Source: Cyclobacteriaceae bacterium (GTDB taxonomy: Bacteria > Bacteroidota > Bacteroidia > Cytophagales > Cyclobacteriaceae). Taken from it: a DNA stretch of 64,000 nt. A model generated the notes under the pieces. The model was not told the DNA's origin, did no database searches, and saw only the letters and a list, made by a program, of their open reading frames with translations. Below, one piece after another: positions 1 to 64,000 of this stretch. The DNA is taken from contig JANPBK010000073.1 of assembly GCA_031430395.1 (NCBI GenBank), positions 15,099 to 79,098 of the forward strand. The letters run 5' to 3'. How positions within the stretch are numbered: the first letter of the stretch is position 1; every line of letters begins with the position of its first letter. The translations under genes were made by a program, and so were the position numbers.

Positions 1-2
1 TA

Positions 3-149
3 TCTGCTTCTACGGTAGTGCTCATGATCTTCATGTTTACCCTTAATACCCGTAAACTAGACAGATGGGAAGCCTTCATCATGTTAATCGGTTATTTCGT
101 CTATACCATGTTTCTTATTGGCATCGAAAACGGGTCCATCACGTTCTAA
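3..149 (+). CDS. 3' end of a membrane protein, probably a calcium/sodium antiporter (YrbG-like); 5' part outside window
   Basis: Frame 3 is open from the window edge: SASTVVLMIFMFTLNTRKLDRWEAFIMLIGYFVYTMFLIGIENGSITF*. The hydrophobic helix-'KLDRWEA'-helix ending resembles CaCA-family C-termini. Confidence 0.5.
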   Translation, partial: SASTVVLMIFMFTLNTRKLDRWEAFIMLIGYFVYTMFLIGIENGSITF

Positions 150-157
150 TAAGTCAT

Positions 158-194
158 AAAAAAAGCATCCCATTAGTATTGGGATGCTTTTTTT
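158..194. terminator. Bidirectional intrinsic terminator
   Basis: AAAAAAAGCATCCCA-ttagtat-TGGGATGCTTTTTTT between two convergent stop codons. Confidence 0.85.
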
Positions 195-214
195 GTTTGA
201 GCTGTTATTTGTTG

Positions 215-958
215 TTATATCTTTTTTTCTAACACAGCGATTTTTGCCTGTGCTTCTTGTTTTCCTAACGAAAGTGCTTTCTTATATAGTTCAATCGCCT
301 CTTTATAGGTGTCCTTCTTTTTACGAGGAGCTAATTTCGTGCGATTAGCGGCTTCTTCCACAGCCTCACCTCTTGCGTAGTAAGAATCGGCTTCGCTCAT
401 CTTGCCTTGCACCATCAACTCTTGAATGCGGGCCTCAATCAAAGCAAGTTCTTGTTGTTTGGTAGTAATTTGAGCTTCCTTATCATTAAGCTCCGCTTCT
501 TGTAAACCAACCGTGGTGATCAGGTTCTGATTCTCATTTTTCAGTAAATCTACCTTTTCATTTAACGCAGCAATTTCTGTATTCCTCGCTTCCAAATCCG
601 CCTTCAATTTTTTAATTGTTGCTGCAAATGCATTGGCATTACCTTTTGACTTCTTTAGTGATTTCTCCAAATCGGTTATTTTGTTCTGCGTATCTTTGAC
701 GTAGTTGTTGATATCCTTCATCCGGCTTTTATAATTGTCGTACGTGGTACCTTCCACCATATTCACGCGTAGCAACTGGCGGCTAGCATCAATAGAGTCC
801 ATTAATACGCCAACTTCTTGCAGGGTTTGTGCGAATTGCTGACTCGTTTGCAATTCTGTTTTTAACGAATCAACTTGTGATTGAAGCTTTTCAGAATTAC
901 CTCCACAGCTTACCATCATTGCGCCTAAGGACGCTACAAATAAAAATTTCTTTACCAT
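215..958 (-). CDS. Coiled-coil lipoprotein, function unknown
   Basis: Likely start ATG 958 (MVKKFLFVASLGAMMVS-C, a lipobox). Long heptad-rich body and a TPR-like C-terminal helix pair (YYARGEA...YKEAIELYKKAL). The ORF track start at 1021 is probably too far upstream. Confidence 0.75.
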   Translation of the reverse strand: MVKKFLFVASLGAMMVSCGGNSEKLQSQVDSLKTELQTSQQFAQTLQEVGVLMDSIDASRQLLRVNMVEGTTYDNYKSRMKDINNYVKDTQNKITDLEKSLKKSKGNANAFAATIKKLKADLEARNTEIAALNEKVDLLKNENQNLITTVGLQEAELNDKEAQITTKQQELALIEARIQELMVQGKMSEADSYYARGEAVEEAANRTKLAPRKKKDTYKEAIELYKKALSLGKQEAQAKIAVLEKKI

Positions 959-1097
959 ACGGTTGTTAGTTTTAACTACGCCAAAATTACGTTCAGTTTT
1001 CTGAGTTTTAAGCAAGAACAAAATATTTTTTAAAAAACCGTTAAATCATTCGACAACCTGTAAATTGCACCGTTTTAGGTAACGATTTTACGTTTAA

Positions 1098-2438
1098 ATG
1101 CCCAAATTAATTACCACGCGCACGCGTATTGCAGACTTGGGCAAGCCGCGTGTTATTATAATTGGAGGCGGTTTTGGAGGACTTGAGGTTATAAAAGGTC
1201 TTCGTGGACTAAAAGCCCAAACTGTACTTTTTGATAAATACAACCATCACACCTTTCAACCACTACTATATCAAGTCGCAACTTCTGGTCTAGAAACCAA
1301 CTCAATTGTTGCTCCTTTTCGCAAACTTTTTAGAAATCACGATGATTTTTACTTCCGCTTAGGAGAAGTAAAGAGAATACGACCAGAGGAAAATAGCATA
1401 GAAACCTCAATCGGTGAGGTAAAGTATGACTATTTGGTAATCGCCAGTGGAGCGGTCACTAACTTTTATGGAATGACTGAGTTGGAAAAGAATTCCTCCT
1501 ACATGAAGAACATCGTGGATGCCACCAAACTCCGTAACAAAATCATTCGACATTTAGAATATGCATTGCTAACAGAAGATATTGAGGTGATGAACAGCCT
1601 AATGGATTTTGTGATTGTTGGTGGGGGCCCAACAGGTGTAGAACTTGCAGGTGCCTTAACGGAATTGAAGAAGAACGTATTTCCAAAAGACTATAAAGAA
1701 TTGGACATGCGAGAAATGGATATTCATCTGGTTGAAGCTAGTCCTCGATTGTTAAATGGTATGAGTGCTCAAGCCTCTGAGAAAGCGCACGAGTTTCTCA
1801 CTAAGATGGGTGTCAAAATCCATTTGGATACGGCCGTCAAGTCGTATGATGGTTATGAGGTACAATTAAGTTCTGGTGAAAAATTAATATCACGATCTCT
1901 CATTTGGGCTGCCGGGATCAAGGGAAATCCTATTGCCGGATTGAAAGAAGAAAATATTACTCGCGGGAATCGATTGTTGGTAGATGAATACAACCGCGTA
2001 AAAGGGTCTGACAATATCTTCGCCATTGGAGATGTAGCCCTCATGGAAGGAGATGAGAAATTTCCAAAAGGTCACCCTCAAATGGCCCCTCCTGCACAAC
2101 AACAAGGCAGACTAGTCGCTAAGAATATTAGAAATATTATAAATAAGAAACCTCTCAAGCCGTTTACTTATTTTGATACAGGTGCGATGGCAACGATTGG
2201 TCGTAATAAGGCAGTAGTGGACATGAAAGGAGGCATCCGTTTCCAAGGTGTGTTTGCCTGGTATGTTTGGATGTTCATCCATCTGATGGCTATTGTAGGG
2301 TGGAAAAACCGCGTATTTACTTTCTTTAGTTGGATGTGGAATTACTTCTCATTTGATAGAAGTAACCGCTTAATCATTGGTCGTAATGAAGAGAAAATAA
2401 TTCAGGAAGAAACAAAGTTACCAGAAGAAATAGCCTGA
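1098..2438 (+). CDS. ndh: Type II NADH:quinone oxidoreductase (NDH-2)
   Basis: Two Rossmann motifs (IIGGGFGG, IVGGGPTGVE), HTFQPLLYQVAT, IFAIGD, and C-terminal membrane-anchor helices. Confidence 0.9.
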   Translation: MPKLITTRTRIADLGKPRVIIIGGGFGGLEVIKGLRGLKAQTVLFDKYNHHTFQPLLYQVATSGLETNSIVAPFRKLFRNHDDFYFRLGEVKRIRPEENSIETSIGEVKYDYLVIASGAVTNFYGMTELEKNSSYMKNIVDATKLRNKIIRHLEYALLTEDIEVMNSLMDFVIVGGGPTGVELAGALTELKKNVFPKDYKELDMREMDIHLVEASPRLLNGMSAQASEKAHEFLTKMGVKIHLDTAVKSYDGYEVQLSSGEKLISRSLIWAAGIKGNPIAGLKEENITRGNRLLVDEYNRVKGSDNIFAIGDVALMEGDEKFPKGHPQMAPPAQQQGRLVAKNIRNIINKKPLKPFTYFDTGAMATIGRNKAVVDMKGGIRFQGVFAWYVWMFIHLMAIVGWKNRVFTFFSWMWNYFSFDRSNRLIIGRNEEKIIQEETKLPEEIA

Positions 2439-2452
2439 GGTACTGATATATC

Positions 2453-4453
2453 ATGGATTCAATTTCAAAAAAACATTCCCTTTCAGCAGCCGGAGTTTTA
2501 GTAGCGATGGGAATTATCTATGGGGACATTGGCACCTCTCCTATTTATACACTACGTTTTATTGTTGGTCATCGTGCCGTTTCTGAAGAATTAATCCTCG
2601 GAGGACTTTCGTTGGTATTTTGGACGCTCACCATTATTACGACTATAAAATACGTATACTTAGCACTTAGCGCAGACAATAAAGGAGAGGGTGGTATTTT
2701 CGCACTTTACGCACTCGTTAGAAAATATCGAGCAGGGTGGGTAATATTCCCTGCCATCATTGGCTGTTGTACATTAATTGCAGATGGTTTTATGACTCCT
2801 GCCATGAGTGTTACATCGGCAGTGGAGGGGATAAAAACACTCATGCCTTCCATTTCTGATCAGACCATTATTACGATCGTAATCATTATTCTCGTAGCTC
2901 TTTTTGTATTCCAGCAATTTGGTAGCAGTGTAGTCGGAAAAACATTTGGACCCGTCATGTTGGTTTGGTTTGTTTTTATTGGGGCAATTGGTGCTTATCA
3001 CCTATCGTTCAATTTTGGTGTTCTAAAAGCTATCAACCCAAACTATGGAGTTAATTTACTGCTAAAATACCCTGGAGGATTCTGGATTCTAGGAGCGATT
3101 TTCTTATGTACAACTGGAGCCGAGGCCATGTACTCGGATCTTGGTCATTGTGGAAAATCAAACATTCGGTTAGGCTGGGGATTTGTAAAAGTATGTTTGC
3201 TACTTAGTTATTTTGGCCAGGGTGCTTGGCTACTATCTTCATTCGAAGGGAAACCACTGGGCGAAACGATCCCATTCTTTTCAATGATGCCCGGATGGCT
3301 ATTAATCTTTGGGGTAATCATTGCTACGATGGCCACGGTCATTGCAAGCCAGGCCTTAATCTCCGGCACATTTACACTTGTCAACGAAGCGATGAAGTTA
3401 AAGTTGTGGCCTGCTACTCGTGTGCGTTACCCTAGCCAAATGAAAGGTCAAATTTATATTCCAGCGATCAACTGGATTCTGATGTTTGGTTGCATTTTGG
3501 TAGTACTTTATTTTAAAGCTTCCGATAAAATGCAGTCGGCCTACGGCTTGGCTATTACCTTTGATATGTTAATGACCACTTCTTTGCTGGTGTACTATTT
3601 TTCAACCGTTAAAAAATCAACGATCCGATCTACTCTTTTAGCCATTCTATTCTTTACGGTAGAGACTGCTTTCTTGATTTCTAACCTGAGCAAATTTTCT
3701 CATGGCGGTTGGTTCTCATTCTCTATCGCGTTAATTTTCTTTTTGATGATGTTCATTCTACTGCGAGCTCGAGAGCTTAGAGACCGTCATACCGAGTTTG
3801 TTGACTTGAAACATTATATACCGCTCATCCAAGACTTGCAAGCGGATACTTCCATCCCTCGAGAAGCAACTAATTTAGTTTACATGGCTGTTGCAGATAG
3901 TAAGCGATACATTGATTCTAATATCATTTATTCCATTTTCAAAAAACGGCCGAAGAAAGCAGATGTATACTGGTTTGTACATGTTGATACAGTAGATAGT
4001 CCGTTTACTTCAAAATATTCTGTGGACACGATCATTCCTAAAAAATGCTTTTTTGTTAGGATCAAACTTGGATTTAAAGCAGACCATCGTGTGAACCTGC
4101 TGTTTAATAGAATTTTGCATGACATGGCCGAAGCAGCCGAGATTGACTTGATCAGTCATTATGAATCGCTTCAAAAACACAGTATGCCTTCAGATTTTAA
4201 GTTCATTATGCTCCACTCGTTAGCTTCAGTAGATAGTGAAATATCCAGCTTTGATAATTTTATCATACAGGGATACCGATTCATTAAGAAACACAGCTTA
4301 TCTACAGAAGAAATGTATGGTTTAGAACTAGCTAATGTAGAAGTAGAACGTGTCCCTATTATGGTTGGTCCTCCTGCTAAAGTGCGCATCAAACGAGAAA
4401 AGGAAGACCTGGAACGCGAAAAAGAGCTTAAATACCACGGGCATATCAATTGA
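2453..4453 (+). CDS. kup: KUP/HAK/KT family potassium transporter
   Basis: GIIYGDIGTSPIY, ADNKGEGGIFALY and TGAEAMYSDLGH signature motifs; about 12 TM segments plus a cytoplasmic tail. Confidence 0.95.
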   Translation: MDSISKKHSLSAAGVLVAMGIIYGDIGTSPIYTLRFIVGHRAVSEELILGGLSLVFWTLTIITTIKYVYLALSADNKGEGGIFALYALVRKYRAGWVIFPAIIGCCTLIADGFMTPAMSVTSAVEGIKTLMPSISDQTIITIVIIILVALFVFQQFGSSVVGKTFGPVMLVWFVFIGAIGAYHLSFNFGVLKAINPNYGVNLLLKYPGGFWILGAIFLCTTGAEAMYSDLGHCGKSNIRLGWGFVKVCLLLSYFGQGAWLLSSFEGKPLGETIPFFSMMPGWLLIFGVIIATMATVIASQALISGTFTLVNEAMKLKLWPATRVRYPSQMKGQIYIPAINWILMFGCILVVLYFKASDKMQSAYGLAITFDMLMTTSLLVYYFSTVKKSTIRSTLLAILFFTVETAFLISNLSKFSHGGWFSFSIALIFFLMMFILLRARELRDRHTEFVDLKHYIPLIQDLQADTSIPREATNLVYMAVADSKRYIDSNIIYSIFKKRPKKADVYWFVHVDTVDSPFTSKYSVDTIIPKKCFFVRIKLGFKADHRVNLLFNRILHDMAEAAEIDLISHYESLQKHSMPSDFKFIMLHSLASVDSEISSFDNFIIQGYRFIKKHSLSTEEMYGLELANVEVERVPIMVGPPAKVRIKREKEDLEREKELKYHGHIN

Positions 4454-4486
4454 CCGATTGCGGACGTATTCGTTCGTATTTGATAC
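4451..4486. promoter_or_regulatory. Putative tandem enhancer (bEBP) sites, copy 1
   Basis: TGACCG-ATTG-CGGACG (4451-4466) and CGTTCG-TATT-TGATAC (4471-4486); a matching pair occurs at 12413/12433. Confidence 0.55.
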
Positions 4487-4538
4487 CCAATTGTCCTATA
4501 AAAGGCCGTTTCCAATTATTTTAGGCGGCTAAAATCAT

Positions 4539-4553
4539 TGGCACTGATTTGGG
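4539..4553 (+). promoter_or_regulatory. Putative sigma54-type -24/-12 promoter, copy 1
   Basis: TGGCACTGATTTGGG, 30 nt before the permease ATG; -24 box good, -12 box non-canonical. Confidence 0.45.
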
Positions 4554-4582
4554 AAGGTGTTGCTTGTATCTAACTGCAAGCT

Positions 4583-6946
4583 ATGCTCCGCAACTATATC
4601 AAAATCGCCTTTAGAAGTCTACTAAAAAATCAGACCTACTCCATTATCAACATTGGCGGTCTCGCCATTGGGCTTGCCTCCAGCGTCTTAATTTTTTTGT
4701 GGGTGGCTGATGAATATGCCTACGACAAGTTTCAAATCAACTACAACAACATTTATAAGCTCTACCAAAGTCAAGAATGGAATGGCCATATCGGCACGGG
4801 AAACAGCATGCCTTACCACCTAAAGGAAGCGTTGCTTGATAAGTCTAGCAAAATAGAGAGCGTTGTGATGACCAACTGGGGCGAAGGAAATTTGCTGCAG
4901 GTGGGAGAAAACAGGCTCAACAAATACGGCATTAGCGCGAGTGAAGATTTTTTTAAAGTGTTCAGCTACAAGATGATCGCGGGAGATCCTGCAACAGCAT
5001 TAAACGAACCTACCAAAATTGTCATTACCGAGTCTACTGCTAAATCGTTATTTAAAGACAGCAACGCTCTCAATCAAACCATTAAAGTTGATAACGGTGA
5101 TGAGCTCAAAGTATCAGGAATCATTAAAGATCTCCCGGAACAATCATTTTTGGAGATTGACTATATCTTGCCTTTCAGCTACTTCGAAAAAGAAAATTCC
5201 TGGGTACGCTATTCAAAAGATAGTTGGGACAATAATAGTTTCCAGATGTATGCGCTACTAAAAAATGGAACCACCAAAGAGGAAGTTGACCAATCCATCG
5301 TTTCAATTTTAAAGGACAATAACCCCAAAGCACCTACCGCCAAGTTGTTCCTGCATCCGATGGACAAGTGGCGTTTACATTCCAACTTTGAAGAAGGTAA
5401 AAATACAGGTGGCCAAATTGTTTATGTCAGGCTCTTCACAGCTATTGCCATTTTTGTTCTAATCATTGCATGTATCAACTTTATGAATCTGGCGACTGCA
5501 CGCAGTGAAAGCCGGGCACGGGAAGTGGGCATTCGCAAAAGCATTGGCTCACGCAGGAAAGAATTGATTCTTCAGTTTCTTGGGGAATCTGTCGCCATTA
5601 CCACTTTCGCATTTTTATTGGCAGTGGTAGTAGTAGAGTTAGTACTCCCGAGTTACAATATTTTAGTAAAAAAGAGTATTGCCATTAGCTATGGAGATCC
5701 TATGATATGGATAGCCGCCATTACATTGGTGTTGGTAATTGGATTATTGGCAGGGAGCTACCCATCCTTTTATCTATCCTCATTTGAAGCGGTAAAAGTC
5801 CTGAAAGGAAAAGTGAATGTGGGCAAAGGTGCGAGCACACCCAGACAGGTCTTGGTAGTGCTTCAATTTGGGTTTTCGATCTTTCTTATTGCCGGAACCA
5901 TCGTGATCTACCAACAGATTCAGCATGTAAAAAACCGAGACATGGGATACGATAGGGAAAACCTTATTCAAATTTGGATGAATGGCGAGCTTCAGAACAA
6001 CTTTAGCACCATCAGGCAAGAGTTGGTAAACACAGGCGTTGTCGAACACGCGTGTAAAAGCAATAGTCCTGTTACTGCCGTCTTCTCGAGCAACGAAGTA
6101 AAGTGGCCAGGCATGTCTACCGATCAACGCGTGGCATTTAGCACGATAGCCACAGAATACGATTATACCAAAACCATGGGAATCAAAATGATTGAGGGTC
6201 GTGATTTTTCTCGGGAATTTAACGACTCACTTTCAGTGATCGTCAACGAAGCAGCCATTAAAATGATGGGAATGGGAAATCCGATCGGCAAAAAAATTGA
6301 AACAAACGGTTCTCAATTGGAAATTGTGGGCGTGGTACCAGACGTTGTGATGGACTCGCCTTACCAACCCGTGGAGCCGATGACGCTGTTGTTCAATCCG
6401 GGATGGAGTAGCACCGTAACCGTGCGCTTGGTCAAAACAAAAGACATTCAAGCATCGCTTGCAAAAGTAGAAAGTATATTTAAAAAGTTGAATCCCAATT
6501 ATCCATTTCAATATCGATTCACAGATGAAGATTTTCAAAAGAAATTTACTGACATAAATTTGATTAGCCGATTGGCAGGAATTTTTGCTGGCCTGGCCAT
6601 TGTCATTACTTGTTTAGGACTATTTGGGTTGGCAGCCTTCACAGCCGAGCAGCGCACCAAGGAAGTTGGTATTCGCAAAGTGATGGGCGCGTCTGTGGCC
6701 AGTTTGGTTATGCTCATCTCCAAAGATTTTTCGCGATTAGTCATCATAGCGTTCGCCATTGCTGCACCTTTCGCCTGGTGGTTTTTAAATGGTTTTCTAG
6801 AGCAGTATGATTATCGTATTGAGGTAGCTTGGTGGGTATTAGGAGCTGTAGGTGCCTTTGCGTTGCTACTGGCTTTGATGATAGTAAGTGCACAAGCATT
6901 GAAGGCAGCCGTTACAAATCCCAGCAACAGTCTGAGAAGTGAGTAA
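4583..6946 (+). CDS. MacB/FtsX-type ABC transporter permease (duplicated MacB_PCD+FtsX), paralog 1
   Basis: 787 aa; NIGGLAIG, IACINFMNLATAR...REVGIRKSIG, EQRTKEVGIRKVMGA, C-terminal NPSNSLRSE. Confidence 0.9.
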   Translation: MLRNYIKIAFRSLLKNQTYSIINIGGLAIGLASSVLIFLWVADEYAYDKFQINYNNIYKLYQSQEWNGHIGTGNSMPYHLKEALLDKSSKIESVVMTNWGEGNLLQVGENRLNKYGISASEDFFKVFSYKMIAGDPATALNEPTKIVITESTAKSLFKDSNALNQTIKVDNGDELKVSGIIKDLPEQSFLEIDYILPFSYFEKENSWVRYSKDSWDNNSFQMYALLKNGTTKEEVDQSIVSILKDNNPKAPTAKLFLHPMDKWRLHSNFEEGKNTGGQIVYVRLFTAIAIFVLIIACINFMNLATARSESRAREVGIRKSIGSRRKELILQFLGESVAITTFAFLLAVVVVELVLPSYNILVKKSIAISYGDPMIWIAAITLVLVIGLLAGSYPSFYLSSFEAVKVLKGKVNVGKGASTPRQVLVVLQFGFSIFLIAGTIVIYQQIQHVKNRDMGYDRENLIQIWMNGELQNNFSTIRQELVNTGVVEHACKSNSPVTAVFSSNEVKWPGMSTDQRVAFSTIATEYDYTKTMGIKMIEGRDFSREFNDSLSVIVNEAAIKMMGMGNPIGKKIETNGSQLEIVGVVPDVVMDSPYQPVEPMTLLFNPGWSSTVTVRLVKTKDIQASLAKVESIFKKLNPNYPFQYRFTDEDFQKKFTDINLISRLAGIFAGLAIVITCLGLFGLAAFTAEQRTKEVGIRKVMGASVASLVMLISKDFSRLVIIAFAIAAPFAWWFLNGFLEQYDYRIEVAWWVLGAVGAFALLLALMIVSAQALKAAVTNPSNSLRSE

Positions 6947-7224
6947 GAAATATATTTTCAATAAGTAGACAGAACTATTAACCAGGATGAGGCAATCTCG
7001 TTTGCACTTGCTGCTCAAATTGAATGGTGGATACTGAATTCATTTTTGAACATTATTCAAATCGCCCTAACTTTCCCTATGGGGCATTTGAGTCGCAGGC
7101 GCTTAACACTACCATTCGTGGTGGGCATTATCAGAACGCTAGTGGATGGATTTCAAAAATGGCTAATCCCTACGGTTTTTGCGCTTAAAATTAAATCGTA
7201 AGATTGTAGTGCTTTAGGCAAAGT

Positions 7225-8787
7225 ATGAATCCCATCAAAAGAATTGCCCTCATCCTTACGATCATTTTTCTCATACCCGTACTTTTCTTTTCGGTGTATG
7301 AGATCTCTTCGCTTAACAAGGATGAAAAAATGATCGAAGACATATATAACAAGCAATTGGAGGCAATCCTCTTTTCGGTCAACCAACATGCAGATAACGC
7401 ATTGGAGAACTGGGTAGCAAAAGCGCAACGCGGCTTAGAAAATCGATCTATTGAAAAAGAAATTCCATCTTCTATACAGGCATTGCTTACCAACGCTGCC
7501 GTGAAAATGGTTTTTTTCGTGGATAGTTTGGATGATTCTTCCATTCGGGAATACACCCAAGATAGTCTGCTAATTGACTCACTTCGTCCTTTCATCATAA
7601 ACGCATTGAAAAAAAACAGCAAGCAAATCGATAAACTAATTGGCTATAAGAAAAGTGGGTTTCAAAAAATAGAAGTGATCCAAAGTGGTTGGCAGGGTGA
7701 TAACAATGGTCAGATGCTAATTTTTATAGCCGATGGCGTGGGTTCTCCTTTTCGAATTGCCGGACTTATCGTAGACCCTTCTGCCGTAATCGAAGATATT
7801 GTAGGCCCACGTCTCCAGGTAATTGCCAAAGATCAATTTATCTTGTCTGTATTCTCAAAATCATCGATCAACCCCATTTACTCGACCCAGCAAGGTGATA
7901 CCACTCGCCTAAACTCCGATGCATTCACGAAAGAACTTTGGATATTTCCCGATTACTCCCTCGGCATACGCACTAAAGGAGCATCGCTACAACAAATTGT
8001 TAAAGAACGCACAACGACCAATCTAATTTTCCTTGTTGGGCTAGATATCGTACTCATCATCGCCCTCGTTCTTGTTTTTAGAAACATAAAAAAAGAAGTT
8101 CAACTCGCACAAAACAAATCCGACTTCGTTTCTAATGTTTCGCACGAAATTCGTACACCGTTGGCCTTGATCAGTATGTTTGCCGAAACTCTTGAAATGG
8201 GACGCGCAAAAACTGAAGAGAAAAAACAAGAGTACTATTCAATCATCACCAAAGAAACGCAACGCCTTTCAGCTATCGTGAACAAAATATTAAACTTCAG
8301 CCAAGCCGAAGCTGGTAAGAAAAAGCTTAATATTGAATCTATTGAACTAACTAAAGAGATCCAGGCAATTCTAAAAACCTATGACTTCCATTTGAAAAAT
8401 AAAGGGTTTGAATATCATTTTGAACCGCGAGAGCCCCTTTTGGTTAGAGCCGACAAAGAAGCGATTACGGAAATGATCATCAACCTAATCGATAATGCAA
8501 TCAAATACAGCAGCACTCAAAAGAAAATTGAAATCACTGTAGGGCATGATGTTAACTTTGGATGGGTGACTGTAAAAGACCTTGGGTTGGGAATTGCCAA
8601 GGATGATCAGAAACATGTATTCGATAAATTCTATCGCGTTTCGAGCGGCAATTTGGCCAAAAACCAAGGCACAGGACTTGGGCTTTCCATTGTTAAAGAA
8701 TTGATTGAGCAGCAGCATGGAAAAATATCTGTCAATAGCGAACTAGGCAAAGGATCAACATTTACTCTTTACTTTCCACTCACATAG
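7225..8787 (+). CDS. Membrane sensor histidine kinase
   Basis: N-terminal TM, about 240-aa extracytoplasmic domain, second TM, H-box NVSHEIRTPL, N-box NLIDNAIKYS, G-boxes DLGLGI and GTGLGLSIV. Confidence 0.92.
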   Translation: MNPIKRIALILTIIFLIPVLFFSVYEISSLNKDEKMIEDIYNKQLEAILFSVNQHADNALENWVAKAQRGLENRSIEKEIPSSIQALLTNAAVKMVFFVDSLDDSSIREYTQDSLLIDSLRPFIINALKKNSKQIDKLIGYKKSGFQKIEVIQSGWQGDNNGQMLIFIADGVGSPFRIAGLIVDPSAVIEDIVGPRLQVIAKDQFILSVFSKSSINPIYSTQQGDTTRLNSDAFTKELWIFPDYSLGIRTKGASLQQIVKERTTTNLIFLVGLDIVLIIALVLVFRNIKKEVQLAQNKSDFVSNVSHEIRTPLALISMFAETLEMGRAKTEEKKQEYYSIITKETQRLSAIVNKILNFSQAEAGKKKLNIESIELTKEIQAILKTYDFHLKNKGFEYHFEPREPLLVRADKEAITEMIINLIDNAIKYSSTQKKIEITVGHDVNFGWVTVKDLGLGIAKDDQKHVFDKFYRVSSGNLAKNQGTGLGLSIVKELIEQQHGKISVNSELGKGSTFTLYFPLT

Positions 8788-8790
8788 AAA

Positions 8791-9474
8791 ATGGCAAAAT
8801 TACTAATCATTGAAGACGAACCTTCCATGCAACTCGGGTTAAAGGACAACATGATATTAGAGGGATATCTGGTAGAAACGGCAAGCGATGGCGAAGAAGG
8901 TTTGTCTAAAATAAAAACCAACTCGTTCGATCTGATTTTATTGGATGTGATGCTGCCTAAACTCTCCGGCTTTGATGTTTGCAAAGCTGCCAGATCATCC
9001 GGCATCGGCACTCCGATCGTTCTATTAACTGCGCGCGGAGAAGAAATCGATAAAATATTGGGTCTTGAGTTTGGAGCTGATGACTACATCACCAAACCAT
9101 TTAGTGTTCGCGAGTTATTGGCGCGGGTAAAAGCAATTTTAAGACGCAGTCAACTTCAGCCTGTAAAAGACACTGCCAGAACTACAATCGGCAGGCTCCA
9201 TATTGATTTCGAGTCCTTTCACGCCACAGAAAATCAGACGGAAATAAAGCTATCCCATAAAGAGTTTGAAATCTTATCTTATTTGAATCAACATAAAAAC
9301 CAAGTAGTAAGCCGTTACGATCTATTGGAAAAAGTATGGGGTTATGATGAACAACCCACCACCCGAACGGTTGACAACTTTATCGTTCGCCTTCGGCAAA
9401 AAGTAGAATTTAATCCCAACCAACCAAGATTCATTTTAACTGTACACGGCACCGGTTACAAACTCGTTATTTAG
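8791..9474 (+). CDS. OmpR/PhoB-family response regulator
   Basis: IIEDE, LLDVMLP (phospho-Asp), GADDYITKPFS, winged-helix RTVDNFIVRLRQK...TVHGTGYK; starts 3 bp after the kinase. Confidence 0.93.
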   Translation: MAKLLIIEDEPSMQLGLKDNMILEGYLVETASDGEEGLSKIKTNSFDLILLDVMLPKLSGFDVCKAARSSGIGTPIVLLTARGEEIDKILGLEFGADDYITKPFSVRELLARVKAILRRSQLQPVKDTARTTIGRLHIDFESFHATENQTEIKLSHKEFEILSYLNQHKNQVVSRYDLLEKVWGYDEQPTTRTVDNFIVRLRQKVEFNPNQPRFILTVHGTGYKLVI

Positions 9475-9544
9475 TCGTTAGTCGACAGCCCCTAATCTAT
9501 GGCTGGCAAGTAATCGGCCTTGGTCAATCGACCAATCACAAGCA

Positions 9545-9597
9545 GTTACATCTTGTTACAAACCTTTACCGCATGGTGACATCTTCACCCGGTGACC
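9545..9597 (+). promoter_or_regulatory. Phased direct repeats, candidate OmpR-family binding sites
   Basis: GTTACA at 9545 and 9555, TTTACC 9565, GTGACA 9576 (10-11-bp period), GTGACC 9592; GTTACATCTT and GTGACATCTT are near-identical. Confidence 0.5.
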
Positions 9598-9650
9598 TCC
9601 CGTTATTTGTAGTGTGAATCAAATTATAAAAACACTAAACAACTAATATC

Positions 9651-10055
9651 ATGAAAACAAAAATCATCATCGCGGGCGTTATCGTAGCAACCATCAGTGT
9701 TATGACATTGAGAAATGCTCAAGCACAAAATCAACAAGATCTTTCAGTAAAAATAATTCCTACCGCACAAAAGGACATCATCAAAGTTATCTACGCCTAC
9801 AACTCAGAGGAAGCAGTGAGTGTAAAGTTCAGCAATCGGGAAGAAGTTCTTAAAACAGACAAAATCTCTGCGAAAGATTTTCAAGGAGGTTTTTCAAAAA
9901 AATATGATGTCGAGAGAATGGATAATAAACCATTTTGGGTAGAAATAAGCAACTCTACTCTATCCGTAACCTATAGAATGAAATCGTTAAACGGTAGGTG
10001 GTCTGCGCAACTTGAAAAAACAACTAACAACAATCCAATAGTAGCAATGAATTAG
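9651..10055 (+). CDS. Small secreted protein, possibly a stand-alone Ig/T9SS-CTD-like fold
   Basis: Signal peptide ending AQA; beta-rich body (VSVKFSN...GFSKKYDV...FWVEIS). Confidence 0.7.
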   Translation: MKTKIIIAGVIVATISVMTLRNAQAQNQQDLSVKIIPTAQKDIIKVIYAYNSEEAVSVKFSNREEVLKTDKISAKDFQGGFSKKYDVERMDNKPFWVEISNSTLSVTYRMKSLNGRWSAQLEKTTNNNPIVAMN

Positions 10056-10060
10056 GGTTC

Positions 10061-10112
10061 GTTTGAGAAAGGTGACGTAGCTTTTGATCAGGCTACTCAC
10101 CTTCACTCAAAC
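10061..10112 (+). other. Long intergenic stem-loop (mRNA stabiliser or weak terminator)
   Basis: GTTTGAG/CTCAAAC, AAGGTGA/TCACCTT and GTAGC/GCTAC nested arms; no U-tract follows. Confidence 0.6.
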
Positions 10113-10147
10113 ATTTGTAATTTTACAACACTGATAAATTATTTCCT

Positions 10148-11116
10148 TTGAAAACAGGCATTATTCTTTTCCTACTTTCCCTTCTTCCAATCGATTCTAT
10201 TTTTTCGCAAGTAATCCGTCTCAATGGAGACTGGAAATTTCATATTGGAGATCGCTCAGGATGGTCTGCTACTGATTATCAAGATGGAAGTTGGGAGTCG
10301 ATTCGAGTACCCGCTCATTGGGAAGATGAAGGATTCAATGGTTATGACGGATTTGCGTGGTACCGAAAAAGTTTTGACGGTACTATATTAGTAAAGGAAG
10401 AAAACTACTATCTCAACGTAGGTTTTATTGATGATTGTGATGAAGTCTACTTAAATGGAGTGCTCGTTGGTCTTTCCGGTTCAATGCCACCGAAATTTAA
10501 AACTGCCTATAATACCGAACGAAAATATACACTGCCCAGTGAACTGATCAACTTCAAGGGTATGAACAGCATCGCTATCCGGGTATATGATGTTACTCAG
10601 GGTGGTGGCGTCATTGATGGTAAATTGGGCATCTATCGTTCTCCGAAAAGTAGAATGCTGGTAGACCTGCAAGGATTATGGTCATTTACTACTAGCAAAG
10701 ACTGGCAACCGATAAAAGATGATCGGGAATGGAAAAAAATAATGGTTCCTTCGAATTGGGAGCGTCAGGGTTATTCAAGATATGATGGGTTTGCCTGGTA
10801 CAGAAAAACATTTACGCTTGATATAAAGTCCATTTCGAATGACGAGGATTTAGTTCTATTGCTTGGTAAAATAGATGACTTCGACAGAACTTATCTCAAC
10901 GGTAAGCAAATTGGAAAAACGCACGATGGACAACCATATGGAGAAAGTCGATCATTCGACCAACTCCGTGTCTACACCATTCCAATTGGATGGTTGAAAA
11001 AAGACGGCCTGAATACAATCGAAGTAATGGTGGAAGATATGGGTAATGATGGTGGAATCTATCAAGGACCTGTGGGAATTACCACGAGAACATCTTTTGA
11101 AAGATATTATCGTTGA
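10148..11116 (+). CDS. Secreted protein with two tandem GH2-type sugar-binding (beta-galactosidase jelly-roll) domains and no catalytic barrel
   Basis: TTG start and signal peptide. Internal duplication: LNGDWKF..W..I.VP.HWE..G...YDGFAWYRK.F..GFIDDCDEVYLNG versus LQGLWSF..W..I.VP.NWE..G...YDGFAWYRKTF..GKIDDFDRTYLNG. Confidence 0.8.
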   Translation: MKTGIILFLLSLLPIDSIFSQVIRLNGDWKFHIGDRSGWSATDYQDGSWESIRVPAHWEDEGFNGYDGFAWYRKSFDGTILVKEENYYLNVGFIDDCDEVYLNGVLVGLSGSMPPKFKTAYNTERKYTLPSELINFKGMNSIAIRVYDVTQGGGVIDGKLGIYRSPKSRMLVDLQGLWSFTTSKDWQPIKDDREWKKIMVPSNWERQGYSRYDGFAWYRKTFTLDIKSISNDEDLVLLLGKIDDFDRTYLNGKQIGKTHDGQPYGESRSFDQLRVYTIPIGWLKKDGLNTIEVMVEDMGNDGGIYQGPVGITTRTSFERYYR

Positions 11117-11181
11117 CGATTATTACTTTCTACTTGCTTGGAAGAGAAGTTAATTCGTTCTATTTTGGAGCTACTAAAAAC

Positions 11182-12435
11182 ATGTTTCGAATTATTCTCT
11201 TCTTGCTTTTCGTCAGTTCTTATTCCCACCTAAGCATTGCACAAACAGAGAAAAAATCGATCAAAGGCAAAGTCATTGATGCTACCACAAAAGAACCACT
11301 GCCTTTTGTTAACGTGTTCTTAGCGAACACCACTATTGGTACTAGCACTAGTATTGACGGAAGCTTTGTTATCTCCGGGGTTCCTGCAGGAAAATATGAT
11401 TTAATTGTTTCTACGATAGGATATCTTCCATTTTCTCAGCAAGTCGATTTTTCTGAGATGACACAAGGATATACAAAAGAGCTAAATATCAATATTGAGC
11501 TAAATCAAGAAACAAAAGTACTAAATGAGATTATCGTTAAACCTGACACCATTAACTGGGCTCGAAATTTTGCCTATTTTAAAAGGCATTTCCTGGGAGA
11601 AACACACCTCTCATCAAAATGTAAAATTCTTAACCCAAAAGTTCTTCATTTTTATTTAGATACGTTAGATGGTGTGTTAGTGGCACATGCCAAACAACCT
11701 ATTGAAATAGAAAATCTCGGTTTAGGTTATAAGATCATCTATTATTTATACCAATTCGAATATAAATACAGAGAAGGTGCCCTTTTTGTTTATGGTCTTC
11801 CTCGCTATGAGGAATTAAAAGCGACTAAAGAGAAAGACCTGAAAAAGTGGAAGAAGGAACGAGAAAATGCTTATCGAGGGTCGGTCATGCATTTTATGAG
11901 AAGTCTTCGTGAAAATTCAATTACTTCAAACAAATTTTCTATTCGAAAAATCTATCATGTAAAAAATAGAAAACGTCCTGCGGATAGCCTGATTAACAAG
12001 AAAATTCAAGCGCTAATGAAAGACAAAAAAACAATAGTTATTGATTATTCCAATAACCCAAAAGACAGCCTATCCTACTATTTACGTTTAAAGTCTCAGC
12101 CAAAAGAGATTGATAGTATTCCATCAAACTTTTATTCTGGTAGAGAATTCTGGAATGAATCAAGTAATACGTTTGAAAATATTAAAGGAAGGTATGAAGT
12201 CATATATGATGAAAAAGAAGAAGTTGAATACCTTTGGGTAGCTGGAAGGAATCATACTACAAAGCAAAAAAGTACATTCCAATTCTTACAAGATTCTCTC
12301 AAAATTTTTGAGAACGGATACTATGAAGATGTTCGTTGCCTCTTCGTAGAAGGGTATCTTTCATGGCACGAGAAATTATCCACCTTGATGCCTTTAGAGT
12401 ATTCTTCAGAAGTGTCCGATAGCGAACGCGAATGA
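11182..12435 (+). CDS. Carboxypeptidase-regulatory-like domain protein with C-terminal domain of unknown function
   Basis: ATG 11182 preferred over TTG 11113; signal peptide, then IKGKVIDATTKEPLPFVNVFLANTTIGT; ends LMPLEY. Confidence 0.8.
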   Translation: MFRIILFLLFVSSYSHLSIAQTEKKSIKGKVIDATTKEPLPFVNVFLANTTIGTSTSIDGSFVISGVPAGKYDLIVSTIGYLPFSQQVDFSEMTQGYTKELNINIELNQETKVLNEIIVKPDTINWARNFAYFKRHFLGETHLSSKCKILNPKVLHFYLDTLDGVLVAHAKQPIEIENLGLGYKIIYYLYQFEYKYREGALFVYGLPRYEELKATKEKDLKKWKKERENAYRGSVMHFMRSLRENSITSNKFSIRKIYHVKNRKRPADSLINKKIQALMKDKKTIVIDYSNNPKDSLSYYLRLKSQPKEIDSIPSNFYSGREFWNESSNTFENIKGRYEVIYDEKEEVEYLWVAGRNHTTKQKSTFQFLQDSLKIFENGYYEDVRCLFVEGYLSWHEKLSTLMPLEYSSEVSDSERE

Positions 12436-12448
12436 CTTAATTCGAACG
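12413..12448. promoter_or_regulatory. Putative tandem enhancer (bEBP) sites, copy 2
   Basis: TGTCCG-ATAG-CGAACG (12413-12428, inside the 3' end of the upstream CDS) and TGACTT-AATT-CGAACG (12433-12448). Confidence 0.55.
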
Positions 12449-12500
12449 TTTCTTTTAACGAAAAACGCCTTTACAAGCTAGATTTACATTATCACCTAGA

Positions 12501-12524
12501 TGGCATTGTTCTTGGATATCCAAG
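12501..12524 (+). promoter_or_regulatory. Putative sigma54-type promoter, copy 2, overlapped by a perfect 14-bp palindrome
   Basis: TGGCAT-TGTTC-TTGG (canonical GG-N10-G spacing); CTTGGATATCCAAG at 12511-12524. Confidence 0.55.
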
Positions 12525-12594
12525 ACTGAATCAATGCTAACGAATTACTATACAGTCCCTGTTGTCATAAGTCAAAAGCAAAAATCAAAATAAT

Positions 12595-15039
12595 ATGCTA
12601 CACAGCTTAAAAATCGTGTTCCGCCACCTTGGCCGTCAAAAGCTCAATAGCTCCTTGCACATTATAGGCCTTACACTTGGCCTGAGTGTTTGTCTGGTAA
12701 TTGGGCTTTTCATCCGGTATGAATTGAGTTTTGATGGCTACCATGAAAAAGCAGACCGCACCTATCGAATTATTTCAAAGTGGACACAAAATGGTAAATC
12801 CGATTACCACTTTTCTACTCCCTTTCCATTAGCAAATGTAATTCGTACTGAAGCAACAGGACTTGAGCATGTGAGTTTTGCACATCCCGTTTATACCAAA
12901 ATTGTAGAAGTAAGCCCACAAAAGAAATTTATTGATGAGCGCATCATGGCGGTAGAGCCAGAGTTTCTCGATATTTTTAAAGTAGAAACTCTAAAAGGTG
13001 ACCTATACAAAACACTTCGCACTCCGTATCAAGCCGCACTTACAGAATCTACTGCCAAAAAACTTTTTGGCAGTGAAGACCCCATCGGAAAAACAATAAG
13101 TTTTACTGTTCGCGATAAATTCGAATTTACTGTTGGGGCTCTCATCAAAGACTTCCCTTCTAACACGCATCTGCCAGCTTCCATGCTAGTGTCGTATTCG
13201 TATGCAGAAAAATTTCTGCAACCCAATTTAGATGGATGGACGTATGTTTCCGGAACGGAGACATTGATCGTGGTTCCAGAAAATGCTGATATGAAGCTTA
13301 TACTAGCTCAAATCAAAACGATTGGTGACAAGCATATCAATGCAAAAGAAAATTTACCTGAATTCAAAAGCGAACTTGAAATTCAGCCACTGAGCGAAGT
13401 TCATTTTAATAGCTCGTTTGCAGGCGGTGGCAATTGGGTAAAAGCTGTATCAGTCAGTTGGTTGTGGTTTTTTGGCATCATTGGTATAGCCGTATTAGTG
13501 TTGGCATGTATTAACTTCATCAACTTATCTACTGCTCAAGCGCTGACACGCGCAAAAGAAGTAGGTGTGCGTAAGTCCGTTGGAGCAGGAAGATTCAATC
13601 TGATAGCTCAATTTTTATCAGAGGCTTGGATACTGACGTTTGTATCAGGAATATTTGCAGTTGCCATTGCCCAATTGGTAATGCCCAATATCAATACATT
13701 ATTGGATAAAAATATCCCCTTCGATCTCACCAAATCACCCATGTTACTTCTTTTTATTTTAGGAGCAGTGATCTTTATTGGATTGATGGCTGGAATTTAT
13801 CCGGCTTGGGTAATTTCGAAATTCAATCCATCACTTACATTAAAGGCTGGATCAACTTCATCGGGAGATCATGGCTCTGCCTGGTTACGCAAAGGACTAG
13901 TGGTAACTCAATTCAGTCTTTCAATTGGCCTGTTAATGGTTGTACTCTTGATTGCCCAACAAGTTAATTTTCTTCGCAATAAGAATCTAGGATTTACGAA
14001 AGACAATATTGTAAATGTTGAAATTCAACCACGTGCTCTCCAACATAATCTGTTTAAAAACGAACTTGAAAAAATAAATCAAGTGAAAGATGTTTCATTT
14101 GCCACTGCTACTCCCAGCAGCCAAGGCCATTGGGGAACCATCATGAATCGAACCGGCAGAGAAGATCCATCCAGAAAAGAAGTGACCCTAATTTTCGCTG
14201 ATGATCGCTTTTGCAAAATGTACGGATTGGAATTGCTGGCAGGTCGATTTCTTGAAGCCTCCGACACCAACTACGTGGCTACGTCAGTAGCTGAAAAAGA
14301 TCAAATTATGAAGGCTGTAGTCAATGAGCAGCTGATCAAGGAACTGGCGTATAAATCAAATGAAGAAGCGATTGGCCAACGCATATGGGTTGGTTGGAAT
14401 AGTGGCAACTTAGAAATCGTAGGTGTGGTTCGTGATTTTAACACTGGATCATTACATGAAGCTATCAAATCAGCATTGATCACTCCAAATCCAAGAGACT
14501 ACGAGCAGGCAGGAATAAAAATCGAGGCGAATAGCAATGTACCTGAAACAATAGCCGCCATAGAAACTGCTTGGAAAACAACTTATCCCGAAGGAATTTT
14601 TACTTACAAATTCTTAGACGAACAGATAGATAGTTTTTATAAGGCAGAAGAAAGACTTTTTAATCTCTTCAAAATATTCGCTGGCCTTGCCATGTTTATT
14701 TCCTGTTTAGGTCTATGGGGGTTGGCTACGTTCTCGGCTCAGTCAAGAACCAAAGAAATCGGAATTCGGAAAGTTCTTGGAGCGTCCGTAGATAAAATTG
14801 TGTTGTTACTTTCAAAAGATTTTTTGCTGCTAGTTTTAATTGCATTGGTGATTGCCACTCCACTAGCATGGTACGGCATGAATCAATGGTTACAAAACTA
14901 TGCTTTCCGTACAGAAATTACTTGGTGGATATTTGGATTTTCGGGAATGATAGCAATAACAATTGCTATCATAACAGTGAGTTTTCAAGCCGTCAAAGCA
15001 GCAATTAGTAATCCTGTAGAAAGTTTGAGAAGCGAATAA
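12595..15039 (+). CDS. MacB/FtsX-type ABC permease, paralog 2
   Basis: 814 aa; LACINFINLSTAQ..RAKEVGVRKSVGA; RTKEIGIRKVLGA; NPVESLRSE. Confidence 0.9.
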   Translation: MLHSLKIVFRHLGRQKLNSSLHIIGLTLGLSVCLVIGLFIRYELSFDGYHEKADRTYRIISKWTQNGKSDYHFSTPFPLANVIRTEATGLEHVSFAHPVYTKIVEVSPQKKFIDERIMAVEPEFLDIFKVETLKGDLYKTLRTPYQAALTESTAKKLFGSEDPIGKTISFTVRDKFEFTVGALIKDFPSNTHLPASMLVSYSYAEKFLQPNLDGWTYVSGTETLIVVPENADMKLILAQIKTIGDKHINAKENLPEFKSELEIQPLSEVHFNSSFAGGGNWVKAVSVSWLWFFGIIGIAVLVLACINFINLSTAQALTRAKEVGVRKSVGAGRFNLIAQFLSEAWILTFVSGIFAVAIAQLVMPNINTLLDKNIPFDLTKSPMLLLFILGAVIFIGLMAGIYPAWVISKFNPSLTLKAGSTSSGDHGSAWLRKGLVVTQFSLSIGLLMVVLLIAQQVNFLRNKNLGFTKDNIVNVEIQPRALQHNLFKNELEKINQVKDVSFATATPSSQGHWGTIMNRTGREDPSRKEVTLIFADDRFCKMYGLELLAGRFLEASDTNYVATSVAEKDQIMKAVVNEQLIKELAYKSNEEAIGQRIWVGWNSGNLEIVGVVRDFNTGSLHEAIKSALITPNPRDYEQAGIKIEANSNVPETIAAIETAWKTTYPEGIFTYKFLDEQIDSFYKAEERLFNLFKIFAGLAMFISCLGLWGLATFSAQSRTKEIGIRKVLGASVDKIVLLLSKDFLLLVLIALVIATPLAWYGMNQWLQNYAFRTEITWWIFGFSGMIAITIAIITVSFQAVKAAISNPVESLRSE

Positions 15040-15110
15040 TATGTCGTTGTAGGTTGATTGTTATTGGATGCTCATAATTTATGACGAACAATGAATAAGG
15101 AACTAAAGAT

Positions 15111-17459
15111 ATGCTAAAGAGTTATTTAAAAATCGCCCTTCGTTCTTTGATCAAGAACAAAACCTATTCTTTCATTAACATTGCAGGGCTATCGGTTGGC
15201 ATTGCCGTAAGCCTTATCATTTTTCTCTATGTAGTGCATGAATACAGTTATGATAAATTTCACGCTAAGGGCGATAACATCTATCGCATTCTGTGTAAAA
15301 TAAACTATGGAGGGCAGGAAATTCAAACGACCGCCATGTCGGCTCAGTTTGGCCCGATACTAAAAGAGAACAATGCCGATGTAGAAAATTACGTTCGTGT
15401 TTACGGCATAGGAAGAACGCTAATGAAGTCGGACGATAACCATGTCAATTTTGAAAACCAAATCGCTTTCTCTGATACTTCATTCTTCTCAGTTTTTTCC
15501 TTCCCTCTCATTCAGGGTGACTATCGTTTATTGACAAGACCCAGCACAGTAATCATCACAGAAAAAACAGCTATTAAATATTTTGGAAGTAAAGATGCCA
15601 TTGGCAAAACAATTACTTACGACAAAAAATATCCGCTTGAGGTCATTGCTATTGCAAAGGACTTTCCTTCCAATTCCTCCCTACAAGTAGACTTCGTCAT
15701 TTCCTTTAACACGATGGGTATCATTCCGGAAAATAAATCTGCCTATGAACATAAACTAGCAAGCCTAGGCTCTATCCCAACCTACGTAGTTGTAAATGAC
15801 GAACAATCTATTTCCAAAATAATTTCTTCTATTCCCAAGTTTGCCAAAACATCCGTAGATGAAAAATACAGGTTAGAAAAATTTGTGGGTACCCATTTTG
15901 GGAACAATATGGGAGATTCTTCTAATCTCACCTATCTATACCTTTTTATGGCCGTAGCTATTATTATTCTAGTACTAGCACTTATCAATTATATGAACCT
16001 TACCACAGCTCGCGCCACCTTGCGCGGCAAAGAGGTAGGTGTGCGCAAAGTAGTGGGTGCACGCCAGAGTAATCTTGCTTCTCAATTTTATTTTGAATCC
16101 GCTTTAATGACATTGACTGCATTCGCGCTAGCTGCTGTCTGGATAGAACTGTCTTTACCCATTTTCTTAAACATCCTGCAAATTCAAATAGACAAATCAT
16201 TTCTAACAAGTACTTGGTTCTTGAGCGTGATGGCTTCGCTATTGATTAGTTGCATTCTCCTGGCAGGTAGCTATCCTACATTAGTGCTTTCCAGATTTAA
16301 ACCAGCAGAAGTTTTAAAAGGGAAAGCAACTAAAGCAATAGGTAGCAGCGCATGGATACGCAAAGGATTTACTGTTTTTCAGTTCGCTGCCTCTATTGGC
16401 CTAATATTGGTAACACTTGGCATTCAGCATCAGCTAGGGTATTTACGCAATCAAAAAATTGGCCTGAACAAAGAACAAGTGATGGTCGTGAATTTAGATG
16501 CCGAAAGTGCTACTTACTACAACACATTGAAAAATGAATTGCGTGCACTGAGCGGAATCAAAGAGGTAGCTGCCGCTTCGATTCCACTTTATACAACAGG
16601 GTTCAATGCTATGTTTGTAAAAACCCCTACTACGAATGAAGATGTGTTTATCCTGGACTTGTCTGTCGATGAGAATTTTATTTCCACACTTGGGATAGAA
16701 TGGGTAGAAAAACCAGATGCAATTAATAGGCCTGGTCTTATTATCAATGAAGCTGCGTTGGAAGAACTAAAAATTAAAAAAACAGATATTGGTGTTAAGT
16801 TAAACGATCAACCCATCAACGGTATCGTAAAGAATTTTAATTATCAATCGCTTCGTCAAAAAATAAATGGAATGGTTTTATCTATCCAATCTGATACATC
16901 CTCAAGTTTGACGAAGTATGGCGCATCACTTTATTTGCGAATGGATCCCAAAGCTAACCTCACTGATAGAGTTGCTACCGTACAATCCATATTCAAAAAA
17001 TACCAAGGGAATAGACCATTTGAATATTATTTTTTAGATGATGCGTTCGATCAGCTTTATAAATCAGAAGATAGGCTTTCGCAGATTTTTAACATTTTCA
17101 CCATCATCGCCATAGTAATCGCCTGCCTTGGCTTATTTGGATTGATCACATTTACTGCTGAGATGCGAACGAAAGAGATCGGCATTCGAAAAGTACTTGG
17201 CGCCAGCATTCAAAATATTTTCACACTGTTATCGAAAGATTTCATCATTCTTGTACTTGCCGGAGTTGTGTTCGCAATACCCGCTGCATGGTGGTACTTA
17301 CAAAGTTGGTTACAACAGTTCTCATACAAAGCTGAGATACCTTGGTGGTTTGGATTGTTGGCAGCATGTGCAGCATTACTAATTTCTTTCCTAACGATAT
17401 GCACACAGGCTATCAAGGCTGCGGTAAGCAATCCGGTGGAGAGCTTAAGAAGCGAGTAG
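15111..17459 (+). CDS. MacB/FtsX-type ABC permease, paralog 3
   Basis: 782 aa; INYMNLTTARATLRGKEVGVRKVVGA; RTKEIGIRKVLGA; NPVESLRSE. Confidence 0.9.
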   Translation: MLKSYLKIALRSLIKNKTYSFINIAGLSVGIAVSLIIFLYVVHEYSYDKFHAKGDNIYRILCKINYGGQEIQTTAMSAQFGPILKENNADVENYVRVYGIGRTLMKSDDNHVNFENQIAFSDTSFFSVFSFPLIQGDYRLLTRPSTVIITEKTAIKYFGSKDAIGKTITYDKKYPLEVIAIAKDFPSNSSLQVDFVISFNTMGIIPENKSAYEHKLASLGSIPTYVVVNDEQSISKIISSIPKFAKTSVDEKYRLEKFVGTHFGNNMGDSSNLTYLYLFMAVAIIILVLALINYMNLTTARATLRGKEVGVRKVVGARQSNLASQFYFESALMTLTAFALAAVWIELSLPIFLNILQIQIDKSFLTSTWFLSVMASLLISCILLAGSYPTLVLSRFKPAEVLKGKATKAIGSSAWIRKGFTVFQFAASIGLILVTLGIQHQLGYLRNQKIGLNKEQVMVVNLDAESATYYNTLKNELRALSGIKEVAAASIPLYTTGFNAMFVKTPTTNEDVFILDLSVDENFISTLGIEWVEKPDAINRPGLIINEAALEELKIKKTDIGVKLNDQPINGIVKNFNYQSLRQKINGMVLSIQSDTSSSLTKYGASLYLRMDPKANLTDRVATVQSIFKKYQGNRPFEYYFLDDAFDQLYKSEDRLSQIFNIFTIIAIVIACLGLFGLITFTAEMRTKEIGIRKVLGASIQNIFTLLSKDFIILVLAGVVFAIPAAWWYLQSWLQQFSYKAEIPWWFGLLAACAALLISFLTICTQAIKAAVSNPVESLRSE

Positions 17460-17466
17460 TTGCCAT

Positions 17467-17493
17467 GCAACCAAAGCAATTAAAAGGTCGTCT
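17467..17493 (+). promoter_or_regulatory. Putative ECF sigma promoter
   Basis: GCAACC-N16-CGTCT (AAC...CGT ECF pattern), ending 21 nt before ATG 17515. Confidence 0.55.
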
Positions 17494-17514
17494 AATTGAT
17501 AAGGAGATAAACCG

Positions 17515-17901
17515 ATGTTTATGAAAAGTATATTAATCGTACTATTATCGTTAGTATCAATCACGAGCAACGCTCAAAATGATGATCTAATTAACAAGTT
17601 GATTCTTACAACTAAAGAAGGCCTTCAGCAAAAGAAAGAAGTTACCTTCGATAATCAATCAACTAGTTTACAGGTTGGCGAATGGATTATTCCTGTTTCA
17701 AAAAATACGTTGGTTAAAATCGAGTTTGAAAACGGCTACCATGAAGTCGAATTTAATTTACAAAAAGGAACTGTTATAAGAAGCACCGCTGACTCCAATT
17801 GGAGAAGAGCTTCATTCGCTTTATCTTTCAAGTCGCGGAAAGCTGCAAAGAATTTCATTCATTTATTCCGAGAAATAACAGAAAAAGAAAACGTAAACTA
17901 A
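17515..17901 (+). CDS. Small secreted hypothetical protein
   Basis: 128 aa; signal peptide ending SNA|Q; AAGGAG lies 8 nt before the ATG. Confidence 0.7.
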   Translation: MFMKSILIVLLSLVSITSNAQNDDLINKLILTTKEGLQQKKEVTFDNQSTSLQVGEWIIPVSKNTLVKIEFENGYHEVEFNLQKGTVIRSTADSNWRRASFALSFKSRKAAKNFIHLFREITEKENVN

Positions 17902-17922
17902 GAAACTCAACCATCGGCCAAA

Positions 17923-20316
17923 ATGCTAACGAATTATCTCAAAATTGCTTTGCGCAATATATTGCGGAATAAATCTTTCAGTTTAATCAATATCGCTGGG
18001 CTTAGCATTGGGTTAACCACCTTCTTGGCAATCAGCTTGTATGTGGTTGACGAGTTTTCATATGATCGCTTCCACGAAAAGAAAGACCGTATTTACAGAG
18101 CGGTTATTAGCGCAAACTTTGGTGGGCAAACAAACAAATGGGGTGGTGCACCTAATCTATTGGGGCCCACTTCCATGAAAGAAATACCAGAAGTTGAAAA
18201 GGCAACACGCGTCTTTCATCATAACTTTGGAGAACTGGGATTTGTGGCCACCGAGACTGAAAAATTCTCGGAGAAAGAGCTCTTCTACGCAGACCCTGAG
18301 GTTTTTGATGTCTTTACTATTCCCTTCCTAAAAGGAAACAGCAAAACTGCATTGGCCAGACCTAACACCATTGTAATTAGCGAAAGCGCAGCCTTAAAAT
18401 ATTTTAATGGTGTAGATCCTATTGGTAAAGTGCTTACAATCGACAATGATAAACCACTTGAAGTAACCGGTGTGTACAAAGACTTCCCGTCCAATTCTTT
18501 TCTTCAATGCAAATTAATTGCTTCTTTCTCTTCTAATTGGTTTGGTCAAGACGTGAATCAAAATTGGGGCAACGCCAGTTTTGATACGTTCTTTTTACTA
18601 AACAAAGATGCCTCTCAAGAACAAGTGGATAAAAAAATAGAAGCAATGTTGGCAAAGAATATTGCAAAGGATAATCGCTGGTTCACTATTGCTTTGCAGC
18701 CCTTGTTGGATATAAGGCTTTCTTCTGGTGACCTGAATGCCACATTTGATCGCAGGCCGTACGGAGATTTAAACCAAGTGAAAATTTTGATTGCCTTAGC
18801 ATTGATTGTCATTCTTATTGCAGCCATCAATTACATGAACCTGACTACTGCCCAATCGCAAAAAAGAAACAAAGAAGTGGGCATTGCTAAAACATTAGGT
18901 GCAACATTCGGTCAGCTAAATGGCAAATTTTATTTTGAAGCCTCTGTGTTTGTACTGCTCTCCATGCTTGCGAGTCTGGTATTGTTTACATTTGTGCTGC
19001 CCCTCTTTAATACTCTTTCAGGAAAATCTATTACTATGCAGTTTGCAAGCAACGGTTATTTCTGGATTGCCTTTGTAGGCATTTGGTTGATCTTAACTTT
19101 TCTATCAGGTTTTTATCCAGCATTGTACCTCTCATCTTTCTCACCTAAATCAGCTTTACAAAGAACTTCATCTGGGGGTGGACAGGCCTTTATACGAAAG
19201 GGATTAGTCGTATTTCAATTTGCCGTATCAATTGTTCTAATTATTTGCTCTATCGGTTTTTATAAGCAAATGAATTTTATCCGTGATAAAAAATTAGGCT
19301 ATCAGCCAGAACAAGTGATAGCGATAATGGTGACAGGGTCCAAAGATCGCGACCAAGTGATGAGCCTGAAAACAGAATATGAAACCCTCAGCGATGTAGT
19401 GTCCGTTGGCCGCAGTCAATCGTACCCAGGCATGGGCACTAGCATGCGCAATATATTACTCGATGCCGAAGAAGGTGAAGGTACCGCATTACTTACGACA
19501 CGTGCGAGTAGTGAAGTCTTGGATGTACTCAACATTAAACTGCTCGCTGGCAAAACATTGCCCGAAACAAAGGACCCCAAAGATACCACCGTGCAAGTGG
19601 TGATCAACAAAGCTACTGCCGACTACCTGCAACTTTCGCCTGAGGAATTGATTGGGAAGCGCGTGCAGATACAAGGTTTTGATGGCCCGACTGAAGTAGT
19701 GGGTGTAACAGAAGATTTTCATTTTACTTCACTGCATCAAAAAATAGGCGCTTTTTGTTTTCACAATGCTAGAACAGAACCGCTTACTTTTTTATTGGTA
19801 AAAGTGAATACAGGAAACTTAACGGCCACCGTTAAGCAATTAGAAAACTTATTTAAGAAAAAGATTCCTTCCGCTTTCGAATACGAATTTTTAGATCAGC
19901 ACCTCGATAATTTATATAAATCAGAACACACATTAGCTAATGTAGTATTGCTATTCGCCAGTCTTGCTATTTTTGTTGCCTGCTTAGGTCTTTATGCATT
20001 AGCCGCTTTCACTGCAGAACAACGTACAAAAGAAATCGGTATCCGCAAAGTAATGGGTGCTTCTGTACCGCACTTAGTGGGTATGCTATCCAAAGATTTT
20101 ATCATGCTTGTCCTGATCGCTTTTGTCATTGGCATTCCCGCAGGTTATTATGCAATGAACTATTGGCTGGAAGATTTTGCCTATAAAACTACTATAGGCG
20201 TATCCGTATTTGCCTTAGCTGGACTAGTCAGTCTTGTTATTGCCTGGTTGACCGTGAGCTTTGAATCATATAAATCCGCCATAAGCAATCCCGTGAAGAG
20301 TTTAAGAAGCGAATAG
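17923..20316 (+). CDS. MacB/FtsX-type ABC permease, paralog 4
   Basis: 797 aa; AAINYMNLTTAQSQKRNKEVGIAKTLGA; EQRTKEIGIRKVMGA; NPVKSLRSE. Confidence 0.9.
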   Translation: MLTNYLKIALRNILRNKSFSLINIAGLSIGLTTFLAISLYVVDEFSYDRFHEKKDRIYRAVISANFGGQTNKWGGAPNLLGPTSMKEIPEVEKATRVFHHNFGELGFVATETEKFSEKELFYADPEVFDVFTIPFLKGNSKTALARPNTIVISESAALKYFNGVDPIGKVLTIDNDKPLEVTGVYKDFPSNSFLQCKLIASFSSNWFGQDVNQNWGNASFDTFFLLNKDASQEQVDKKIEAMLAKNIAKDNRWFTIALQPLLDIRLSSGDLNATFDRRPYGDLNQVKILIALALIVILIAAINYMNLTTAQSQKRNKEVGIAKTLGATFGQLNGKFYFEASVFVLLSMLASLVLFTFVLPLFNTLSGKSITMQFASNGYFWIAFVGIWLILTFLSGFYPALYLSSFSPKSALQRTSSGGGQAFIRKGLVVFQFAVSIVLIICSIGFYKQMNFIRDKKLGYQPEQVIAIMVTGSKDRDQVMSLKTEYETLSDVVSVGRSQSYPGMGTSMRNILLDAEEGEGTALLTTRASSEVLDVLNIKLLAGKTLPETKDPKDTTVQVVINKATADYLQLSPEELIGKRVQIQGFDGPTEVVGVTEDFHFTSLHQKIGAFCFHNARTEPLTFLLVKVNTGNLTATVKQLENLFKKKIPSAFEYEFLDQHLDNLYKSEHTLANVVLLFASLAIFVACLGLYALAAFTAEQRTKEIGIRKVMGASVPHLVGMLSKDFIMLVLIAFVIGIPAGYYAMNYWLEDFAYKTTIGVSVFALAGLVSLVIAWLTVSFESYKSAISNPVKSLRSE

Positions 20317-20330
20317 TATGTAATTAATGG

Positions 20331-20434
20331 GAGGCAAAAACAGGGATTCATCATTAATATGTAAGAACTAGGCTTTTGGTTATCGTTGAAATGAAATATT
20401 CCTGTAATATTTCACGTAAGGTTTTGCCTCTTTA
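20331..20434. other. Nested inverted repeats in the intergenic region between permeases 4 and 5
   Basis: GAGGCAAAA (20331) / TTTTGCCTC (20422-20430) followed by TTTT, enclosing TGAAATATT-cctgt-AATATTTCA (20392-20414). Confidence 0.5.
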
Positions 20435-20505
20435 TTCAATTTTTCTTCAAATAGTATCTTCTACATTGCCTATTCAACTTAACTATTAAGTTAATACAGG
20501 CACGC

Positions 20506-22869
20506 ATGTTACGGAGCAATTTAAAATTAATGCTGAGGCAAATACGTAACGTATATTCATTTCTTAACCTCACTGGACTAATCATTGGATTCACTGCGCT
20601 TATCCTCATTTTTATTTGGATTAACGAAGAGCTTAGCTATGACCGATTCCATCCTCATCATGAAACTATTTTCAGGGTGGTCAGCACTCAATTCAATGAA
20701 AAGGGAGAAGCCCATCCGGTAGCCATTACGCCTGCCCCACTGGCTGAATACCTTGCGAGCAATTTTGAAGAAGTTGAAAGTAGCTGCAGATTAAGATTGG
20801 TAGAGTTCTTCCTCAAATTTGAAGAGGTAGGATTTTATAAAGGTGGATTGGCTGCTGACCCGTCTTTTTTCAACCTTTTCTCTTTTCCTTTAACACGGGG
20901 CACAGTTTCAAACTATTATGAGGGCGTTGATAAAATAATTATCAGCGAACGATTGGCCCAAACCTATTTTGGTGTAAATGATCCGATCGGTAAGGTATTT
21001 GTAATTGGCGGCCGTGATGTAATGGTAACAGCAGTCATGAATAATATTCCTACTAATTCTCACCTTCAGTTTGATTTTGTCATGCCGATAAAGTTCTTAG
21101 AAGCCGTGTCTATTACCACCCTGGATAGATGGGATATATTCCAATGTTTCACATACTTTAAAACAAAAGAAAATGTAGATGAATCCTTATTAGAGAAAAA
21201 GATTAAAAATGTAGTTATTAAAAATGACCCACAATCTACTTCCTTGCTTAGTCTTCAACCCCTTACAGACATTCATCTAAAATCTAATCATCTAAGCAAT
21301 GATTTGAAATATGAAAACAGTGATACAATTAGTCCGGGAAATTCGCTGTATGTTAACATGTTTTCATTCTTAGCCATTTTTGTATTGATTATTGCCAGCA
21401 TCAATTATTCCAATTTAGCAGCAGCACGATCCATCAGGCGTTCAAAAGAAACAGGTATGCGGAAAGTATTAGGTTCAAGTCGATTACAATTGGCAGGCTA
21501 TTTCTTTTCAGAATCACTCATTTATTGTACCCTCTCATTGAGCATAGCCATGCTTATCAGTTGGCTCCTACTCCCTTCTTTTAACGAGTTGTGCGGCAAA
21601 CAACTTGGATTTCACTTTTCATCAGAGATGATCATTTACCTCCTCCTTTCCACATTGTTATGCTCATTGCTAGGTGCTTATCCTACCTTGCTATTAGCAA
21701 AACAAAATCCGGTCAACGTATTGAAGGGAGTGGCCAAAGCAAGCAATAAAACAATTTCTCTCAGAAGAGTATTAGTGGCAGTTCAATTTACCCTCAGTAT
21801 CAGTTTACTAACGGGAACACTTATTATTCAACGCCAATTGAATTATATCAATTCAAAAGATTTAGGTTATGATAAGAGTCAGATGATTTCTTACGAAACT
21901 ACCAGAAAAGTTCGCGCACAATATCCTGTGATTAAAGAGGAGTTGCTCACCTTACCGGCAGTAATGCATGTGACGGCCAGTAATTATAGTATTTCCTTTG
22001 CTGATTACTGGACAGACGGTTTAGAATGGGAAGGCAAAAACCCTACCTCTAAAATTATTTTTCAACAACTAGTGGTAGATCATGATTTTATAAAGACCTA
22101 CTCTATCGCACTTTCATTGGGTCGTGATTTTTCAATGTCCATCGCCTCGGACTCGTTAGCCATTTTACTAAATGAGGAAGCTGTAATTCAAATGGGATTT
22201 ACAGATCCGATCAACAAAGTAATCACGCTTCATGAAAATAAATACCACGTCATTGGTATTGTTAAAAATTTTCATTTCAAATCAATCCATAATAAAATCG
22301 AGCCATTAGTTATTTATATTGATCCCTCATCACTATATCAAATTTCAATAAAGCTTAATGCCGGTAATTTTTCAGAACAGATTAAAGAAATCGAAAGCAT
22401 ATTTAAAAAAGTGATGCCCGATCGACCCTTTGACTACACGTTCTTAGAGGGCAACATTCAAAAATTATACCTAACGGAAAACAGAACCAGCAAAATCTTT
22501 CAATATCTATCCGGCCTTTCCATTTTTGTTTCCTGTTTAGGATTATTGGGTATCATTATGTTTGTGACTGAGCAACGTGCTAAAGAATTGGCAATTCGCA
22601 AAGTAATGGGGGCGCCAGTACCTACTTTGATGTTCATGGTTTCCGCAGAATATCTATTCATGGTCCTTATTGCTTTTTTCTTTTCAGCCCCAATGGTATA
22701 TTTTGTCATGCGTAAATGGCTTGCCAATTTCGCCTATAGAATTGAGATGGATTTATTTATTTTCGCAATCGCAGGCTTCCTATGCTTTTTATTTGCCTGG
22801 CTTACAGTTGTGTATCGTTCGTACAAAGTAGCAGTGACCAATCCAGTGGAAAGTTTGAGAAACGAATAA
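20506..22869 (+). CDS. MacB/FtsX-type ABC permease, paralog 5
   Basis: 787 aa; ASINYSNLAAARSIRRSKETGMRKVLGS; EQRAKELAIRKVMGA; NPVESLRNE. Confidence 0.9.
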   Translation: MLRSNLKLMLRQIRNVYSFLNLTGLIIGFTALILIFIWINEELSYDRFHPHHETIFRVVSTQFNEKGEAHPVAITPAPLAEYLASNFEEVESSCRLRLVEFFLKFEEVGFYKGGLAADPSFFNLFSFPLTRGTVSNYYEGVDKIIISERLAQTYFGVNDPIGKVFVIGGRDVMVTAVMNNIPTNSHLQFDFVMPIKFLEAVSITTLDRWDIFQCFTYFKTKENVDESLLEKKIKNVVIKNDPQSTSLLSLQPLTDIHLKSNHLSNDLKYENSDTISPGNSLYVNMFSFLAIFVLIIASINYSNLAAARSIRRSKETGMRKVLGSSRLQLAGYFFSESLIYCTLSLSIAMLISWLLLPSFNELCGKQLGFHFSSEMIIYLLLSTLLCSLLGAYPTLLLAKQNPVNVLKGVAKASNKTISLRRVLVAVQFTLSISLLTGTLIIQRQLNYINSKDLGYDKSQMISYETTRKVRAQYPVIKEELLTLPAVMHVTASNYSISFADYWTDGLEWEGKNPTSKIIFQQLVVDHDFIKTYSIALSLGRDFSMSIASDSLAILLNEEAVIQMGFTDPINKVITLHENKYHVIGIVKNFHFKSIHNKIEPLVIYIDPSSLYQISIKLNAGNFSEQIKEIESIFKKVMPDRPFDYTFLEGNIQKLYLTENRTSKIFQYLSGLSIFVSCLGLLGIIMFVTEQRAKELAIRKVMGAPVPTLMFMVSAEYLFMVLIAFFFSAPMVYFVMRKWLANFAYRIEMDLFIFAIAGFLCFLFAWLTVVYRSYKVAVTNPVESLRNE

Positions 22870-22938
22870 CTAGTTCAAGTGTTCATGAAAGTTTCAAAGT
22901 ATTAGAAGTTGCTTAACTTCGAATGCTTAATTTTTACG

Positions 22939-23430
22939 ATGACAAAAATATACACGATCCCTGAACAAACTAAAATTGGCCATGTCCACTTGAAAGTAGC
23001 AGATATCGACCGAGCATTAAAATTTTATGTTGAACTATTGGGGTTTGAAATAACCACAAAGTTTGGAAACGATGCGGTTTTCATCTCTGCCGGTGGCTAT
23101 CATCATCATATTGGATTGAATACATGGTACAGTAAAAATGCGACCCCTTCGTCAACGAGAAGCACCGGTCTTTTTCACACTGCCATTCTCTATCCCTCCC
23201 GAAAAGACCTGGCTATTGCCTATAAGAGATTGCTTCAGGCAGATTATCCAATAACTGGAGCAGCCGATCATGGCGTTTCCGAAGCTTTGTATCTCAACGA
23301 CCCTGATCAAAATGGAGTTGAATTATACTGGGATAGACCAAAGGAAGATTGGCCCCAACATGCAGATGGCTCCTTAGAGATGTATACCCATCCTATTGAC
23401 TTAGAAGAACTACTTCAACTTGCGAATTAG
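22939..23430 (+). CDS. VOC/glyoxalase family protein (CatE-like, single domain)
   Basis: IGHVHLKVAD, GGYHHHIGLNTW, GLFHTAILYP, DHGVSEALYLNDPDQNGVELYWD; start at ATG 22939. Confidence 0.85.
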   Translation: MTKIYTIPEQTKIGHVHLKVADIDRALKFYVELLGFEITTKFGNDAVFISAGGYHHHIGLNTWYSKNATPSSTRSTGLFHTAILYPSRKDLAIAYKRLLQADYPITGAADHGVSEALYLNDPDQNGVELYWDRPKEDWPQHADGSLEMYTHPIDLEELLQLAN

Positions 23431-24566
23431 TCTTTCATTACCGAAAACTTATAAATCGTTTTTTGCTTATATGTTTCTCCCGGTTTCAACACTGTACTAG
23501 GAAATTCGGGATGATTAGGCGAATCTGGAAAGTGCTGTGCTTCCAAGCACAACGCATAACGGTACTCATATTTTTTATTTTTCTTGCCAATATCCGTTCC
23601 ATCTAAAAAATTGCCTGAATAAAATTGTAAGCCAGGTTCTGTCGTCCATACCTCCATTTTTCTTCCACTTTGTGACTCCTGTACGCTAGCGGCAAGCGTT
23701 AGATCATCAATCTTATTCTTCTTGAGTACCCAAGTATGATCGAACCCATTGCCAACTTTCAACTGTTCATCCGTTTGATTAATGCGGTCCCCTATGGCGA
23801 CCAATTTGTTAAAATTAAAGGGGGTGTTAGATACTGATCTTAATTCGCCAGTTGGAATTAGATCACTATTGATGACACAAAATTGATCCGCATTAATTTG
23901 GAGCTGATGGTCAAGAATATTTCCATTGCCTTCACCAGCCAGATTGAAAAAGGAATGATGTGTCAAATTAATGATCGTGGTTTTATCTGTGGTAGCTTCA
24001 TAGTCAATCACCAATTCATTCTGATTGGTAAGCGTATAGGTAACTTTCACATTGAGATTTCCAGGATATCCTTCCTCCATATCAGCACTGTGATAATAAA
24101 GTTCCAATGCCTGGTTTCCGCTGAGAAGAACTTCTTCCACTCTCCATATCACATTATGGAAACCCATTTCCCCACCATGTAGGGCATTTGCCCCATTATT
24201 TTTAAGCAAATGGTAATCCTTCCCCTGCAAAGTAAATGTACCATCAGCAATCCGATTACCGTATCGCCCTATGATGGCGCCAAAATAAGGATTCCCATTT
24301 ATGTATTGGTCAACACTATCATATCCTAATACAATGTCTGACGCCAATCCGTTTTTGTCCGGGACGAATAGCGATATAATTTTTCCTCCATACCCTGTCA
24401 TTTTCAACGTAATGCCATGAGTGTTTGAAATCGAGTGTATTGATGTAGACATAGACGAGCTTATTTTCAAACGACCAGTAGTGTCCCAAGGGTGAACGTG
24501 CTTTTCCGATTTAGGCGAAGAGCATGCCAAAGCAATTGCTAAGATACCCATGCTCGCTACTTTCAT
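23427..24566 (-). CDS. galM: Aldose 1-epimerase (mutarotase) with lipoprotein signal
   Basis: FGAIIGRYGNRIA, NALHGG, NLTHHSFFNL, WTTEPGLQFYSGN, LEAQHFPDSPN; MKVASMGILAIALA-C lipobox from ATG 24566. Confidence 0.9.
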   Translation of the reverse strand: MKVASMGILAIALACSSPKSEKHVHPWDTTGRLKISSSMSTSIHSISNTHGITLKMTGYGGKIISLFVPDKNGLASDIVLGYDSVDQYINGNPYFGAIIGRYGNRIADGTFTLQGKDYHLLKNNGANALHGGEMGFHNVIWRVEEVLLSGNQALELYYHSADMEEGYPGNLNVKVTYTLTNQNELVIDYEATTDKTTIINLTHHSFFNLAGEGNGNILDHQLQINADQFCVINSDLIPTGELRSVSNTPFNFNKLVAIGDRINQTDEQLKVGNGFDHTWVLKKNKIDDLTLAASVQESQSGRKMEVWTTEPGLQFYSGNFLDGTDIGKKNKKYEYRYALCLEAQHFPDSPNHPEFPSTVLKPGETYKQKTIYKFSVMKD

Positions 24567-24705
24567 CAGCCGAAAAGTAATCAAAAACCACGAATTCAGT
24601 ACTTCATAAGTAGAAGCTAATAAAAAGATGAAGATAGAATCCTACGGAAGCTCTTGATCTTTTGTCTGGTTTGTATTTACTTTGATCAACTTAAACATTA
24701 CCAAT

Positions 24706-24813
24706 ATGTCAAAAGGTCAAGACAAAAAAAAGGAAACTAAGAAAGAGCCAAAAAAAACAGAGGCTGAAAAAAGAGCTGAAAAGAAATCAAGAAAAGAGAA
24801 TCCTAAATATTGA
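24706..24813 (+). CDS. 35-aa lysine/glutamate-rich small protein (not in ORF track)
   Basis: MSKGQDKKKETKKEPKKTEAEKRAEKKSRKENPKY*; AT-rich leader (ttaaacattaccaat-ATG); directly followed by a terminator hairpin. Confidence 0.7.
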   Translation: MSKGQDKKKETKKEPKKTEAEKRAEKKSRKENPKY

Positions 24814-24821
24814 TTTCCTTC

Positions 24822-24862
24822 AACAGGCCAATTCTGCAAATTTTGAGTTGGCCTGTTCTTTT
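24822..24862. terminator. Intrinsic terminator between the small ORF and the convergent acylase
   Basis: AACAGGCCAATTC-tgcaaatttt-GAGTTGGCCTGTT-CTTTT. Confidence 0.75.
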
Positions 24863-27045
24863 TATTGACCCGGATGATAGGTACGCTCAGCCTTTTTCAT
24901 CACATCTTCTTTGTAAAAAAGCACGTCCTTAAAATGAGCCTCACAATAAATTGCTGCCTGATCTCTGAAATGTAGCGATGCCGGGTTATTACTTACTCCT
25001 CCGGCCAATACAGATTTAGCTTTAACCTTTGGACCAAACTCTACTGCAGCGACAAAACTATTGCCAACATAACCATACATTTTTTTTGTTCCAGGGTATT
25101 TCTTGCTCCCAAAAGCAGCCAACGACCCCCAAAAGGAAGAAGCAAAAGGAACAGGTAGACTAGGCTTTTGATCATCGTATACTTCATTGATTTTTCCTGT
25201 CAGGCGTTGGAAGCGATTCAAGTCTCCCCAAGGCATTTTCCAAGTCCCAAAATCATGTTGCAATTCGTCTATGACGTTGCCTAACGCTTTGACCTTCACT
25301 TGTGCCGGTGTTTTAATCAGTAGTTCGATAATATCTAGCTGACCAATACCAGAAGGAATTTGACCCGCTATTTGTAGCCGCAGCTCTTGTCCCAAGTACA
25401 CGACCAGGGTCATTGGTACGGAAGATACCGAATATTTTTTATCCCATTCTTTTAAAAGCGCAATTGGTTCATTCAGTTTTTTTCGAATTCCTTCATCTGT
25501 TTTCGCTATGAAAGAATAGGCTTCAATAACGGAGGGAATCAATTTTTCAAAACCCGGAAGATAGGGATCATAAGCGGCCATAATTAATTTATCAAGCGTA
25601 AACGAAGACTCACGACTTAATACTTCTACCGCATGAAGTCCCCTTGCATTTTCAAAATCAGGTGCCATATAAGCAGGATAGTTGCTCTTTTCCGGACTAC
25701 TCTTTCCCGCAGCGGTAAAAGGTGTTGAATTGCAATTCTGTATCCAACCATTCGCTGGATTCACTAGTTGAATTATTTCCCCTACCGGGTGCAGTCCTTT
25801 CCACTCCGTTTCAGGATCACTTCCATCTACCGGAAAATTATAATTGAAAGCAGGGTTTCGTTTAGGCATGTAATTGCCATGCCAGTAGGCAATGTTACCC
25901 CGATCATCTGCAAATACGGTATTATTGGACGTGTTGGTTTTCATTTCCATTACATTCTTAAAGTCACTCAACCCGGATGCCTTCGTGCGCAAAAATGATT
26001 GCGTGAGAGCCAACATGGGCTCTTGCATCATCCTGATACTGATCCATTCATTTACTGATTTGGCCACTACAGGACCGTGATGGGTAAAATATACAGTAAA
26101 CTCACGTTTCATTTTTCCTTTATCCGTTTTATAAGTCAGTACAATTTTCCTCATCGATAGGGGGCGAACTTCCGATCCATATTTGTAAAAAAAAGAATCT
26201 TCCTTTTTAATAATGACTTCTTTGTATTCATCGATGGCATCCGCCTGACTAGTGGTATGCATCCATCCACAGTGTTCATTGAACCCTTGATAAATGAAAA
26301 ATTGTCCCCATGTCACCGCGCCATAAGCACTCCACCCCTCCCCGCTTGTCATTTGAATTTCCGGGCGGAAGTAAAAAGAAGTATGAGGGTTAATCATAAA
26401 AAGTGAATTTCCTGTAGCACTTCTGGAAGGCGCAATGGCAAAACCATTAGATCCTTTTGGCTCAGGTTCTAAGCCATCGTCCAAATTAATTTGTTCAATT
26501 TTCGTGGCATCTTTTCCACCTCCATAAAACTCTTTCAATTTGGTCAGCGAGATGGCTTCGATATCTCCGCCAATACTACCTTCACTAAATAGGAGTGGCA
26601 TCCAAGGTTGATACCGTTTTATCAGTAGAGGCTTTTTATCCGGATGCGTGTAAATAAAATAATTCAAGCCATCGGCAAAAGCAAGCATGAGTTTCTTCAT
26701 TTCCCCCTGACTGCTATTAAAGATAGAGATCGCCAACGTGCTATCTTGAAATATTCTTGTTCTTAAATCATTATACAGTTTACCTTCTCCCTCTACTTCT
26801 GCTAAACGACCCAGCGCGTTGATATAGTTCAACTCTACCCTTTCAAAATCATCTTCAGATTGGGCAAATAGCATCCCAAAAACTGCGTCCGCATCCGTTT
26901 TCCCATAAACATGGGCAATTCCCCAATTGTCACGGATAATTTCAATCCCCTCCGCTTGCTTCTTCCATCTAGCAATTTCTTCTGTTGTAAATTTTTGGGC
27001 ATAAAGTGAACTCGAAACCAGGAGCAATAAAATAAGGTTTTTCAT
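24862..27045 (-). CDS. Penicillin acylase family (Ntn-hydrolase) protein
   Basis: Signal peptide; IIRDNWGIAHVYG; autoproteolysis site PKG|SNGFAIAPSRS; INPH; NTVFADDRGNI; QNCNSTP. Confidence 0.9.
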   Translation of the reverse strand: MKNLILLLLVSSSLYAQKFTTEEIARWKKQAEGIEIIRDNWGIAHVYGKTDADAVFGMLFAQSEDDFERVELNYINALGRLAEVEGEGKLYNDLRTRIFQDSTLAISIFNSSQGEMKKLMLAFADGLNYFIYTHPDKKPLLIKRYQPWMPLLFSEGSIGGDIEAISLTKLKEFYGGGKDATKIEQINLDDGLEPEPKGSNGFAIAPSRSATGNSLFMINPHTSFYFRPEIQMTSGEGWSAYGAVTWGQFFIYQGFNEHCGWMHTTSQADAIDEYKEVIIKKEDSFFYKYGSEVRPLSMRKIVLTYKTDKGKMKREFTVYFTHHGPVVAKSVNEWISIRMMQEPMLALTQSFLRTKASGLSDFKNVMEMKTNTSNNTVFADDRGNIAYWHGNYMPKRNPAFNYNFPVDGSDPETEWKGLHPVGEIIQLVNPANGWIQNCNSTPFTAAGKSSPEKSNYPAYMAPDFENARGLHAVEVLSRESSFTLDKLIMAAYDPYLPGFEKLIPSVIEAYSFIAKTDEGIRKKLNEPIALLKEWDKKYSVSSVPMTLVVYLGQELRLQIAGQIPSGIGQLDIIELLIKTPAQVKVKALGNVIDELQHDFGTWKMPWGDLNRFQRLTGKINEVYDDQKPSLPVPFASSFWGSLAAFGSKKYPGTKKMYGYVGNSFVAAVEFGPKVKAKSVLAGGVSNNPASLHFRDQAAIYCEAHFKDVLFYKEDVMKKAERTYHPGQ

Positions 27046-27162
27046 TTTAGTGTACTTTTACGAAGACGTTAATATAATAATTCAATTCACAAAGTTTGGA
27101 TTGTTTTACACTAAAGGAACTTACTTTACGTCTTTGAAGTTATTTGAACCTGATTTTACCCC

Positions 27163-28899
27163 ATGTCACAACCGAAGCCTAAATCAAAAGTTACCATTGG
27201 CCATGTATTTAAAACTATTATCTGGCCGAGGAAAAACATACTTTTTGTTGGATTACTGCTAATAATAATAAGCCGGGCTGCTGGTCTAGTTCCACCTTGG
27301 GCTACCAAGCCATTTATGGACGATATCCTCGTTCGTAGAGACCTCGATAAGCTCCCGGAACTACTAATTTGGGTGACTGTGGCAATATTAATTCAAGCTG
27401 TCACCTCCTTTTTGTTGACGAAAATCTTGAGTGTAGAAGCACAGCGTTTGATCTCTATACTACGATCAAATGTGCAGAAACATCTGTTACGACTTCCTAC
27501 TCGCTTTTTTGACAATCAAAAATCTGGCGCTTTAGTATCCAGAGTCATGAATGATGTGGAAGGAGTTAGAAATCTGGTTGGTACAGGGCTAGTACAATTG
27601 GTTGGGGGCGTTTTGACGGCCGTTATCTCTGTCATCTTTTTAATCAGTATCAATCCATTAATGACTTTGTTCATTTTGTTGCCCATGTCAATTTTCGGCA
27701 TAATCACATTGAAAGCTTTCTCTATCATCCGCCCTGTTTTTCGGGAACGTGGTAAAATAACGGCAGAAGTGACAGGGCGCTTAACCGAAACTTTAAATGG
27801 TGTTCGGGTAATCAAGGGTTTTAATGCTGAACAACAAGAAATAAAAGTTTTTGAAAAAGGAGTTGAACAACTTTTTCTAAACGTCAAGAAAAGTCTTACC
27901 TCCACTAGTTTCGTTACTAGTTCAGGAACATTTTTGGTCGGACTAGCCAGTGTCGGCATCATGGGGCTGAGTGGCTATTTCAATTTAACTGCCGGTGATT
28001 TCCTTCAGTTCACGATGTTCATGGTTTTCATGATCGCACCTATTGTACAAATGAGCAATATTGGAAGTCAGTTAACCGAAGCTTTCGCGGGACTTGATCG
28101 TACGGAAGAACTGATGAACATGCCCATCGAAGATGATGGAATATTGAGAACGATCAGTATGAACCAAATCAAAGGAAACATTGAGTTCAACGATGTTTCA
28201 TTCGCCTATGAAGAAGGGAAAGCAGTCTTAAAAAATATTAGTTTCTCCTCTCCTGCAGGATCGGTGACTGCCTTGGTAGGCACTTCCGGATCTGGTAAGA
28301 CAACCATTGCCGGCCTGGCGGCTACTTTCTTAAATCCAGAAAGTGGTTCCATCACAATTGACGGTATAGATATAGAAAAAGTATCATTGAATAGTTACCG
28401 AAGTCAATTAGGTGTAGTTCTTCAAGATGATTTTCTTTTTGAAGGTACCATTCGTGAAAACATTCTATTCCCCCGACCAAATGCGACTGACGATGAGCTT
28501 CAAAAAGCGGTAAGAGCTGCTTTTGTTCATGAGTTTACGGATCGTTTCGAGAAAGGACTAGAAACAGTGATTGGTGAAAGAGGTGTAAAATTATCCGGAG
28601 GTCAACGCCAACGTATTGCCATTGCACGAGCGATCTTGGCGAATCCAAGAATCTTAATTTTAGATGAAGCCACTTCCAATCTGGATACTGAAAGTGAAAG
28701 CTTCATACAGGACAGCTTAAAAACTTTGATGAAGGGGCGAACAACGTTCGTGATTGCTCATCGCTTGAGTACCATTCGGCAGGCGGATCAAATTTTAGTT
28801 GTTGAAGAAGGTCAAATTCAGGAACGTGGTAAACATGAAGAATTGATAGAAAAGAAAGGGAGATACTTTCAATTGTATACCTATCAGGCAAGAATATAA
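27163..28899 (+). CDS. ABC exporter, fused permease/ATP-binding (MsbA-like)
   Basis: N-terminal TMD; Walker A GTSGSGKTT; LSGGQRQR; ILILDEATS; VIAHRLST. Confidence 0.92.
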   Translation: MSQPKPKSKVTIGHVFKTIIWPRKNILFVGLLLIIISRAAGLVPPWATKPFMDDILVRRDLDKLPELLIWVTVAILIQAVTSFLLTKILSVEAQRLISILRSNVQKHLLRLPTRFFDNQKSGALVSRVMNDVEGVRNLVGTGLVQLVGGVLTAVISVIFLISINPLMTLFILLPMSIFGIITLKAFSIIRPVFRERGKITAEVTGRLTETLNGVRVIKGFNAEQQEIKVFEKGVEQLFLNVKKSLTSTSFVTSSGTFLVGLASVGIMGLSGYFNLTAGDFLQFTMFMVFMIAPIVQMSNIGSQLTEAFAGLDRTEELMNMPIEDDGILRTISMNQIKGNIEFNDVSFAYEEGKAVLKNISFSSPAGSVTALVGTSGSGKTTIAGLAATFLNPESGSITIDGIDIEKVSLNSYRSQLGVVLQDDFLFEGTIRENILFPRPNATDDELQKAVRAAFVHEFTDRFEKGLETVIGERGVKLSGGQRQRIAIARAILANPRILILDEATSNLDTESESFIQDSLKTLMKGRTTFVIAHRLSTIRQADQILVVEEGQIQERGKHEELIEKKGRYFQLYTYQARI

Positions 28900-28995
28900 T
28901 AATCTAGCATCCAATGTGGTCTATTATCTCTATCGTGAAGAAAATTAGCTTGTGTCAATCTGTAAAAGCTACTTGTGATGAGATTTCCTCATTTG

Positions 28996-31800
28996 TCACT
29001 CGTTACTAATTTCAATAATATGAACGCATCTTATAGGTTCTCCCTTTTCAGTTACTCCTTCTGCAACCAATCTATATTTGCCAGCCACATCGGAAGCGTA
29101 AAATGAAATAGTTGCTCTTCCCGTTATTGCATCTGTTTTCACCATGGGATTCCAGTATACGGTAGACCTACATTTACTATCCATTCCGACCGGACTCGTA
29201 GCTGAATAATTCAGATAATTAAATTTTCGAGGCCTGGAATAACCTATAACTTTCATCATTGTTGGACTATTGATAAGCGTTGATTCTTGATTCCCAATAT
29301 CTTTTCGCGTGTAGATAGCAACAATGCCATTGCCTCCGAGTGACCCATATAAGACATTAATACCCGTTTTGACTTCCACGGATTCAACCGTGTTTGGATC
29401 AATAGCCGACAAAATCTGTTCAGGTTTCCCGGTGACCACCACATCATTGATGGTGACGAGTACTTCAACAGGGTTTAAAAAAGAACTGCTACCAGATTTG
29501 TTAAGATACACAAACCAGGCGATGCCTTCGCCCCGATTATTTACCTGTCTGACTATCAGTCCGGGAATTTTACCTTGCAATGTTTGCAACAAATTACCAT
29601 AACTAGTATTTATGTCTTTTCTTCGAAGAATGAAATCTGGTCGACCGTATGGGCGAGTTACTCTGTCTACAGGTTTTTCGACTTCTACTTTAGCTGCTCG
29701 TATTTCAATTCCCTCTAACTCTCGCGTCCCCTTAATTGAAACAGGGCCTATGCAATCACGTGGTGAAAGATTTGTAGTAAGATTTGGAACAATGAGATCT
29801 TGTTCATTAAAATCAATGAAGGGGGATTCATGACTCTTTAACTCAGTCCTTCCATCTTTTTCTGCAGTCGTAGCCGGCCTTAATAAAAAACGGGTAGTAT
29901 CATAAAACACCAAACCGTTTACAGTAAATATTCCTTCCCGATTACTTTGGGTCATTGTATAATTAGGTGGATCCAATTGCACTACTTGCAATAATGTTCC
30001 AATTGGCTTATTTTGAATGTTCATAAATTTGCCAGAAAAATTTATTCCAAATTCCACCGGGTAACGAAGTTTTGCTTTTAATAAATCTGCATCCAGGATT
30101 CTCAGCGGATAAGAATTTAATATAGTTTTTGAAATTTCCAATGGAGCAACTTGAGAAAGATCAGTTATTGCTACAGAAAAATTAGATGCTAGCGGTTCAT
30201 CATCATCGCTCAAATTGAATATGAGTTTAATTTCTTCTTTTGGCTTATACGATTTTTTAATTGATTGGATGCGAAATATCTTTCCTTCTGTCCCCACATC
30301 AACCTCTAGTTCATTTGCTATTACGCGATTATCCATTTTAATAATTGGAATCGGTTTAACATATAGATTGTGATCTCCAAAATTTCGATTTAAAAGAGTA
30401 TATGCTCTTAAATAAATATTTCCTTCTATAAGGGTATTCGGTACAACAAAATCGTTGTGAAAAAACCCGCTGTCGATTCTAATTATTTTTGAACTTAGAA
30501 TTGCCTTTTTAGTACGATCGATCAATTCAACATAGACCGTACGGCTTAAAGAGTCCCGCCAAGCCGGCATATGATAATTCATATATCCTTTAAACCAGAT
30601 CGTTTCACCCGGATAATAGTACGGCTTATCGGTCTGAATATAAATTTGCTCATGATAAAAAGACAAATCTGATTGTTCTAAAACATTTTGTCCTCTGGTA
30701 GGATGATAATCTAATGGAAGCATATTTGCAACTCTTCCAATACTCATATCTCCGGAGACAACAACATCAGATGGGTTTTTTGGAAAACCATCCTGATTAA
30801 CAACTACAAAATCTTTGTTTATGGAAATCCAACTTACCGGCCCAGATACATCTGCGTAGATAGGTATATTGGCGCGTTCCTTATTATAGTGAATTTCTAC
30901 CCGGCCTTTCAGATAAATTTTATAGAAACGATCCTTAATAATAGGCACTACCATCCCGTTTGTATCGTAGTTCATCATCGTCTTGCCTAATTCAGAATAA
31001 AATGATGCGGATCTCGTTGTGGCCTTTTCAAATCCGGCCGATTCAGTAAATAAATTAAAACCCTCGGACTTAATTCTATTTTGTATAATAGATTTAAATA
31101 AATGATGGGGAGAGTGATCGTAAGATCGCTGCCTGTTCAATTGCCATTTCATGGATTCTTTCAAATCGCTGCTTTCTATTTCCGTAAAGCGTGCATCTCC
31201 GGCAATTACATATGCATTGCGCGTTGATCGAAAGTCGGCTAAATAGAAAATAACTTTATAACCGAGTGCACGGTTAGTGATTTCTATTGGTGCATTCGCT
31301 TTTGCCTCGAACACATCTTTCGAACGCGATGTTGGGAAATCTATAACCCAAGGATTTTCTATCGTGCTTAGTGCTGCCTGTTTATCTTCTCCTAAAAATA
31401 TCTTCCTGAATTTTTTCAATTTCTTCTCCCATTCCTTATCACGTGTTGCTGAAACGGCTACTTCTCCAAGCTGCACTTCTAACGGTATCAATTTGATATC
31501 ACCGACATTGATAACCGTACCAAGGAAATTGATTTTCGTTTTATGCGATTCGTATCCTACAAAAGAAAAAACAACCTCATATCCTCCCGGTTCACTCATC
31601 CCCATAAGTACAAAATCGCCCTGCGCATCTGTGACGGTGCCGATCGTAGTATTGTTTAGGAATATGTTAGCAAATGGAAGAGGTTCCAAGGTTTTGGCAT
31701 CCTTCACACGGCCAGTTATTTTTTGGGCTTCTGTAGAAATGGAAGCTATCGCTACTATAAGAATAGAAATGTATATGATATTCCAGTTGCCTTTTTTCAT
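28996..31800 (-). CDS. Fusion: carboxypeptidase-regulatory-like protein + MG2-like domain + TonB-plug-like domain
   Basis: Start ATG 31800. The N-terminal ~370 aa are paralogous to 11182..12435 and end in MLPLDY. Then EQIYIQTDKPYYYPGETIWFKGY (MG2-like), a plug-like NLLQTLQGKIPGL...DPNTVESVEVK...GNGIVAIYTR, and a C-terminal STVYWNP..TD..G.A..SFY..D..G.Y....EG. Confidence 0.75.
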   Translation of the reverse strand: MKKGNWNIIYISILIVAIASISTEAQKITGRVKDAKTLEPLPFANIFLNNTTIGTVTDAQGDFVLMGMSEPGGYEVVFSFVGYESHKTKINFLGTVINVGDIKLIPLEVQLGEVAVSATRDKEWEKKLKKFRKIFLGEDKQAALSTIENPWVIDFPTSRSKDVFEAKANAPIEITNRALGYKVIFYLADFRSTRNAYVIAGDARFTEIESSDLKESMKWQLNRQRSYDHSPHHLFKSIIQNRIKSEGFNLFTESAGFEKATTRSASFYSELGKTMMNYDTNGMVVPIIKDRFYKIYLKGRVEIHYNKERANIPIYADVSGPVSWISINKDFVVVNQDGFPKNPSDVVVSGDMSIGRVANMLPLDYHPTRGQNVLEQSDLSFYHEQIYIQTDKPYYYPGETIWFKGYMNYHMPAWRDSLSRTVYVELIDRTKKAILSSKIIRIDSGFFHNDFVVPNTLIEGNIYLRAYTLLNRNFGDHNLYVKPIPIIKMDNRVIANELEVDVGTEGKIFRIQSIKKSYKPKEEIKLIFNLSDDDEPLASNFSVAITDLSQVAPLEISKTILNSYPLRILDADLLKAKLRYPVEFGINFSGKFMNIQNKPIGTLLQVVQLDPPNYTMTQSNREGIFTVNGLVFYDTTRFLLRPATTAEKDGRTELKSHESPFIDFNEQDLIVPNLTTNLSPRDCIGPVSIKGTRELEGIEIRAAKVEVEKPVDRVTRPYGRPDFILRRKDINTSYGNLLQTLQGKIPGLIVRQVNNRGEGIAWFVYLNKSGSSSFLNPVEVLVTINDVVVTGKPEQILSAIDPNTVESVEVKTGINVLYGSLGGNGIVAIYTRKDIGNQESTLINSPTMMKVIGYSRPRKFNYLNYSATSPVGMDSKCRSTVYWNPMVKTDAITGRATISFYASDVAGKYRLVAEGVTEKGEPIRCVHIIEISNE

Positions 31801-31971
31801 CAACTTATTGCACAAAAAATTAATTCGTTTAAGCATTACTTAGAAGATAATTTTTATCTAAAGGAAAATTATCCTCTCTTACCGCATCATAAGAATTAAA
31901 TTGGATTCTTTTCATGATACTTGATCCCAAACAAATTTAGGTAAAAGTCCAGGCTATAAAAACTTCAAAGA

Positions 31972-32001
31972 AAGAAAGGCCACAATGATGTGGCCTTTCT
32001 T
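31972..32001 (-). terminator. Intrinsic terminator of the BNR-repeat gene
   Basis: AAGAAAGGCCACA-atga-TGTGGCCTTTCTT with a pyrimidine tail on the minus strand. Confidence 0.8.
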
Positions 32002-32036
32002 AGCCATTACTTCGCTAAACCATTTTACAATTCAAT

Positions 32037-35000
32037 CTACTGCCTTTTCAATGGTTGATAATTGATAAATGGAGAGATAGTCACTTTCTCCATCACGCTA
32101 CGATATCCTAGCCATGTCCTTTCATAAAATCCGTTGACCCGCTGGATCAGTTTATTGATTTGTTGTTCCGCTTGCTGAAATACGCGTTGATCCGTAGCAC
32201 TAACAGGATCCTTTGACGAACTAATAAAAAATTGCGCGGTTCCGATATAGGAGATCGGAGTTGGGTCAGGCTGCCTTACTATCCCTTGTCGTTTGTCTTC
32301 TTTACCAACAATATAATCCATGATAGCCACAATGGAATCTTTGATCACTTTGGTTTTATCCGTTGCCTCTTTCAAATCATCTCTTTTTGTGTCCTTCATT
32401 TTCTTTTCAAATTCCTCCGCGATTTCTTTCGACTCACGCAAACGATCCATCGCTTGCGAACCCAACGCTGTCATTTTTTGCAAATCCTTAATCATATTAT
32501 AACGAGCGATGATGGTTGCCTCTATATTTGAATAGCGTGGATCTGATTTCACATTGATCATCGCTGAATCTTTCACTCCTCCAAAAGTCATTCTAAGTTT
32601 GTAAGTGCCGGGTAGAACTTGAGTACCGGATGGTTCTGCTGCTCCTGCTTTGGTTTTTTCTCTAGATGCCTGACGTACTCCCTTTTCGTTCAGCGACCAG
32701 GTAGTGCGATTAAGTCCATTGTCTTCCGGAGTCTTTTGCTTGATGGTTCGAATTTTTTCGCCTTTGCTATTGAAGACTTCGAGCATAAGTGAATCGTATT
32801 TCGGTTTCTTATCATCCTTTACTTCCTCCTTTTTTTCATCCTTCTTTTCAACCGATTTTACATCCTTCTTGGTGTCAGTTTTCTTTGCGTCCGATTTGGT
32901 ATCCGTTGATTTTGATTCTTCCTTTTTTACATCTGGTTTATTGATCACAAACGAAATCATCGCGCCTGTTGTTCGGTTTTCGCCTTGAAACATCGCATTA
33001 CCGGGGAACAAAATTCCAGCAGGATCTTGCGTCACCACTTGATACGCATCGGGGGCATCGAAAACGTGAATTGTTTTATTCAAGACTTGTGTTCCCTCTT
33101 TCACCATCTCTCGCAAGGGACGAATGTCATCCAGGATGTAAAGAGCTCGCCCAAAAGTACCAATGGCCAAATCGTGTTCACGAGGATGAATTACTAAATC
33201 CATAGTCGGCACTCCTGCAGGATAGCCACTTGTCCAACGAGTATAATTCTTACATTCATCTAAACTCACCCACATGCCATTTTCAGTCCCCAGAAAAATA
33301 AGTTTAGGCTCAAGTAAATCTTGTACTACCGAAAGGGTATAATTGTTTTCCCCCAATTGACTGGATGGAGCCATGTTCTCCCATGTTTGGCCATAATCTT
33401 TAGAATGAAATAGATAGGGTTTAAAATCAAATTGTCTGTAATTATTTACCACCACAAATACTTCTGCTGCATTGTAGGTTGAAGCTTGCACTTGAGGAAT
33501 CCATGCCCCCTTTGGCATGCCTGTAATTTTAGAAGTCAGGTTAGTCCATGTTTTTCCTGCATCTCTGGAAAGTTGCACTTGTCCATCATCGGTGCCCACC
33601 CACAATACACCCTTTTCTTTAGGGCTCGGGGCGATTGCTAAAATCGTACAATGGTTCTCTGCACCTGTTGCATCCATCGTGATACCACCACTCTCATGTT
33701 GCTTCTGCTTTTCTTTATCATTGGTAGAAAGGTCACCTGAAATAATCTCCCAAGTCGTTCCTTTGTCAGTTGACTTGTGAACAAATTGACTTCCATAATA
33801 AATAGTCGCCTTATCAAATGGATCCAATGCCAGAGCCGAGTTCCAATTGAATCGCAACTTGAATGTTGCCTCGGGATGGGTTGGTCTTATAATCTTTGTA
33901 TGGCCCGTCTTGCGATCATACCTTCCTAAGAATCCACCTTGCGACATCGAATATCCATATCGATTATCTTCCGGATCTGCCTGCACATCAAAACCATCAC
34001 CAAACATCACAGTCTGCCAATAGGTGTTTTGAATTCCACCGTCTTTCCAGGTATAGGCCGGCCCTACCCATGATCCATTGTCTTGCAATCCACCGTACAC
34101 ATTATAGGGTTGATCCATGTCTACACTCACATGATAAAACTGACCTACCGGTATGTTTTCTACAAATCGCCAATTCTTTCCGTAGTCATGGGTAATGTTT
34201 AATCCACCATCATTCCCATCTACCATAAACGATGGATCTTCAGGGCTGATCCACCAGGCGTGATGATCGGGGTGAACACCTGAGTAAGGCAATAATTTCT
34301 GAAATGATTTTCCACCATCTTCACTCACATTCACTTCAGAATAGATCGTGTACAATCTGTTTTCATTCTTAGGATCTGCATGGATTTCGCAATAGTAAAA
34401 AGGTCGATCTCCAATTTCATTCATCTTGTCATTGATCATCGACCATTTAAATCCCCCGTCTGAAGATTTATAGAGCGCATTTTTCTTATTTTCAATTAAT
34501 GCATAAACTACGTCTGGTTTATTCGCGGAGATTGCCAAACCCATGCGTCCTAATTCGCCTTCCGGCAAACCGTCTTTATCTGATTTCTTTGTCCACGTCT
34601 TACCGCCATCAAAAGTGATGTGAAGGCCCGAACCCGGTCCACCTGATTTAAATGTCCATGGCCAACGCTTGTGCTGCCACATAGCAGCAATCAATTTATT
34701 CGGATTGGATGGATCCATCACTAAATCGGCACATCCGGTTTTATCATCTACAAATAATACTCTTTCCCAATTCGCACCTCCATCTATAGACTTGTAAACA
34801 CCCCGCTCAGGATGCTCACCCCAGGGCGAACCGATGGCAGCAACATAAATGATGTTTGAATTCTTAGGATCAATAATGATACGATGGATATTGCGGGTTT
34901 TCTCCAAGCCCATCACTTTCCAATTCTTACCACCATCTAAACTTTTATAAATACCATAACCACCGTTCAGGCTATTGCGTGGATTTCCTTCACCGGTTCC

Positions 35001-35318
35001 CACCCATAACACAGATGGATTATCTTGCTGAATCGCAACCGCACCAATCGAAATCACATTTTCTTTATCGAAGATAGGCTCCCAGCTTATACCTGCGCTA
35101 GTTGTTTTCCAAAGTCCACCGGAAGCCGAACCGGCATACATGATATCTGTATTCGAATGAACTACATCTATAGCAGTAATACGTCCACTCATTCCTGCTG
35201 GTCCAATCGAGCGAGGCTTCATGCCCTTTAGCTTATCCATATCCAGCTTTTGTGCAAACGAGATAAGGCTTAAATGTGCCATTATTAACGTAATAAGAAA
35301 GGGTATATATTTTTTCAT
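32037..35318 (-). CDS. Secreted BNR/Asp-box (VPS10/sialidase-like) beta-propeller protein
   Basis: RSIGPAGMSGRI start; many S/T-x-D-G-G-x-x/T-W Asp-boxes; HPDHHAWW; YGGLQDNGSW; K/D/E-rich linker near aa 800. Confidence 0.85.
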   Translation of the reverse strand: MKKYIPFLITLIMAHLSLISFAQKLDMDKLKGMKPRSIGPAGMSGRITAIDVVHSNTDIMYAGSASGGLWKTTSAGISWEPIFDKENVISIGAVAIQQDNPSVLWVGTGEGNPRNSLNGGYGIYKSLDGGKNWKVMGLEKTRNIHRIIIDPKNSNIIYVAAIGSPWGEHPERGVYKSIDGGANWERVLFVDDKTGCADLVMDPSNPNKLIAAMWQHKRWPWTFKSGGPGSGLHITFDGGKTWTKKSDKDGLPEGELGRMGLAISANKPDVVYALIENKKNALYKSSDGGFKWSMINDKMNEIGDRPFYYCEIHADPKNENRLYTIYSEVNVSEDGGKSFQKLLPYSGVHPDHHAWWISPEDPSFMVDGNDGGLNITHDYGKNWRFVENIPVGQFYHVSVDMDQPYNVYGGLQDNGSWVGPAYTWKDGGIQNTYWQTVMFGDGFDVQADPEDNRYGYSMSQGGFLGRYDRKTGHTKIIRPTHPEATFKLRFNWNSALALDPFDKATIYYGSQFVHKSTDKGTTWEIISGDLSTNDKEKQKQHESGGITMDATGAENHCTILAIAPSPKEKGVLWVGTDDGQVQLSRDAGKTWTNLTSKITGMPKGAWIPQVQASTYNAAEVFVVVNNYRQFDFKPYLFHSKDYGQTWENMAPSSQLGENNYTLSVVQDLLEPKLIFLGTENGMWVSLDECKNYTRWTSGYPAGVPTMDLVIHPREHDLAIGTFGRALYILDDIRPLREMVKEGTQVLNKTIHVFDAPDAYQVVTQDPAGILFPGNAMFQGENRTTGAMISFVINKPDVKKEESKSTDTKSDAKKTDTKKDVKSVEKKDEKKEEVKDDKKPKYDSLMLEVFNSKGEKIRTIKQKTPEDNGLNRTTWSLNEKGVRQASREKTKAGAAEPSGTQVLPGTYKLRMTFGGVKDSAMINVKSDPRYSNIEATIIARYNMIKDLQKMTALGSQAMDRLRESKEIAEEFEKKMKDTKRDDLKEATDKTKVIKDSIVAIMDYIVGKEDKRQGIVRQPDPTPISYIGTAQFFISSSKDPVSATDQRVFQQAEQQINKLIQRVNGFYERTWLGYRSVMEKVTISPFINYQPLKRQ

Positions 35319-35619
35319 TCCTTTAGATTTTTAGGTAGCCAAATATAGATTATTGAAAGTATCATTATGGATAGACATTGATGAATGCATTGTCTTTTTG
35401 ATGAATGGCAAACTGCCTAAAACGCGGCTAAAATATCTGCCTACAATCCTAATAAAGCAGACCTTGAATAGCCTTTGAATCTAAATCCACGAAATGAGCG
35501 AGAATCTGGGATCCTCTTGATAGCGATAAAAAATAAATTATAACACAAGAAAATCGCTCAAATACGGTTATTTTTGACATTCAAAATGGTAATAGACCTA
35601 TACTAAATCATAAATCGAA

Positions 35620-37248
35620 ATGGCTGAGATAGTACGCATGCCCAAGATGAGCGACACCATGATCGAAGGGGTGATTGCAAAATGGCATAAAAAAGTAGGT
35701 GACTCTGTGAAAACGGGAGAGCTAATGGCTGAAATCGAAACCGATAAAGCCACCATGGATTATGAATCATTTAATGCAGGCACTGTATTGTACCTGGGAG
35801 CAAAAGAGGGCGAACCCGTTCAAATAAATGGTGTGCTTGCCATAGTGGGAAATAAAGGCGAAGACTATTCGGCACTTTTAGCTGGGGCTAACTCAGCAGC
35901 GGCAACTGGTGGCGCAAAGGCCGAACAGCCGAAACAAGAAGTAAAAGCAGAAGCATCATCAGTATCCATTGACACCATGGGTATTAAAGCTGAAATCGCT
36001 TTGATGCCTAAGATGAGCGACACAATGAGTGAAGGAGTTATTGCCGCTTGGCATAAAAAAGTAGGCGATCAAGTAAAGACTGGAGAGTTATTGGCTGAAA
36101 TCGAGACGGACAAAGCTACGATGGACTACGAATCCTACAGCACCGGGACTCTACTCTACGTTGGCGCAAACGCGAAAGAGGCGGTAAAGATCAACGGTGT
36201 TCTCGCCATTGTCGGAGAAAAAGGCGCTGACTGGCAAACATTATTGAAAGCCCATGAGCAAAAAAATTCAGTGGTAACTACAGCTGCTGCCTCGTCACCC
36301 AAAGCTGTTTCTGTTTCTGCTCCTGCGGCAAACGCCTCCAACGGCACATCAGATTCTTCGACCAATGGAAGAGTAAAAGCCTCTCCTCTCGCCAAAAGCA
36401 TCGCGAAAGAACTAGGTTACGATATTAGCAAGATTACTGGCACGGGAGATAGTGGACGAGTTACCAAACAGGATGTAGAAAACTACAAACCTTCTGCTCA
36501 AACGGCTACTGCCGCTCCATCAAAATCATCAGCAGCACCTGTTGTGTTGCCGCAAGTAGTGGGCAAAGAAAGCTTTGAAGAAATTCCGGTTTCTCAGATG
36601 AGAAAAACCATCGCGAAGAGATTGGCTGAAAGCAAATTTTCTGCTCCTCATTTCTATCTCACCATGGAGATTAATATGGATAAGGCCATTGAAGCGCGCA
36701 AAAGCATGAATGAAATTGCTCCTGTGAAGATTTCGTTTAATGATATGGTAATCAAGGCTGTGGCCGCTGCCCTTCGTCAAAACCCGGATGTGAATGTGAG
36801 TTGGCTGGGCGATAAGATGCGTAAGAATCATCACATCCACATTGGCGTGGCTGTTGCTGTCAAAGATGGATTACTCGTTCCCGTCATTCGCTTTGCCGAT
36901 AATAAATCACTCTCACACATTGCCGTAGAGGTAAAAGACTTAGCGCAAAAAGCACACGATAAAAAACTACAACCAAGCGATTGGGAAGGAAGCACTTTTA
37001 CTATCTCGAATTTGGGAATGTTTGGCATTGAAGATTTTACGGCCATCATCAACCCACCGGATGCTTGTATTCTTGCAATTGGCGGAATTAAAGAAACTGC
37101 TATTGTTAAAAATGGCCAACTCGTTCCGGGTAGTGTGATGAAAGTGACGATGTCATGTGATCACAGAGCCGTAGATGGTGCGGTAGGTGCTGCGTTTCTT
37201 AAAACATTGAAGGGTTTACTTGAAGATCCGGTGCGGATTCTGATTTAA
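35620..37248 (+). CDS. pdhC: Pyruvate dehydrogenase E2, dihydrolipoamide acetyltransferase (two lipoyl domains)
   Basis: Two EIETDKATMD lipoyl motifs, binding domain ASPLAKSIA..GTGDSGRVTKQD, catalytic SCDHRAVDGA. Confidence 0.95.
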   Translation: MAEIVRMPKMSDTMIEGVIAKWHKKVGDSVKTGELMAEIETDKATMDYESFNAGTVLYLGAKEGEPVQINGVLAIVGNKGEDYSALLAGANSAAATGGAKAEQPKQEVKAEASSVSIDTMGIKAEIALMPKMSDTMSEGVIAAWHKKVGDQVKTGELLAEIETDKATMDYESYSTGTLLYVGANAKEAVKINGVLAIVGEKGADWQTLLKAHEQKNSVVTTAAASSPKAVSVSAPAANASNGTSDSSTNGRVKASPLAKSIAKELGYDISKITGTGDSGRVTKQDVENYKPSAQTATAAPSKSSAAPVVLPQVVGKESFEEIPVSQMRKTIAKRLAESKFSAPHFYLTMEINMDKAIEARKSMNEIAPVKISFNDMVIKAVAAALRQNPDVNVSWLGDKMRKNHHIHIGVAVAVKDGLLVPVIRFADNKSLSHIAVEVKDLAQKAHDKKLQPSDWEGSTFTISNLGMFGIEDFTAIINPPDACILAIGGIKETAIVKNGQLVPGSVMKVTMSCDHRAVDGAVGAAFLKTLKGLLEDPVRILI

Positions 37249-37261
37249 TCAATAATTATAC

Positions 37262-37801
37262 ATGGATAAAATTCATGCTACCACCATTCTTGCCGTACAA
37301 CATAATGGTCAGGTAGCCATCGGTGGTGATGGACAAGCAACCATGGGTAATACCATTGCAAAGAGTAACGTAAAAAAAATACGAAGGCTCCAAGAAGGAA
37401 AAGTGTTAACAGGATTTGCCGGATCCACTGCGGATGCCTTTACCTTACTAGATCGGTTTGATGAAAAACTCAATGCCTACGGAGGTAATATGAAACGCGC
37501 TGCCATTGAACTTGCCAAAGATTGGCGCACAGATCGTTTTCTTCGCAGATTAGAAGCGATGTTAATCGCAGTGAACAAAGATGAAATTTTAGTTATTTCA
37601 GGAACGGGCGATGTATTAGAACCCGACCATCAGGTGGCTGCCATCGGCTCCGGTTCCATGTATGCCCAATCGGCCGCATTAGCCTTAAAGAAACACGCCC
37701 CTCATTTGACTGCCGAAGAGATGGTACGCGAAAGCTTAACGATAGCCGCTGACATCTGTATTTATACGAATCATAATTTAATAGTAGAGAAAATTAATTA
37801 A
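37262..37801 (+). CDS. hslV: ATP-dependent protease proteolytic subunit HslV
   Basis: HA|[46 protein letters not shown]. Confidence 0.95.
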
Positions 37802-38853
37802 TTCGATTCATCTATTTCTTCAGCAGCAAGTTCACCAGGCTTATCCTCCAACAAAATCACGAATGGTTTTAATGAAGTTGAATAAGACAATAGAATTTTT
37901 AAAATTCCAACGGCTGGAACTGCTAAAATCATTCCTGCAATCCCCCAAATTTTTCCACCAACCAGTAATGCAACGATCGCTGCTAATGCATTGATACTAA
38001 TTTTTGAGCCAGTAATTTTGGGCGTAATCAAATTGCCTTCTAAAAACTGCACGAAAGCATGCACACCAATGACACCTACCGCATACCACGCGCTATCTTT
38101 TGTTAAGAGTGCAATAATGGTTGGTAACGTAGCACCTATCGTTATCCCTACATAGGGGATCATGGTCAACAGGCCAGATAGAAACCCAAAGAAGATTGCA
38201 TGTTCAATTCCCAACAACAACAAGCCAATGCTATTCATGACAGCTGCAATCAATGTGACTAAAGTCAGCCCTGATATATATCCCCGCACTACGACTTGAA
38301 TTTCGTCTTTCCATTTAAGGTCCGAGTTAGGTATGATGGCCAATAAAAAATCTTTAAATCGATCACGGTACAGGAGAAAAAGAAAAATGTAAATAGGCAC
38401 TTGAACGAATAAATAAGCGAAATAAGAAGTTGAAAGAAGAAGGCTGCCGAAATAAACAGAAAAGTTTTTCAATTCATCCATCGCTATTTGAGTTTGTTCA
38501 GCTGTATTGATTTTAAGTAATTCACTCACCTGCTGACTAAACGTATTCACCAAAATATTGAACCTACCTTCTAAATCAGGCAAACTTGAAGTCAAACTTG
38601 CCAATTGCTCTACTACTAACCAAGAAATCAATACCATCACTAGAAGCACTATTGTTAATACCATTGCTATCGACAAAATACGCCCCATCTTTTTTTCAAA
38701 ACGCTTTACCAATGGCAACAAGACGACTGAAAGTAATGCTGAAAATGCAATCGGCATAGCAATGTCCTTCGTGAGAATAAGTCCTGTTATGACAAGTGCT
38801 ATTACAATCAAAGATTTGTAGATGGTGTCCAGTTTAGTGGTAGTGGAGGTCAT
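37798..38853 (-). CDS. AI-2E family transporter
   Basis: Multi-TM; [38 protein letters not shown]. Confidence 0.88.
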
Positions 38854-38893
38854 AGAGAAGAGGAACGTTTGGAATTAAATCAATAAAGTTTTA

Positions 38894-40078
38894 TTATGAA
38901 TTTTCAATGGCTTTTATAATAATTGCGCAGGCCACTCTGATTTCAGATTCTGTAATGGTGAGCGGGGGTGCGATTCTAAAACTATTGGGATGTGATAGAA
39001 ACCAATAACAAATGACGCCATGCTCTTTGGCATACGCTACAATACGATTTACTCTTTCTACCGTGTCAAAATCAAAGGCGAATAACAACCCAATTCTTCT
39101 TGCTTCTTTTATTTTAGGATGGCGTAACAACTCTTCAATGAGCTTACCTTTTACTTCTACGCCTTCCAATAAATTCTCTTCTTCGATGACTTCTAATACA
39201 GCCAACGCAGAAGCGCAACATACCGGATTACCTCCAAACGTAGTGATATGTCCTAACATTGGGTTTGACGAAAGTGTCTGCATTTTTTCATAGCTCGAAA
39301 TAAATGCACCGATGGGCAATCCTCCACCAAATGCTTTCGCAAGGGTTAAAATATCAGGAACTACATCAAAATGTTCAAAGGCGAAAAGCTTACCGGTACG
39401 GCCCATGCCACATTGTATCTCATCGAAGATCAGCAAAGCTCCCGTTTCGGTACATTTTTTTCTTATCGCTTGCATATACTCTTTACTTGGAATACGCACC
39501 CCTGCATCTCCTTGTATGGGTTCCATAATCACGCAAGCGGTTTGCTCAGTGATGCGCTCTAAATCAGCAATGTTATTGAAGTCAATAAATGTAACATCTG
39601 GAAGAAGCGGGCGAAAAGATCTTTTCTTCAATTCATTACCGGAAACACTTAACGAACCGTGCGTACTGCCATGATAACTCTTGCGGAAGGAAATCATTTC
39701 TGTTCTGCCTGTGACGCGCTTAGCTAATTTCAATGCAGCTTCATTCGCCTCTGTGCCCGAATTAACGAAATAACAACAATCTAAATTTGCTGGAAGAAGG
39801 GCGGTCAATTTCGCTGCTAATAGATTGGAGGGAGATTGGATATACTCTCCATACACCATCACATGCAAATACTTATCTACCTGATCTTTAATTGCTTTTA
39901 CCACTTTTGGATGTCGATGGCCAACATTCGTAACCGCGATACCGGAAATCATATCTATGTATTTCTTGCCGGTTGGGCTATAAAGATAAACACCTTCTGC
40001 CCGCTCAATGGAAATCAAAAATGGATCGGGAGAAGTAGGAGCCAACTTCTTGAAAAATGTATCTTCACTAAAATCCAT
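38894..40078 (-). CDS. Class III PLP-dependent aminotransferase (acetylornithine aminotransferase-like)
   Basis: GHRHP, NSGTEANE, YHGST, MEPIQGDAG, FDEIQCGMGRTG, TLAKAFGGG, TTFGGNP. Confidence 0.9.
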   Translation of the reverse strand: MDFSEDTFFKKLAPTSPDPFLISIERAEGVYLYSPTGKKYIDMISGIAVTNVGHRHPKVVKAIKDQVDKYLHVMVYGEYIQSPSNLLAAKLTALLPANLDCCYFVNSGTEANEAALKLAKRVTGRTEMISFRKSYHGSTHGSLSVSGNELKKRSFRPLLPDVTFIDFNNIADLERITEQTACVIMEPIQGDAGVRIPSKEYMQAIRKKCTETGALLIFDEIQCGMGRTGKLFAFEHFDVVPDILTLAKAFGGGLPIGAFISSYEKMQTLSSNPMLGHITTFGGNPVCCASALAVLEVIEEENLLEGVEVKGKLIEELLRHPKIKEARRIGLLFAFDFDTVERVNRIVAYAKEHGVICYWFLSHPNSFRIAPPLTITESEIRVACAIIIKAIENS

Positions 40079-40119
40079 TGGGTAAATCTACTCTTCAAAT
40101 TGTGAAAAAGTAAATGAAT

Positions 40120-40152
40120 AAAAAAAAGCCCCGATGAAAATTCACCGAGGCT
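40120..40152 (-). terminator. Intrinsic terminator of the 40178..40549 gene
   Basis: Minus strand AGCCTCGGTGAA-tt-TTCATCGGGGCT-TTTTTTT (G:U pairs). Confidence 0.8.
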
Positions 40153-40177
40153 CTACACTAAACACCCTTTCTTTAAA

Positions 40178-40549
40178 TTACTCTCTACTGTCTCCCGTCT
40201 TTCTTTCGTTGATTTGGGCCGTAAGTATTGGTTTACTATTGATGCGAACATACGAAGGAGCATCAACTTCTGCTTGTGGTTTATACTTAGGCTTCGATTT
40301 TAAAAATGAAAACAAAGGCTTTTTAGGCTCTTGTGTTCTCTTTTTGGCCAAAATGGTGCAGACTTTATCGTTATTTTTAATTTGAATTTTGTACTTGCTT
40401 TTAAAATGTTTCGCATTTGATCTATGGTAACTCTGCGCTTGTGTAGCATGCGAAATGACAATACCTGCCAAAATAACGGCTAGCATCACTAAAATTTGGA
40501 TGAGTCTACTTCTTAAATTGATATTCGATAAACCTTTCGCTTCTTCCAT
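40178..40549 (-). CDS. Basic secreted hypothetical protein
   Basis: Hydrophobic segment ending AQA, then a Lys-rich body; followed by a terminator. Confidence 0.6.
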   Translation of the reverse strand: MEEAKGLSNINLRSRLIQILVMLAVILAGIVISHATQAQSYHRSNAKHFKSKYKIQIKNNDKVCTILAKKRTQEPKKPLFSFLKSKPKYKPQAEVDAPSYVRINSKPILTAQINERKTGDSRE

Positions 40550-40713
40550 AATTTGTCTCTTTAGTGATACAAATTTGAGGGTTGCAGGGTAGTTTATTTT
40601 ACAAAAGTAGGTCGAAACCCTACATCAGTAAAGTAAGCTTTGAAATAGCCAGCTGTTACTAATTACGTATAAAATGTGGGTTTTGGATTTAGAAAAAGGG
40701 TAGAATGTCGGAT

Positions 40714-41154
40714 CTACCCTATATTTTGCATTTTTAGAAAATCAATTACTTCCTTTCTTACATCCTCTGGAGATGAGGGATCGAATTCTGTTGTGGCTAT
40801 GGATTTGAATAGATCTCCCACTAAACTGCTTTTAAAGCCTAATCGGGTAGCATACATGGAAGCTAATTCCAGCTCTACATCTTCAACAATTTGATCCAAA
40901 TAGATCATGTGGACCAAATGATAAATGGATTCTAGCTTTTCAACTTCATCAAGTGGAAGTGCGAAAGAAGGGTTATTAAGCCCTTTCCCTAAACCATCCA
41001 ATTCTTCCGGGCTAATGCCCAATTGAATACCCCATTTAATAAGGTACTTAGCATGGGAAGATTTGATTCTTTCTTGCTCAAAAAGTGCTGCCAATAAATT
41101 AAAATAACTCGCTTTAATCTGCTGATTACTTTTCGTTTGATTATTAATACTCAT
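40714..41154 (-). CDS. TerB-like helical hypothetical protein
   Basis: 146 aa; IYHLVHMIYLDQIVEDVELELASMYATRLGF resembles the TerB-like second half. Confidence 0.55.
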   Translation of the reverse strand: MSINNQTKSNQQIKASYFNLLAALFEQERIKSSHAKYLIKWGIQLGISPEELDGLGKGLNNPSFALPLDEVEKLESIYHLVHMIYLDQIVEDVELELASMYATRLGFKSSLVGDLFKSIATTEFDPSSPEDVRKEVIDFLKMQNIG

Positions 41155-41290
41155 AAAGTTTCAATACTTAGACAAAAGCAAGTTAGTTCAAAAAAATGGT
41201 TTTTGACAACATAACCACAAGCCAAGTTGTCGGGTGTACGACTGGAATTGTTAGCGCATTTGTAGACTTTTACACTAAACGAATATTCTC

Positions 41291-42259
41291 ATGAAATATA
41301 AATGGATGGCCGTTGCGCTGCTGGGTTGTTTTTCTTGTATTGGTATTGATACGAAAGACGACACGATTCGAGATCCGGTCATTACAATGCTGGCTTCCGG
41401 CAAGTTGATGACTGTAGATAAAAGTGGAATGGTACAACCTCAAGGATCCATTGGCATCCTTGCCCTTTCCATTGGCCAGAAACAACTTATTACCTTCAAT
41501 TATTTTAATAAATATGGTGTTAAAGAAACACCTCAATTAACCTGGGAAATAGAAAAGCCTACTGTAGCGAGTGTTACCAATAATGAAATAACCGGGCTTA
41601 CTGCGGGCACCACTCAAATCGGTATTTCCGGAAACGGTACATCAGCAAGCATAAGCTTAACAGTCGTTGCAAATTCTACTGCCGTTGCCTCTGTACTCAT
41701 ATCCCCTCCATCTACCACTAATTTGCAATTGAATCAAACCATTCAGCTAGTGGCCACAGCAAAAGATATCAACAATGGAATACTGGTTGGAAAATCATAT
41801 GAGTGGTTCACAGAAAACGCCAGCATCGCTTCTGTCTCTGCCACAGGACTCGTTACTGCTATCGCTGACGGTACGGCTGAAGTACATACCAAAGTGGAGG
41901 GCGTAAAAAGCAATTCCATCATCTTCCAGGTAGGAGCAGCCGGAATAAGAACCGGAACGTTTCAAAGTGCGGGGGGCTACTCTACTGTTGGGTCAGTTAC
42001 CGCAGAGGAAATGGGGGGTAAACTGGTGGTTAAATTAAGCAGTAATTTTCAGGCAAGTGTTGCATTGGGCACTTATATCTATCTCGCCAATACAACTTCC
42101 GGAGGGAACGTGAAATCTGCCGGATTGGAGTTGGGGCCGTGGAGCAGTGGGGCTCGTACATTTGAAGTCCCGGGCATTTCACTCAATCAATATAAATATG
42201 TAGTTGTACTTTGTAAGCCGGCCGGTATCACATTTGGATTTGCAGAATTGAAACCCTAA
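41291..42259 (+). CDS. Lipoprotein with two Ig-like (Big_2) domains and a C-terminal DM13-like domain
   Basis: Lipobox FS-C; W..E..SIASVSATGLVTAIADGTA; C-terminal GTF......GSV...YIYLA...LELG...YKYVVVLCKPAGITFGFAEL. Confidence 0.75.
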   Translation: MKYKWMAVALLGCFSCIGIDTKDDTIRDPVITMLASGKLMTVDKSGMVQPQGSIGILALSIGQKQLITFNYFNKYGVKETPQLTWEIEKPTVASVTNNEITGLTAGTTQIGISGNGTSASISLTVVANSTAVASVLISPPSTTNLQLNQTIQLVATAKDINNGILVGKSYEWFTENASIASVSATGLVTAIADGTAEVHTKVEGVKSNSIIFQVGAAGIRTGTFQSAGGYSTVGSVTAEEMGGKLVVKLSSNFQASVALGTYIYLANTTSGGNVKSAGLELGPWSSGARTFEVPGISLNQYKYVVVLCKPAGITFGFAELKP

Positions 42260-42266
42260 TTTTTTT

Positions 42267-43112
42267 ATGATAAAGCATATCACTCTTAGTTTATTTTTAT
42301 GCGTTGCCCTCAATCAAGCAATTGCCGGAGGCGGCTGGCCACAACCAAAAGGGAAAGGCTACTTTAAATTGTCGCAATCATTCTTAATGTCACCCAGGTA
42401 CTTTGACGGCAACGGAAATATCATTGAACTATCTCCATCCTACGGATATTTTTCGACCAGTTTTTATGGTGAATTTGGATTTACTGACCGACTCACCGGA
42501 ATAATCTATGTGCCGTTTTTTGCGAGGGCCGTTAAAAATGAATTACGATTTAATCAATCCGGAATTGTTGATCCGGGAGCTTCACTCAATTCATTTGGCG
42601 ATACAGATATTGCTATTAAATATGGTCTTATTGTGAATAAGCCGATCGTAGTAAGTGCCACTTTATTATTTGGACTACCCTTAGGCGACAATGGCGCTAC
42701 CAATAGCAGTGCTTTACAAACTGGGGATGGTGAGTTCAATCAAATGCTGCGAATTGATGCGAGTCATTCTTTCTACCCTAAAAAGTTTTATGTTTCAGCA
42801 TATGCAGCCTTCAACAATAGAACAAAGGGTTTTTCTGACGAGGTACGCTTTGGGGCTGAGGTTGGATTAACCTTGAATAAATTCATACCTATTTTTAAAG
42901 TAAGCTCGGTGCATTCACTATTTAATGGCGATGTAGGCATAGTACAAAATAGTATTTTCTCAAATAATACGGAGTTCATTTCACCTTCGCTCGAATTAAA
43001 TTACCAACTGACGGAAAAAATAGGTGTCTCCGGTTCGATTGCCACTGCATTGGCAGCTAGAAATATTTTGGCTTCACCCAACTTTGGGATTGGAGTCTAT
43101 ATGAAGCTTTGA
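42267..43112 (+). CDS. Outer-membrane beta-barrel protein
   Basis: Signal peptide; GGGWPQPKGKGYFKL; YGEFGFTDRLT; LQTGDGEF; alternating strands ending GIGVYMKL; 7 bp after the DM13 gene. Confidence 0.7.
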   Translation: MIKHITLSLFLCVALNQAIAGGGWPQPKGKGYFKLSQSFLMSPRYFDGNGNIIELSPSYGYFSTSFYGEFGFTDRLTGIIYVPFFARAVKNELRFNQSGIVDPGASLNSFGDTDIAIKYGLIVNKPIVVSATLLFGLPLGDNGATNSSALQTGDGEFNQMLRIDASHSFYPKKFYVSAYAAFNNRTKGFSDEVRFGAEVGLTLNKFIPIFKVSSVHSLFNGDVGIVQNSIFSNNTEFISPSLELNYQLTEKIGVSGSIATALAARNILASPNFGIGVYMKL

Positions 43113-43223
43113 AATATTACCAACATCATAAGCAATAGCTATAAACAGATCATAGATCAGCAATGGGTATCAATTCATTGTTGATTTAAATTATTATCTT
43201 TCATTGAACAAATAAAAGATATT

Positions 43224-43592
43224 ATGAAAACGATCGCAACGATTGCTCTACTATTTTGCTTCAACATCAGCCTTGCTCAGATTCTGGTCAATGATGTCGA
43301 TATCAATTCACTGCCGGATCTACGATATATCCAATTATCATATGTAGAGGTGCCTGTTGCGTTCAGTCAAAAGAATGCTAAGGGAACTTTACGAATTGAC
43401 TATGGACAAGATTTTAAAAAAGTAAGAGAACTAATTGTTAAAGATAAGGAAGGGAAAGTGATAGAATTCAATTCGCATATTGATGTATTAAACTTTTTTT
43501 ACAAAAATGGCTGGAGTTTATTCTCCTCCTATACTTTTCCGAGCACAAATAATTATGTGTCGATAAGCACTATTTTGGAAAGGAGACAATAA
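43224..43592 (+). CDS. Small secreted hypothetical protein
   Basis: Signal peptide ending SLA|Q; IDYGQ...KDKEGKVIEFNSHIDVLNFFYKNGW. Confidence 0.7.
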   Translation: MKTIATIALLFCFNISLAQILVNDVDINSLPDLRYIQLSYVEVPVAFSQKNAKGTLRIDYGQDFKKVRELIVKDKEGKVIEFNSHIDVLNFFYKNGWSLFSSYTFPSTNNYVSISTILERRQ

Positions 43593-43659
43593 AAACTTTG
43601 GAGGGCAGGAGGCAATTACAAATTGGAACAATTCGAAATCATACTTGACATCGGACAAT

Positions 43660-43692
43660 AAAAAACCGTTTGACTCTATACGAATCAAACGG
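43660..43692 (-). terminator. Terminator of gap
   Basis: CCGTTTGA/TCAAACGG stem with a 6-T tail on the minus strand. Confidence 0.7.
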
Positions 43693-43712
43693 CCTTTAAA
43701 TACTCTTTAGGT

Positions 43713-44732
<1,020 letters not shown>

Positions 44733-44810
44733 TTAAGTGTCAAAAATATACTTCTGTCAAGCGAAAACCAATGTAATAAGTTCAGGTATAGAACTTTTTT
44801 ATAACCAAGG

Positions 44811-44841
44811 TTTGCAATTCAAGGGTAGGAATCTATCTTTG
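44811..44841 (+). promoter_or_regulatory. Bacteroidota housekeeping promoter for tRNA-Glu
   Basis: TTTG (44811-14), 19 nt, then TATCTTTG (44834-41), matching TTTG/TAnnTTTG. Confidence 0.75.
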
Positions 44842-44860
44842 CGCCTCTTTACAGAAAGAC

Positions 44861-44932
44861 GGTCCGTTCGTCTAGGGGTTAGGACACCAGATTTTCATTC
44901 TGGTAACACGGGTTCGATTCCCGTACGGACTA
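44861..44932 (+). tRNA. tRNA-Glu (anticodon UUC), CCA not encoded
   Basis: GGTCCGT/ACGGACT acceptor stem, CCAGA-TT-TTC-AT-TCTGG anticodon arm, ACGGG-TTCGATT-CCCGT T-arm. Confidence 0.97.
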
Positions 44933-44944
44933 CAATAAATGCTT

Positions 44945-44971
44945 AAAAAGCCTCAATTAGAGGCTTTTTTT
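44945..44971 (+). terminator. Terminator after tRNA-Glu
   Basis: AAAAAGCCTC-aatta-GAGGCTTTTTTT. Confidence 0.85.
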
Positions 44972-45145
44972 GTTTACTGCGTATACTTAACCCGCGCTTG
45001 CTCATTTACAATTCTTAATTTCACACCCTACTCTTAAAGCTGTACTAATTAAATAAAACTCAAAAGAATGGCATAGCCTTGAGACGAAACTATTGAGTGC
45101 TGCTGATAATCTAAGATTTATTTCGAAAAAGAGCTAAATTTATAT

Positions 45146-45199
45146 ACCCAATAAACGTATATAGGAGACTCGGTCTACTATAGACAAGAGCTGGGTGCA
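45146..45199 (+). repeat. Degenerate attC-like hairpin upstream of the AT-rich lipoprotein gene
   Basis: ACCCAAT-5nt-TATATAGG-AGAC/tcg/GTCT-ACTATAG-6nt-GCTGGGT; the ends are each one mismatch from RYYYAAC and GTTRRRY. Confidence 0.35.
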
Positions 45200-45275
45200 A
45201 GTGCATAAAGAGCTAAGCGAGAATTCCGACTAAATGCGCGAAATGATTTAGGTAATGGCATGAAATAAGATTCAC

Positions 45276-46187
45276 ATGAGACTGACTGCATTCTTAATGA
45301 TTACCGGGATTCTGACTGTTTTTTCTTGTAAGGAAAATAATCCCTCTCTGAATCCAAATAAAATATCTCCGAGGAAAGACAATGTATCACCGAACTTGGA
45401 CGAATATCGAATATCTAAAATTTTAAATTTTTCGAATTCAACTTCTACTTCACCGGGAGGTGGACTTGAATATACCTACGACTCCAAAGGAAATTTAATC
45501 AAGGAGATATTAATTGATTATCCAAATAAGCTTTATATGTACAAAGTTTATGAAAACACGAATAACAAGAAATCAAGAGAAGAAGTTTATGACGGAGAAG
45601 TAGGGAATCTTACGTTGGGAGCCTATACAGATTATTTCTACACGAATGACAAACTAACAAAGGAGGAATTTCATTCGACTAAAGGGACATTAAATTACTC
45701 AACGATTTATCAATATGATGGAGATAAATTAATTAACACATACAAAGATGGGGCAGGTCTTGGAATACATCATCAATATAAATATACATTTGACGATAAA
45801 GATAGACTGATATTGGAACAAGTATTTATGTATGACCGTGAATTGAGTGAATTCACGAAATACATTTACGATAACAATGACAGATTAATTAAAACGGAAT
45901 TATATAATCATAACAGCACCTTAACATCTTACGTTAAGAATGTGTACGAAGGAGCGAATGATCTTCCAACGAAAGAATTGCATTACGACAATAATGATTC
46001 ACTGACTTACACCAGAGAGTTGACCTATGATAAATGGGGTAATCTGATCGAAGCTAATTATAATGGAACTTGTACGATATTTAAGAGAAAGTATAACGGT
46101 CGCCTTTTAACTGAAGACATTAAGTTTGCTACAACTAAAGGTTGTGAAGAGTGGACTGTTAGCAGATATGAATATGTTAAGAAGTGA
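45276..46187 (+). CDS. Lipoprotein with YD-like (Y.YD..G/DRL) repeats, visibly AT-rich
   Basis: Lipobox FS-C; YTYDSKGNLIKE, YQYDGDKLI, YTFDDKDRLI, YIYDNNDRLIK, LTYDKWGNLIE. Confidence 0.75.
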   Translation: MRLTAFLMITGILTVFSCKENNPSLNPNKISPRKDNVSPNLDEYRISKILNFSNSTSTSPGGGLEYTYDSKGNLIKEILIDYPNKLYMYKVYENTNNKKSREEVYDGEVGNLTLGAYTDYFYTNDKLTKEEFHSTKGTLNYSTIYQYDGDKLINTYKDGAGLGIHHQYKYTFDDKDRLILEQVFMYDRELSEFTKYIYDNNDRLIKTELYNHNSTLTSYVKNVYEGANDLPTKELHYDNNDSLTYTRELTYDKWGNLIEANYNGTCTIFKRKYNGRLLTEDIKFATTKGCEEWTVSRYEYVKK

Positions 46188-46200
46188 GAGGTAGCACCAG

Positions 46201-46330
46201 TGCCCACCAAATGTTGAAGCAATGGCGCGGTGAAGTATAGGTTATTAGGTTTTGTCTTCGTTCTTCGTTTAGTTTCAGGGAAAGGACGCTGCTTCGAAAG
46301 CGCGCCACAGCAGACAATCGTTATTGGGAA
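46201..46330 (+). repeat. attC-like long imperfect palindrome just after the lipoprotein stop
   Basis: CCCA (46203)/TGGG (46325), TTG/CAA, GC-aa-TGGCGCG (46223)/CGCGCCA (46301)-ca-GC, GAAG/CTTC; GTT at 46320; begins 13 nt after the stop. Confidence 0.45.
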
Positions 46331-46682
46331 TGTGGCCGGCAAAAAATTCAACTAACAGGGTGTTACATTACTAGCAAACATTTCAGCACAGGGACAAACG
46401 ACCGACTTCAAAGACGACTGAGAAAATTTTGAATTGACAGACATATAAAATAGTAGTGGCAGCGGACGGTGTCGACCAACTCGACAACTTTTGGTTCACG
46501 CGCAAAACTTGGACGACTTTACCCAATCGAATTTATTTTATCACTAAGACAATATTTTCCACGCGGTGGAGAAAGAGTATCTCGCGACAGCGTGATTTTA
46601 TTCGATTTGAGAAATGCTATTTAGAAAAATAGAATTAAGAAAAATTCAAGTACCGTAGTGCTATTTGGGGTACCACATACTA

Positions 46683-47453
46683 CTACTCTCCTCCCCCTCC
46701 AGACTGAATTTCATAAGAAGTGAGCATGGCCCCAAAATATTCACGATTCATACGGGCAATGTTTGCGACTTTGATTCCTTTTGGACATTCAGCTTCGCAG
46801 GCATAGGTATTCGTGCAAGACCCAAATCCTTCGGCATCCATTTGTGCCACCATTTTTTCGGCACGCTCCTTCCGCTCAACTTGACCTTGGGGCAACAAAG
46901 CAAACTGTGAAACTTTGGCACTGACAAATAACATAGCCGAGGCATTTTTACAAGCCGCTACACAAGCTCCACAACCAATACAAGAAGCCGCATCAAAAGC
47001 CTCCTCCGCAATTCGCTTGGGGATAAGAATCTCGTTCGCATCAGGAACACCACCTGTGTTCACATTTACAAATCCACCTGATTGTTGAATACGATCAAAA
47101 GCTGTACGATCTACTACTAAATCTTTAAGCACCGGAAACGCTTTTGCACGCCAAGGCTCAACCGTAATTGTTTCTCCATCCTTAAACGAACGCATATGAA
47201 GTTGGCAAGTAGTCGTTTGCAGCGGCCCATGTGGATGGCCGTTAATATATAAACTGCACATGCCACAAATACCTTCCCGACAATCATGATCAAAGGCAAT
47301 GGACTCTTCTCCCTTTTTGATCAGATCTGTATTTAAAACATCGATCATTTCCAAAAAAGACATATCGGGAGATGCATGATCTACCTTGTAGGTCTTAAAG
47401 GCTCCCTTTGAATCCCTATTTTTTTGTCTCCAAACTTTGAGTGTGATCTTCAT
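46683..47453 (-). CDS. sdhB: Succinate dehydrogenase/fumarate reductase iron-sulfur subunit
   Basis: [33 protein letters not shown]. Confidence 0.95.
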
Positions 47454-47503
47454 AGTTAATTTCTTTTGTTAGTTTTTAAAACAATGAATTTTAAACTCAT
47501 TAC

Positions 47504-49426
47504 TTATTTATAGCTACGTTGAGTTAGTTTCACATTCTCAAATCGCAATTCTTCTTTATGCAATTCTTCGGGCTGGTTTTCACCTTTAAACTGCCAAGCT
47601 GAAACAAAAGCAAATTCATCGTCCTTACGCATGGCCTCCCCTTCCGGAGTTTGAGATTCTTCTCTGAAGTGACCTCCGCATGACTCTTCGCGAGCGAGTG
47701 CGTCATCCACCATTAATTCACCTAATTCAATAAAATCAGCAACACGATTTGCTTTCTCTAATTCTTGATTAAGCTCAGAAGTAGTGCCCAGCACATTGAC
47801 GTTCGTCCAAAATTCTTTCTTAATATCTTGAATGATTTGTTTTGCTTTTTTCAAACCTTGCTCGCTGCGGGACATCCCACAATACTCCCACATGGTAAGT
47901 CCCAGATGACGATGAAATTCATCCACAGTTTTCTTGCCTCTAATGTTAACCAGTTTATTCATCCGTTCAGTGGCACTGTCCATCGCTTCTTTGAAAGCAG
48001 GATGATCAGTACCTACTTTATCATTCCACCCAATATTGGCGAGATAGTCTCCAATCGTGTATGGAATCACAAAATAACCATCGGCCAACCCTTGCATCAG
48101 AGCACTCGCTCCTAATCGGTTAGCCCCATGGTCAGAAAAATTAGCTTCACCGAGTGCATAGAGTCCGGGAACATTCGTCATTAAATTATAGTCTACCCAC
48201 AAGCCACCCATGGTATAATGTACAGCGGGGTAAATCATCATGGGTCCTTTGTATGGATTGTCGCCCGTGATTTGAGCATACATATCGAACAGGTTGCCGT
48301 ATTTAGCCCGGATAGTGCTTTCTCCATCGCGCTTAATGGCATCCGTAAAGTCCAGGAATACTGCTAACCCTGATCCAACACCTCTACCCTCATCGCAAAC
48401 AATCTTCGCATTGCGTGAAGCCACATCGCGTGGCACTAAGTTTCCAAAGGAAGGATATTTTCGCTCTAAGAAATAATCACGATCTGCTTCCGGCACCTTC
48501 ATGGCATCTGCTCCTTTTAAACCAGGAATAGCTTTCTTAGGCACCCATACACGGCCGTCATTTCGCAACGACTCTGACATCAGCGTAAGCTTAGATTGAT
48601 GGTCGCCCGAAACAGGAATACAAGTCGGGTGAATCTGTGTGAAGCAAGGATTACCGAACAAAGCTCCCTTCTTGTGCGCACGCCAAGCGGCCGTTACGTT
48701 AGAGCCTTTTGCGTTGGTTGATAAGTAAAATACATTTCCATATCCTCCTGTGCAAAGGAGTACCGCATGGGCACTGTGTGATTCAATTTTTCCGGTTAAT
48801 AAATCCCGTGTAATGATACCGCGTGTCTTTCCGTCAACGATCACCACATCAAGCATTTCTGTGCGGTTATACATTTTAACTTTGCCATTGGCAATTTGAC
48901 GATTCAAGGCGCTATAAGCACCTAATAATAATTGTTGTCCGGTTTGCCCACGTGCATAAAATGTTCTGGAGACTTGCGCTCCTCCAAAAGAACGATTGGC
49001 AAGCATGCCACCGTACTCACGAGCGAAGGGAACACCTTGCGCCACGCATTGGTCAATAATGCTGACACTAGCTTCTGCTAGTCGATGAACATTCCCTTCT
49101 CGTGCCCGATAATCGCCTCCTTTGATAGTATCATAGAACAATCGATAAATACTATCGCCATCATTTTGATAATTCTTTGCGGCATTGATTCCCCCTTGCG
49201 CAGCAATGCTATGTGCCCTGCGAGGACTATCCTGAAAACAAAAAGCTTTCACATTATAACCCAATTCACCGAGAGAGGCTGCTGCTGAGGCGCCTGCCAA
49301 TCCGGTACCCACTACTATCACATCATACTTCCTTTTATTGGAAGGGTTGACCAATTTTAAATTGAACTTATGCTTGGTCCATTTTTCCGCTAAAGGTCCT
49401 TCCGGGATTTTTGAGTCGAGCTTCAT
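47504..49426 (-). CDS. sdhA: Succinate dehydrogenase/fumarate reductase flavoprotein
   Basis: [53 protein letters not shown]. Confidence 0.96.
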
Positions 49427-49465
49427 TTTATATGATTAATAAATTAGTCAAAAAGGATTAAAATC

Positions 49466-50143
49466 TTAAACAAAAAACATGACAATTGGAATTAAAGCAA
49501 AAAGAGCAGGAACTACGATTGAAAATGTTTTCCCCACAAAGTTTATAACAGGATTATACTTCATATGGTTTATACCGAGCGTTTGGAAAGCGCTCACGAA
49601 TCCGTGCCATAAATGAAAGGCAATAGCCACCATACTGATACAATACAATGCTACATACCAATTCTGCGTAAAGGCAGCTCCCACTACCGTGTAAAGATCT
49701 TTTACTTCTTTCCCATCATAAGTTTTTGTTGGCATATTTCCGAAATGCATTTCCCCCCAAAAGTCTTTCATATGAATAACCAGGAAAACCAAGATGATAG
49801 TCCCTAATATTCCCATATTACGAGAAGACCAAATCGCAGATTTAGAAGTAGTGACCGCATAGCTTACACTACCTCGTGCTTGTCGATTTTTGAACGTGAG
49901 CATCAATGCCCAAGCGATATGAAAAAGGAAGAATGCATAATTTACATACGACACCATTTTGATGAGTGGATTGTGTGTCATGAAGTACGCATACACATTA
50001 AAAGCTTCTCCTCCATCGTCTTTTAATAACTGAAGATTGCCGATCAGGTGAACGGCAAGAAACAGTATGATGAACAGGCCTGTCAGCGCCATCACAACTT
50101 TACGCCCAAGGGAACTAGAGAAAAGATCAATAAGCCATTTCAT
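49466..50143 (-). CDS. sdhC: Succinate dehydrogenase cytochrome b subunit (b558 type)
   Basis: SSLGRKVVMALTG, HLIGNL, FHIAWAL, HMKDFW, FHLWHGFVSAFQTLG; first gene of sdhCAB. Confidence 0.92.
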   Translation of the reverse strand: MKWLIDLFSSSLGRKVVMALTGLFIILFLAVHLIGNLQLLKDDGGEAFNVYAYFMTHNPLIKMVSYVNYAFFLFHIAWALMLTFKNRQARGSVSYAVTTSKSAIWSSRNMGILGTIILVFLVIHMKDFWGEMHFGNMPTKTYDGKEVKDLYTVVGAAFTQNWYVALYCISMVAIAFHLWHGFVSAFQTLGINHMKYNPVINFVGKTFSIVVPALFALIPIVMFFV

Positions 50144-50263
50144 GGAAGAATATTTTGATGCGAACCAAAATTACTCCGCAAAGGATTACTAAACAATTAG
50201 AATCTTTTATAAGATCAAGAGAAACTGACTACAAATTGGACTTGCCATAAGAAGGGTACATAT

Positions 50264-50297
50264 AAAAAAAGGCACCAAACTCGATCGTCTGATGCCT
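50264..50297 (-). terminator. Intrinsic terminator between the small ORF and sdhC
   Basis: Minus strand AGGCATCAGAC-gatcga-GTTTGGTGCCT-TTTTTT (G:U pairs). Confidence 0.75.
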
Positions 50298-50348
50298 CAC
50301 CAACCACCGCCTAGACAGGCTAAACTAATTATGTCTATTTAATTTCAA

Positions 50349-50456
50349 TCAGAGTAGTTCAAATAGTATTACGATTAGTGTAATCGTGACCATCATCACC
50401 AAAAGGAACCATTGCTTTTGGACAAAGAACAATACTCTACTTAACTTGGATTTCAT
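50349..50456 (-). CDS. 35-aa single-TM small protein (not in ORF track)
   Basis: MKSKLSRVLFFVQKQWFLLVMMVTITLIVILFELL*: basic N-terminus plus a ~19-aa hydrophobic helix; strand-specific terminator downstream. Confidence 0.55.
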   Translation of the reverse strand: MKSKLSRVLFFVQKQWFLLVMMVTITLIVILFELL

Positions 50457-50646
50457 ATGATTTAAGTTGAACATGATAGGTATTAGTCCAATAGGATGCC
50501 CAATACATAATATATTGATATACTGCTATTTACATAGATGAACTTGCTGGATTTTGTTACTTATTGGGAAGCGATTCCAAAAATGGGACGGTTGTTGCGT
50601 TGCCCACGATGTCCTACTTTTACAAGCAACAACCACTTGATTATAC

Positions 50647-53600
50647 ATGTATTTAATTTTTGATTCGGAAACCACCGGTCTTCCGAGAAACAAAACTGCG
50701 CCCATTACTGACCTTGATAATTGGCCGCGATTAGTGCAAATCGCCTGGCAACTGCATGATAGAAAAGGCGGTCTTATATCGAATCACAATTATATAGTAC
50801 AACCTGAAGGATTTGACATTCCATTCAAAGCCGAACAAGTTCACGGCATTTCAACCAAAAGAGCCATAGAAGAAGGAGATAGACTGGAGAAGGTATTAGA
50901 AATATTTATTGGAGATCTTACGAATACCAAGGCACTTGTTGGACACAATATTGACTTTGATATTTCTATACTTGGCGCAGAGTTTATAAGAAAGAATATT
51001 TCTCCGGATGCTTTTTTGTCGCTTCCTAAAATAGACACCTGCACGGCATCCATTGACTTTTGTAAACTTCCAGGAGGACCCGGAGGGAGGATGAAAATGC
51101 CGCGACTCACGGAGCTCTATAAAAAGCTCTTTGATCAGGAAATGGCAGATGCCCATGATGCAGCGTATGATGTGGAGGCGACAGCCAAATCATTTTTTGA
51201 ACTGATTCAAAAAAATATCATCAAGCCCATTGATACTACTCTTGTTAATGATATCAAATATGTAACGCCTAATCTTAAAGTCGGCAATGCATCTAAAAGA
51301 GAAAAAACAAAGAAAGTAGATTTCGGTACGGTTGCACATGAAGAACTCATTGTAAATCCTTTCGATCACCTGCACGTACATTCACAATACTCCGTGCTAC
51401 AAGCAGTGCCTGACGTCATCGAGCTAATTGCCAAAGCAAAAGCCGAGAACATGACCGCCATCGCATTAACTGACTTTGGCAATATGTATGGTGCTTTTAA
51501 ATTCGTCAGTGAAGCGCTTAAACATGATATCAAACCGATTGTTGGCTGCGAATTTTTTGTGGCCGAAGAAAGAAAGAAGAATAAGTTTACAAAGGATAAT
51601 CCTGACAAAAGATTTTCGCAGGTACTTTTAGCGAAAAATAAAAATGGATATCAAAATCTAGCTAAGCTAAGCTCCTTAGGTTTTACGGAAGGACTCTATG
51701 GGATTCACCCTCGCATTGACAAAGAATTAATTATTCAATATAAAGCAGATTTAATAGCAACGACAGGAAGTTTGAGTAGCGAAATTGCTTATCTCATCCT
51801 TCACGTGGGTGAAAAACAGGCAGAAGAAGTATTTTGCTGGTGGGTACAATTATTTGGCGATGACTTCTATGTAGAGTTAAATCGCCACGATATGCGCGAA
51901 GAGGATCGTGTGAATGAGACCTTACTTAAGTTTGCCAAGAAACATAATGTCAAATATTTCGCAGCTAACGAGTGCTTCTACCTGGAAAAGGAAGAATCCA
52001 ATGCACACGATGTATTGCTTTGTATCAAAGAAGGTGAATTCCAATCTACTCCAATCGGGACTGGCAGAGGTACACGTTACGGATTGCCCAACAATCAATT
52101 CTATTTCAAATCACAGCATGAGATGAAATCGCTTTTTCGAGATTTGCCGGAGGCCATTGAAACAATCAGTGAAATTGTTGCTAAAGTGGAGAGGTATGAA
52201 TTAAAACGTGATGTACTACTACCCAAATTTGTTATCCCAAAAGAATTTAGCTCAGAAGATGACTACTTAAAATATCTCGCCTTCGAAGGAGCAAAAAAGA
52301 GATATCCTGAATTGACTTCAGAAATTAAAGAGCGCCTTGATTTTGAATTGGAGACGATCAAAAAAACGGGGTATCCCGGCTACTTTTTAATTGTGCAGGA
52401 CTTCACCTCAAAAGCACGTGAGATGGGCGTCTCGGTCGGCCCCGGTCGTGGGTCTGCCGCAGGCTCGGCTGTTGCATATTGCATTGGTATTACCAATGTC
52501 GATCCCATCGTTTATGATTTACTTTTTGAAAGATTCCTAAATCCGGATCGGGTATCGTTGCCGGATATTGATATTGATTTTGATGATGAAGGACGGGATA
52601 AAGTATTAAAATATGTCATCGAAAAATACGGACACAATCAAGTAGCACAAATTATCACTTATGGCACAATGGCCGCCAAGTCTTCTATCCGCGATTGTGC
52701 ACGTGTGATGGAACTTCCCCTGACGGATGCTAATAACATGGCGAAATTAGTTCCTGAACGTCCGGGCACGACATTGGCAAAAGCATTTGAGGAAGTCAAA
52801 GAGTTAAGCGAGTTAAGAAAGGGAACGGATCTAAAAGCACAAGTCCTAAAGCAAGCCGTAGTATTAGAAGGGTCACTTCGAAATACCGGAACACATGCCT
52901 GTGGGGTAATTATCACTCCCGATGACCTCACCAAATTTGTACCTGTTTCAACTGCCAAAGACTCTGATATGCTGGTTACCCAGTTTGATAATAGCGTGGT
53001 AGAGAATGCAGGAATGCTAAAGATGGACTTTTTGGGATTGACTACCCTGACCATCATTACAACAGCCCTCAAGAATATTAAAAAGAGAAAAGGAATTGAT
53101 ATTGTGATAGATGACATTCCGCTTACTGATTTAAAAACCTATCAATTATACCAACGGGGAGAAACAACCGGAACTTTTCAATTTGAGTCGGACGGAATGC
53201 AAAGTTATTTGCGTGGCTTGAAGCCTGATAAATTTGAAGACCTCATTGCCATGAATGCATTGTATCGTCCAGGTCCAATGGAATACATCCCCAATTTTAT
53301 CGCACGCAAAAATGGGCGGGAAGCCATCAAATACGATTTACCAGAGATGGAAGAATACTTGAAAGACACCTACGGGATTACGGTCTATCAAGAGCAGGTG
53401 ATGTTGCTTTCACAGAAACTCGCCAACTTTTCAAAAGGTGATGCTGACGTTTTGAGAAAGGCCATGGGCAAGAAACAAAAAGATGTGCTCGATAAGATGA
53501 AGAGCAAATTCATTGAAGGTTGTAAAAAGAACAATCACGATGAGCGCATTGCCGAAAAAATTTGGAAAGATTGGGAAGCCTTTGCTCAATATGCATTTAA

Positions 53601-54933
53601 CAAATCACACTCTACATGCTATTCGCTCATTGCCTATCATACCGCTTACTTAAAAGCCAACTTCCCTGCGGAATATATGTCTGCTGTGCTCACTCACTCA
53701 CAAAATAATCTGGATAGCGTTACCTATTTTATTGAGGCATGCCGTAAACAGAACATTGAAGTGTTGGGACCGCATGTGAATGAGTCCGGGGTATATTTTG
53801 AAGTAAATAAAGATGGACAAATTCGTTTCGGACTAGGTGCTATAAAAGGTGCCGGAGATGCAGCCGTTGAAGCAATTATTGAGGAGCGCAATGCGCACGG
53901 CCCCTATAAAGATCTCTTTGAATTTGCCAAGCGACTTAATCAGCGCACCGTAAACAAAAAAACATTTGAGTGTTTAGCGCTATCTGGAGGGTTTGATTGT
54001 TTTACCGAATATCATCGCAGGCAATACATTGCAGCCAAAGAGGGAGATATTACGCTGACAGAAAAAGTGATTAAGTACTCGGCTAAAATGCAGCAAGAAT
54101 CACAGAGTGCACAAGCGAGTCTTTTTGGAAACTCAACAGGTACCCAAATGCCACTCCCGAAAGTAGATCCCATAGAACCTTTTAGTGAAATTGAAAAACT
54201 ACATTTCGAAAAAGAAGTGGTAGGGGTTTATATTTCCGGGCATCCTTTAGACAACTTTAAATTTGAGATGGAAACATTCTGTAATACCCCCGTTGCCGGA
54301 CTTGTTGAGCTAGATGGCAACGATGGTAAGGAATGTAAACTTGGAGGAATCGTAGCATCTGTGGAGCATAGAATGACTAAAACGGGCAGACCGTTTGGAA
54401 AATTATTTTTAGAAGATTATAGTGGAAAAGGAGAGATTGTCTTATGGAGTGATGACTATCTTAAATTTAAATCATTCTTAATGCCCGGTCTCTTTTTATT
54501 TATTGAAGGCATTATAGCAAGAAAGCCATGGGGTGACCAAAGTCTGGAATTCAAAATCAAGAATATTGATTTATTGAATGAACTATCTGCCAAACGTGTA
54601 CAAGGTCTTGCGCTTCGCTTTGCCGCGCAAGCAGTCAACGCGGATTTCATAGATTCATTGGAAAAGCTATGCAAGAAAAACTCCGGCACTGCTGCTTTAA
54701 GAATGTACTTAACAGACGATTTCAGTCCTTTACAATCTGAGTTGCTCGCGCGATCCAGTCGCATTAAGCCAAGCAATCAATTCATCAACGAATTACAAAA
54801 ACTAGCTGAAGTAGGCGTGGTGACTGATCGACAAGACGTCCGGTGGTTATCAGAGCAGGCATCAAAAACAAATCAAAAACCGGAAGTTGGAACATTTTCT
54901 CCTACCTTTGTGTTGGATCCTATAGAAACATAA
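50647..54933 (+). CDS. dnaE: DNA polymerase III alpha subunit with N-terminal DEDDh 3'-5' exonuclease
   Basis: Exo motifs FDSETTG, GHNIDFD, HDAAYD; [12 protein letters not shown]; [10 protein letters not shown]; polymerase PDIDIDFD; KMDFLGL; AFNKSH; OB fold. Confidence 0.96.
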
Positions 54934-54949
54934 AACCTCAATAAATATC

Positions 54950-55273
54950 ATGGGAAAAACTTTAGAACTTACTGATGCTACTTTTGACGAAACGCTCAAA
55001 AGCGACATGCCTGTATTAGTCGATTTTTGGGCTGAATGGTGCGGACCATGCAAAATGATCGGCCCTGTAGTAGAAGAATTAGCAGCTGACTATGAAGGTA
55101 AAGCAGTTGTCGCTAAACTGAATGTAGATGAGAATCCGCAGATCACCGCTCGATTTGGAGTTCGCTCTATTCCTACTCTATTAGTATTCAAAAATGGTCA
55201 AATTGTTGACAAGCAAGTGGGTGCTGTGCCAAAGTCTGTGCTTGCTTCCAAGCTAGAAGCACAAGTAGCTTAA
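54950..55273 (+). CDS. trxA: Thioredoxin
   Basis: [11 protein letters not shown]; SIPTL; 16 bp after dnaE. Confidence 0.96.
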
Positions 55274-55325
55274 CATTCTACTAGTTCCTTCTTATTAACA
55301 GAGAACGGAATTTAAAACCAATATT

Positions 55326-55363
55326 AAAATAGCCTCTGATCCAGATTAGAGGCTATTTTTTTT
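55326..55363 (+). terminator. Terminator after trxA
   Basis: AAAATAGCCTCTGAT-ccag-ATTAGAGGCTATTTTTTTT. Confidence 0.85.
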
Positions 55364-55492
55364 GAAATCAACGATTCGATTCGAAATAAGGTACAATTTT
55401 GATTTTGAATTCTCCCGTTTCCCAAGATTGCCCCTACGATCGTATTTATAACGATTGGGAAATTTTCATTAAATTACCATGAAGTCAATGCG

Positions 55493-56203
55493 ATGGCACA
55501 TACCTTCATTCAAATTGGATTTGCGCTACTAGGGTTAGTATCCATTGGCTTGCTCTACAACGAAATCAGAAAAGCGGTTAACTCCTCTCAAGATCTCATT
55601 AACTCAAGATTCCTACCCATTGCGTCCTTTGGTATCATTGGCTGGGTTCTTTTTGTAAGTATTTGGTCAATTAGTGGGGTGATGGCCGATTTCTCTTTGT
55701 TCCCATTCAATGTGGTCCTTGTGCTGATCATTCCATTTCTTTCCATACTCTACTTTACACTTTCGAAAATCGTAAAAGAAATTCTTTCCCGAATTCCAAT
55801 CGAAAAAATAATTCAACTCAATGCATTCAGACTATTTGTTGAACTCTTGCTGTGGGCATTGTATCTAGAAAATCAAGTTCCCATTCAAATGACATTTGAA
55901 GGAAGAAACTTAGATGTACTCAGTGGACTAAGTGCTCCTGTGATTGCTTTTCTTTACACTAAGGGAAAAATTTCAAAGACCGGTTTAATGGTTTGGAACC
56001 TCCTCTGCTTGGGGTTACTCCTTAACATTGTGCTTACTGCTATTCTTTCAATGCCCACGCCCATTAGAATTTTTATGAACGAGCCCTCCAACACGATTGT
56101 CACACAATTTCCTATATCCTGGTTGCCTGGATTGCTAGTGCCAGTGGCATATGCTTTACATTTCTTTTCAATTCGTCAGTTAAGTATAAAAGGGAATAAA
56201 TAA
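55493..56203 (+). CDS. Conserved hypothetical integral membrane protein (~7 TM)
   Basis: FRLFVELLLW, PIQMTFEGRNLDVLSG, FPISWLPGLLVP..HFFSIRQL. Confidence 0.75.
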   Translation: MAHTFIQIGFALLGLVSIGLLYNEIRKAVNSSQDLINSRFLPIASFGIIGWVLFVSIWSISGVMADFSLFPFNVVLVLIIPFLSILYFTLSKIVKEILSRIPIEKIIQLNAFRLFVELLLWALYLENQVPIQMTFEGRNLDVLSGLSAPVIAFLYTKGKISKTGLMVWNLLCLGLLLNIVLTAILSMPTPIRIFMNEPSNTIVTQFPISWLPGLLVPVAYALHFFSIRQLSIKGNK

Positions 56204-56204
56204 C

Positions 56205-56687
56205 TTATGGAATAGCTTTCATTCGTTCAACCATTTCCAGCACGGCCGGACAGACCAACGTATTTTGATATGTCAACTCCAAAATCTGAACCATTTTTTT
56301 ACGGTTAGTGTGTGGATATTCACGACAAGCTTTTGGTCGGTCACTATATACAGAACAATAGTTATCAGCATCCAAGAAAGGACAGGGCGCAGATTTTAAC
56401 ACATAATCCTTGTCCTCATCAATTTTCAAATATTTTTCTATGAAATCACCGGGCCTCATGCGCAACGATTTAGCCATACGCTCTATATCCGTCTGATAAA
56501 AAATAGGGCTCGTAGTTTTACAACAGTTCGCGCAAGTTAGACAGTCGATTTCCTCAAATACTTGGTCGTGCAGTTGATGAAACATATTATCCACTTTACG
56601 CGCATCCTTATTTTTCAATCGAAGAAGAAATTTTTTATTCTCTACCGCGCGTTGATGAGCATTGGTCTTAAAGGATTTTAAGTCCAT
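56205..56687 (-). CDS. YkgJ family (CxxCxxCC) cysteine-cluster protein
   Basis: CLTCANCC, CPFLD, CSVYSDRPKACREYP. Confidence 0.88.
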   Translation of the reverse strand: MDLKSFKTNAHQRAVENKKFLLRLKNKDARKVDNMFHQLHDQVFEEIDCLTCANCCKTTSPIFYQTDIERMAKSLRMRPGDFIEKYLKIDEDKDYVLKSAPCPFLDADNYCSVYSDRPKACREYPHTNRKKMVQILELTYQNTLVCPAVLEMVERMKAIP

Positions 56688-56689
56688 TG

Positions 56690-59257
56690 CTACGCTGAGT
56701 TTCTGGCCGCATTAATGATTCCGAACATACTTCTGATAATCAGCTTGCGATAGCGAACCTCATACATCTTATTTTGCTCATTTAAATTTCTCAAATTCAT
56801 CAGAGCAAATTGCTGAATAGCAATCAATGGAAGAACGATCCTTTCTCGAAGGTGAACAGATTGCTTGATATTCGGATTATTGCCCATTAACTCGCTCAAT
56901 CCGGAAACAGCTAGAGTCTTTGATTTTGAAAGTTGATATTCTGCATACATTTTTTTCCAAAATTCTCCGAACTCCGGATCCTTGCCTAAATAAATGGTTG
57001 CCTCATAATAGGTTTTTGTCAATGACATCATGCTGTTTCCCAATAACGTGCGAAAAAACAAAGAGCTTTGATACAAATTTTTAAGTTCATCTCCTCTTCC
57101 ATTTTTTTCTAGTGCTTGCATAGCACTACCCACCCCATAAAAACCAGGAATGTTCTGTTTCATCATGGCCCATGAGCCCACGAACGGTATGGCCCGCAAA
57201 TCTTCAAACTTTAATCCTTCGGTAGCACTTCGTTTAACCGGTCTCGATCCAATATTTGTATCGCCAAAGAATGAAAGAGGCGTTACTTTTTCCAGATAGG
57301 GCACAAATTGAGGATGATGTTTCAGGTCTAAGTAGGCTTTGTACCCTTCCTCTGCCAATTCATCTAGCAGTAATTTCGATGCTTCCGTCAATTGATTTTC
57401 ATTCCTCTTAAAAACAACTCCCTCTAGTCCAGCCGAAATCAATTGCTCTAAATTATACTTGCATGAAGCTACCTTTCCAAAATTAGAACTGATGGTTTGA
57501 CCTTGAATAGTAATCTGCACTTCTTCATTTTCAATCGTATCGCCTAAAGAGGCATAGAAGTCATGAGTATTCCCTCCACCCCGAGCAGGTGGACCTCCAC
57601 GACCATCAAAAAAGATTGCCTTTAACCCATATTTACGAGAGACTACACTCAGATTTTCCTTAGCCCGAAAGATCGACCAATTGGCTCGTAAATAGCCACC
57701 ATCTTTGGTTCCATCCGAGTACCCCAACATAATCGTTTGATGATTCCCTCTACTTTCCAGATGTTGACGATACTCCGGAATTGAATACAATTCTTCCATG
57801 ATAGCGGGTGCATGAGCCAAGTCGTCTATCGTTTCAAAAAGAGGAATGATATCCAACTCCAACTTGTGGTCTTTGCCAATGAGCAACTTCGCTAAGACAA
57901 ATACTTCAATTACGTGCAACGCATGCTGACAATTACTGATTACGTAGCGATGGCTTCCTGCAATGCCATTCTCTTTTTGAATTTTATCTATTGCCAAAAT
58001 GCTTTGAATCGTTTCGTTCACTAAATCATCATCGAAATCAACGAAGATCAAATTGGACTTTAGTGATAACAAATAGTTGATTTGGGCTGCGGGGTCTTTC
58101 TTGTCAAATTCATTCCAAGAAATACTATTCCGTTGTCCACTTAATTTTTCTAAAATTGATTTCCAAACCTGATCATGCTTACGGCTATCTTGTCGGATAT
58201 CAAGTGCTGCAAAATGAAATCCGAAAATCTTTACTTTTAAAATAAACGAATCCAACAACTCCAAAAATAAACCATTATGATCTGCGATCAGTTTAGTTCG
58301 GACTTCATTCAACTCTTTTACAAGTTCCATTGAAGTGTTATAATTCCTTTCTTTTCTGAATACTAGTCCATAGATCTTTTGCTCAATCGAAGTAATCCGT
58401 TCACTGGTTCCATGAAAGGTTAATCGTCTGCGGAGTAAACGCGCATCCCGGTAATAACATTTTAAAATTGTTTCCTGAAGTTTGGAAGCTACCTTCAATG
58501 TAATTTCACTGGTAACAAATGGGTTCCCATCGCGGTCTCCACCGGGCCAAAAGCCAATGACAATTAATCGATCATTCTTCCACTCCGATAAATTCAACTC
58601 AATCCCTGATGCTAATGACTGAATTATGGATGGGATAGAATGATAGAAAACATTTTCCAAATACCAGCAGAGGCTAAGTGCCTCGTCATAAGGCGTTGGC
58701 TTATTTTGATTTATGAAACCTGTTTTTCCTAACTGCTGAAGCAATAAGTTGATTTGTGAAAGATCATTCTGTCGGATTGCGTTTTCTAAATCAGTGAGAA
58801 TACCCAAAACATGACCCGGATAAAATTGGGTGGGATGGGCCGTTAAAACGATGCGTAAACTAAATTCCTCCAGTTTGGCCTTTAATTCCTCTGTTTTGCT
58901 TTCATACTTTGTTCGTAACAATAGAGCCGGGACTGTACCCTTGCCATTTAAATCATTGATCTGTTCAAAAGCAGAGTCCTCAATAGAATCAAATAAAGCT
59001 ACCTGTCGCTCGATATACTGGATAAAATTAAATAGCAGGTCAAATTGTTCTTCCTGATTGGCATGGGGTACGAGTTCCTTAAAAAATAAATGAGCTATTT
59101 CATTAGCCGAATCGCCCCGTTGAAAACCATCTATACAATACTGCTGAAGCAAGGGTAACAAATTACCGGTGCGGGATACCGCCCTAAATGGTAGGTTTAG
59201 GAACAGGCTATTATAGATATGATAGCGTGAACCTACACTTTGATCATAATTTGACAT
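56690..59257 (-). CDS. ppc: Phosphoenolpyruvate carboxylase
   Basis: VLTAHPT, WPGGDRDGNP, LDIRQDS, PLFET, MLGYSDGTKDGG, FDGRGG, LRAIPFV, INAARNSA. Confidence 0.95.
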   Translation of the reverse strand: MSNYDQSVGSRYHIYNSLFLNLPFRAVSRTGNLLPLLQQYCIDGFQRGDSANEIAHLFFKELVPHANQEEQFDLLFNFIQYIERQVALFDSIEDSAFEQINDLNGKGTVPALLLRTKYESKTEELKAKLEEFSLRIVLTAHPTQFYPGHVLGILTDLENAIRQNDLSQINLLLQQLGKTGFINQNKPTPYDEALSLCWYLENVFYHSIPSIIQSLASGIELNLSEWKNDRLIVIGFWPGGDRDGNPFVTSEITLKVASKLQETILKCYYRDARLLRRRLTFHGTSERITSIEQKIYGLVFRKERNYNTSMELVKELNEVRTKLIADHNGLFLELLDSFILKVKIFGFHFAALDIRQDSRKHDQVWKSILEKLSGQRNSISWNEFDKKDPAAQINYLLSLKSNLIFVDFDDDLVNETIQSILAIDKIQKENGIAGSHRYVISNCQHALHVIEVFVLAKLLIGKDHKLELDIIPLFETIDDLAHAPAIMEELYSIPEYRQHLESRGNHQTIMLGYSDGTKDGGYLRANWSIFRAKENLSVVSRKYGLKAIFFDGRGGPPARGGGNTHDFYASLGDTIENEEVQITIQGQTISSNFGKVASCKYNLEQLISAGLEGVVFKRNENQLTEASKLLLDELAEEGYKAYLDLKHHPQFVPYLEKVTPLSFFGDTNIGSRPVKRSATEGLKFEDLRAIPFVGSWAMMKQNIPGFYGVGSAMQALEKNGRGDELKNLYQSSLFFRTLLGNSMMSLTKTYYEATIYLGKDPEFGEFWKKMYAEYQLSKSKTLAVSGLSELMGNNPNIKQSVHLRERIVLPLIAIQQFALMNLRNLNEQNKMYEVRYRKLIIRSMFGIINAARNSA

Positions 59258-59359
59258 CTTCTTTTTGACTTGGTTATGCAGCGATTGACAACATACTATC
59301 CTTCACACTTGTACTTCGTTTCAATTTAGCTTAACTTTTCAATCAATATCCAACAGCCT

Positions 59360-59932
59360 ATGAAGAATATCTGCCTGTATGCATTGTTACTTGCATTACT
59401 CACTTCTTGCTTTGGCTATAAGGAATTGCCCGTTGAATACGATTATAGTTACCACGGCAATTTCAAACGATACCGGACATTCAGTATAATGAAACCCCTT
59501 GGTATTGTAGACTCAACCATGACCAATGAAGTAATCGAAAAATCAATCATTTCGAGGATGAAATTTTTAGGATATAAACAATCCACCAATCGCCCCCACT
59601 TGATTGTCGGATTTAAAATGTTTTCAGATAGTTTAAAATTTAACGGCTATAATCAGCCAGCCATCGAAGAATGGGTAAAAAGTCAAGATGAAAGCCTTGG
59701 ATACAACCCAAAAAAGCTAAATATGCAAAGTGGCACTCTATTAATCCAGTTATACGATAGGCGCCAAAACAGATCCGTGTGGCAAGGCTACGCTACCACT
59801 TTATATGGCGGCATTGATTTTAATAACCAACGTCACCTTCGAAATGCCGTTATCTCTATTTTAGATAAGTACCGTTTTTGGGCCGAAGGCTTTGTAGAGG
59901 GACAAAACCAGACAAAAGAGACCGAATTGTAG
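59360..59932 (+). CDS. DUF4136-like lipoprotein
   Basis: Lipobox TS-C; DY...NFKRYRTF; GTLLIQLYD....VWQG. Confidence 0.75.
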   Translation: MKNICLYALLLALLTSCFGYKELPVEYDYSYHGNFKRYRTFSIMKPLGIVDSTMTNEVIEKSIISRMKFLGYKQSTNRPHLIVGFKMFSDSLKFNGYNQPAIEEWVKSQDESLGYNPKKLNMQSGTLLIQLYDRRQNRSVWQGYATTLYGGIDFNNQRHLRNAVISILDKYRFWAEGFVEGQNQTKETEL

Positions 59933-60002
59933 GAGTCTGGGATTAACCTATAAATCATCTAAAAAGGCTCAAAATTCAGTTTTCCCGATTGAAAATTAAT
60001 TT

Positions 60003-60010
60003 TACCTTTG
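60003..60010 (+). promoter_or_regulatory. Bacteroidota -7 promoter element for tRNA-Gln/prs
   Basis: TACCTTTG, 22 nt upstream of the tRNA. Confidence 0.7.
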
Positions 60011-60032
60011 CACACCTTTTTAAGGGATACAT

Positions 60033-60103
60033 TGTCCTATGGTGTAATGGTAACACAGCAGATTTTGATTCTGCTTTTCTAGGTTCGAATCCTAGTAGGA
60101 CAA
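60033..60103 (+). tRNA. tRNA-Gln (anticodon UUG), CCA not encoded
   Basis: TGTCCTA/TAGGACA acceptor stem, GCAGA-TT-TTG-AT-TCTGC anticodon arm, CTAGG-TTCGAAT-CCTAG T-arm. Confidence 0.97.
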
Positions 60104-60147
60104 CTAAAAAAACCGCATCCTAATTTGTGCGTGTTTATAAGTAGAAC

Positions 60148-61077
60148 ATGTCAGTAAAAATCTTTTCCGGGCGCGCCACTACCTATTTGGCAGAAAAAAT
60201 TGCCCATGCATATGGGGAAAGGCTGGGTACTGTAGATTATCAGCAATTCAGCGATGGAGAAATGTCTCCCCTCATCGGAGAGTCAGTACGTGGCCATGAT
60301 GTATTCATAGTGCAATCCACTTTTGCTCCATCTGAGAATTTTATGGAGTTGTTGTTGATGATTGATGCCGCAAAAAGAGCAAGTGCCCTTAACGTCAATG
60401 TGATTATCCCTTACTTTGGCTATGCCCGCCAAGATCGTAAAGACAAACCAAGGGTGGCCATTGCAGCCAAACTAATTGCCAATTTACTTTCTGCCGCAGG
60501 TGCGAACCGCATTATGACCTGCGATCTTCATGCTGATCAAATCCAAGGCTTCTTTGATATACCGGTAGACCACCTTGATGGCAACTATATTTTTGTCCCT
60601 TATTTAAAATCATTGAACCTTCCTAACATTATGTTTGCATCGCCTGATGTAGGAGGAATAAAAAGGGCGCGCAGTTTCGCCAAGTTTTTTAATGCCGAAT
60701 TAGCCGTTTGCGATAAATATCGAAAAGAAGCTAATAAGATTGAATCCATGAGACTGATTGGGGAAGTTGAAGGGAAAGATGTGATTTTAGTGGATGACTT
60801 GGTTGATACGGCCGGCACCATTTGCAAAGCTGCCGCATTACTTAAAGAGAAGGGCGCTAATTCGGTAAGAGCCGTATGCACTCACCCTGTTCTTTCCGGG
60901 AACGCGTACGAAACCATTCAAAACTCTGTCTTAGAAGAAATCGCAGTCTCCGATACGATTCCCCTAAAGCAACTGACTTCTAAGATCAAAGTGCTATCTG
61001 TTTCTGACCTATTCGCGAAAGCAATTCGAAAGATACACGATCACGAATCGATCAGTTCTTTATTCATCCGTTTGTAA
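60148..61077 (+). CDS. prs: Ribose-phosphate pyrophosphokinase
   Basis: FSDGE, PYFGYARQDRK, DLHADQIQGFF, SPDVGG, VDDLVDTAGT. Confidence 0.97.
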   Translation: MSVKIFSGRATTYLAEKIAHAYGERLGTVDYQQFSDGEMSPLIGESVRGHDVFIVQSTFAPSENFMELLLMIDAAKRASALNVNVIIPYFGYARQDRKDKPRVAIAAKLIANLLSAAGANRIMTCDLHADQIQGFFDIPVDHLDGNYIFVPYLKSLNLPNIMFASPDVGGIKRARSFAKFFNAELAVCDKYRKEANKIESMRLIGEVEGKDVILVDDLVDTAGTICKAAALLKEKGANSVRAVCTHPVLSGNAYETIQNSVLEEIAVSDTIPLKQLTSKIKVLSVSDLFAKAIRKIHDHESISSLFIRL

Positions 61078-61106
61078 ACTATTTCAAATTAAACCAATAA
61101 ACAATT

Positions 61107-61799
61107 ATGAAAACCATCGAGATTATAGGGTATCGAAGAGCAAATCTCGGCAAGAATGACTCTCAAAAAATCCGTGAAGAAGGCAATGTGCCATGTGTGC
61201 TTTACGGAGGCGACAATCAGATTCATTTTTACTCACCCGTTATTTTATTCCGCGATCTAGTGTACACGAATGAAGCCCATTTTGTGCATTTGAACATTGA
61301 AGGCGAAGAATGCCAGGCCATTATGCAGGAGATTCAATTTCATCCTGTGAGTGAGATCATTCTTCACGTAGATTTCTTGCGCATTACAGACGCTAGAAAA
61401 ATTAAAATGGACATTCCAGTACGCCTTGTTGGACAAGCACCAGGTGTTGCTAAAGGTGGTGCATTGGTTCGTAAACGAGCTGCATTAAAAGTTTATGGCT
61501 TTGCGAAAGATATGCCAGATCATATTGATGTGGATTGCTCATCTCTAGATTTTCACCATGCTGTGAAAGTAGAGGATATGAAAATGCCAAACCTCGAGTT
61601 CTTAGATCCAAAGATGGCTGCTATTGCTTCTGTAGAAGTACCTCGTTCTGCTAAATTAGCCGAGGAAACTGCTGCCGCTGCTGCTGCTGCCGCACCTGCT
61701 GCTGGAGCTGCTGCACCTGCTGCCGGAACTGCTGCGCCTGCTGCTGCTGATGCTAAAAAGGCAGACGCCCCTAAAAAAGAAGAGAAAGGGAAAAAATAA
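61107..61799 (+). CDS. rplY: 50S ribosomal protein L25/Ctc (long form) with Ala/Pro-rich tail
   Basis: REEGNVPCVLYGG, EIQFHPV..ILHVDF, GVAKGG; low-complexity GCT-rich tail. Confidence 0.93.
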   Translation: MKTIEIIGYRRANLGKNDSQKIREEGNVPCVLYGGDNQIHFYSPVILFRDLVYTNEAHFVHLNIEGEECQAIMQEIQFHPVSEIILHVDFLRITDARKIKMDIPVRLVGQAPGVAKGGALVRKRAALKVYGFAKDMPDHIDVDCSSLDFHHAVKVEDMKMPNLEFLDPKMAAIASVEVPRSAKLAEETAAAAAAAAPAAGAAAPAAGTAAPAAADAKKADAPKKEEKGKK

Positions 61800-61814
61800 T
61801 TTAAAATCAATTGC

Positions 61815-61856
61815 AAAAAGTCCCGTCCTCCGATATTCATCGGGACGGGATTTTTT
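61815..61856 (+). terminator. Terminator-like hairpin between rplY and pth
   Basis: TCCCGTCC..CGAT-attc-ATCG-GGACGGGA-TTTTTT. Confidence 0.75.
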
Positions 61857-61870
61857 GTTTCTTTATATGT

Positions 61871-62431
61871 ATGAAGTATTTGATAGCCGGGCTCGGCAAT
61901 ATGGGGCCTGAATATGAACTTAGCCGCCACAACATTGGGTTCCTTACGCTGGATCGCATTGCCGATAAACATAACATTCAATTTACCACCAACCGATTAG
62001 CGGATAAAGCAGAATTAAAATACAAGGGCAGATACCTTCACTTCATTAAGCCAAACACCTACATGAACTTGAGTGGGAAAGCAATCTCCTTTTGGATGCA
62101 GGATTTAAAAATACCTAAAGAAAATCTATTGGTTATTGTGGATGATTTAGCGTTGCCTTTTGGTAGTTTACGAATGCGTACAAAAGGAAGCGCGGCAGGA
62201 CATAATGGATTGAAAAATATAGAACTACTTTTGGGGGGACAGGAATATACCCGTCTACGGTTGGGTATAGGCAATGACTTCTCTCAAGGCGGGCAAGTCG
62301 ATTTTGTGCTCAGTAATTTTAGTCAGGAAGAATTTAAACAATTGCCAGCCGTGATGGACAAAGCCGCAGACATGGCGCTCTCTTTCTGCACAATAGGCGC
62401 AGAACGAACAATGAATTTTTTTAATAAATAA
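61871..62431 (+). CDS. pth: Peptidyl-tRNA hydrolase
   Basis: IAGLGNMG..Y..RHNIGF, KPNTYMNLSG, VDDL, GHNGLK, RLRLGIG; true start ATG 61871. Confidence 0.96.
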   Translation: MKYLIAGLGNMGPEYELSRHNIGFLTLDRIADKHNIQFTTNRLADKAELKYKGRYLHFIKPNTYMNLSGKAISFWMQDLKIPKENLLVIVDDLALPFGSLRMRTKGSAAGHNGLKNIELLLGGQEYTRLRLGIGNDFSQGGQVDFVLSNFSQEEFKQLPAVMDKAADMALSFCTIGAERTMNFFNK

Positions 62432-62437
62432 ATTAAT

Positions 62438-62707
62438 ATGAACTGGATAGAGATGATTGGTCTGGCAGGAGCCTTTTTAAGCAGTATTACCTTTATTCCT
62501 CAGGTATATAAAGTGTGGAAAACTAAAAGCGTTGGAGATTTAAGTTTGATGATGATGTTAATTGTATCATCCAGTACGATCATTTGGCTTGTGTACGGAA
62601 TTGCCTTACTGCTTTGGCCAGTCATTCTGGCCAATGGAATAATCTTTTGCTTAAGTCTATTGTTGATCTATTTTAAGTTCGCGTACGATAAAAAAAGTAA
62701 TCAGTAA
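62438..62707 (+). CDS. SemiSWEET / PQ-loop family transporter
   Basis: 89 aa, 3 TM; TFIPQVYK..KTKSVGDLS; WLVYG; N in TM3. Confidence 0.88.
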   Translation: MNWIEMIGLAGAFLSSITFIPQVYKVWKTKSVGDLSLMMMLIVSSSTIIWLVYGIALLLWPVILANGIIFCLSLLLIYFKFAYDKKSNQ

Positions 62708-62762
62708 TAGTTTTCGATTGCATCGTTTGCCGAATCCCGATTACTGATTACTCCATATGTAT

Positions 62763-63638
62763 TTACTTCTTCCTGATGATTATATCGCCATTGTAATTCT
62801 TTATACTAAATTCCGGCCCACCACCGTTGATTTCACCTTTTACCCATTCATCAATTACTACTTTATAGGTACCTGATTTAGTATCCTTCTTTTGGATGGG
62901 TCCGCTCTTGATCATGGCCATATCAAATCCACTCAGTATCTCTCCTTGCTCAGTCTTCATTTTGAAAGTCGCCTTTAAAGAGGCTGGAAAAGTAAGATCA
63001 ATATCTCCATTAAATGTCGAGAAGGACATGGGGGTTGCTTCCGTTACTTTATCGAAGGTGACTTTTATTTCACCATTATATGTAGTAGCTACCACTGAAC
63101 CGGAAATATTCTCGGCATTGATTTCACCATTGTAATTGTTAATTTCCAATTCACCCTGGATGTTGCTGATCACTAAATCCCCATCGTTATAGGTACTTAC
63201 ATTTAAATCAAAGCCCGAAGGCAATTCGATTTCAAGTTTTAATTTATTTGACCAGGAGTCAGAATTTACTCTTACTGAATTATCATTTTCAGTTACTTCC
63301 AGATCCATTGTTCCACCAGATATTTTCTTTAGCCCCGCATTCTTACCGTCAGAACCTGAATTCGTTTTCGTATTGATACGAGGCAACGGCTTTAATCTCT
63401 TTTCTTCGTCTCTGTCGTCATCGTCTTCTTCTCCCTCTGCAATTGCTTTGTATTTTACCAATACATCTTTGCGTGGTGAGCCTTTGATTGTAATTGAACC
63501 ATAATTGAGGTGAGCTTTTAATTTTCCTCTTTTATTAGGGTCGGTTAATGGAACAACAAACTCTCCTGCATTTTGCGCAAAGGCAGTAGATAAAGTGATA
63601 AAAAATAATATTGCTATGATTATAAGTTGCTTTTTCAT
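62763..63638 (-). CDS. DUF4097-like beta-strand repeat (adhesin-like) secreted protein
   Basis: Signal peptide AFA|Q; repeated T/N-YNG-E/D-I motifs; C-terminal GEINGGGPEFSIKNYNGDIIIRK. Confidence 0.8.
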   Translation of the reverse strand: MKKQLIIIAILFFITLSTAFAQNAGEFVVPLTDPNKRGKLKAHLNYGSITIKGSPRKDVLVKYKAIAEGEEDDDDRDEEKRLKPLPRINTKTNSGSDGKNAGLKKISGGTMDLEVTENDNSVRVNSDSWSNKLKLEIELPSGFDLNVSTYNDGDLVISNIQGELEINNYNGEINAENISGSVVATTYNGEIKVTFDKVTEATPMSFSTFNGDIDLTFPASLKATFKMKTEQGEILSGFDMAMIKSGPIQKKDTKSGTYKVVIDEWVKGEINGGGPEFSIKNYNGDIIIRKK

Positions 63639-63718
63639 TTTAAATTATTTAAATGTGTTAATAATTAATTTATTTCTATGTGTTACTGAAAATTTTGGCC
63701 CCTAGAACAGCTAGTCAA

Positions 63719-64000
63719 TTATTGTGTTCTCTCCTTTAGATAGACATTGCCGTTAAACGTCTCAAAATCCAGCAGTGGGCCACCGCTTCCAATTTTAAAT
63801 CGATTTCCATTCAGTTTGTATTTTGTCTCTGCAGCGCCTCGCTCCTTTTCCACTTGGACTGGCAATGATTCTAACTGTTTCACATTACTGTAAAATTCTC
63901 CATTAAAGCTTTTAAAATTTGTGTTAGCCGTCAATCCTTTTTGAAACCAGGCATTGATGTCTCCGTTAAGCGTATAAAATCTACAAGCCTTTTCCGGATT
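63719..64000 (-). CDS. DUF4097-like protein, 3' part only (5' outside window)
   Basis: Frame is open to the window edge (..FYTLNGDINAWF..FKSFNGEF..IGSGGPLLDFETFNGNVYLKE). Confidence 0.75.
   Translation of the reverse strand, partial: NPEKACRFYTLNGDINAWFQKGLTANTNFKSFNGEFYSNVKQLESLPVQVEKERGAAETKYKLNGNRFKIGSGGPLLDFETFNGNVYLKERTQ

Follow-up and report, generated by a model that had tools for sequence, protein, structure and literature searches.

A conserved enhancer and sigma-54-type promoter layout upstream of duplicated orphan permeases in Bacteroidota: a candidate regulon

We have compared the upstream regions of two orphan permease loci in a 64-kb stretch of Cyclobacteriaceae DNA (the window, by which we mean the whole stretch analysed), and observed that their common arrangement of a palindromic enhancer and a downstream promoter-like element is a conserved module, constrained in spacing and dedicated to one transporter family. 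The regulon is real but fairly ordinary: in other Bacteroidota the module adjoins an NtrC-like regulator, part of a two-component system, that belongs to efflux operons of the MacB type. We have good confidence in the reading that each copy comprises an enhancer and a sigma-54-dependent promoter under an NtrC-family regulator encoded outside the window, with permease P1 and the P2-P5 array as satellites of a core system. The features concerned are as follows.

2453..4453, + strand, Kup potassium transporter (Pfam); conserved upstream neighbour
4451..4476, + strand, predicted enhancer (UAS) copy 1; three half-sites, TGACCG 4451-56, CGGACG 4461-66 and CGTTCG 4471-76
4539..4553, + strand, predicted sigma-54-type promoter 1, TGGCAC-tgatt-TGGG; -24 GG 4540-41, -13 G 4552
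4583..6946, + strand, permease P1, 787 aa; Pfam duplicated MacB_PCD + FtsX; ADOP-like, orphan
12413..12448, + strand, predicted enhancer (UAS) copy 2; TGTCCG-atag-CGAACG and a weaker TGACTT-aatt-CGAACG
12501..12515, + strand, predicted sigma-54-type promoter 2, TGGCAT-tgttc-TTGG; -24 GG 12502-03, -13 G 12514
12595..22869, + strand, permease array P2-P5, probably driven by promoter 2 and presumably co-transcribed
12595-15039, + strand, array permease P2
15111-17459, + strand, array permease P3
17515-17901, + strand, 128-aa ORF within the array
17923-20316, + strand, array permease P4
20506-22869, + strand, array permease P5

A preliminary description of this DNA had placed the enhancer sites and TGGCA boxes at 4451, 4471 and 4539 and at 12413, 12433 and 12501; these coordinates were exact on re-checking, and the reported match of 13/16 positions between the first 16-mers, TGACCGATTGCGGACG (4451-4466) and TGTCCGATAGCGAACG (12413-12428), was reproduced. 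Copy 1 begins at the Kup stop codon, TGA 4451-4453, which supplies its first three bases, and its half-sites lie 10 bp apart, start to start, so as to form two overlapping 16-bp palindromes. Copy 2, previously noted to lie partly inside a coding sequence, does indeed overlap the last codons and the stop (12433-35) of the ORF at 11113-12435; its second 16-mer is TGACTTAATTCGAACG (12433-12448). The element that had been called a second site 20 bp after the first is present at 4471 and 12433, but is better understood as a third half-site, completing a further palindrome that overlaps the first one and uses the same central half-site; two separate tandem 16-mers are apparent only in copy 2 and in one related locus, L003. 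The two copies have in common the pattern TGNCCG-N4-CGRACG(-N4-YGTYCG), and the consensus from this analysis is TGYCCG-N4-CGRACR-N4-YGTYCG, against which the earlier YGTYCG-N4-CGRACR was essentially right. Positions C4, C5, G12, A14 and C15 are invariant in 17/17 loci, and the third half-site at +20, although outside the search expression, is still conserved (G in 15/17, T in 12/17, Y in 17/17, C in 14/17 and G in 11/17). These elements are inverted repeats conserved in sequence and in position, 86-90 bp before TGGCA in the 17 loci, in agreement with the 80-150 bp or so expected of a UAS.

The downstream element in both copies has the form TGGCAY-N5-T(T/G)GG and lies 88 bp 3' of the enhancer. 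TGGCAY, five bases and TTG give the geometry GG-N10-G, that is, sigma-54 spacing, and the -24 box with its invariant GG is recognizable as TGGCAC at 4539 and TGGCAT at 12501. The predicted transcription start sites lie near 4565 and near 12527, leaving 18 nt to the ATG of P1 and 68 nt to that of P2, respectively. Of the sequencing runs searched, only DNA metagenome runs contain this sequence. The -12 boxes, TGGG in copy 1 and TTGG in copy 2, had been described as non-canonical, and they are systematically so: among 74 low-GC metagenome instances of the module, T12 is found in 66 and G14 in 71, while position 15 is G or A, with C in just 3/74. Of the same 74, 70 have C or T at position 6, though this position was outside the search pattern. 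Higher-GC metagenome versions of the module have the canonical TTGC in 20/44. Lacking the canonical C of the -12 element, the two elements studied here are, by strict consensus, atypical sigma-54 promoters, and the 64-kb window contains no canonical ones. Housekeeping promoters had been named as the alternative, and TAnnTTTG-like boxes with one mismatch each do occur in register in the two copies, TATTTTAG at 4517 and TAGATTTA at 12479. Neither box is kept in relatives, and an exact TAnnTTTG was found between enhancer and ATG in 0 of the 12 instances examined; we reject this candidate.

The offset from enhancer to TGGCA is 88 bp in both copies, as had been reported, but it is not exactly fixed, since relatives have 86-90 bp. 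In the 64-kb window the two-part pattern, which had been built on the two sites themselves, matches only there, against 0.00 matches expected from shuffles. The upstream regions are identical at 52/106 positions in register, and such pairs arise at about 1.3e-6 per position pair. Evidence from the window by itself is marginal and, after multiple testing, not decisive. Independent data, among them the related loci that the preliminary description had proposed to scan, decide the matter in favour of a real module. Within 79 such loci (1.53 Mb), 17 of 31 matches to the enhancer expression had the promoter expression 86-90 bp downstream (chance expectation, about 0.02), and none of the 31 had it at any other distance in the range 60-130 bp. 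Among relaxed instances in genome loci, 18/20 lie upstream of operons for permeases of about 800 aa. Orthologs of copy 1 follow Kup in loci L011, L002 and L009 and precede the P1 ortholog in L019, L003 and L017. Orthologs of P1 have 54-71% identity. The P1 copy is retained at the Kup-permease junction in five relatives; in the synteny comparison, Kup identity is only 73-82% in L019, L009, L011, L003 and L002. Kup itself anchors the orthology of copy 1 and is outside the regulon.

A scan of metagenomes with the pattern only, in which the enhancer-promoter distance was allowed to take any value from 85 to 89 bp, returned 125 module instances spread over that whole 5-bp range. Positions outside the pattern were conserved in 92/125 of these (Y at position 6 together with T-[TGA]-G at 12-14), where about 5% would be expected by chance; these 92 thereby show a -12-like element at canonical sigma-54 spacing. 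The preliminary description had proposed a check for enrichment upstream of permease and membrane fusion protein genes. Downstream DNA was readable for 600 nt or more in 97 instances, and 72 of these begin with a permease (51) or an HlyD adaptor (21), that is, with a duplicated FtsX/MacB_PCD permease or an HlyD-ATPase-permease operon.

The permeases of the window are orphans, as had been stated, with no MacB-type ATPase or adaptor gene adjoining them. Where a MacAB-like operon has adaptor, ATPase and permease together, the window encodes permeases alone; all three components occur together in the core loci of other genomes. The array has intergenic gaps of 22-190 nt and no second enhancer-promoter module inside it, and P5, with 190 nt upstream, may have its own promoter. 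Its gene order matches that of L009, in which orthologs of P2 and P4 (75% and 70% identity) lie in a single Kup-adjacent array.

No bacterial enhancer-binding protein (bEBP), rpoN, MacB-type ATPase or adaptor is encoded in the 64-kb window, in keeping with the earlier placement of the regulator outside it, nor is any of these found within 10 kb of the copies in the closest relatives. A search of 2.3 Mb with strict GAFTGA and GESGTGKE expressions likewise returned no enhancer-binding protein, which was a false negative because the family concerned carries GAFTDA and GENGTGKE. We found this family by clustering the recurrent neighbours of the module. In about 24 metagenome loci the module directly adjoins a divergent histidine kinase (HK) and a REC-Sigma54_activat-HTH_8 response regulator, the latter with domains Response_reg, Sigma54_activat (3.7e-67), AAA_lid_14 and HTH_8. 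Its sigma-54 contact loop is GAFTDA or GSFTDA throughout; GAFTDA is listed as an activation-compatible natural variant (PMC4641369). The best NCBIfam and PDB matches are PEP-CTERM PrsR, AtoC, NtrC, ZraR and NtrC1, and as all the NCBIfam matches fall far below equivalog cutoffs we regard the candidate as a member of an unnamed subfamily. The core locus has the order HK <- bEBP <- | enhancer-promoter -> HlyD adaptor - ABC ATPase - permeases and is kept in seven named Bacteroidota genomes, with homologous loci in Chitinophagaceae, Mucilaginibacter, Pedobacter and Winogradskyella. In Chitinophagaceae, Sphingobacteriaceae and Flavobacteriaceae the site in the core loci is somewhat different, with two copies of TGTATC-N5-CGRACA placed 22 bp apart, start to start. 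By adjacency in these more distant loci, an NtrC-like activator encoded outside the window, which had been put forward in the preliminary description and would be the natural binder of the sites, probably drives the orphan permeases.

It is unlikely that the half-sites instead bind a regulator of another class, such as the OmpR-type response regulator at 8791-9474 or a PadR-like protein, with TGGCAY-N5-TTGR serving as an operator or as the promoter of another sigma factor. Such a reading would accommodate the missing GC of the -12 element, the HK/OmpR-type pair just 3' of P1, the 10-bp half-site spacing, which also fits winged-helix regulators, and the association of ADOP-type permeases elsewhere with PadR regulators. 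The local HK/OmpR pair is, however, kept only in L017 and absent from the other module-bearing loci, and on that ground we reject it as the regulator. Furthermore, the half-sites are inverted rather than direct repeats; TGGCAY with GG-N10-G is the sigma-54 signature, and higher-GC versions show canonical TTGC; the recurrent neighbour is a PF00158 protein; and a class I/II sigma-70 activator would have to bind closer to the promoter element than this site, which keeps a distance of about 60 bp upstream of it.

The downstream genes P1 and P2 are paralogs (31% identity) and the in-register similarity of their upstream regions reaches a middle A/T-tract island, as would be seen if the DNA upstream of P2 were a diverged and now functionless copy of that upstream of P1. 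We consider this very unlikely: neutral intergenic DNA would be randomized at 31% protein identity, yet functional islands alone match, and distant families and metagenomes retain them. Common descent of the two promoters is possible and is compatible with function. Both copies also lie at gene 3' ends, and copy 1 can form a hairpin of -14.7 kcal/mol (z = -2.7), so that intrinsic terminators of Kup and of the ORF at 11113-12435, with an incidental TGGCA in common, might be envisaged; but copy 2 folds no better than shuffles (z = +0.25), no terminator-like site was called at either copy, and across loci it is specific bases (C4, C5, G12, A14, C15) that are kept rather than pairing by compensatory change. 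Terminators, which would leave the 86-90 bp coupling to TGGCAY unexplained, are highly improbable. Finally, chance resemblance of unrelated intergenic regions that match at 13/16 and have TGGCA at an equal offset would suit the marginal 52/106 identity and the single motifs, which, if one mismatch is allowed, are at least as common in shuffles as in the window. It is nevertheless refuted, and its probability negligible, by the coupling in 17 related loci and the 125 metagenome instances, by conservation at unsearched positions, and by the downstream-gene counts, which tie the module to one gene family.

The enhancer-promoter module under an NtrC-like regulator may be compared with known systems. 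NtrB/NtrC-glnAp2 is a sigma-54 enhancer system, with relatives AtoSC, ZraSR, GlrKR and NifA (UAS TGT-N10-ACA). Like these, the present module has a two-component REC-AAA+-HTH_8 activator in its core loci, palindromic sites about 100 bp upstream of a -24/-12 promoter, and multiple adjacent sites that suit oligomer nucleation; TGTCCG-N4-CGGACA also has the TGT-N10-ACA geometry of NifA sites. It differs in having three half-sites 10 bp apart with the central one used twice, a GAFTDA/GSFTDA loop, a -12 element without a conserved C in low-GC Bacteroidota, and targets that are ABC efflux permeases rather than nitrogen or metal genes. Among two-component systems found beside the FtsX-family ABC transporters that they induce is BceRS-BceAB of Firmicutes, with an OmpR-type regulator and sigma-70 promoters. 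The present core loci are similarly arranged and probably answer envelope-active compounds as well, but would employ NtrC-type and sigma-54 control and would also serve unlinked satellite permease arrays.

The permeases resemble those of MacAB-TolC and of the darobactin exporter DarBCD in combining MacB_PCD and FtsX, with an HlyD-family adaptor and a separate ABC ATPase in the core loci. In contrast to those systems they are internally duplicated (about 800 aa), have no fused ATPase and occur in arrays of 2-8 paralogs, those in the window with neither ATPase nor adaptor adjoining; matches to DarB, DarC and MacB are well below cutoffs. The best NCBIfam match, aligned end to end, is ADOP (Acidobacterial duplicated orphan permease, TIGR03434), likewise duplicated, FtsX-type, rich in paralogs and without an adjoining ATPase. 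The scores (318 bits for P1, 309 for P2) do not reach its cutoff of 622, and the phylum is another. ADOP genes are described as paired with PadR regulators (TIGR03433/TIGR03434), whereas the permeases here carry the sigma-54 enhancer module.

Flavobacteria possess sigma-54 with typical -24/-12 promoters (PMC9723704). A computational study of 2025 (PMC12316311), in the part of its text available to us, reports sigma-54 promoters enriched upstream of COG0577 FtsX-like permeases in Bacteroidia, Opitutia and gamma-Proteobacteria and presents this link as the first such evidence. We observe the same link in Bacteroidota. That part of the study lists Bacteroidia, not Cytophagia, for COG0577, and describes PSSM promoter scoring only; the enhancer motif, its spacing, the cognate regulator, the satellite arrays and the adjacent two-component system are defined here. 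Beyond that study our literature search found no characterized system and no published description of the enhancer motif, spacing or cognate regulator.

From these comparisons we infer the following route for both promoters. A phosphorylated NtrC-family response regulator, encoded outside the window and made up of a REC domain, an AAA+ sigma-54-interaction domain with the GAFTDA loop and a Fis-type HTH, would bind the TGYCCG-N4-CGRACR-N4-YGTYCG half-sites as dimers, centred about 100-110 bp upstream of the predicted start. It would then oligomerize, loop to sigma-54 RNA polymerase held closed at TGGCAY-N5-T(T/G)GR, and open the promoter with ATP. Promoter 1 would serve P1, and promoter 2 the array P2-P3-ORF128-P4(-P5). 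These permeases would be satellites of a conserved Bacteroidota efflux system, the core locus of which has the HK, bEBP, HlyD adaptor and ATPase; they presumably borrow its ATPase and adaptor, and the inducing signal is probably an envelope-active compound. A wider proposal, which we offer tentatively, is that Bacteroidota efflux is modular: one GAFTDA NtrC-like regulator might co-induce a single adaptor/ATPase core and many unlinked, interchangeable orphan-permease arrays through -12 elements that systematically lack the canonical C. Loop and -12 element could be co-adapted, as a lineage-specific variant of sigma-54 activation, and the paralogs might set substrate range.

Soil and water Bacteroidota have arrays, often in many copies, of these duplicated FtsX/MacB_PCD permeases of about 800 aa, and the literature searched gave no account of their role or regulation. 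Promoter models based on canonical TTGC may undercount such sigma-54 promoters in low-GC Bacteroidota. With the enhancer/promoter signature and a candidate kinase and activator, the regulon can be listed in any genome by pattern search, and both the inducing signal and the idea of a common ATPase and adaptor become testable.

Putative enhancer and sigma-54-type promoter modules precede 2 of the 5 paralogous permease genes in the window, P1 (copy 1) and P2 (copy 2). We observed that the site coordinates in the preliminary description were exact for both copies, and that its claims of equal enhancer-to-TGGCA offsets (88 bp in each) and of identity at 13/16 positions between the first 16-mers were likewise accurate. 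The elements and the permeases are:

Module elements and permease genes of the window
4451-4466, copy 1, TGACCGATTGCGGACG
4471-4476, copy 1, CGTTCG
4539, copy 1, start of TGGCAC
4583-6946, P1
12413-12428, copy 2, TGTCCGATAGCGAACG
12433-12448, copy 2, TGACTTAATTCGAACG
12501, copy 2, start of TGGCAT
12595-15039, P2
15111-17459, P3
17923-20316, P4
20506-22869, P5

Aligned in register, the copies are identical at 52/106 positions overall and match in 3 islands: the enhancer, an A/T-tract near 4500 and TGGCAY-N5-TnGGA. The A/T island between enhancer and -24 element (4497-4512, AAAAGGCCGTTTCC; 12459-12474, AAAACGCCTTTACA) could be a bend or nucleoid-protein site; in related loci L001 and L009, CTATAAAA(G/C)G stretches resemble it but are spaced differently. 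Both enhancers touch coding sequence. The copy 1 half-site TGACCG opens with the TGA stop codon (4451-4453) of Kup, the upstream potassium transporter gene, and copy 2 at 12413-12435 falls within the final seven codons plus stop codon of the ORF at 11113-12435; an enhancer abutting the Kup 3' end was also observed in L011 and L002. Within the window, pairs as similar as the 2 copies occur at about 1.3e-6 per position pair, a similarity that several hundred thousand comparisons of upstream regions could yield, so that the window-only case is marginal. A two-part pattern matched twice in the window and 0.00 times in shuffles, and each single motif, with zero mismatches, occurred just at the two module places; these patterns were taken from the same sites and thus provide no independent test.

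We therefore rest the case on related genomes, for which 79 loci returned by a search with P1 (1.53 Mb) were scanned by regular expression. A layout like that of the window lies upstream of the closest P1 relatives (L019, L011, L017, L003, L001, L009 and L002), and a similar one was found in more distant Algoriphagus, Arcicella and Chitinophagaceae loci. The L019 module, for example, reads TGCCCG-catc-CGGACG-gttc-CGTTCG ... TGGCATTGAATTAGAA. The order NDH2-Kup-module-permease is syntenic in L019, L009, L011, L003 and L002, and since Kup is merely 73-82% identical in these relatives, the shared intergenic module reflects constraint. The enhancer expression matched 31 times in the 1.53 Mb, with the promoter expression 86-90 bp downstream in 17 of the 31 and at no other distance within 60-130 bp (chance expectation for the coupling, ~0.02); the spacing is therefore conserved, as had been proposed. 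Of the relaxed instances, 18/20 lie before operons encoding ~800-aa permeases, mostly at the array's first gene. A third half-site at +20, absent from the expression, is conserved as nGTYCG, so that the enhancer comprises three half-sites, 10 bp apart and alternating in orientation, which form two overlapping 16-bp palindromes. Intergenic DNA of relatives also holds short tandem repeats: in L001 (~9850-9900), AACCTGCAACTTGT occurs three times before the P1 ortholog, and in L049 (4560-4800) and L063 (4700-4850) the regulator gene is separated from its enhancer by long runs of units like ATTCAGTCT.

Public metagenome contigs were scanned with a pattern of three half-sites followed, after 59-63 nt, by TGGCA; the pattern made no use of the -12 element or of genes, and it yielded at least 120 stretches with at least 125 instances. 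A -12-like element was present in 92/125 listed instances (~5% by chance), which had Y6 together with [TC][TGA]G as bases 12-14, at canonical sigma-54 spacing. Low-GC loci among the matches listed had T12 in 66/74 and G14 in 71/74; position 15 was G or A, with C in just 3/74, in agreement with the earlier remark that the -12 boxes of the window are non-canonical. Higher-GC loci listed had C15 in 20/44, giving canonical TGGCAC-N5-TTGC. Where at least 600 nt followed the module (97 listed instances), the first downstream gene encoded a P1-like permease in 51 and, in 21, an adaptor of the HlyD family, with genes for an ABC ATPase and permeases behind it; among listed instances that also carried the -12-like element, permease or HlyD came first in 60/72. 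Gaps of 59, 60, 61, 62 and 63 nt were seen in 22, 26, 23, 34 and 20 of the matches listed; as all sizes in the pattern's range are occupied, spacing across taxa is narrow, not fixed. In some arrays, the permeases follow another gene that comes first after the module: in L087, L195 and L062 (8857-9789) it encodes an SSGGSI-repeat protein of ~310 aa (the L062 copy has no Pfam match), and at L062 599-1288 a DUF2807 protein; the regulon may thus include accessory envelope proteins.

The module also has a recurrent neighbour. A strict GAFTGA expression for the activator gave no match, and the family was later found with a GAFTDA-type loop. Clustering of recurrent neighbours recovered a 461-aa protein in ~24 listed loci and a 447-aa partner, a histidine kinase, in 16, both transcribed divergently from the module, with the HlyD adaptor as first gene on the opposite side. 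The 461-aa protein carries Response_reg, Sigma54_activat (E 3.7e-67), AAA_lid_14 and HTH_8 domains and is a putative bacterial enhancer-binding protein (bEBP), which supports the NtrC-like activator originally suggested. One example is:

5342-6724 of L109, (-) strand, bEBP beside the module, with homologs in L032, L041, L049, L050, L063, L076 and others

Homologs at 46-52% identity hold the same position in Chitinophagaceae (L032, L049, L050 and L063 Pinibacter), Mucilaginibacter (L041), Pedobacter (L039) and Winogradskyella (L076), and the core order in named genomes is HK <- bEBP <- | -> HlyD - ATPase - 2 to 8 permeases. Where GAFTGA would be expected, every bEBP found beside the module carries G[AS][FY]TDA, and its Walker A is GENGTGKE. 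GAFTDA is among the natural variants expected to keep activation (PMC4641369); its effect in VfmH has been called unknown (PMC10714721). NCBIfam gave sub-cutoff matches alone (PrsR, AtoC, NtrC, ZraR), the PDB matches are NtrC-family proteins, and the regulators form a still unnamed subgroup within the NtrC family. In the metagenome group, core loci have half-sites as in the window, e.g. TGTCCG-tatg-CGGACA-tctg-CGTTCA; core enhancers of named genomes have two TGTATC-N5-CGRACA copies, 22 bp start to start:

TGTATC-type enhancers
7480-7550, L032
4810-4850, L049
4716-4760, L050
5180-5225, L041
7880-7925, L076

In these loci (Chitinophagaceae, Mucilaginibacter, Winogradskyella) the downstream elements are less sigma-54-like, e.g. 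TGGCACAGCTTTCCG. The putative recognition helix reads TRSSLYRRL vs TRTALYRRL, a change accompanying the difference in enhancer type; such co-variation of helix and site is suggestive only. Possibly, the G[AS][FY]TDA loop is co-adapted with the missing -12 C of low-GC promoters.

The missing -12 C could also indicate that another sigma factor or another binder acts at the module, but we consider this unlikely, as the geometry, the canonical higher-GC versions and the PF00158 neighbour all speak against it. That the palindromes are terminators is very improbable: a hairpin is possible for copy 1 (-14.7 kcal/mol, z = -2.7) and not for copy 2 (z = +0.25), no terminator was called at either copy, and specific bases, not pairing, are conserved across loci. 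Chance resemblance is excluded by the conservation in relatives and by the metagenome scan. A housekeeping promoter was rejected, exact TAnnTTTG being absent between enhancer and ATG (0/12 instances). The HK and OmpR-type response regulator pair at 7225-9474, just downstream of P1, was rejected as the regulator, the pair being conserved in L017 only.

Classical enhancer-dependent sigma-54 activation of the permeases is the best-supported reading. The activated response regulator would bind the half-sites ~100-110 bp upstream of the predicted start and oligomerise, and the oligomer would remodel the sigma-54 holoenzyme sitting at TGGCAY-N5-TTGR. Promoter 1 (predicted start ~4565) would serve P1, and promoter 2 (~12527) P2, probably P3, a 128-aa ORF and P4, and perhaps P5; neither a second module nor a convincing terminator was found within the P2-P5 array. 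The 128-aa ORF (17515-17901, between P3 and P4) has no Pfam match. The orthologs of P2 and P4 in L009 lie in one Kup-adjacent array, so promoter 2 probably arose when other genes split the array. The HK/OmpR pair and the next genes appear to have done so; together with these (hyp134 and a GH2-like protein) the pair is syntenic with L017 only. The 134-aa ORF after the response regulator (9651-10055) has a homolog in L017 and no Pfam match.

The window, with ~40% G+C, is Cytophagales-like in character, and its closest relatives are Cytophagales, Cyclobacteriaceae and Chryseolinea MAGs. Each ~800-aa permease consists of two MacB_PCD + FtsX units; their best model match is the ADOP duplicated orphan permease, with a score under its cutoff. 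Among the genes of the 64 kb, none codes for a MacB-type ATPase, an adaptor or a sigma-54 activator, which would place the activator outside the window as anticipated; presumably, a core locus in another part of the genome supplies the orphan permeases with ATPase and adaptor. At 50647-54933, a 1428-aa DNA polymerase III alpha subunit is fused to a proofreading domain, an RNase_T-type exonuclease at its N-terminus.

PSSM scans are reported to show sigma-54 promoters enriched ahead of FtsX-like permeases (COG0577) in Bacteroidia, Opitutia and gamma-Proteobacteria, a link presented there as the first such (PMC12316311, 2025). Flavobacterium psychrophilum has sigma-54, typical -24/-12 promoters and three PF00158 proteins (PMC9723704). 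A non-exhaustive literature search turned up no account of the motif or spacing of the enhancer, of the GAFTDA regulators as a family, or of the organisation into satellite arrays, which lack the core genes. In the aggregate, the paired modules are confirmed and their interpretation as a sigma-54 regulon is supported. The mechanism itself would not surprise a specialist. The systematic -12 deviation means that sigma-54 models built on the canonical consensus may miss such promoters, and the module is a practical handle on orphan permease arrays: it would define a well-delimited regulon, of the two-component, sigma-54 enhancer kind, that controls an expanded and poorly understood set of transporters.

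Follow-up and report, generated by a model that had tools for sequence, protein, structure and literature searches.

The stretch of DNA between a tRNA-Glu gene and the sdh genes of this genome raises the question of how a single AT-rich lipoprotein gene came to be placed there, and whether the hairpin-like elements on its two sides mark it as a mobile gene cassette. The sequence analysed (hereafter the window) spans 64,000 nt of chromosome from a Cytophagales-like bacterium of freshwater sediment that has not been cultured. The initial annotation had described the gene as bracketed by attC-like hairpins and as the remnant of a decayed, CALIN-like Bacteroidota cassette array lacking an integrase. 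In this context, our reading is that positions 45190-46322 are very probably one gene cassette of integron type that became stranded in the chromosome and can no longer move, with non-coding cassette debris behind it up to about position 46640. The features on which this reading draws are the following.

44861..44933, forward strand: tRNA-Glu (UUC), left chromosomal flank, outside the cassette (ARAGORN; Rfam tRNA, 63.6 bits).
44945..44969, forward strand: intrinsic-terminator-like hairpin of the tRNA gene (terminator scan: 10-bp stem and T run).
45146..45189, no strand assigned: upstream hairpin, the "short attC" of the initial annotation minus its right box (fold statistics).
45190..45199, forward strand: left cassette boundary, decayed R' core GCTGGGTGCA (ancestral GTTGGGCGCA), where homology across three contexts starts.
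45200..45275, forward strand: cassette 5' leader, conserved with contigs L081 and L211 (alignment).
45276..46187, forward strand: cargo gene, 303-aa lipoprotein with YD/Rhs-type beta-hairpin repeats (ORF list).
46199..46208, forward strand: decayed R'' core AGTGCCCACC (ancestral AGCGCCCAAC), from alignments with L081, L082 and L211.
46206..46322, forward strand: attC-like recombination site of 117 nt, body from the former AAC to GTT (nhmmer and covariance model R1).
46323..46640, forward strand: remnant of a second, non-coding cassette, its attC gone (leader motif; collinearity with L106 and L094).
46460-46520: leader motif of the non-coding cassette class (profile built without the window, E 2.8e-11).
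46576-46629: terminator-like patch in the second-cassette remnant.
46683..47453, reverse strand: sdhB, convergent, right chromosomal flank (ORF list; 88% aa identity to a Cyclobacteriaceae MAG).

The cargo gene itself was described correctly from the outset, being an intact and sole ORF in the interval, with a lipoprotein signal (LTVFSC) and a GC content of 32-36% compared with 42-47% in gap and sdhB. Matches of the protein to Pfam RHS_repeat and NCBIfam YD_repeat were weak, its AlphaFold model is all-beta (pLDDT 88), and Foldseek aligned this model with Rhs and teneurin shells and with Bacteroides "porin-like" proteins, while no PADLOC or immunity-family match was obtained. Among 34 homologues, found in varied contexts, the closest (74% aa) is on contig L081, where it is flanked on both sides by a copy of the element found downstream in the window and a third element of like architecture lies beyond, and the two loci align by blastn at 80.5% over 1093 nt. 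Indeed, the same lipoprotein cassette was found inside arrays on both L081 and L211; more distant homologues (61% and 54% aa) had no adjoining element and stood in unrelated contexts. Syntenic conservation of the gene in relatives, which the initial annotation had set against its own interpretation, was not seen, since among 80 sdhB loci taken from species representatives in GTDB (88% aa at best) none carried gap, tRNA-Glu or the lipoprotein gene within 10 kb. Furthermore, no tyrosine recombinase gene is encoded anywhere in the 64 kb, extending to the whole window what had been noted for the locus; attI is also absent from the window, and an Rfam search of 44700-46800 at E<=10 returned only the tRNA and noise. 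In two sediment metagenomes, the low-depth assembled contigs carrying the locus were identical to the window and showed no cassette-skipping joint, as expected if the cassette is dead.

The evidence for a recombination site comes from the 3' side of the gene. An nhmmer profile built without the window matched 46197-46341 (90 bits, E 7e-26) and nothing else in the 64 kb, and covariance model R1 scored the same site at 80.5 bits (E 2.8e-14). The site is 76% identical to the family consensus and 80% identical over 110 nt to the copies on L081. This element had been annotated as a palindrome of about 130 bp at 46201-46330, and its TGGCGCG/CGCGCCA arms, its terminal GTT and its homologous family all stand; the folding does not, because DNA folds of 46201-46330 were no better than those of shuffled sequences on the top strand (z -0.26) or on the bottom strand (z -0.03), the latter being the check that had been proposed for it. 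In addition, the element was not reported by a repeat scan of the window and was not called by the terminator scan. Its reality is established by homology, not by its own folding.

The window site also bears clear signs of decay. Relative to the family, the R'' triplet AAC has become ACC at 46206-08, whereas GTT is retained at 46320-46322; six of the 16 pairs in the stem no longer match, and 4 nt have been deleted from L'. The minimum free energies (-12.2 kcal/mol top, -10.2 bottom, against family medians of -21.4 and -20.0) place this copy among the worst 3% of the family on the top strand and the worst 0.4% on the bottom strand. At the opposite end of the cassette, the cassette-start GTT has become GCT at 45190-92, so that the G|TT crossover at the left boundary now reads G|CT. 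The counterpart of the R'' core in L081 is complementary to the cassette-start R'; in the window, six of nine complementary bases are left between the cassette ends, each side being two substitutions away from the perfect L081 pair. With both crossover triplets (GTT to GCT, AAC to ACC) and the stem lost, the window copy is dead.

On the 5' side, the initial annotation had read an attC-like element at 45146-45196 (ACCCAAT-5-TATATAGG...ACTATAG-6-GCTGGGT), and these strings are present. Homology across three independent contexts (window, L081/L082 and L211-213) begins exactly at GTTGGGCGCAAGTG, the sequences further upstream being unrelated, and in the arrays the 10-mer at the left boundary and the R'' of the same cassette are complementary. 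Of the boxes, only the right one, GCTGGGT, has a demonstrable meaning: in two other contexts, the cassette start reads GTTGGGC at the aligned positions. As for the rest, the 51-nt element, in a hand-picked segment, folds better than shuffles on the top strand (z -3.2) but weakly on the bottom strand (z -1.5), and has a homologue in none of the fetched loci. It gave no match to R1 at E<=10, although this silence is not decisive because R1 is also blind to the 47-nt hairpins of rAID-1 arrays. Its resemblance to attI junctions is weak (about 8/18 matches, not significant), and by eye no cassette start complementary to its left flank was found between the terminator and position 45145. The hairpin at 45146-45189 may be what is left of a very short site of attC-like or attI-like kind, or a product of chance, which for this hairpin alone is a live possibility. 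Consequently, the description of a gene bracketed by attC-like hairpins holds for the downstream side, and for the upstream side it holds no further than the R' box, which is a real boundary.

Downstream of the site, a segment at 46447-46530 had been taken as the left half of a third element. A conserved motif does lie there (at 46460-46520), but it corresponds to the 5' leader of non-coding cassettes, which in arrays is placed 0-15 nt after an attC, and not to half an attC. The remnant is 85% identical over 54 nt to a cassette on L106, and the ORF-less cassettes of L094 and L106 run collinear with it. Since the window holds only one detectable site, the label "array" rests here on this non-coding remnant. 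A CALIN comprises at least two attC within a few kb with the integrase absent; because nhmmer and the covariance model each detected one attC in 64 kb, the locus is better described as a lone attC (SALIN-like) with debris, and strictly not as a CALIN. The membership in a Bacteroidota cassette family, the decay and the remnant of a second cassette all agree with what was first proposed.

Comparative analysis shows that the window site belongs to a large family of integron-like arrays for gene capture in Bacteroidota, one that has barely been described. A pattern scan found the element on at least 120 metagenome contigs, and the nhmmer profile recovered 311 co-oriented copies in 123 loci, up to 13 per contig, with one in the window. 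The prediction that homologues would flank single variable genes near a tyrosine recombinase was thereby borne out, with hundreds of different genes involved. The constant part starts at AAC and finishes at GTT in 235-250 copies. When the R' flank of each copy was compared with the R'' flank of the next, the 7 nt after GTT were the reverse complement of the 7 nt before the following AAC (at least 6/7 bases) in 154 of 176 consecutive pairs, with a mean complementarity of 6.07 of 7 compared with 3.2 for own or random pairings. Cassettes have a median length of 779 bp and co-oriented ORFs, and almost every one of the 255 ORFs of 220 aa or more is a singleton; in Cytophagales arrays the cargo is very mixed, including restriction-modification genes, a metallo-beta-lactamase-fold protein and hydrolases. 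Duplication of tandem paralogues was considered as the origin of the arrays and rejected, given the singleton cargo and the exact breaks at boundaries.

The hairpin body travels with the gene upstream of it. Bodies that share the upstream ORF end and differ downstream had a median identity of 0.96 (n=51), compared with 0.72 where only the downstream start is shared (n=62) and 0.68 for random pairs. This linkage places the crossover at G|TT, which is also its position in integrons; a crossover on the AAC side, with the hairpin moving with the downstream gene, was rejected on the same figures. The linkage is not absolute, because L211 has the same ORF as the window with a different hairpin body 3' of it, and about one in ten same-ORF pairs have divergent bodies. 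Regarding structure, compensatory changes occur in all 16 stem pairs, G-U pairs are almost absent, and 93.2% of cells are paired compared with 65.8% in shuffles and 35-42% in slid controls. The family hairpin has asymmetric 5-nt and 6-nt spacers, with an A.C mismatch conserved on its top strand; sites measure 80-190 nt, and many copies are more than 90% identical. With R1, co-oriented sites were picked up in Cytophagales, in Bacteroidales and on a plasmid of Chryseobacterium, and Chryseobacterium sp. SNU WT5 (plasmid NZ_CP041688) is an array-bearing isolate; a search of PLSDB plasmids with the attC consensus gave no match.

Array starts were observed in L184, L208, L209, L214/215 and L217; arrays begin right behind a co-oriented tyrosine recombinase and an attI-like junction. 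L214 and L215 share the same recombinase and an identical stretch of about 250 nt downstream, and split exactly after ...AATAG|TTA into different cassettes; similar junctions were seen in L184, L206, L208 and L209. Recombinase P0048 is 50% identical to the Bacteroidales protein P0111, and plasmid-borne recombinases were found by protein search. A regular-expression motif search overlooked the L184 enzyme because it carries YAY instead of YxH; it was located by mapping ORFs at array starts. Clustering of large ORFs recovered no recurrent integrase, because most contigs are fragments of arrays.

Taken as a working system, such an array has the tyrosine recombinase gene at its 5' end, in the same orientation as the cassettes, then an attI-like junction ending in ...TA|GTT, and then up to dozens of co-oriented cassettes. 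Each cassette has the form TTnnnnnnn - leader - ORF - nnnnnnnAAC - hairpin body - G, and the roughly 7 nt that follow its starting GTT are the reverse complement of those, again roughly 7 nt, that precede AAC at its own 3' site. Once excised as a circle, a cassette would therefore have a perfect R''/R' stem that closes a long imperfect hairpin. We infer that the adjacent recombinase catalyses the exchange, that circular cassette intermediates exist and that the site acts as folded single-stranded DNA. The last of these could be wrong, as the recombinase does not have the insertion regarded as necessary for IntI to recognise attC. In the window, the machinery is gone and the sites are dead, and the lipoprotein gene now behaves like any other fixed gene of the chromosome. 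Two histories of its arrival are the most likely: the recombinase inserted one or two cassettes at a secondary site, or an array lost its recombinase end by deletion and left this gene as its final trace.

The alternative that survives best, albeit as an unlikely one, is that the locus is a canonical integron relic, that is, a CALIN or lone attC of a true IntI-type integron, and that the arrays are ordinary integrons not yet catalogued. The layout of the site is classical (RYYYAAC-like R'', 5-nt spacer, L''...L', 6-nt spacer and an R' starting with GTT), the ORF lies upstream of the site, the crossover is at G|TT, and one array holds a group II intron and an IS110 element, as happens in integrons. 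The properties of the array recombinase argue against this explanation: its best NCBIfam match is indeed the integron integrase model TIGR02249, but at 220-221 bits compared with a cutoff of 265, and in two separate stretches. Compared with VchIntIA (2a3v), 19 residues replace IntI residues 180-241, so that the IntI-specific insertion is missing; the enzyme has about 95 extra N-terminal residues, its full-length best PDB match is archaeal XerA, and its gene is co-oriented with the cassettes. Published IntegronFinder surveys also report essentially no integrons in this phylum, listing for Bacteroidetes only In0 elements and one Salinibacter integron.

Far less probable is the explanation that the downstream element is a conserved terminator, 3' UTR or REP-like repeat, co-inherited with tandem paralogues and unrelated to mobility. 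It is true that the element begins 13-18 nt past a stop codon, that it is a hairpin-forming repeat between co-oriented genes and that the window copy has no obvious activity. However, the genes that it flanks are mutually unrelated, each unit has its own 7-10-nt terminal inverted repeat divided between two neighbouring elements, and all copies are co-oriented with the genes and tied to cassette-specific termini. The same gene occurs with unrelated left neighbours, homology stopping exactly at GTT, and one attI is followed by different first cassettes. The near-absence of G-U pairs, the lack of a T run past the stem and the lack of an Rfam match also argue against a terminator. The initial annotation would have yielded to an element without homologues or to a mere terminator or REP; neither was found, given the hundreds of copies and the silence of the terminator scan. 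That the boxes and palindromes are chance patterns in AT-rich intergenic DNA around a lineage-specific lipoprotein gene would suit the shuffle-like fold of the downstream element and the upstream boxes, each one mismatch off consensus and without homologues, but it is scarcely credible in view of the window-free profile match, the identity with the L081 copies and the exactness of the boundary homology.

A stranded cassette of integron type remains our preferred reading, and it invites comparison with systems already described. The arrays resemble classical integrons in that an ORF is followed by R''(..AAC)-L''...L'-R'(GTT..), with a palindrome conserved in structure and not in sequence; in cassette-specific R'/R'' complementarity, the G|TT crossover and an attC moving with the upstream ORF; and in having (in related arrays) attI beside the recombinase, variable cargo, ORF-less cassettes and stranded attC without integrase. 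The classical 59-be has the same 5/6-nt spacing. They differ in a recombinase that does not have the IntI-specific insertion, falls short of the IntI model cutoff, runs in the orientation of the cassettes and is extended at its N-terminus. VCRs are the species-specific attC repeats of sedentary chromosomal integrons, as in Vibrio cholerae; the arrays are alike in their homogeneous site family between hundreds of different small genes and in their length, and unlike in recombinase family and phylum.

The closest relatives, and the only earlier description of such arrays that we found, are the rAID-1 clusters (for recombinase-associated acquired interbacterial defence) of Bacteroidales (Ross et al. 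2019, bioRxiv 10.1101/471110; follow-up 10.1101/2025.05.03.651265). These comprise a tyrosine recombinase of XerD-like type at the 5' end, co-oriented short low-GC genes and intergenic stretches of repetitive sequence "reminiscent of integrons", and are recognised by a recombinase sharing 44% identity or more with BF9343_RS08045, two or more co-oriented genes downstream of it with GC <=41%, and conserved intergenic motifs (10.1101/471110). The accounts found cover gut Bacteroidales only and define the clusters by orphan immunity-gene content; they state the mechanism of biogenesis as unknown and give no cassette boundaries, crossover point or hairpin structure. In a rAID-1-type array of B. ovatus (L216), with SUKH, Imm26, PoNe/PoNi and Tdi1 immunity genes as cargo, the 47-nt intergenic hairpins are bounded by the same rule (nnnnnTAAC-hairpin-A|TTAnnnnn, with complementarity to the next cassette's end). 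The recombinase of this array shares 46% identity with the Cytophagales enzyme P0048, a comparison that serves as a proxy, L216 and not the reference BF9343_RS08045 being the comparator. The related arrays share with rAID-1 the co-oriented low-GC genes and intergenic motifs, whereas in the window there is a single low-GC gene with one decayed motif, and a recombinase is lacking. Unlike rAID-1, the family described here occurs in environmental Cytophagales and Flavobacteriales, with sites of 80-190 nt and very diverse cargo.

It is conceivable, at slightly below an even chance in our estimation, that the Bacteroidota arrays (gut rAID-1, the Cytophagales/Flavobacteriales family and the fossil in the window) form a second integron lineage, with attC-type hairpins of classical layout, a G|TT crossover and an Xer/XerA-like recombinase having a different N-terminal domain instead of the I2 insertion. 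To our knowledge, this insertion is considered indispensable for attC recognition. If real, such a lineage would either reflect how integrons were ancestrally or have arisen anew by convergence, and it would have been overlooked because IntegronFinder-type definitions require an IntI domain. As a dead relic, the object in the window carries little functional weight in itself, and its value lies in leading to a large gene-capture family in a phylum regarded in the integron literature as having essentially no integrons. For this family, an anatomy is newly supplied (exact cassette boundaries, G|TT crossover, covarying hairpin and attI junction), and the range of the system is extended to Cytophagales and Flavobacteriales, a plasmid included. 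The question of whether a tyrosine recombinase without the IntI-specific domain recombines attC-like hairpins also becomes directly testable. Moreover, our data suggest that much of the accessory-gene flux in environmental Bacteroidota, including a cassette encoding a metallo-beta-lactamase-fold protein, runs through these arrays. The arrays also explain the breaks of Bacteroidota short-read assemblies and MAGs directly 3' of these recombinase genes.

Reading of positions 44500-47200 found the sequence boxes quoted in the initial annotation in place, in the following order of features:

43713-44714, minus strand: gap
44861-44933: tRNA-Glu
44945-44969: terminator hairpin of tRNA-Glu
306 nt between terminator and lipoprotein ORF: non-coding DNA
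45276-46187: lipoprotein ORF, intact and single (303 aa, lipoprotein signal)
495 nt between lipoprotein ORF and sdhB: non-coding DNA
from 46683: sdhB-sdhA-sdhC operon, convergent with the lipoprotein ORF

The GC content of the lipoprotein ORF is 32-36%, against 42-47% for gap and sdhB, and at this locus Rfam matched only the tRNA. As initially proposed, no integrase accompanies the gene: no recombinase is encoded within the 64-kb window. Since gap or tRNA-Glu beside sdhB is absent in the ten nearest species representatives, there is no empty site for comparison; contigs identical to the window are present in two freshwater-sediment metagenomes, among whose contigs no joint skipping the cassette was found. 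Without evidence from outside the window, there would be only a weak case for a cassette. In the same neighborhood, a second low-GC stretch (43050-43650, 33-35% GC) lies just past gap and holds a small, secreted-looking ORF (43224-43592, 122 aa), with no cassette site detected in it by nhmmer or by R1, a covariance model of the site family described below. Additionally, a 738-nt contig of a related organism (run X3, contig record 24) matches the sdhB end at 46618-46988, differing at 29 positions and by 7 gaps across 371 nt, the match ending left of ~46618; it may come from a relative in which other DNA lies downstream of sdhB.

A pattern search with the conserved left arm of the downstream element revealed at least 120 metagenome contigs in which this element flanks unrelated genes, and an nhmmer profile made from them, leaving the window out, detected 311 copies in 123 loci among the contigs listed, where co-oriented copies reached 13 on one 13-kb contig. 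Every copy has a conserved part starting with AAC and ending with GTT, between variable flanks. In 154 of 176 consecutive pairs, the 7 nt following GTT were reverse-complementary to the 7 nt that precede the next AAC (at least 6/7 complementary; mean 6.07 vs 3.2 when the two flanks of a single copy, or flanks paired at random, were matched), a pattern that is the classical hallmark of integron cassettes. Cassettes have a median length of 779 bp, with ORFs on the same strand as the sites and a cargo of almost wholly unrelated genes. When copies sharing one flank only were compared, median body identity was 0.96 (n=51) for a shared upstream ORF end and 0.72 (n=62), near the random 0.68, for a shared downstream start; therefore, the site travels with the upstream ORF, and exchange takes place at G|TT, just as it does in integrons. 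Divergent bodies, as exceptions, were seen in about a tenth of the pairs sharing an ORF, and also in L211 (1356-1700), which shares with L081 (1096-1235) the lipoprotein ORF and the R'' flank GCGCCCAA, and has a wholly different hairpin body and the triplet AAT, not AAC. Such bodies may reflect gene conversion or an exchange on the R'' side.

Compensatory changes were observed in all 16 predicted stem pairs, with 93% of cells paired, compared with 66% for shuffled sequences and 35-42% after sliding of the partner. G-U pairs are almost absent, which fits a DNA, not an RNA, structure. The hairpin is asymmetric, because of 5-nt vs 6-nt spacers and a conserved A.C mismatch, read from the sequences on the top strand, which the bottom strand would show as a G.T wobble.

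Regarding the window itself, the profile yielded exactly one match in 64 kb (46197-46341, 90 bits, E 7e-26), and the same cassette occurs in arrays elsewhere, supporting the initial view of a decayed orphan cassette from an integron-like Bacteroidota system. The lipoprotein has 34 homologues, the closest of which (74% aa) is encoded on L081, a 3.5-kb metagenome contig, with the window's downstream element on both sides (80% and 76% identity). The L081 copies fold well (z -3.35 and -2.96) and read GCCCAAC - 5 nt - GTTTCTGCAATGG... ...CCAATGCAGAAAC - 6 nt - GTTAGCG; a third element there, of other sequence and the same architecture, starts with CGCTAAC, the reverse complement of the preceding GTTAGCG. 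This cassette was found independently in the window, in L081/L082, and in L211-213, among which shared homology starts exactly at GTTGGGCGCAAGTG, or GCTGGGTGCAAGTG at 45190 in the window, and sequences to the left are unrelated; therefore, the cassette truly begins, on its left, with the right box of the upstream element.

At the other end, the ancestral R'' GCGCCCAAC has become GTGCCCACC (46200-46208) in the window. The site body (46206-46322) retains 76% identity to the consensus, with a 4-nt deletion in L', a mutated L'', and 6/16 stem pairs broken. Its folding energy (-12.2 top/-10.2 bottom kcal/mol vs family medians of -21.4/-20.0) ranks in the worst 3% (top) and worst 0.4% (bottom) of the family. 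The 130-bp palindrome initially noticed is real by homology, although the window copy folds no better than shuffled sequences (z -0.26 top, -0.03 bottom) and went unreported by the repeat finder. Both crossover triplets required by the cassette carry mutations, and the window encodes no recombinase. The cassette is therefore a fossil, its ORF remaining intact. It may have arisen by insertion of one or more cassettes at a secondary site, or be the tail of an array minus the recombinase end.

Beyond its right box, the upstream 51-nt element is less clearly attC-like. Only its top strand folds better than shuffled sequences (z -3.2, vs -1.5 bottom), and the hairpin at 45146-45189 has no homologues, no significant likeness to attI junctions, and no R1 match, the latter being a weak negative because R1 also misses the 47-nt hairpins of rAID-1 clusters (recombinase-associated acquired interbacterial defence). 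The supposed third element, read initially as half an attC, is instead part of the debris of a second, non-coding cassette at 46460-46640: positions 46460-46520 match a motif profile built without the window (E 2.8e-11), the motif being found in arrays 0-15 nt beyond a site, positions 46576-46629 match the L106 cassette (85% over 54 nt), and the L094 and L106 ORF-less cassettes show the two patches in the same collinear arrangement. Members of this ORF-less (or tiny-ORF) class are:

Window, 46460-46640
L094, 1060-1470, minus strand
L106, 560-1100, minus strand
L097, 12111-12184
L190, 2249-2321
L157, 188-261

Straight after the preceding site, they carry a conserved leader of ~70 nt (CCCGCGGACAGTGACGACC...ACGTTTGTTTTACGC..CTTGGACGACTT), followed by a GC hairpin with a T run and TTTGAGAAAGG; in L157 the same leader sits before a 408-aa ORF. 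These may be promoter, terminator, or small-RNA cassettes. The non-coding remnant is bracketed by a 24-nt direct repeat, 75% identical (46342-46365, AAAAATTCAACTAACAGGGTGTTA; 46640-46663, AAAAATTCAAGTACCGTAGTGCTA), which may be chance or the mark of a rearrangement.

Most contigs are array fragments, and the array starts recovered follow a tyrosine recombinase gene. In L184, this gene (1901-3062) lies directly upstream of the first cassette of an array with at least 15 sites, co-oriented, with two frameshifts (near 2300-2340 and near 2590) that indicate either a pseudogene or an error of assembly; more than 7000 proteins are related to its read-through product, the named ones from Bacteroidota. 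In L208, a 3-Mb assembly, the homologous recombinase P0048 precedes an attI-like junction, ...GCATATATCCGCTA|GTTGTGGGTA, and at least 12 co-oriented cassettes, each ending in an 80-190-nt site that obeys the boundary rule. Moreover, L214 and L215 share the same Bacteroidales recombinase and the next 250 nt, and split exactly after ...AATAG|TTA into different first cassettes, direct evidence that exchange happens at attI. With R1, co-oriented copies were detected in Cytophagales, Bacteroidales, and a Chryseobacterium plasmid, whose recombinase is named by NCBI 'site-specific tyrosine recombinase/integron integrase'. Short-read contigs typically stop just past the recombinase gene, as expected if a repeat array lies beyond. 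Even contigs of 33-168 kb (L206, L207, L214, and those of recombinases P0040/P0041) end ~150-2500 bp after it; therefore, arrays are systematically lost from MAGs and assemblies.

Judged by its sequence, the array recombinase is not a canonical IntI. The best NCBIfam match is the integron-integrase model, in two pieces, at 220-221 bits (cutoff 265 bits). Alignment to the Vibrio IntI structure 2a3v leaves only 19 residues opposite IntI 180-241, so the IntI-specific insertion is missing; ~95 extra residues precede the core-binding domain, and, by sequence, archaeal XerA is its closest structural relative over the full length. The anatomy of the sites and arrays suggests that the recombinase would be active, use single-stranded DNA, and generate circular intermediates. 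More than the fossil, what is of interest is the system to which it leads, which combines classical attC logic with a recombinase lacking the hallmark IntI domain.

In Bacteroidetes, IntegronFinder surveys reported nothing beyond In0 elements and a single Salinibacter integron, and a 2024 preprint lists Bacteroidota among clades earlier found without integrons; our literature search found no description of this site structure or of the Cytophagales family. rAID-1 clusters have been described in gut Bacteroidales (Ross et al., 2019, bioRxiv 10.1101/471110), their biogenesis mechanism being still unknown according to a 2025 follow-up (10.1101/2025.05.03.651265). In this context, the B. ovatus record L216 is a rAID-1-type array with SUKH, Imm26, PoNe/PoNi, and Tdi1 immunity genes and a recombinase 46% identical to P0048; its 47-nt intergenic hairpins obey the same boundary rule (nnnnnTAAC-hairpin-A|TTAnnnnn, complementary to the next cassette's end). 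By analogy with rAID-1, a role of the window lipoprotein in interbacterial defence can only be guessed at, and the protein matched no defence or immunity family. Its structure, predicted with confidence (pLDDT 88), is an all-beta array of YD-type hairpins that resembles parts of Rhs and teneurin shells as well as two 'porin-like' lipoproteins of Bacteroides.

Regarding other cassettes, the one that directly follows the recombinase P0100, in L209 (11294-12307) and in L210 (1430-2443), encodes a predicted 337-aa metallo-beta-lactamase-fold protein (Pfam Lactamase_B), followed in L209 by a family site at 12358-12480. In L208, an ORF-less ~220-nt cassette (11954-12177 and 14518-14747) and a cassette with a 197-aa ORF (11225-11818 and 16312-16905, identical termini GTTGTGGGTA/TACCCACAAC) are each present twice, so cassette duplication occurs inside arrays. 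Classical integrons carry attC-targeting group IIC introns and IS1111-type elements. In parallel, the array of the Chryseobacterium sp. SNU WT5 plasmid (L217, NZ_CP041688) contains an IS110-family transposase gene (13254-14255) and a group II intron (ltrA, 15677-17520; Rfam D1-D4 and domain V matches, minus strand), both opposite in orientation to the cassettes, the 5' end of the intron abutting the site at 17531.
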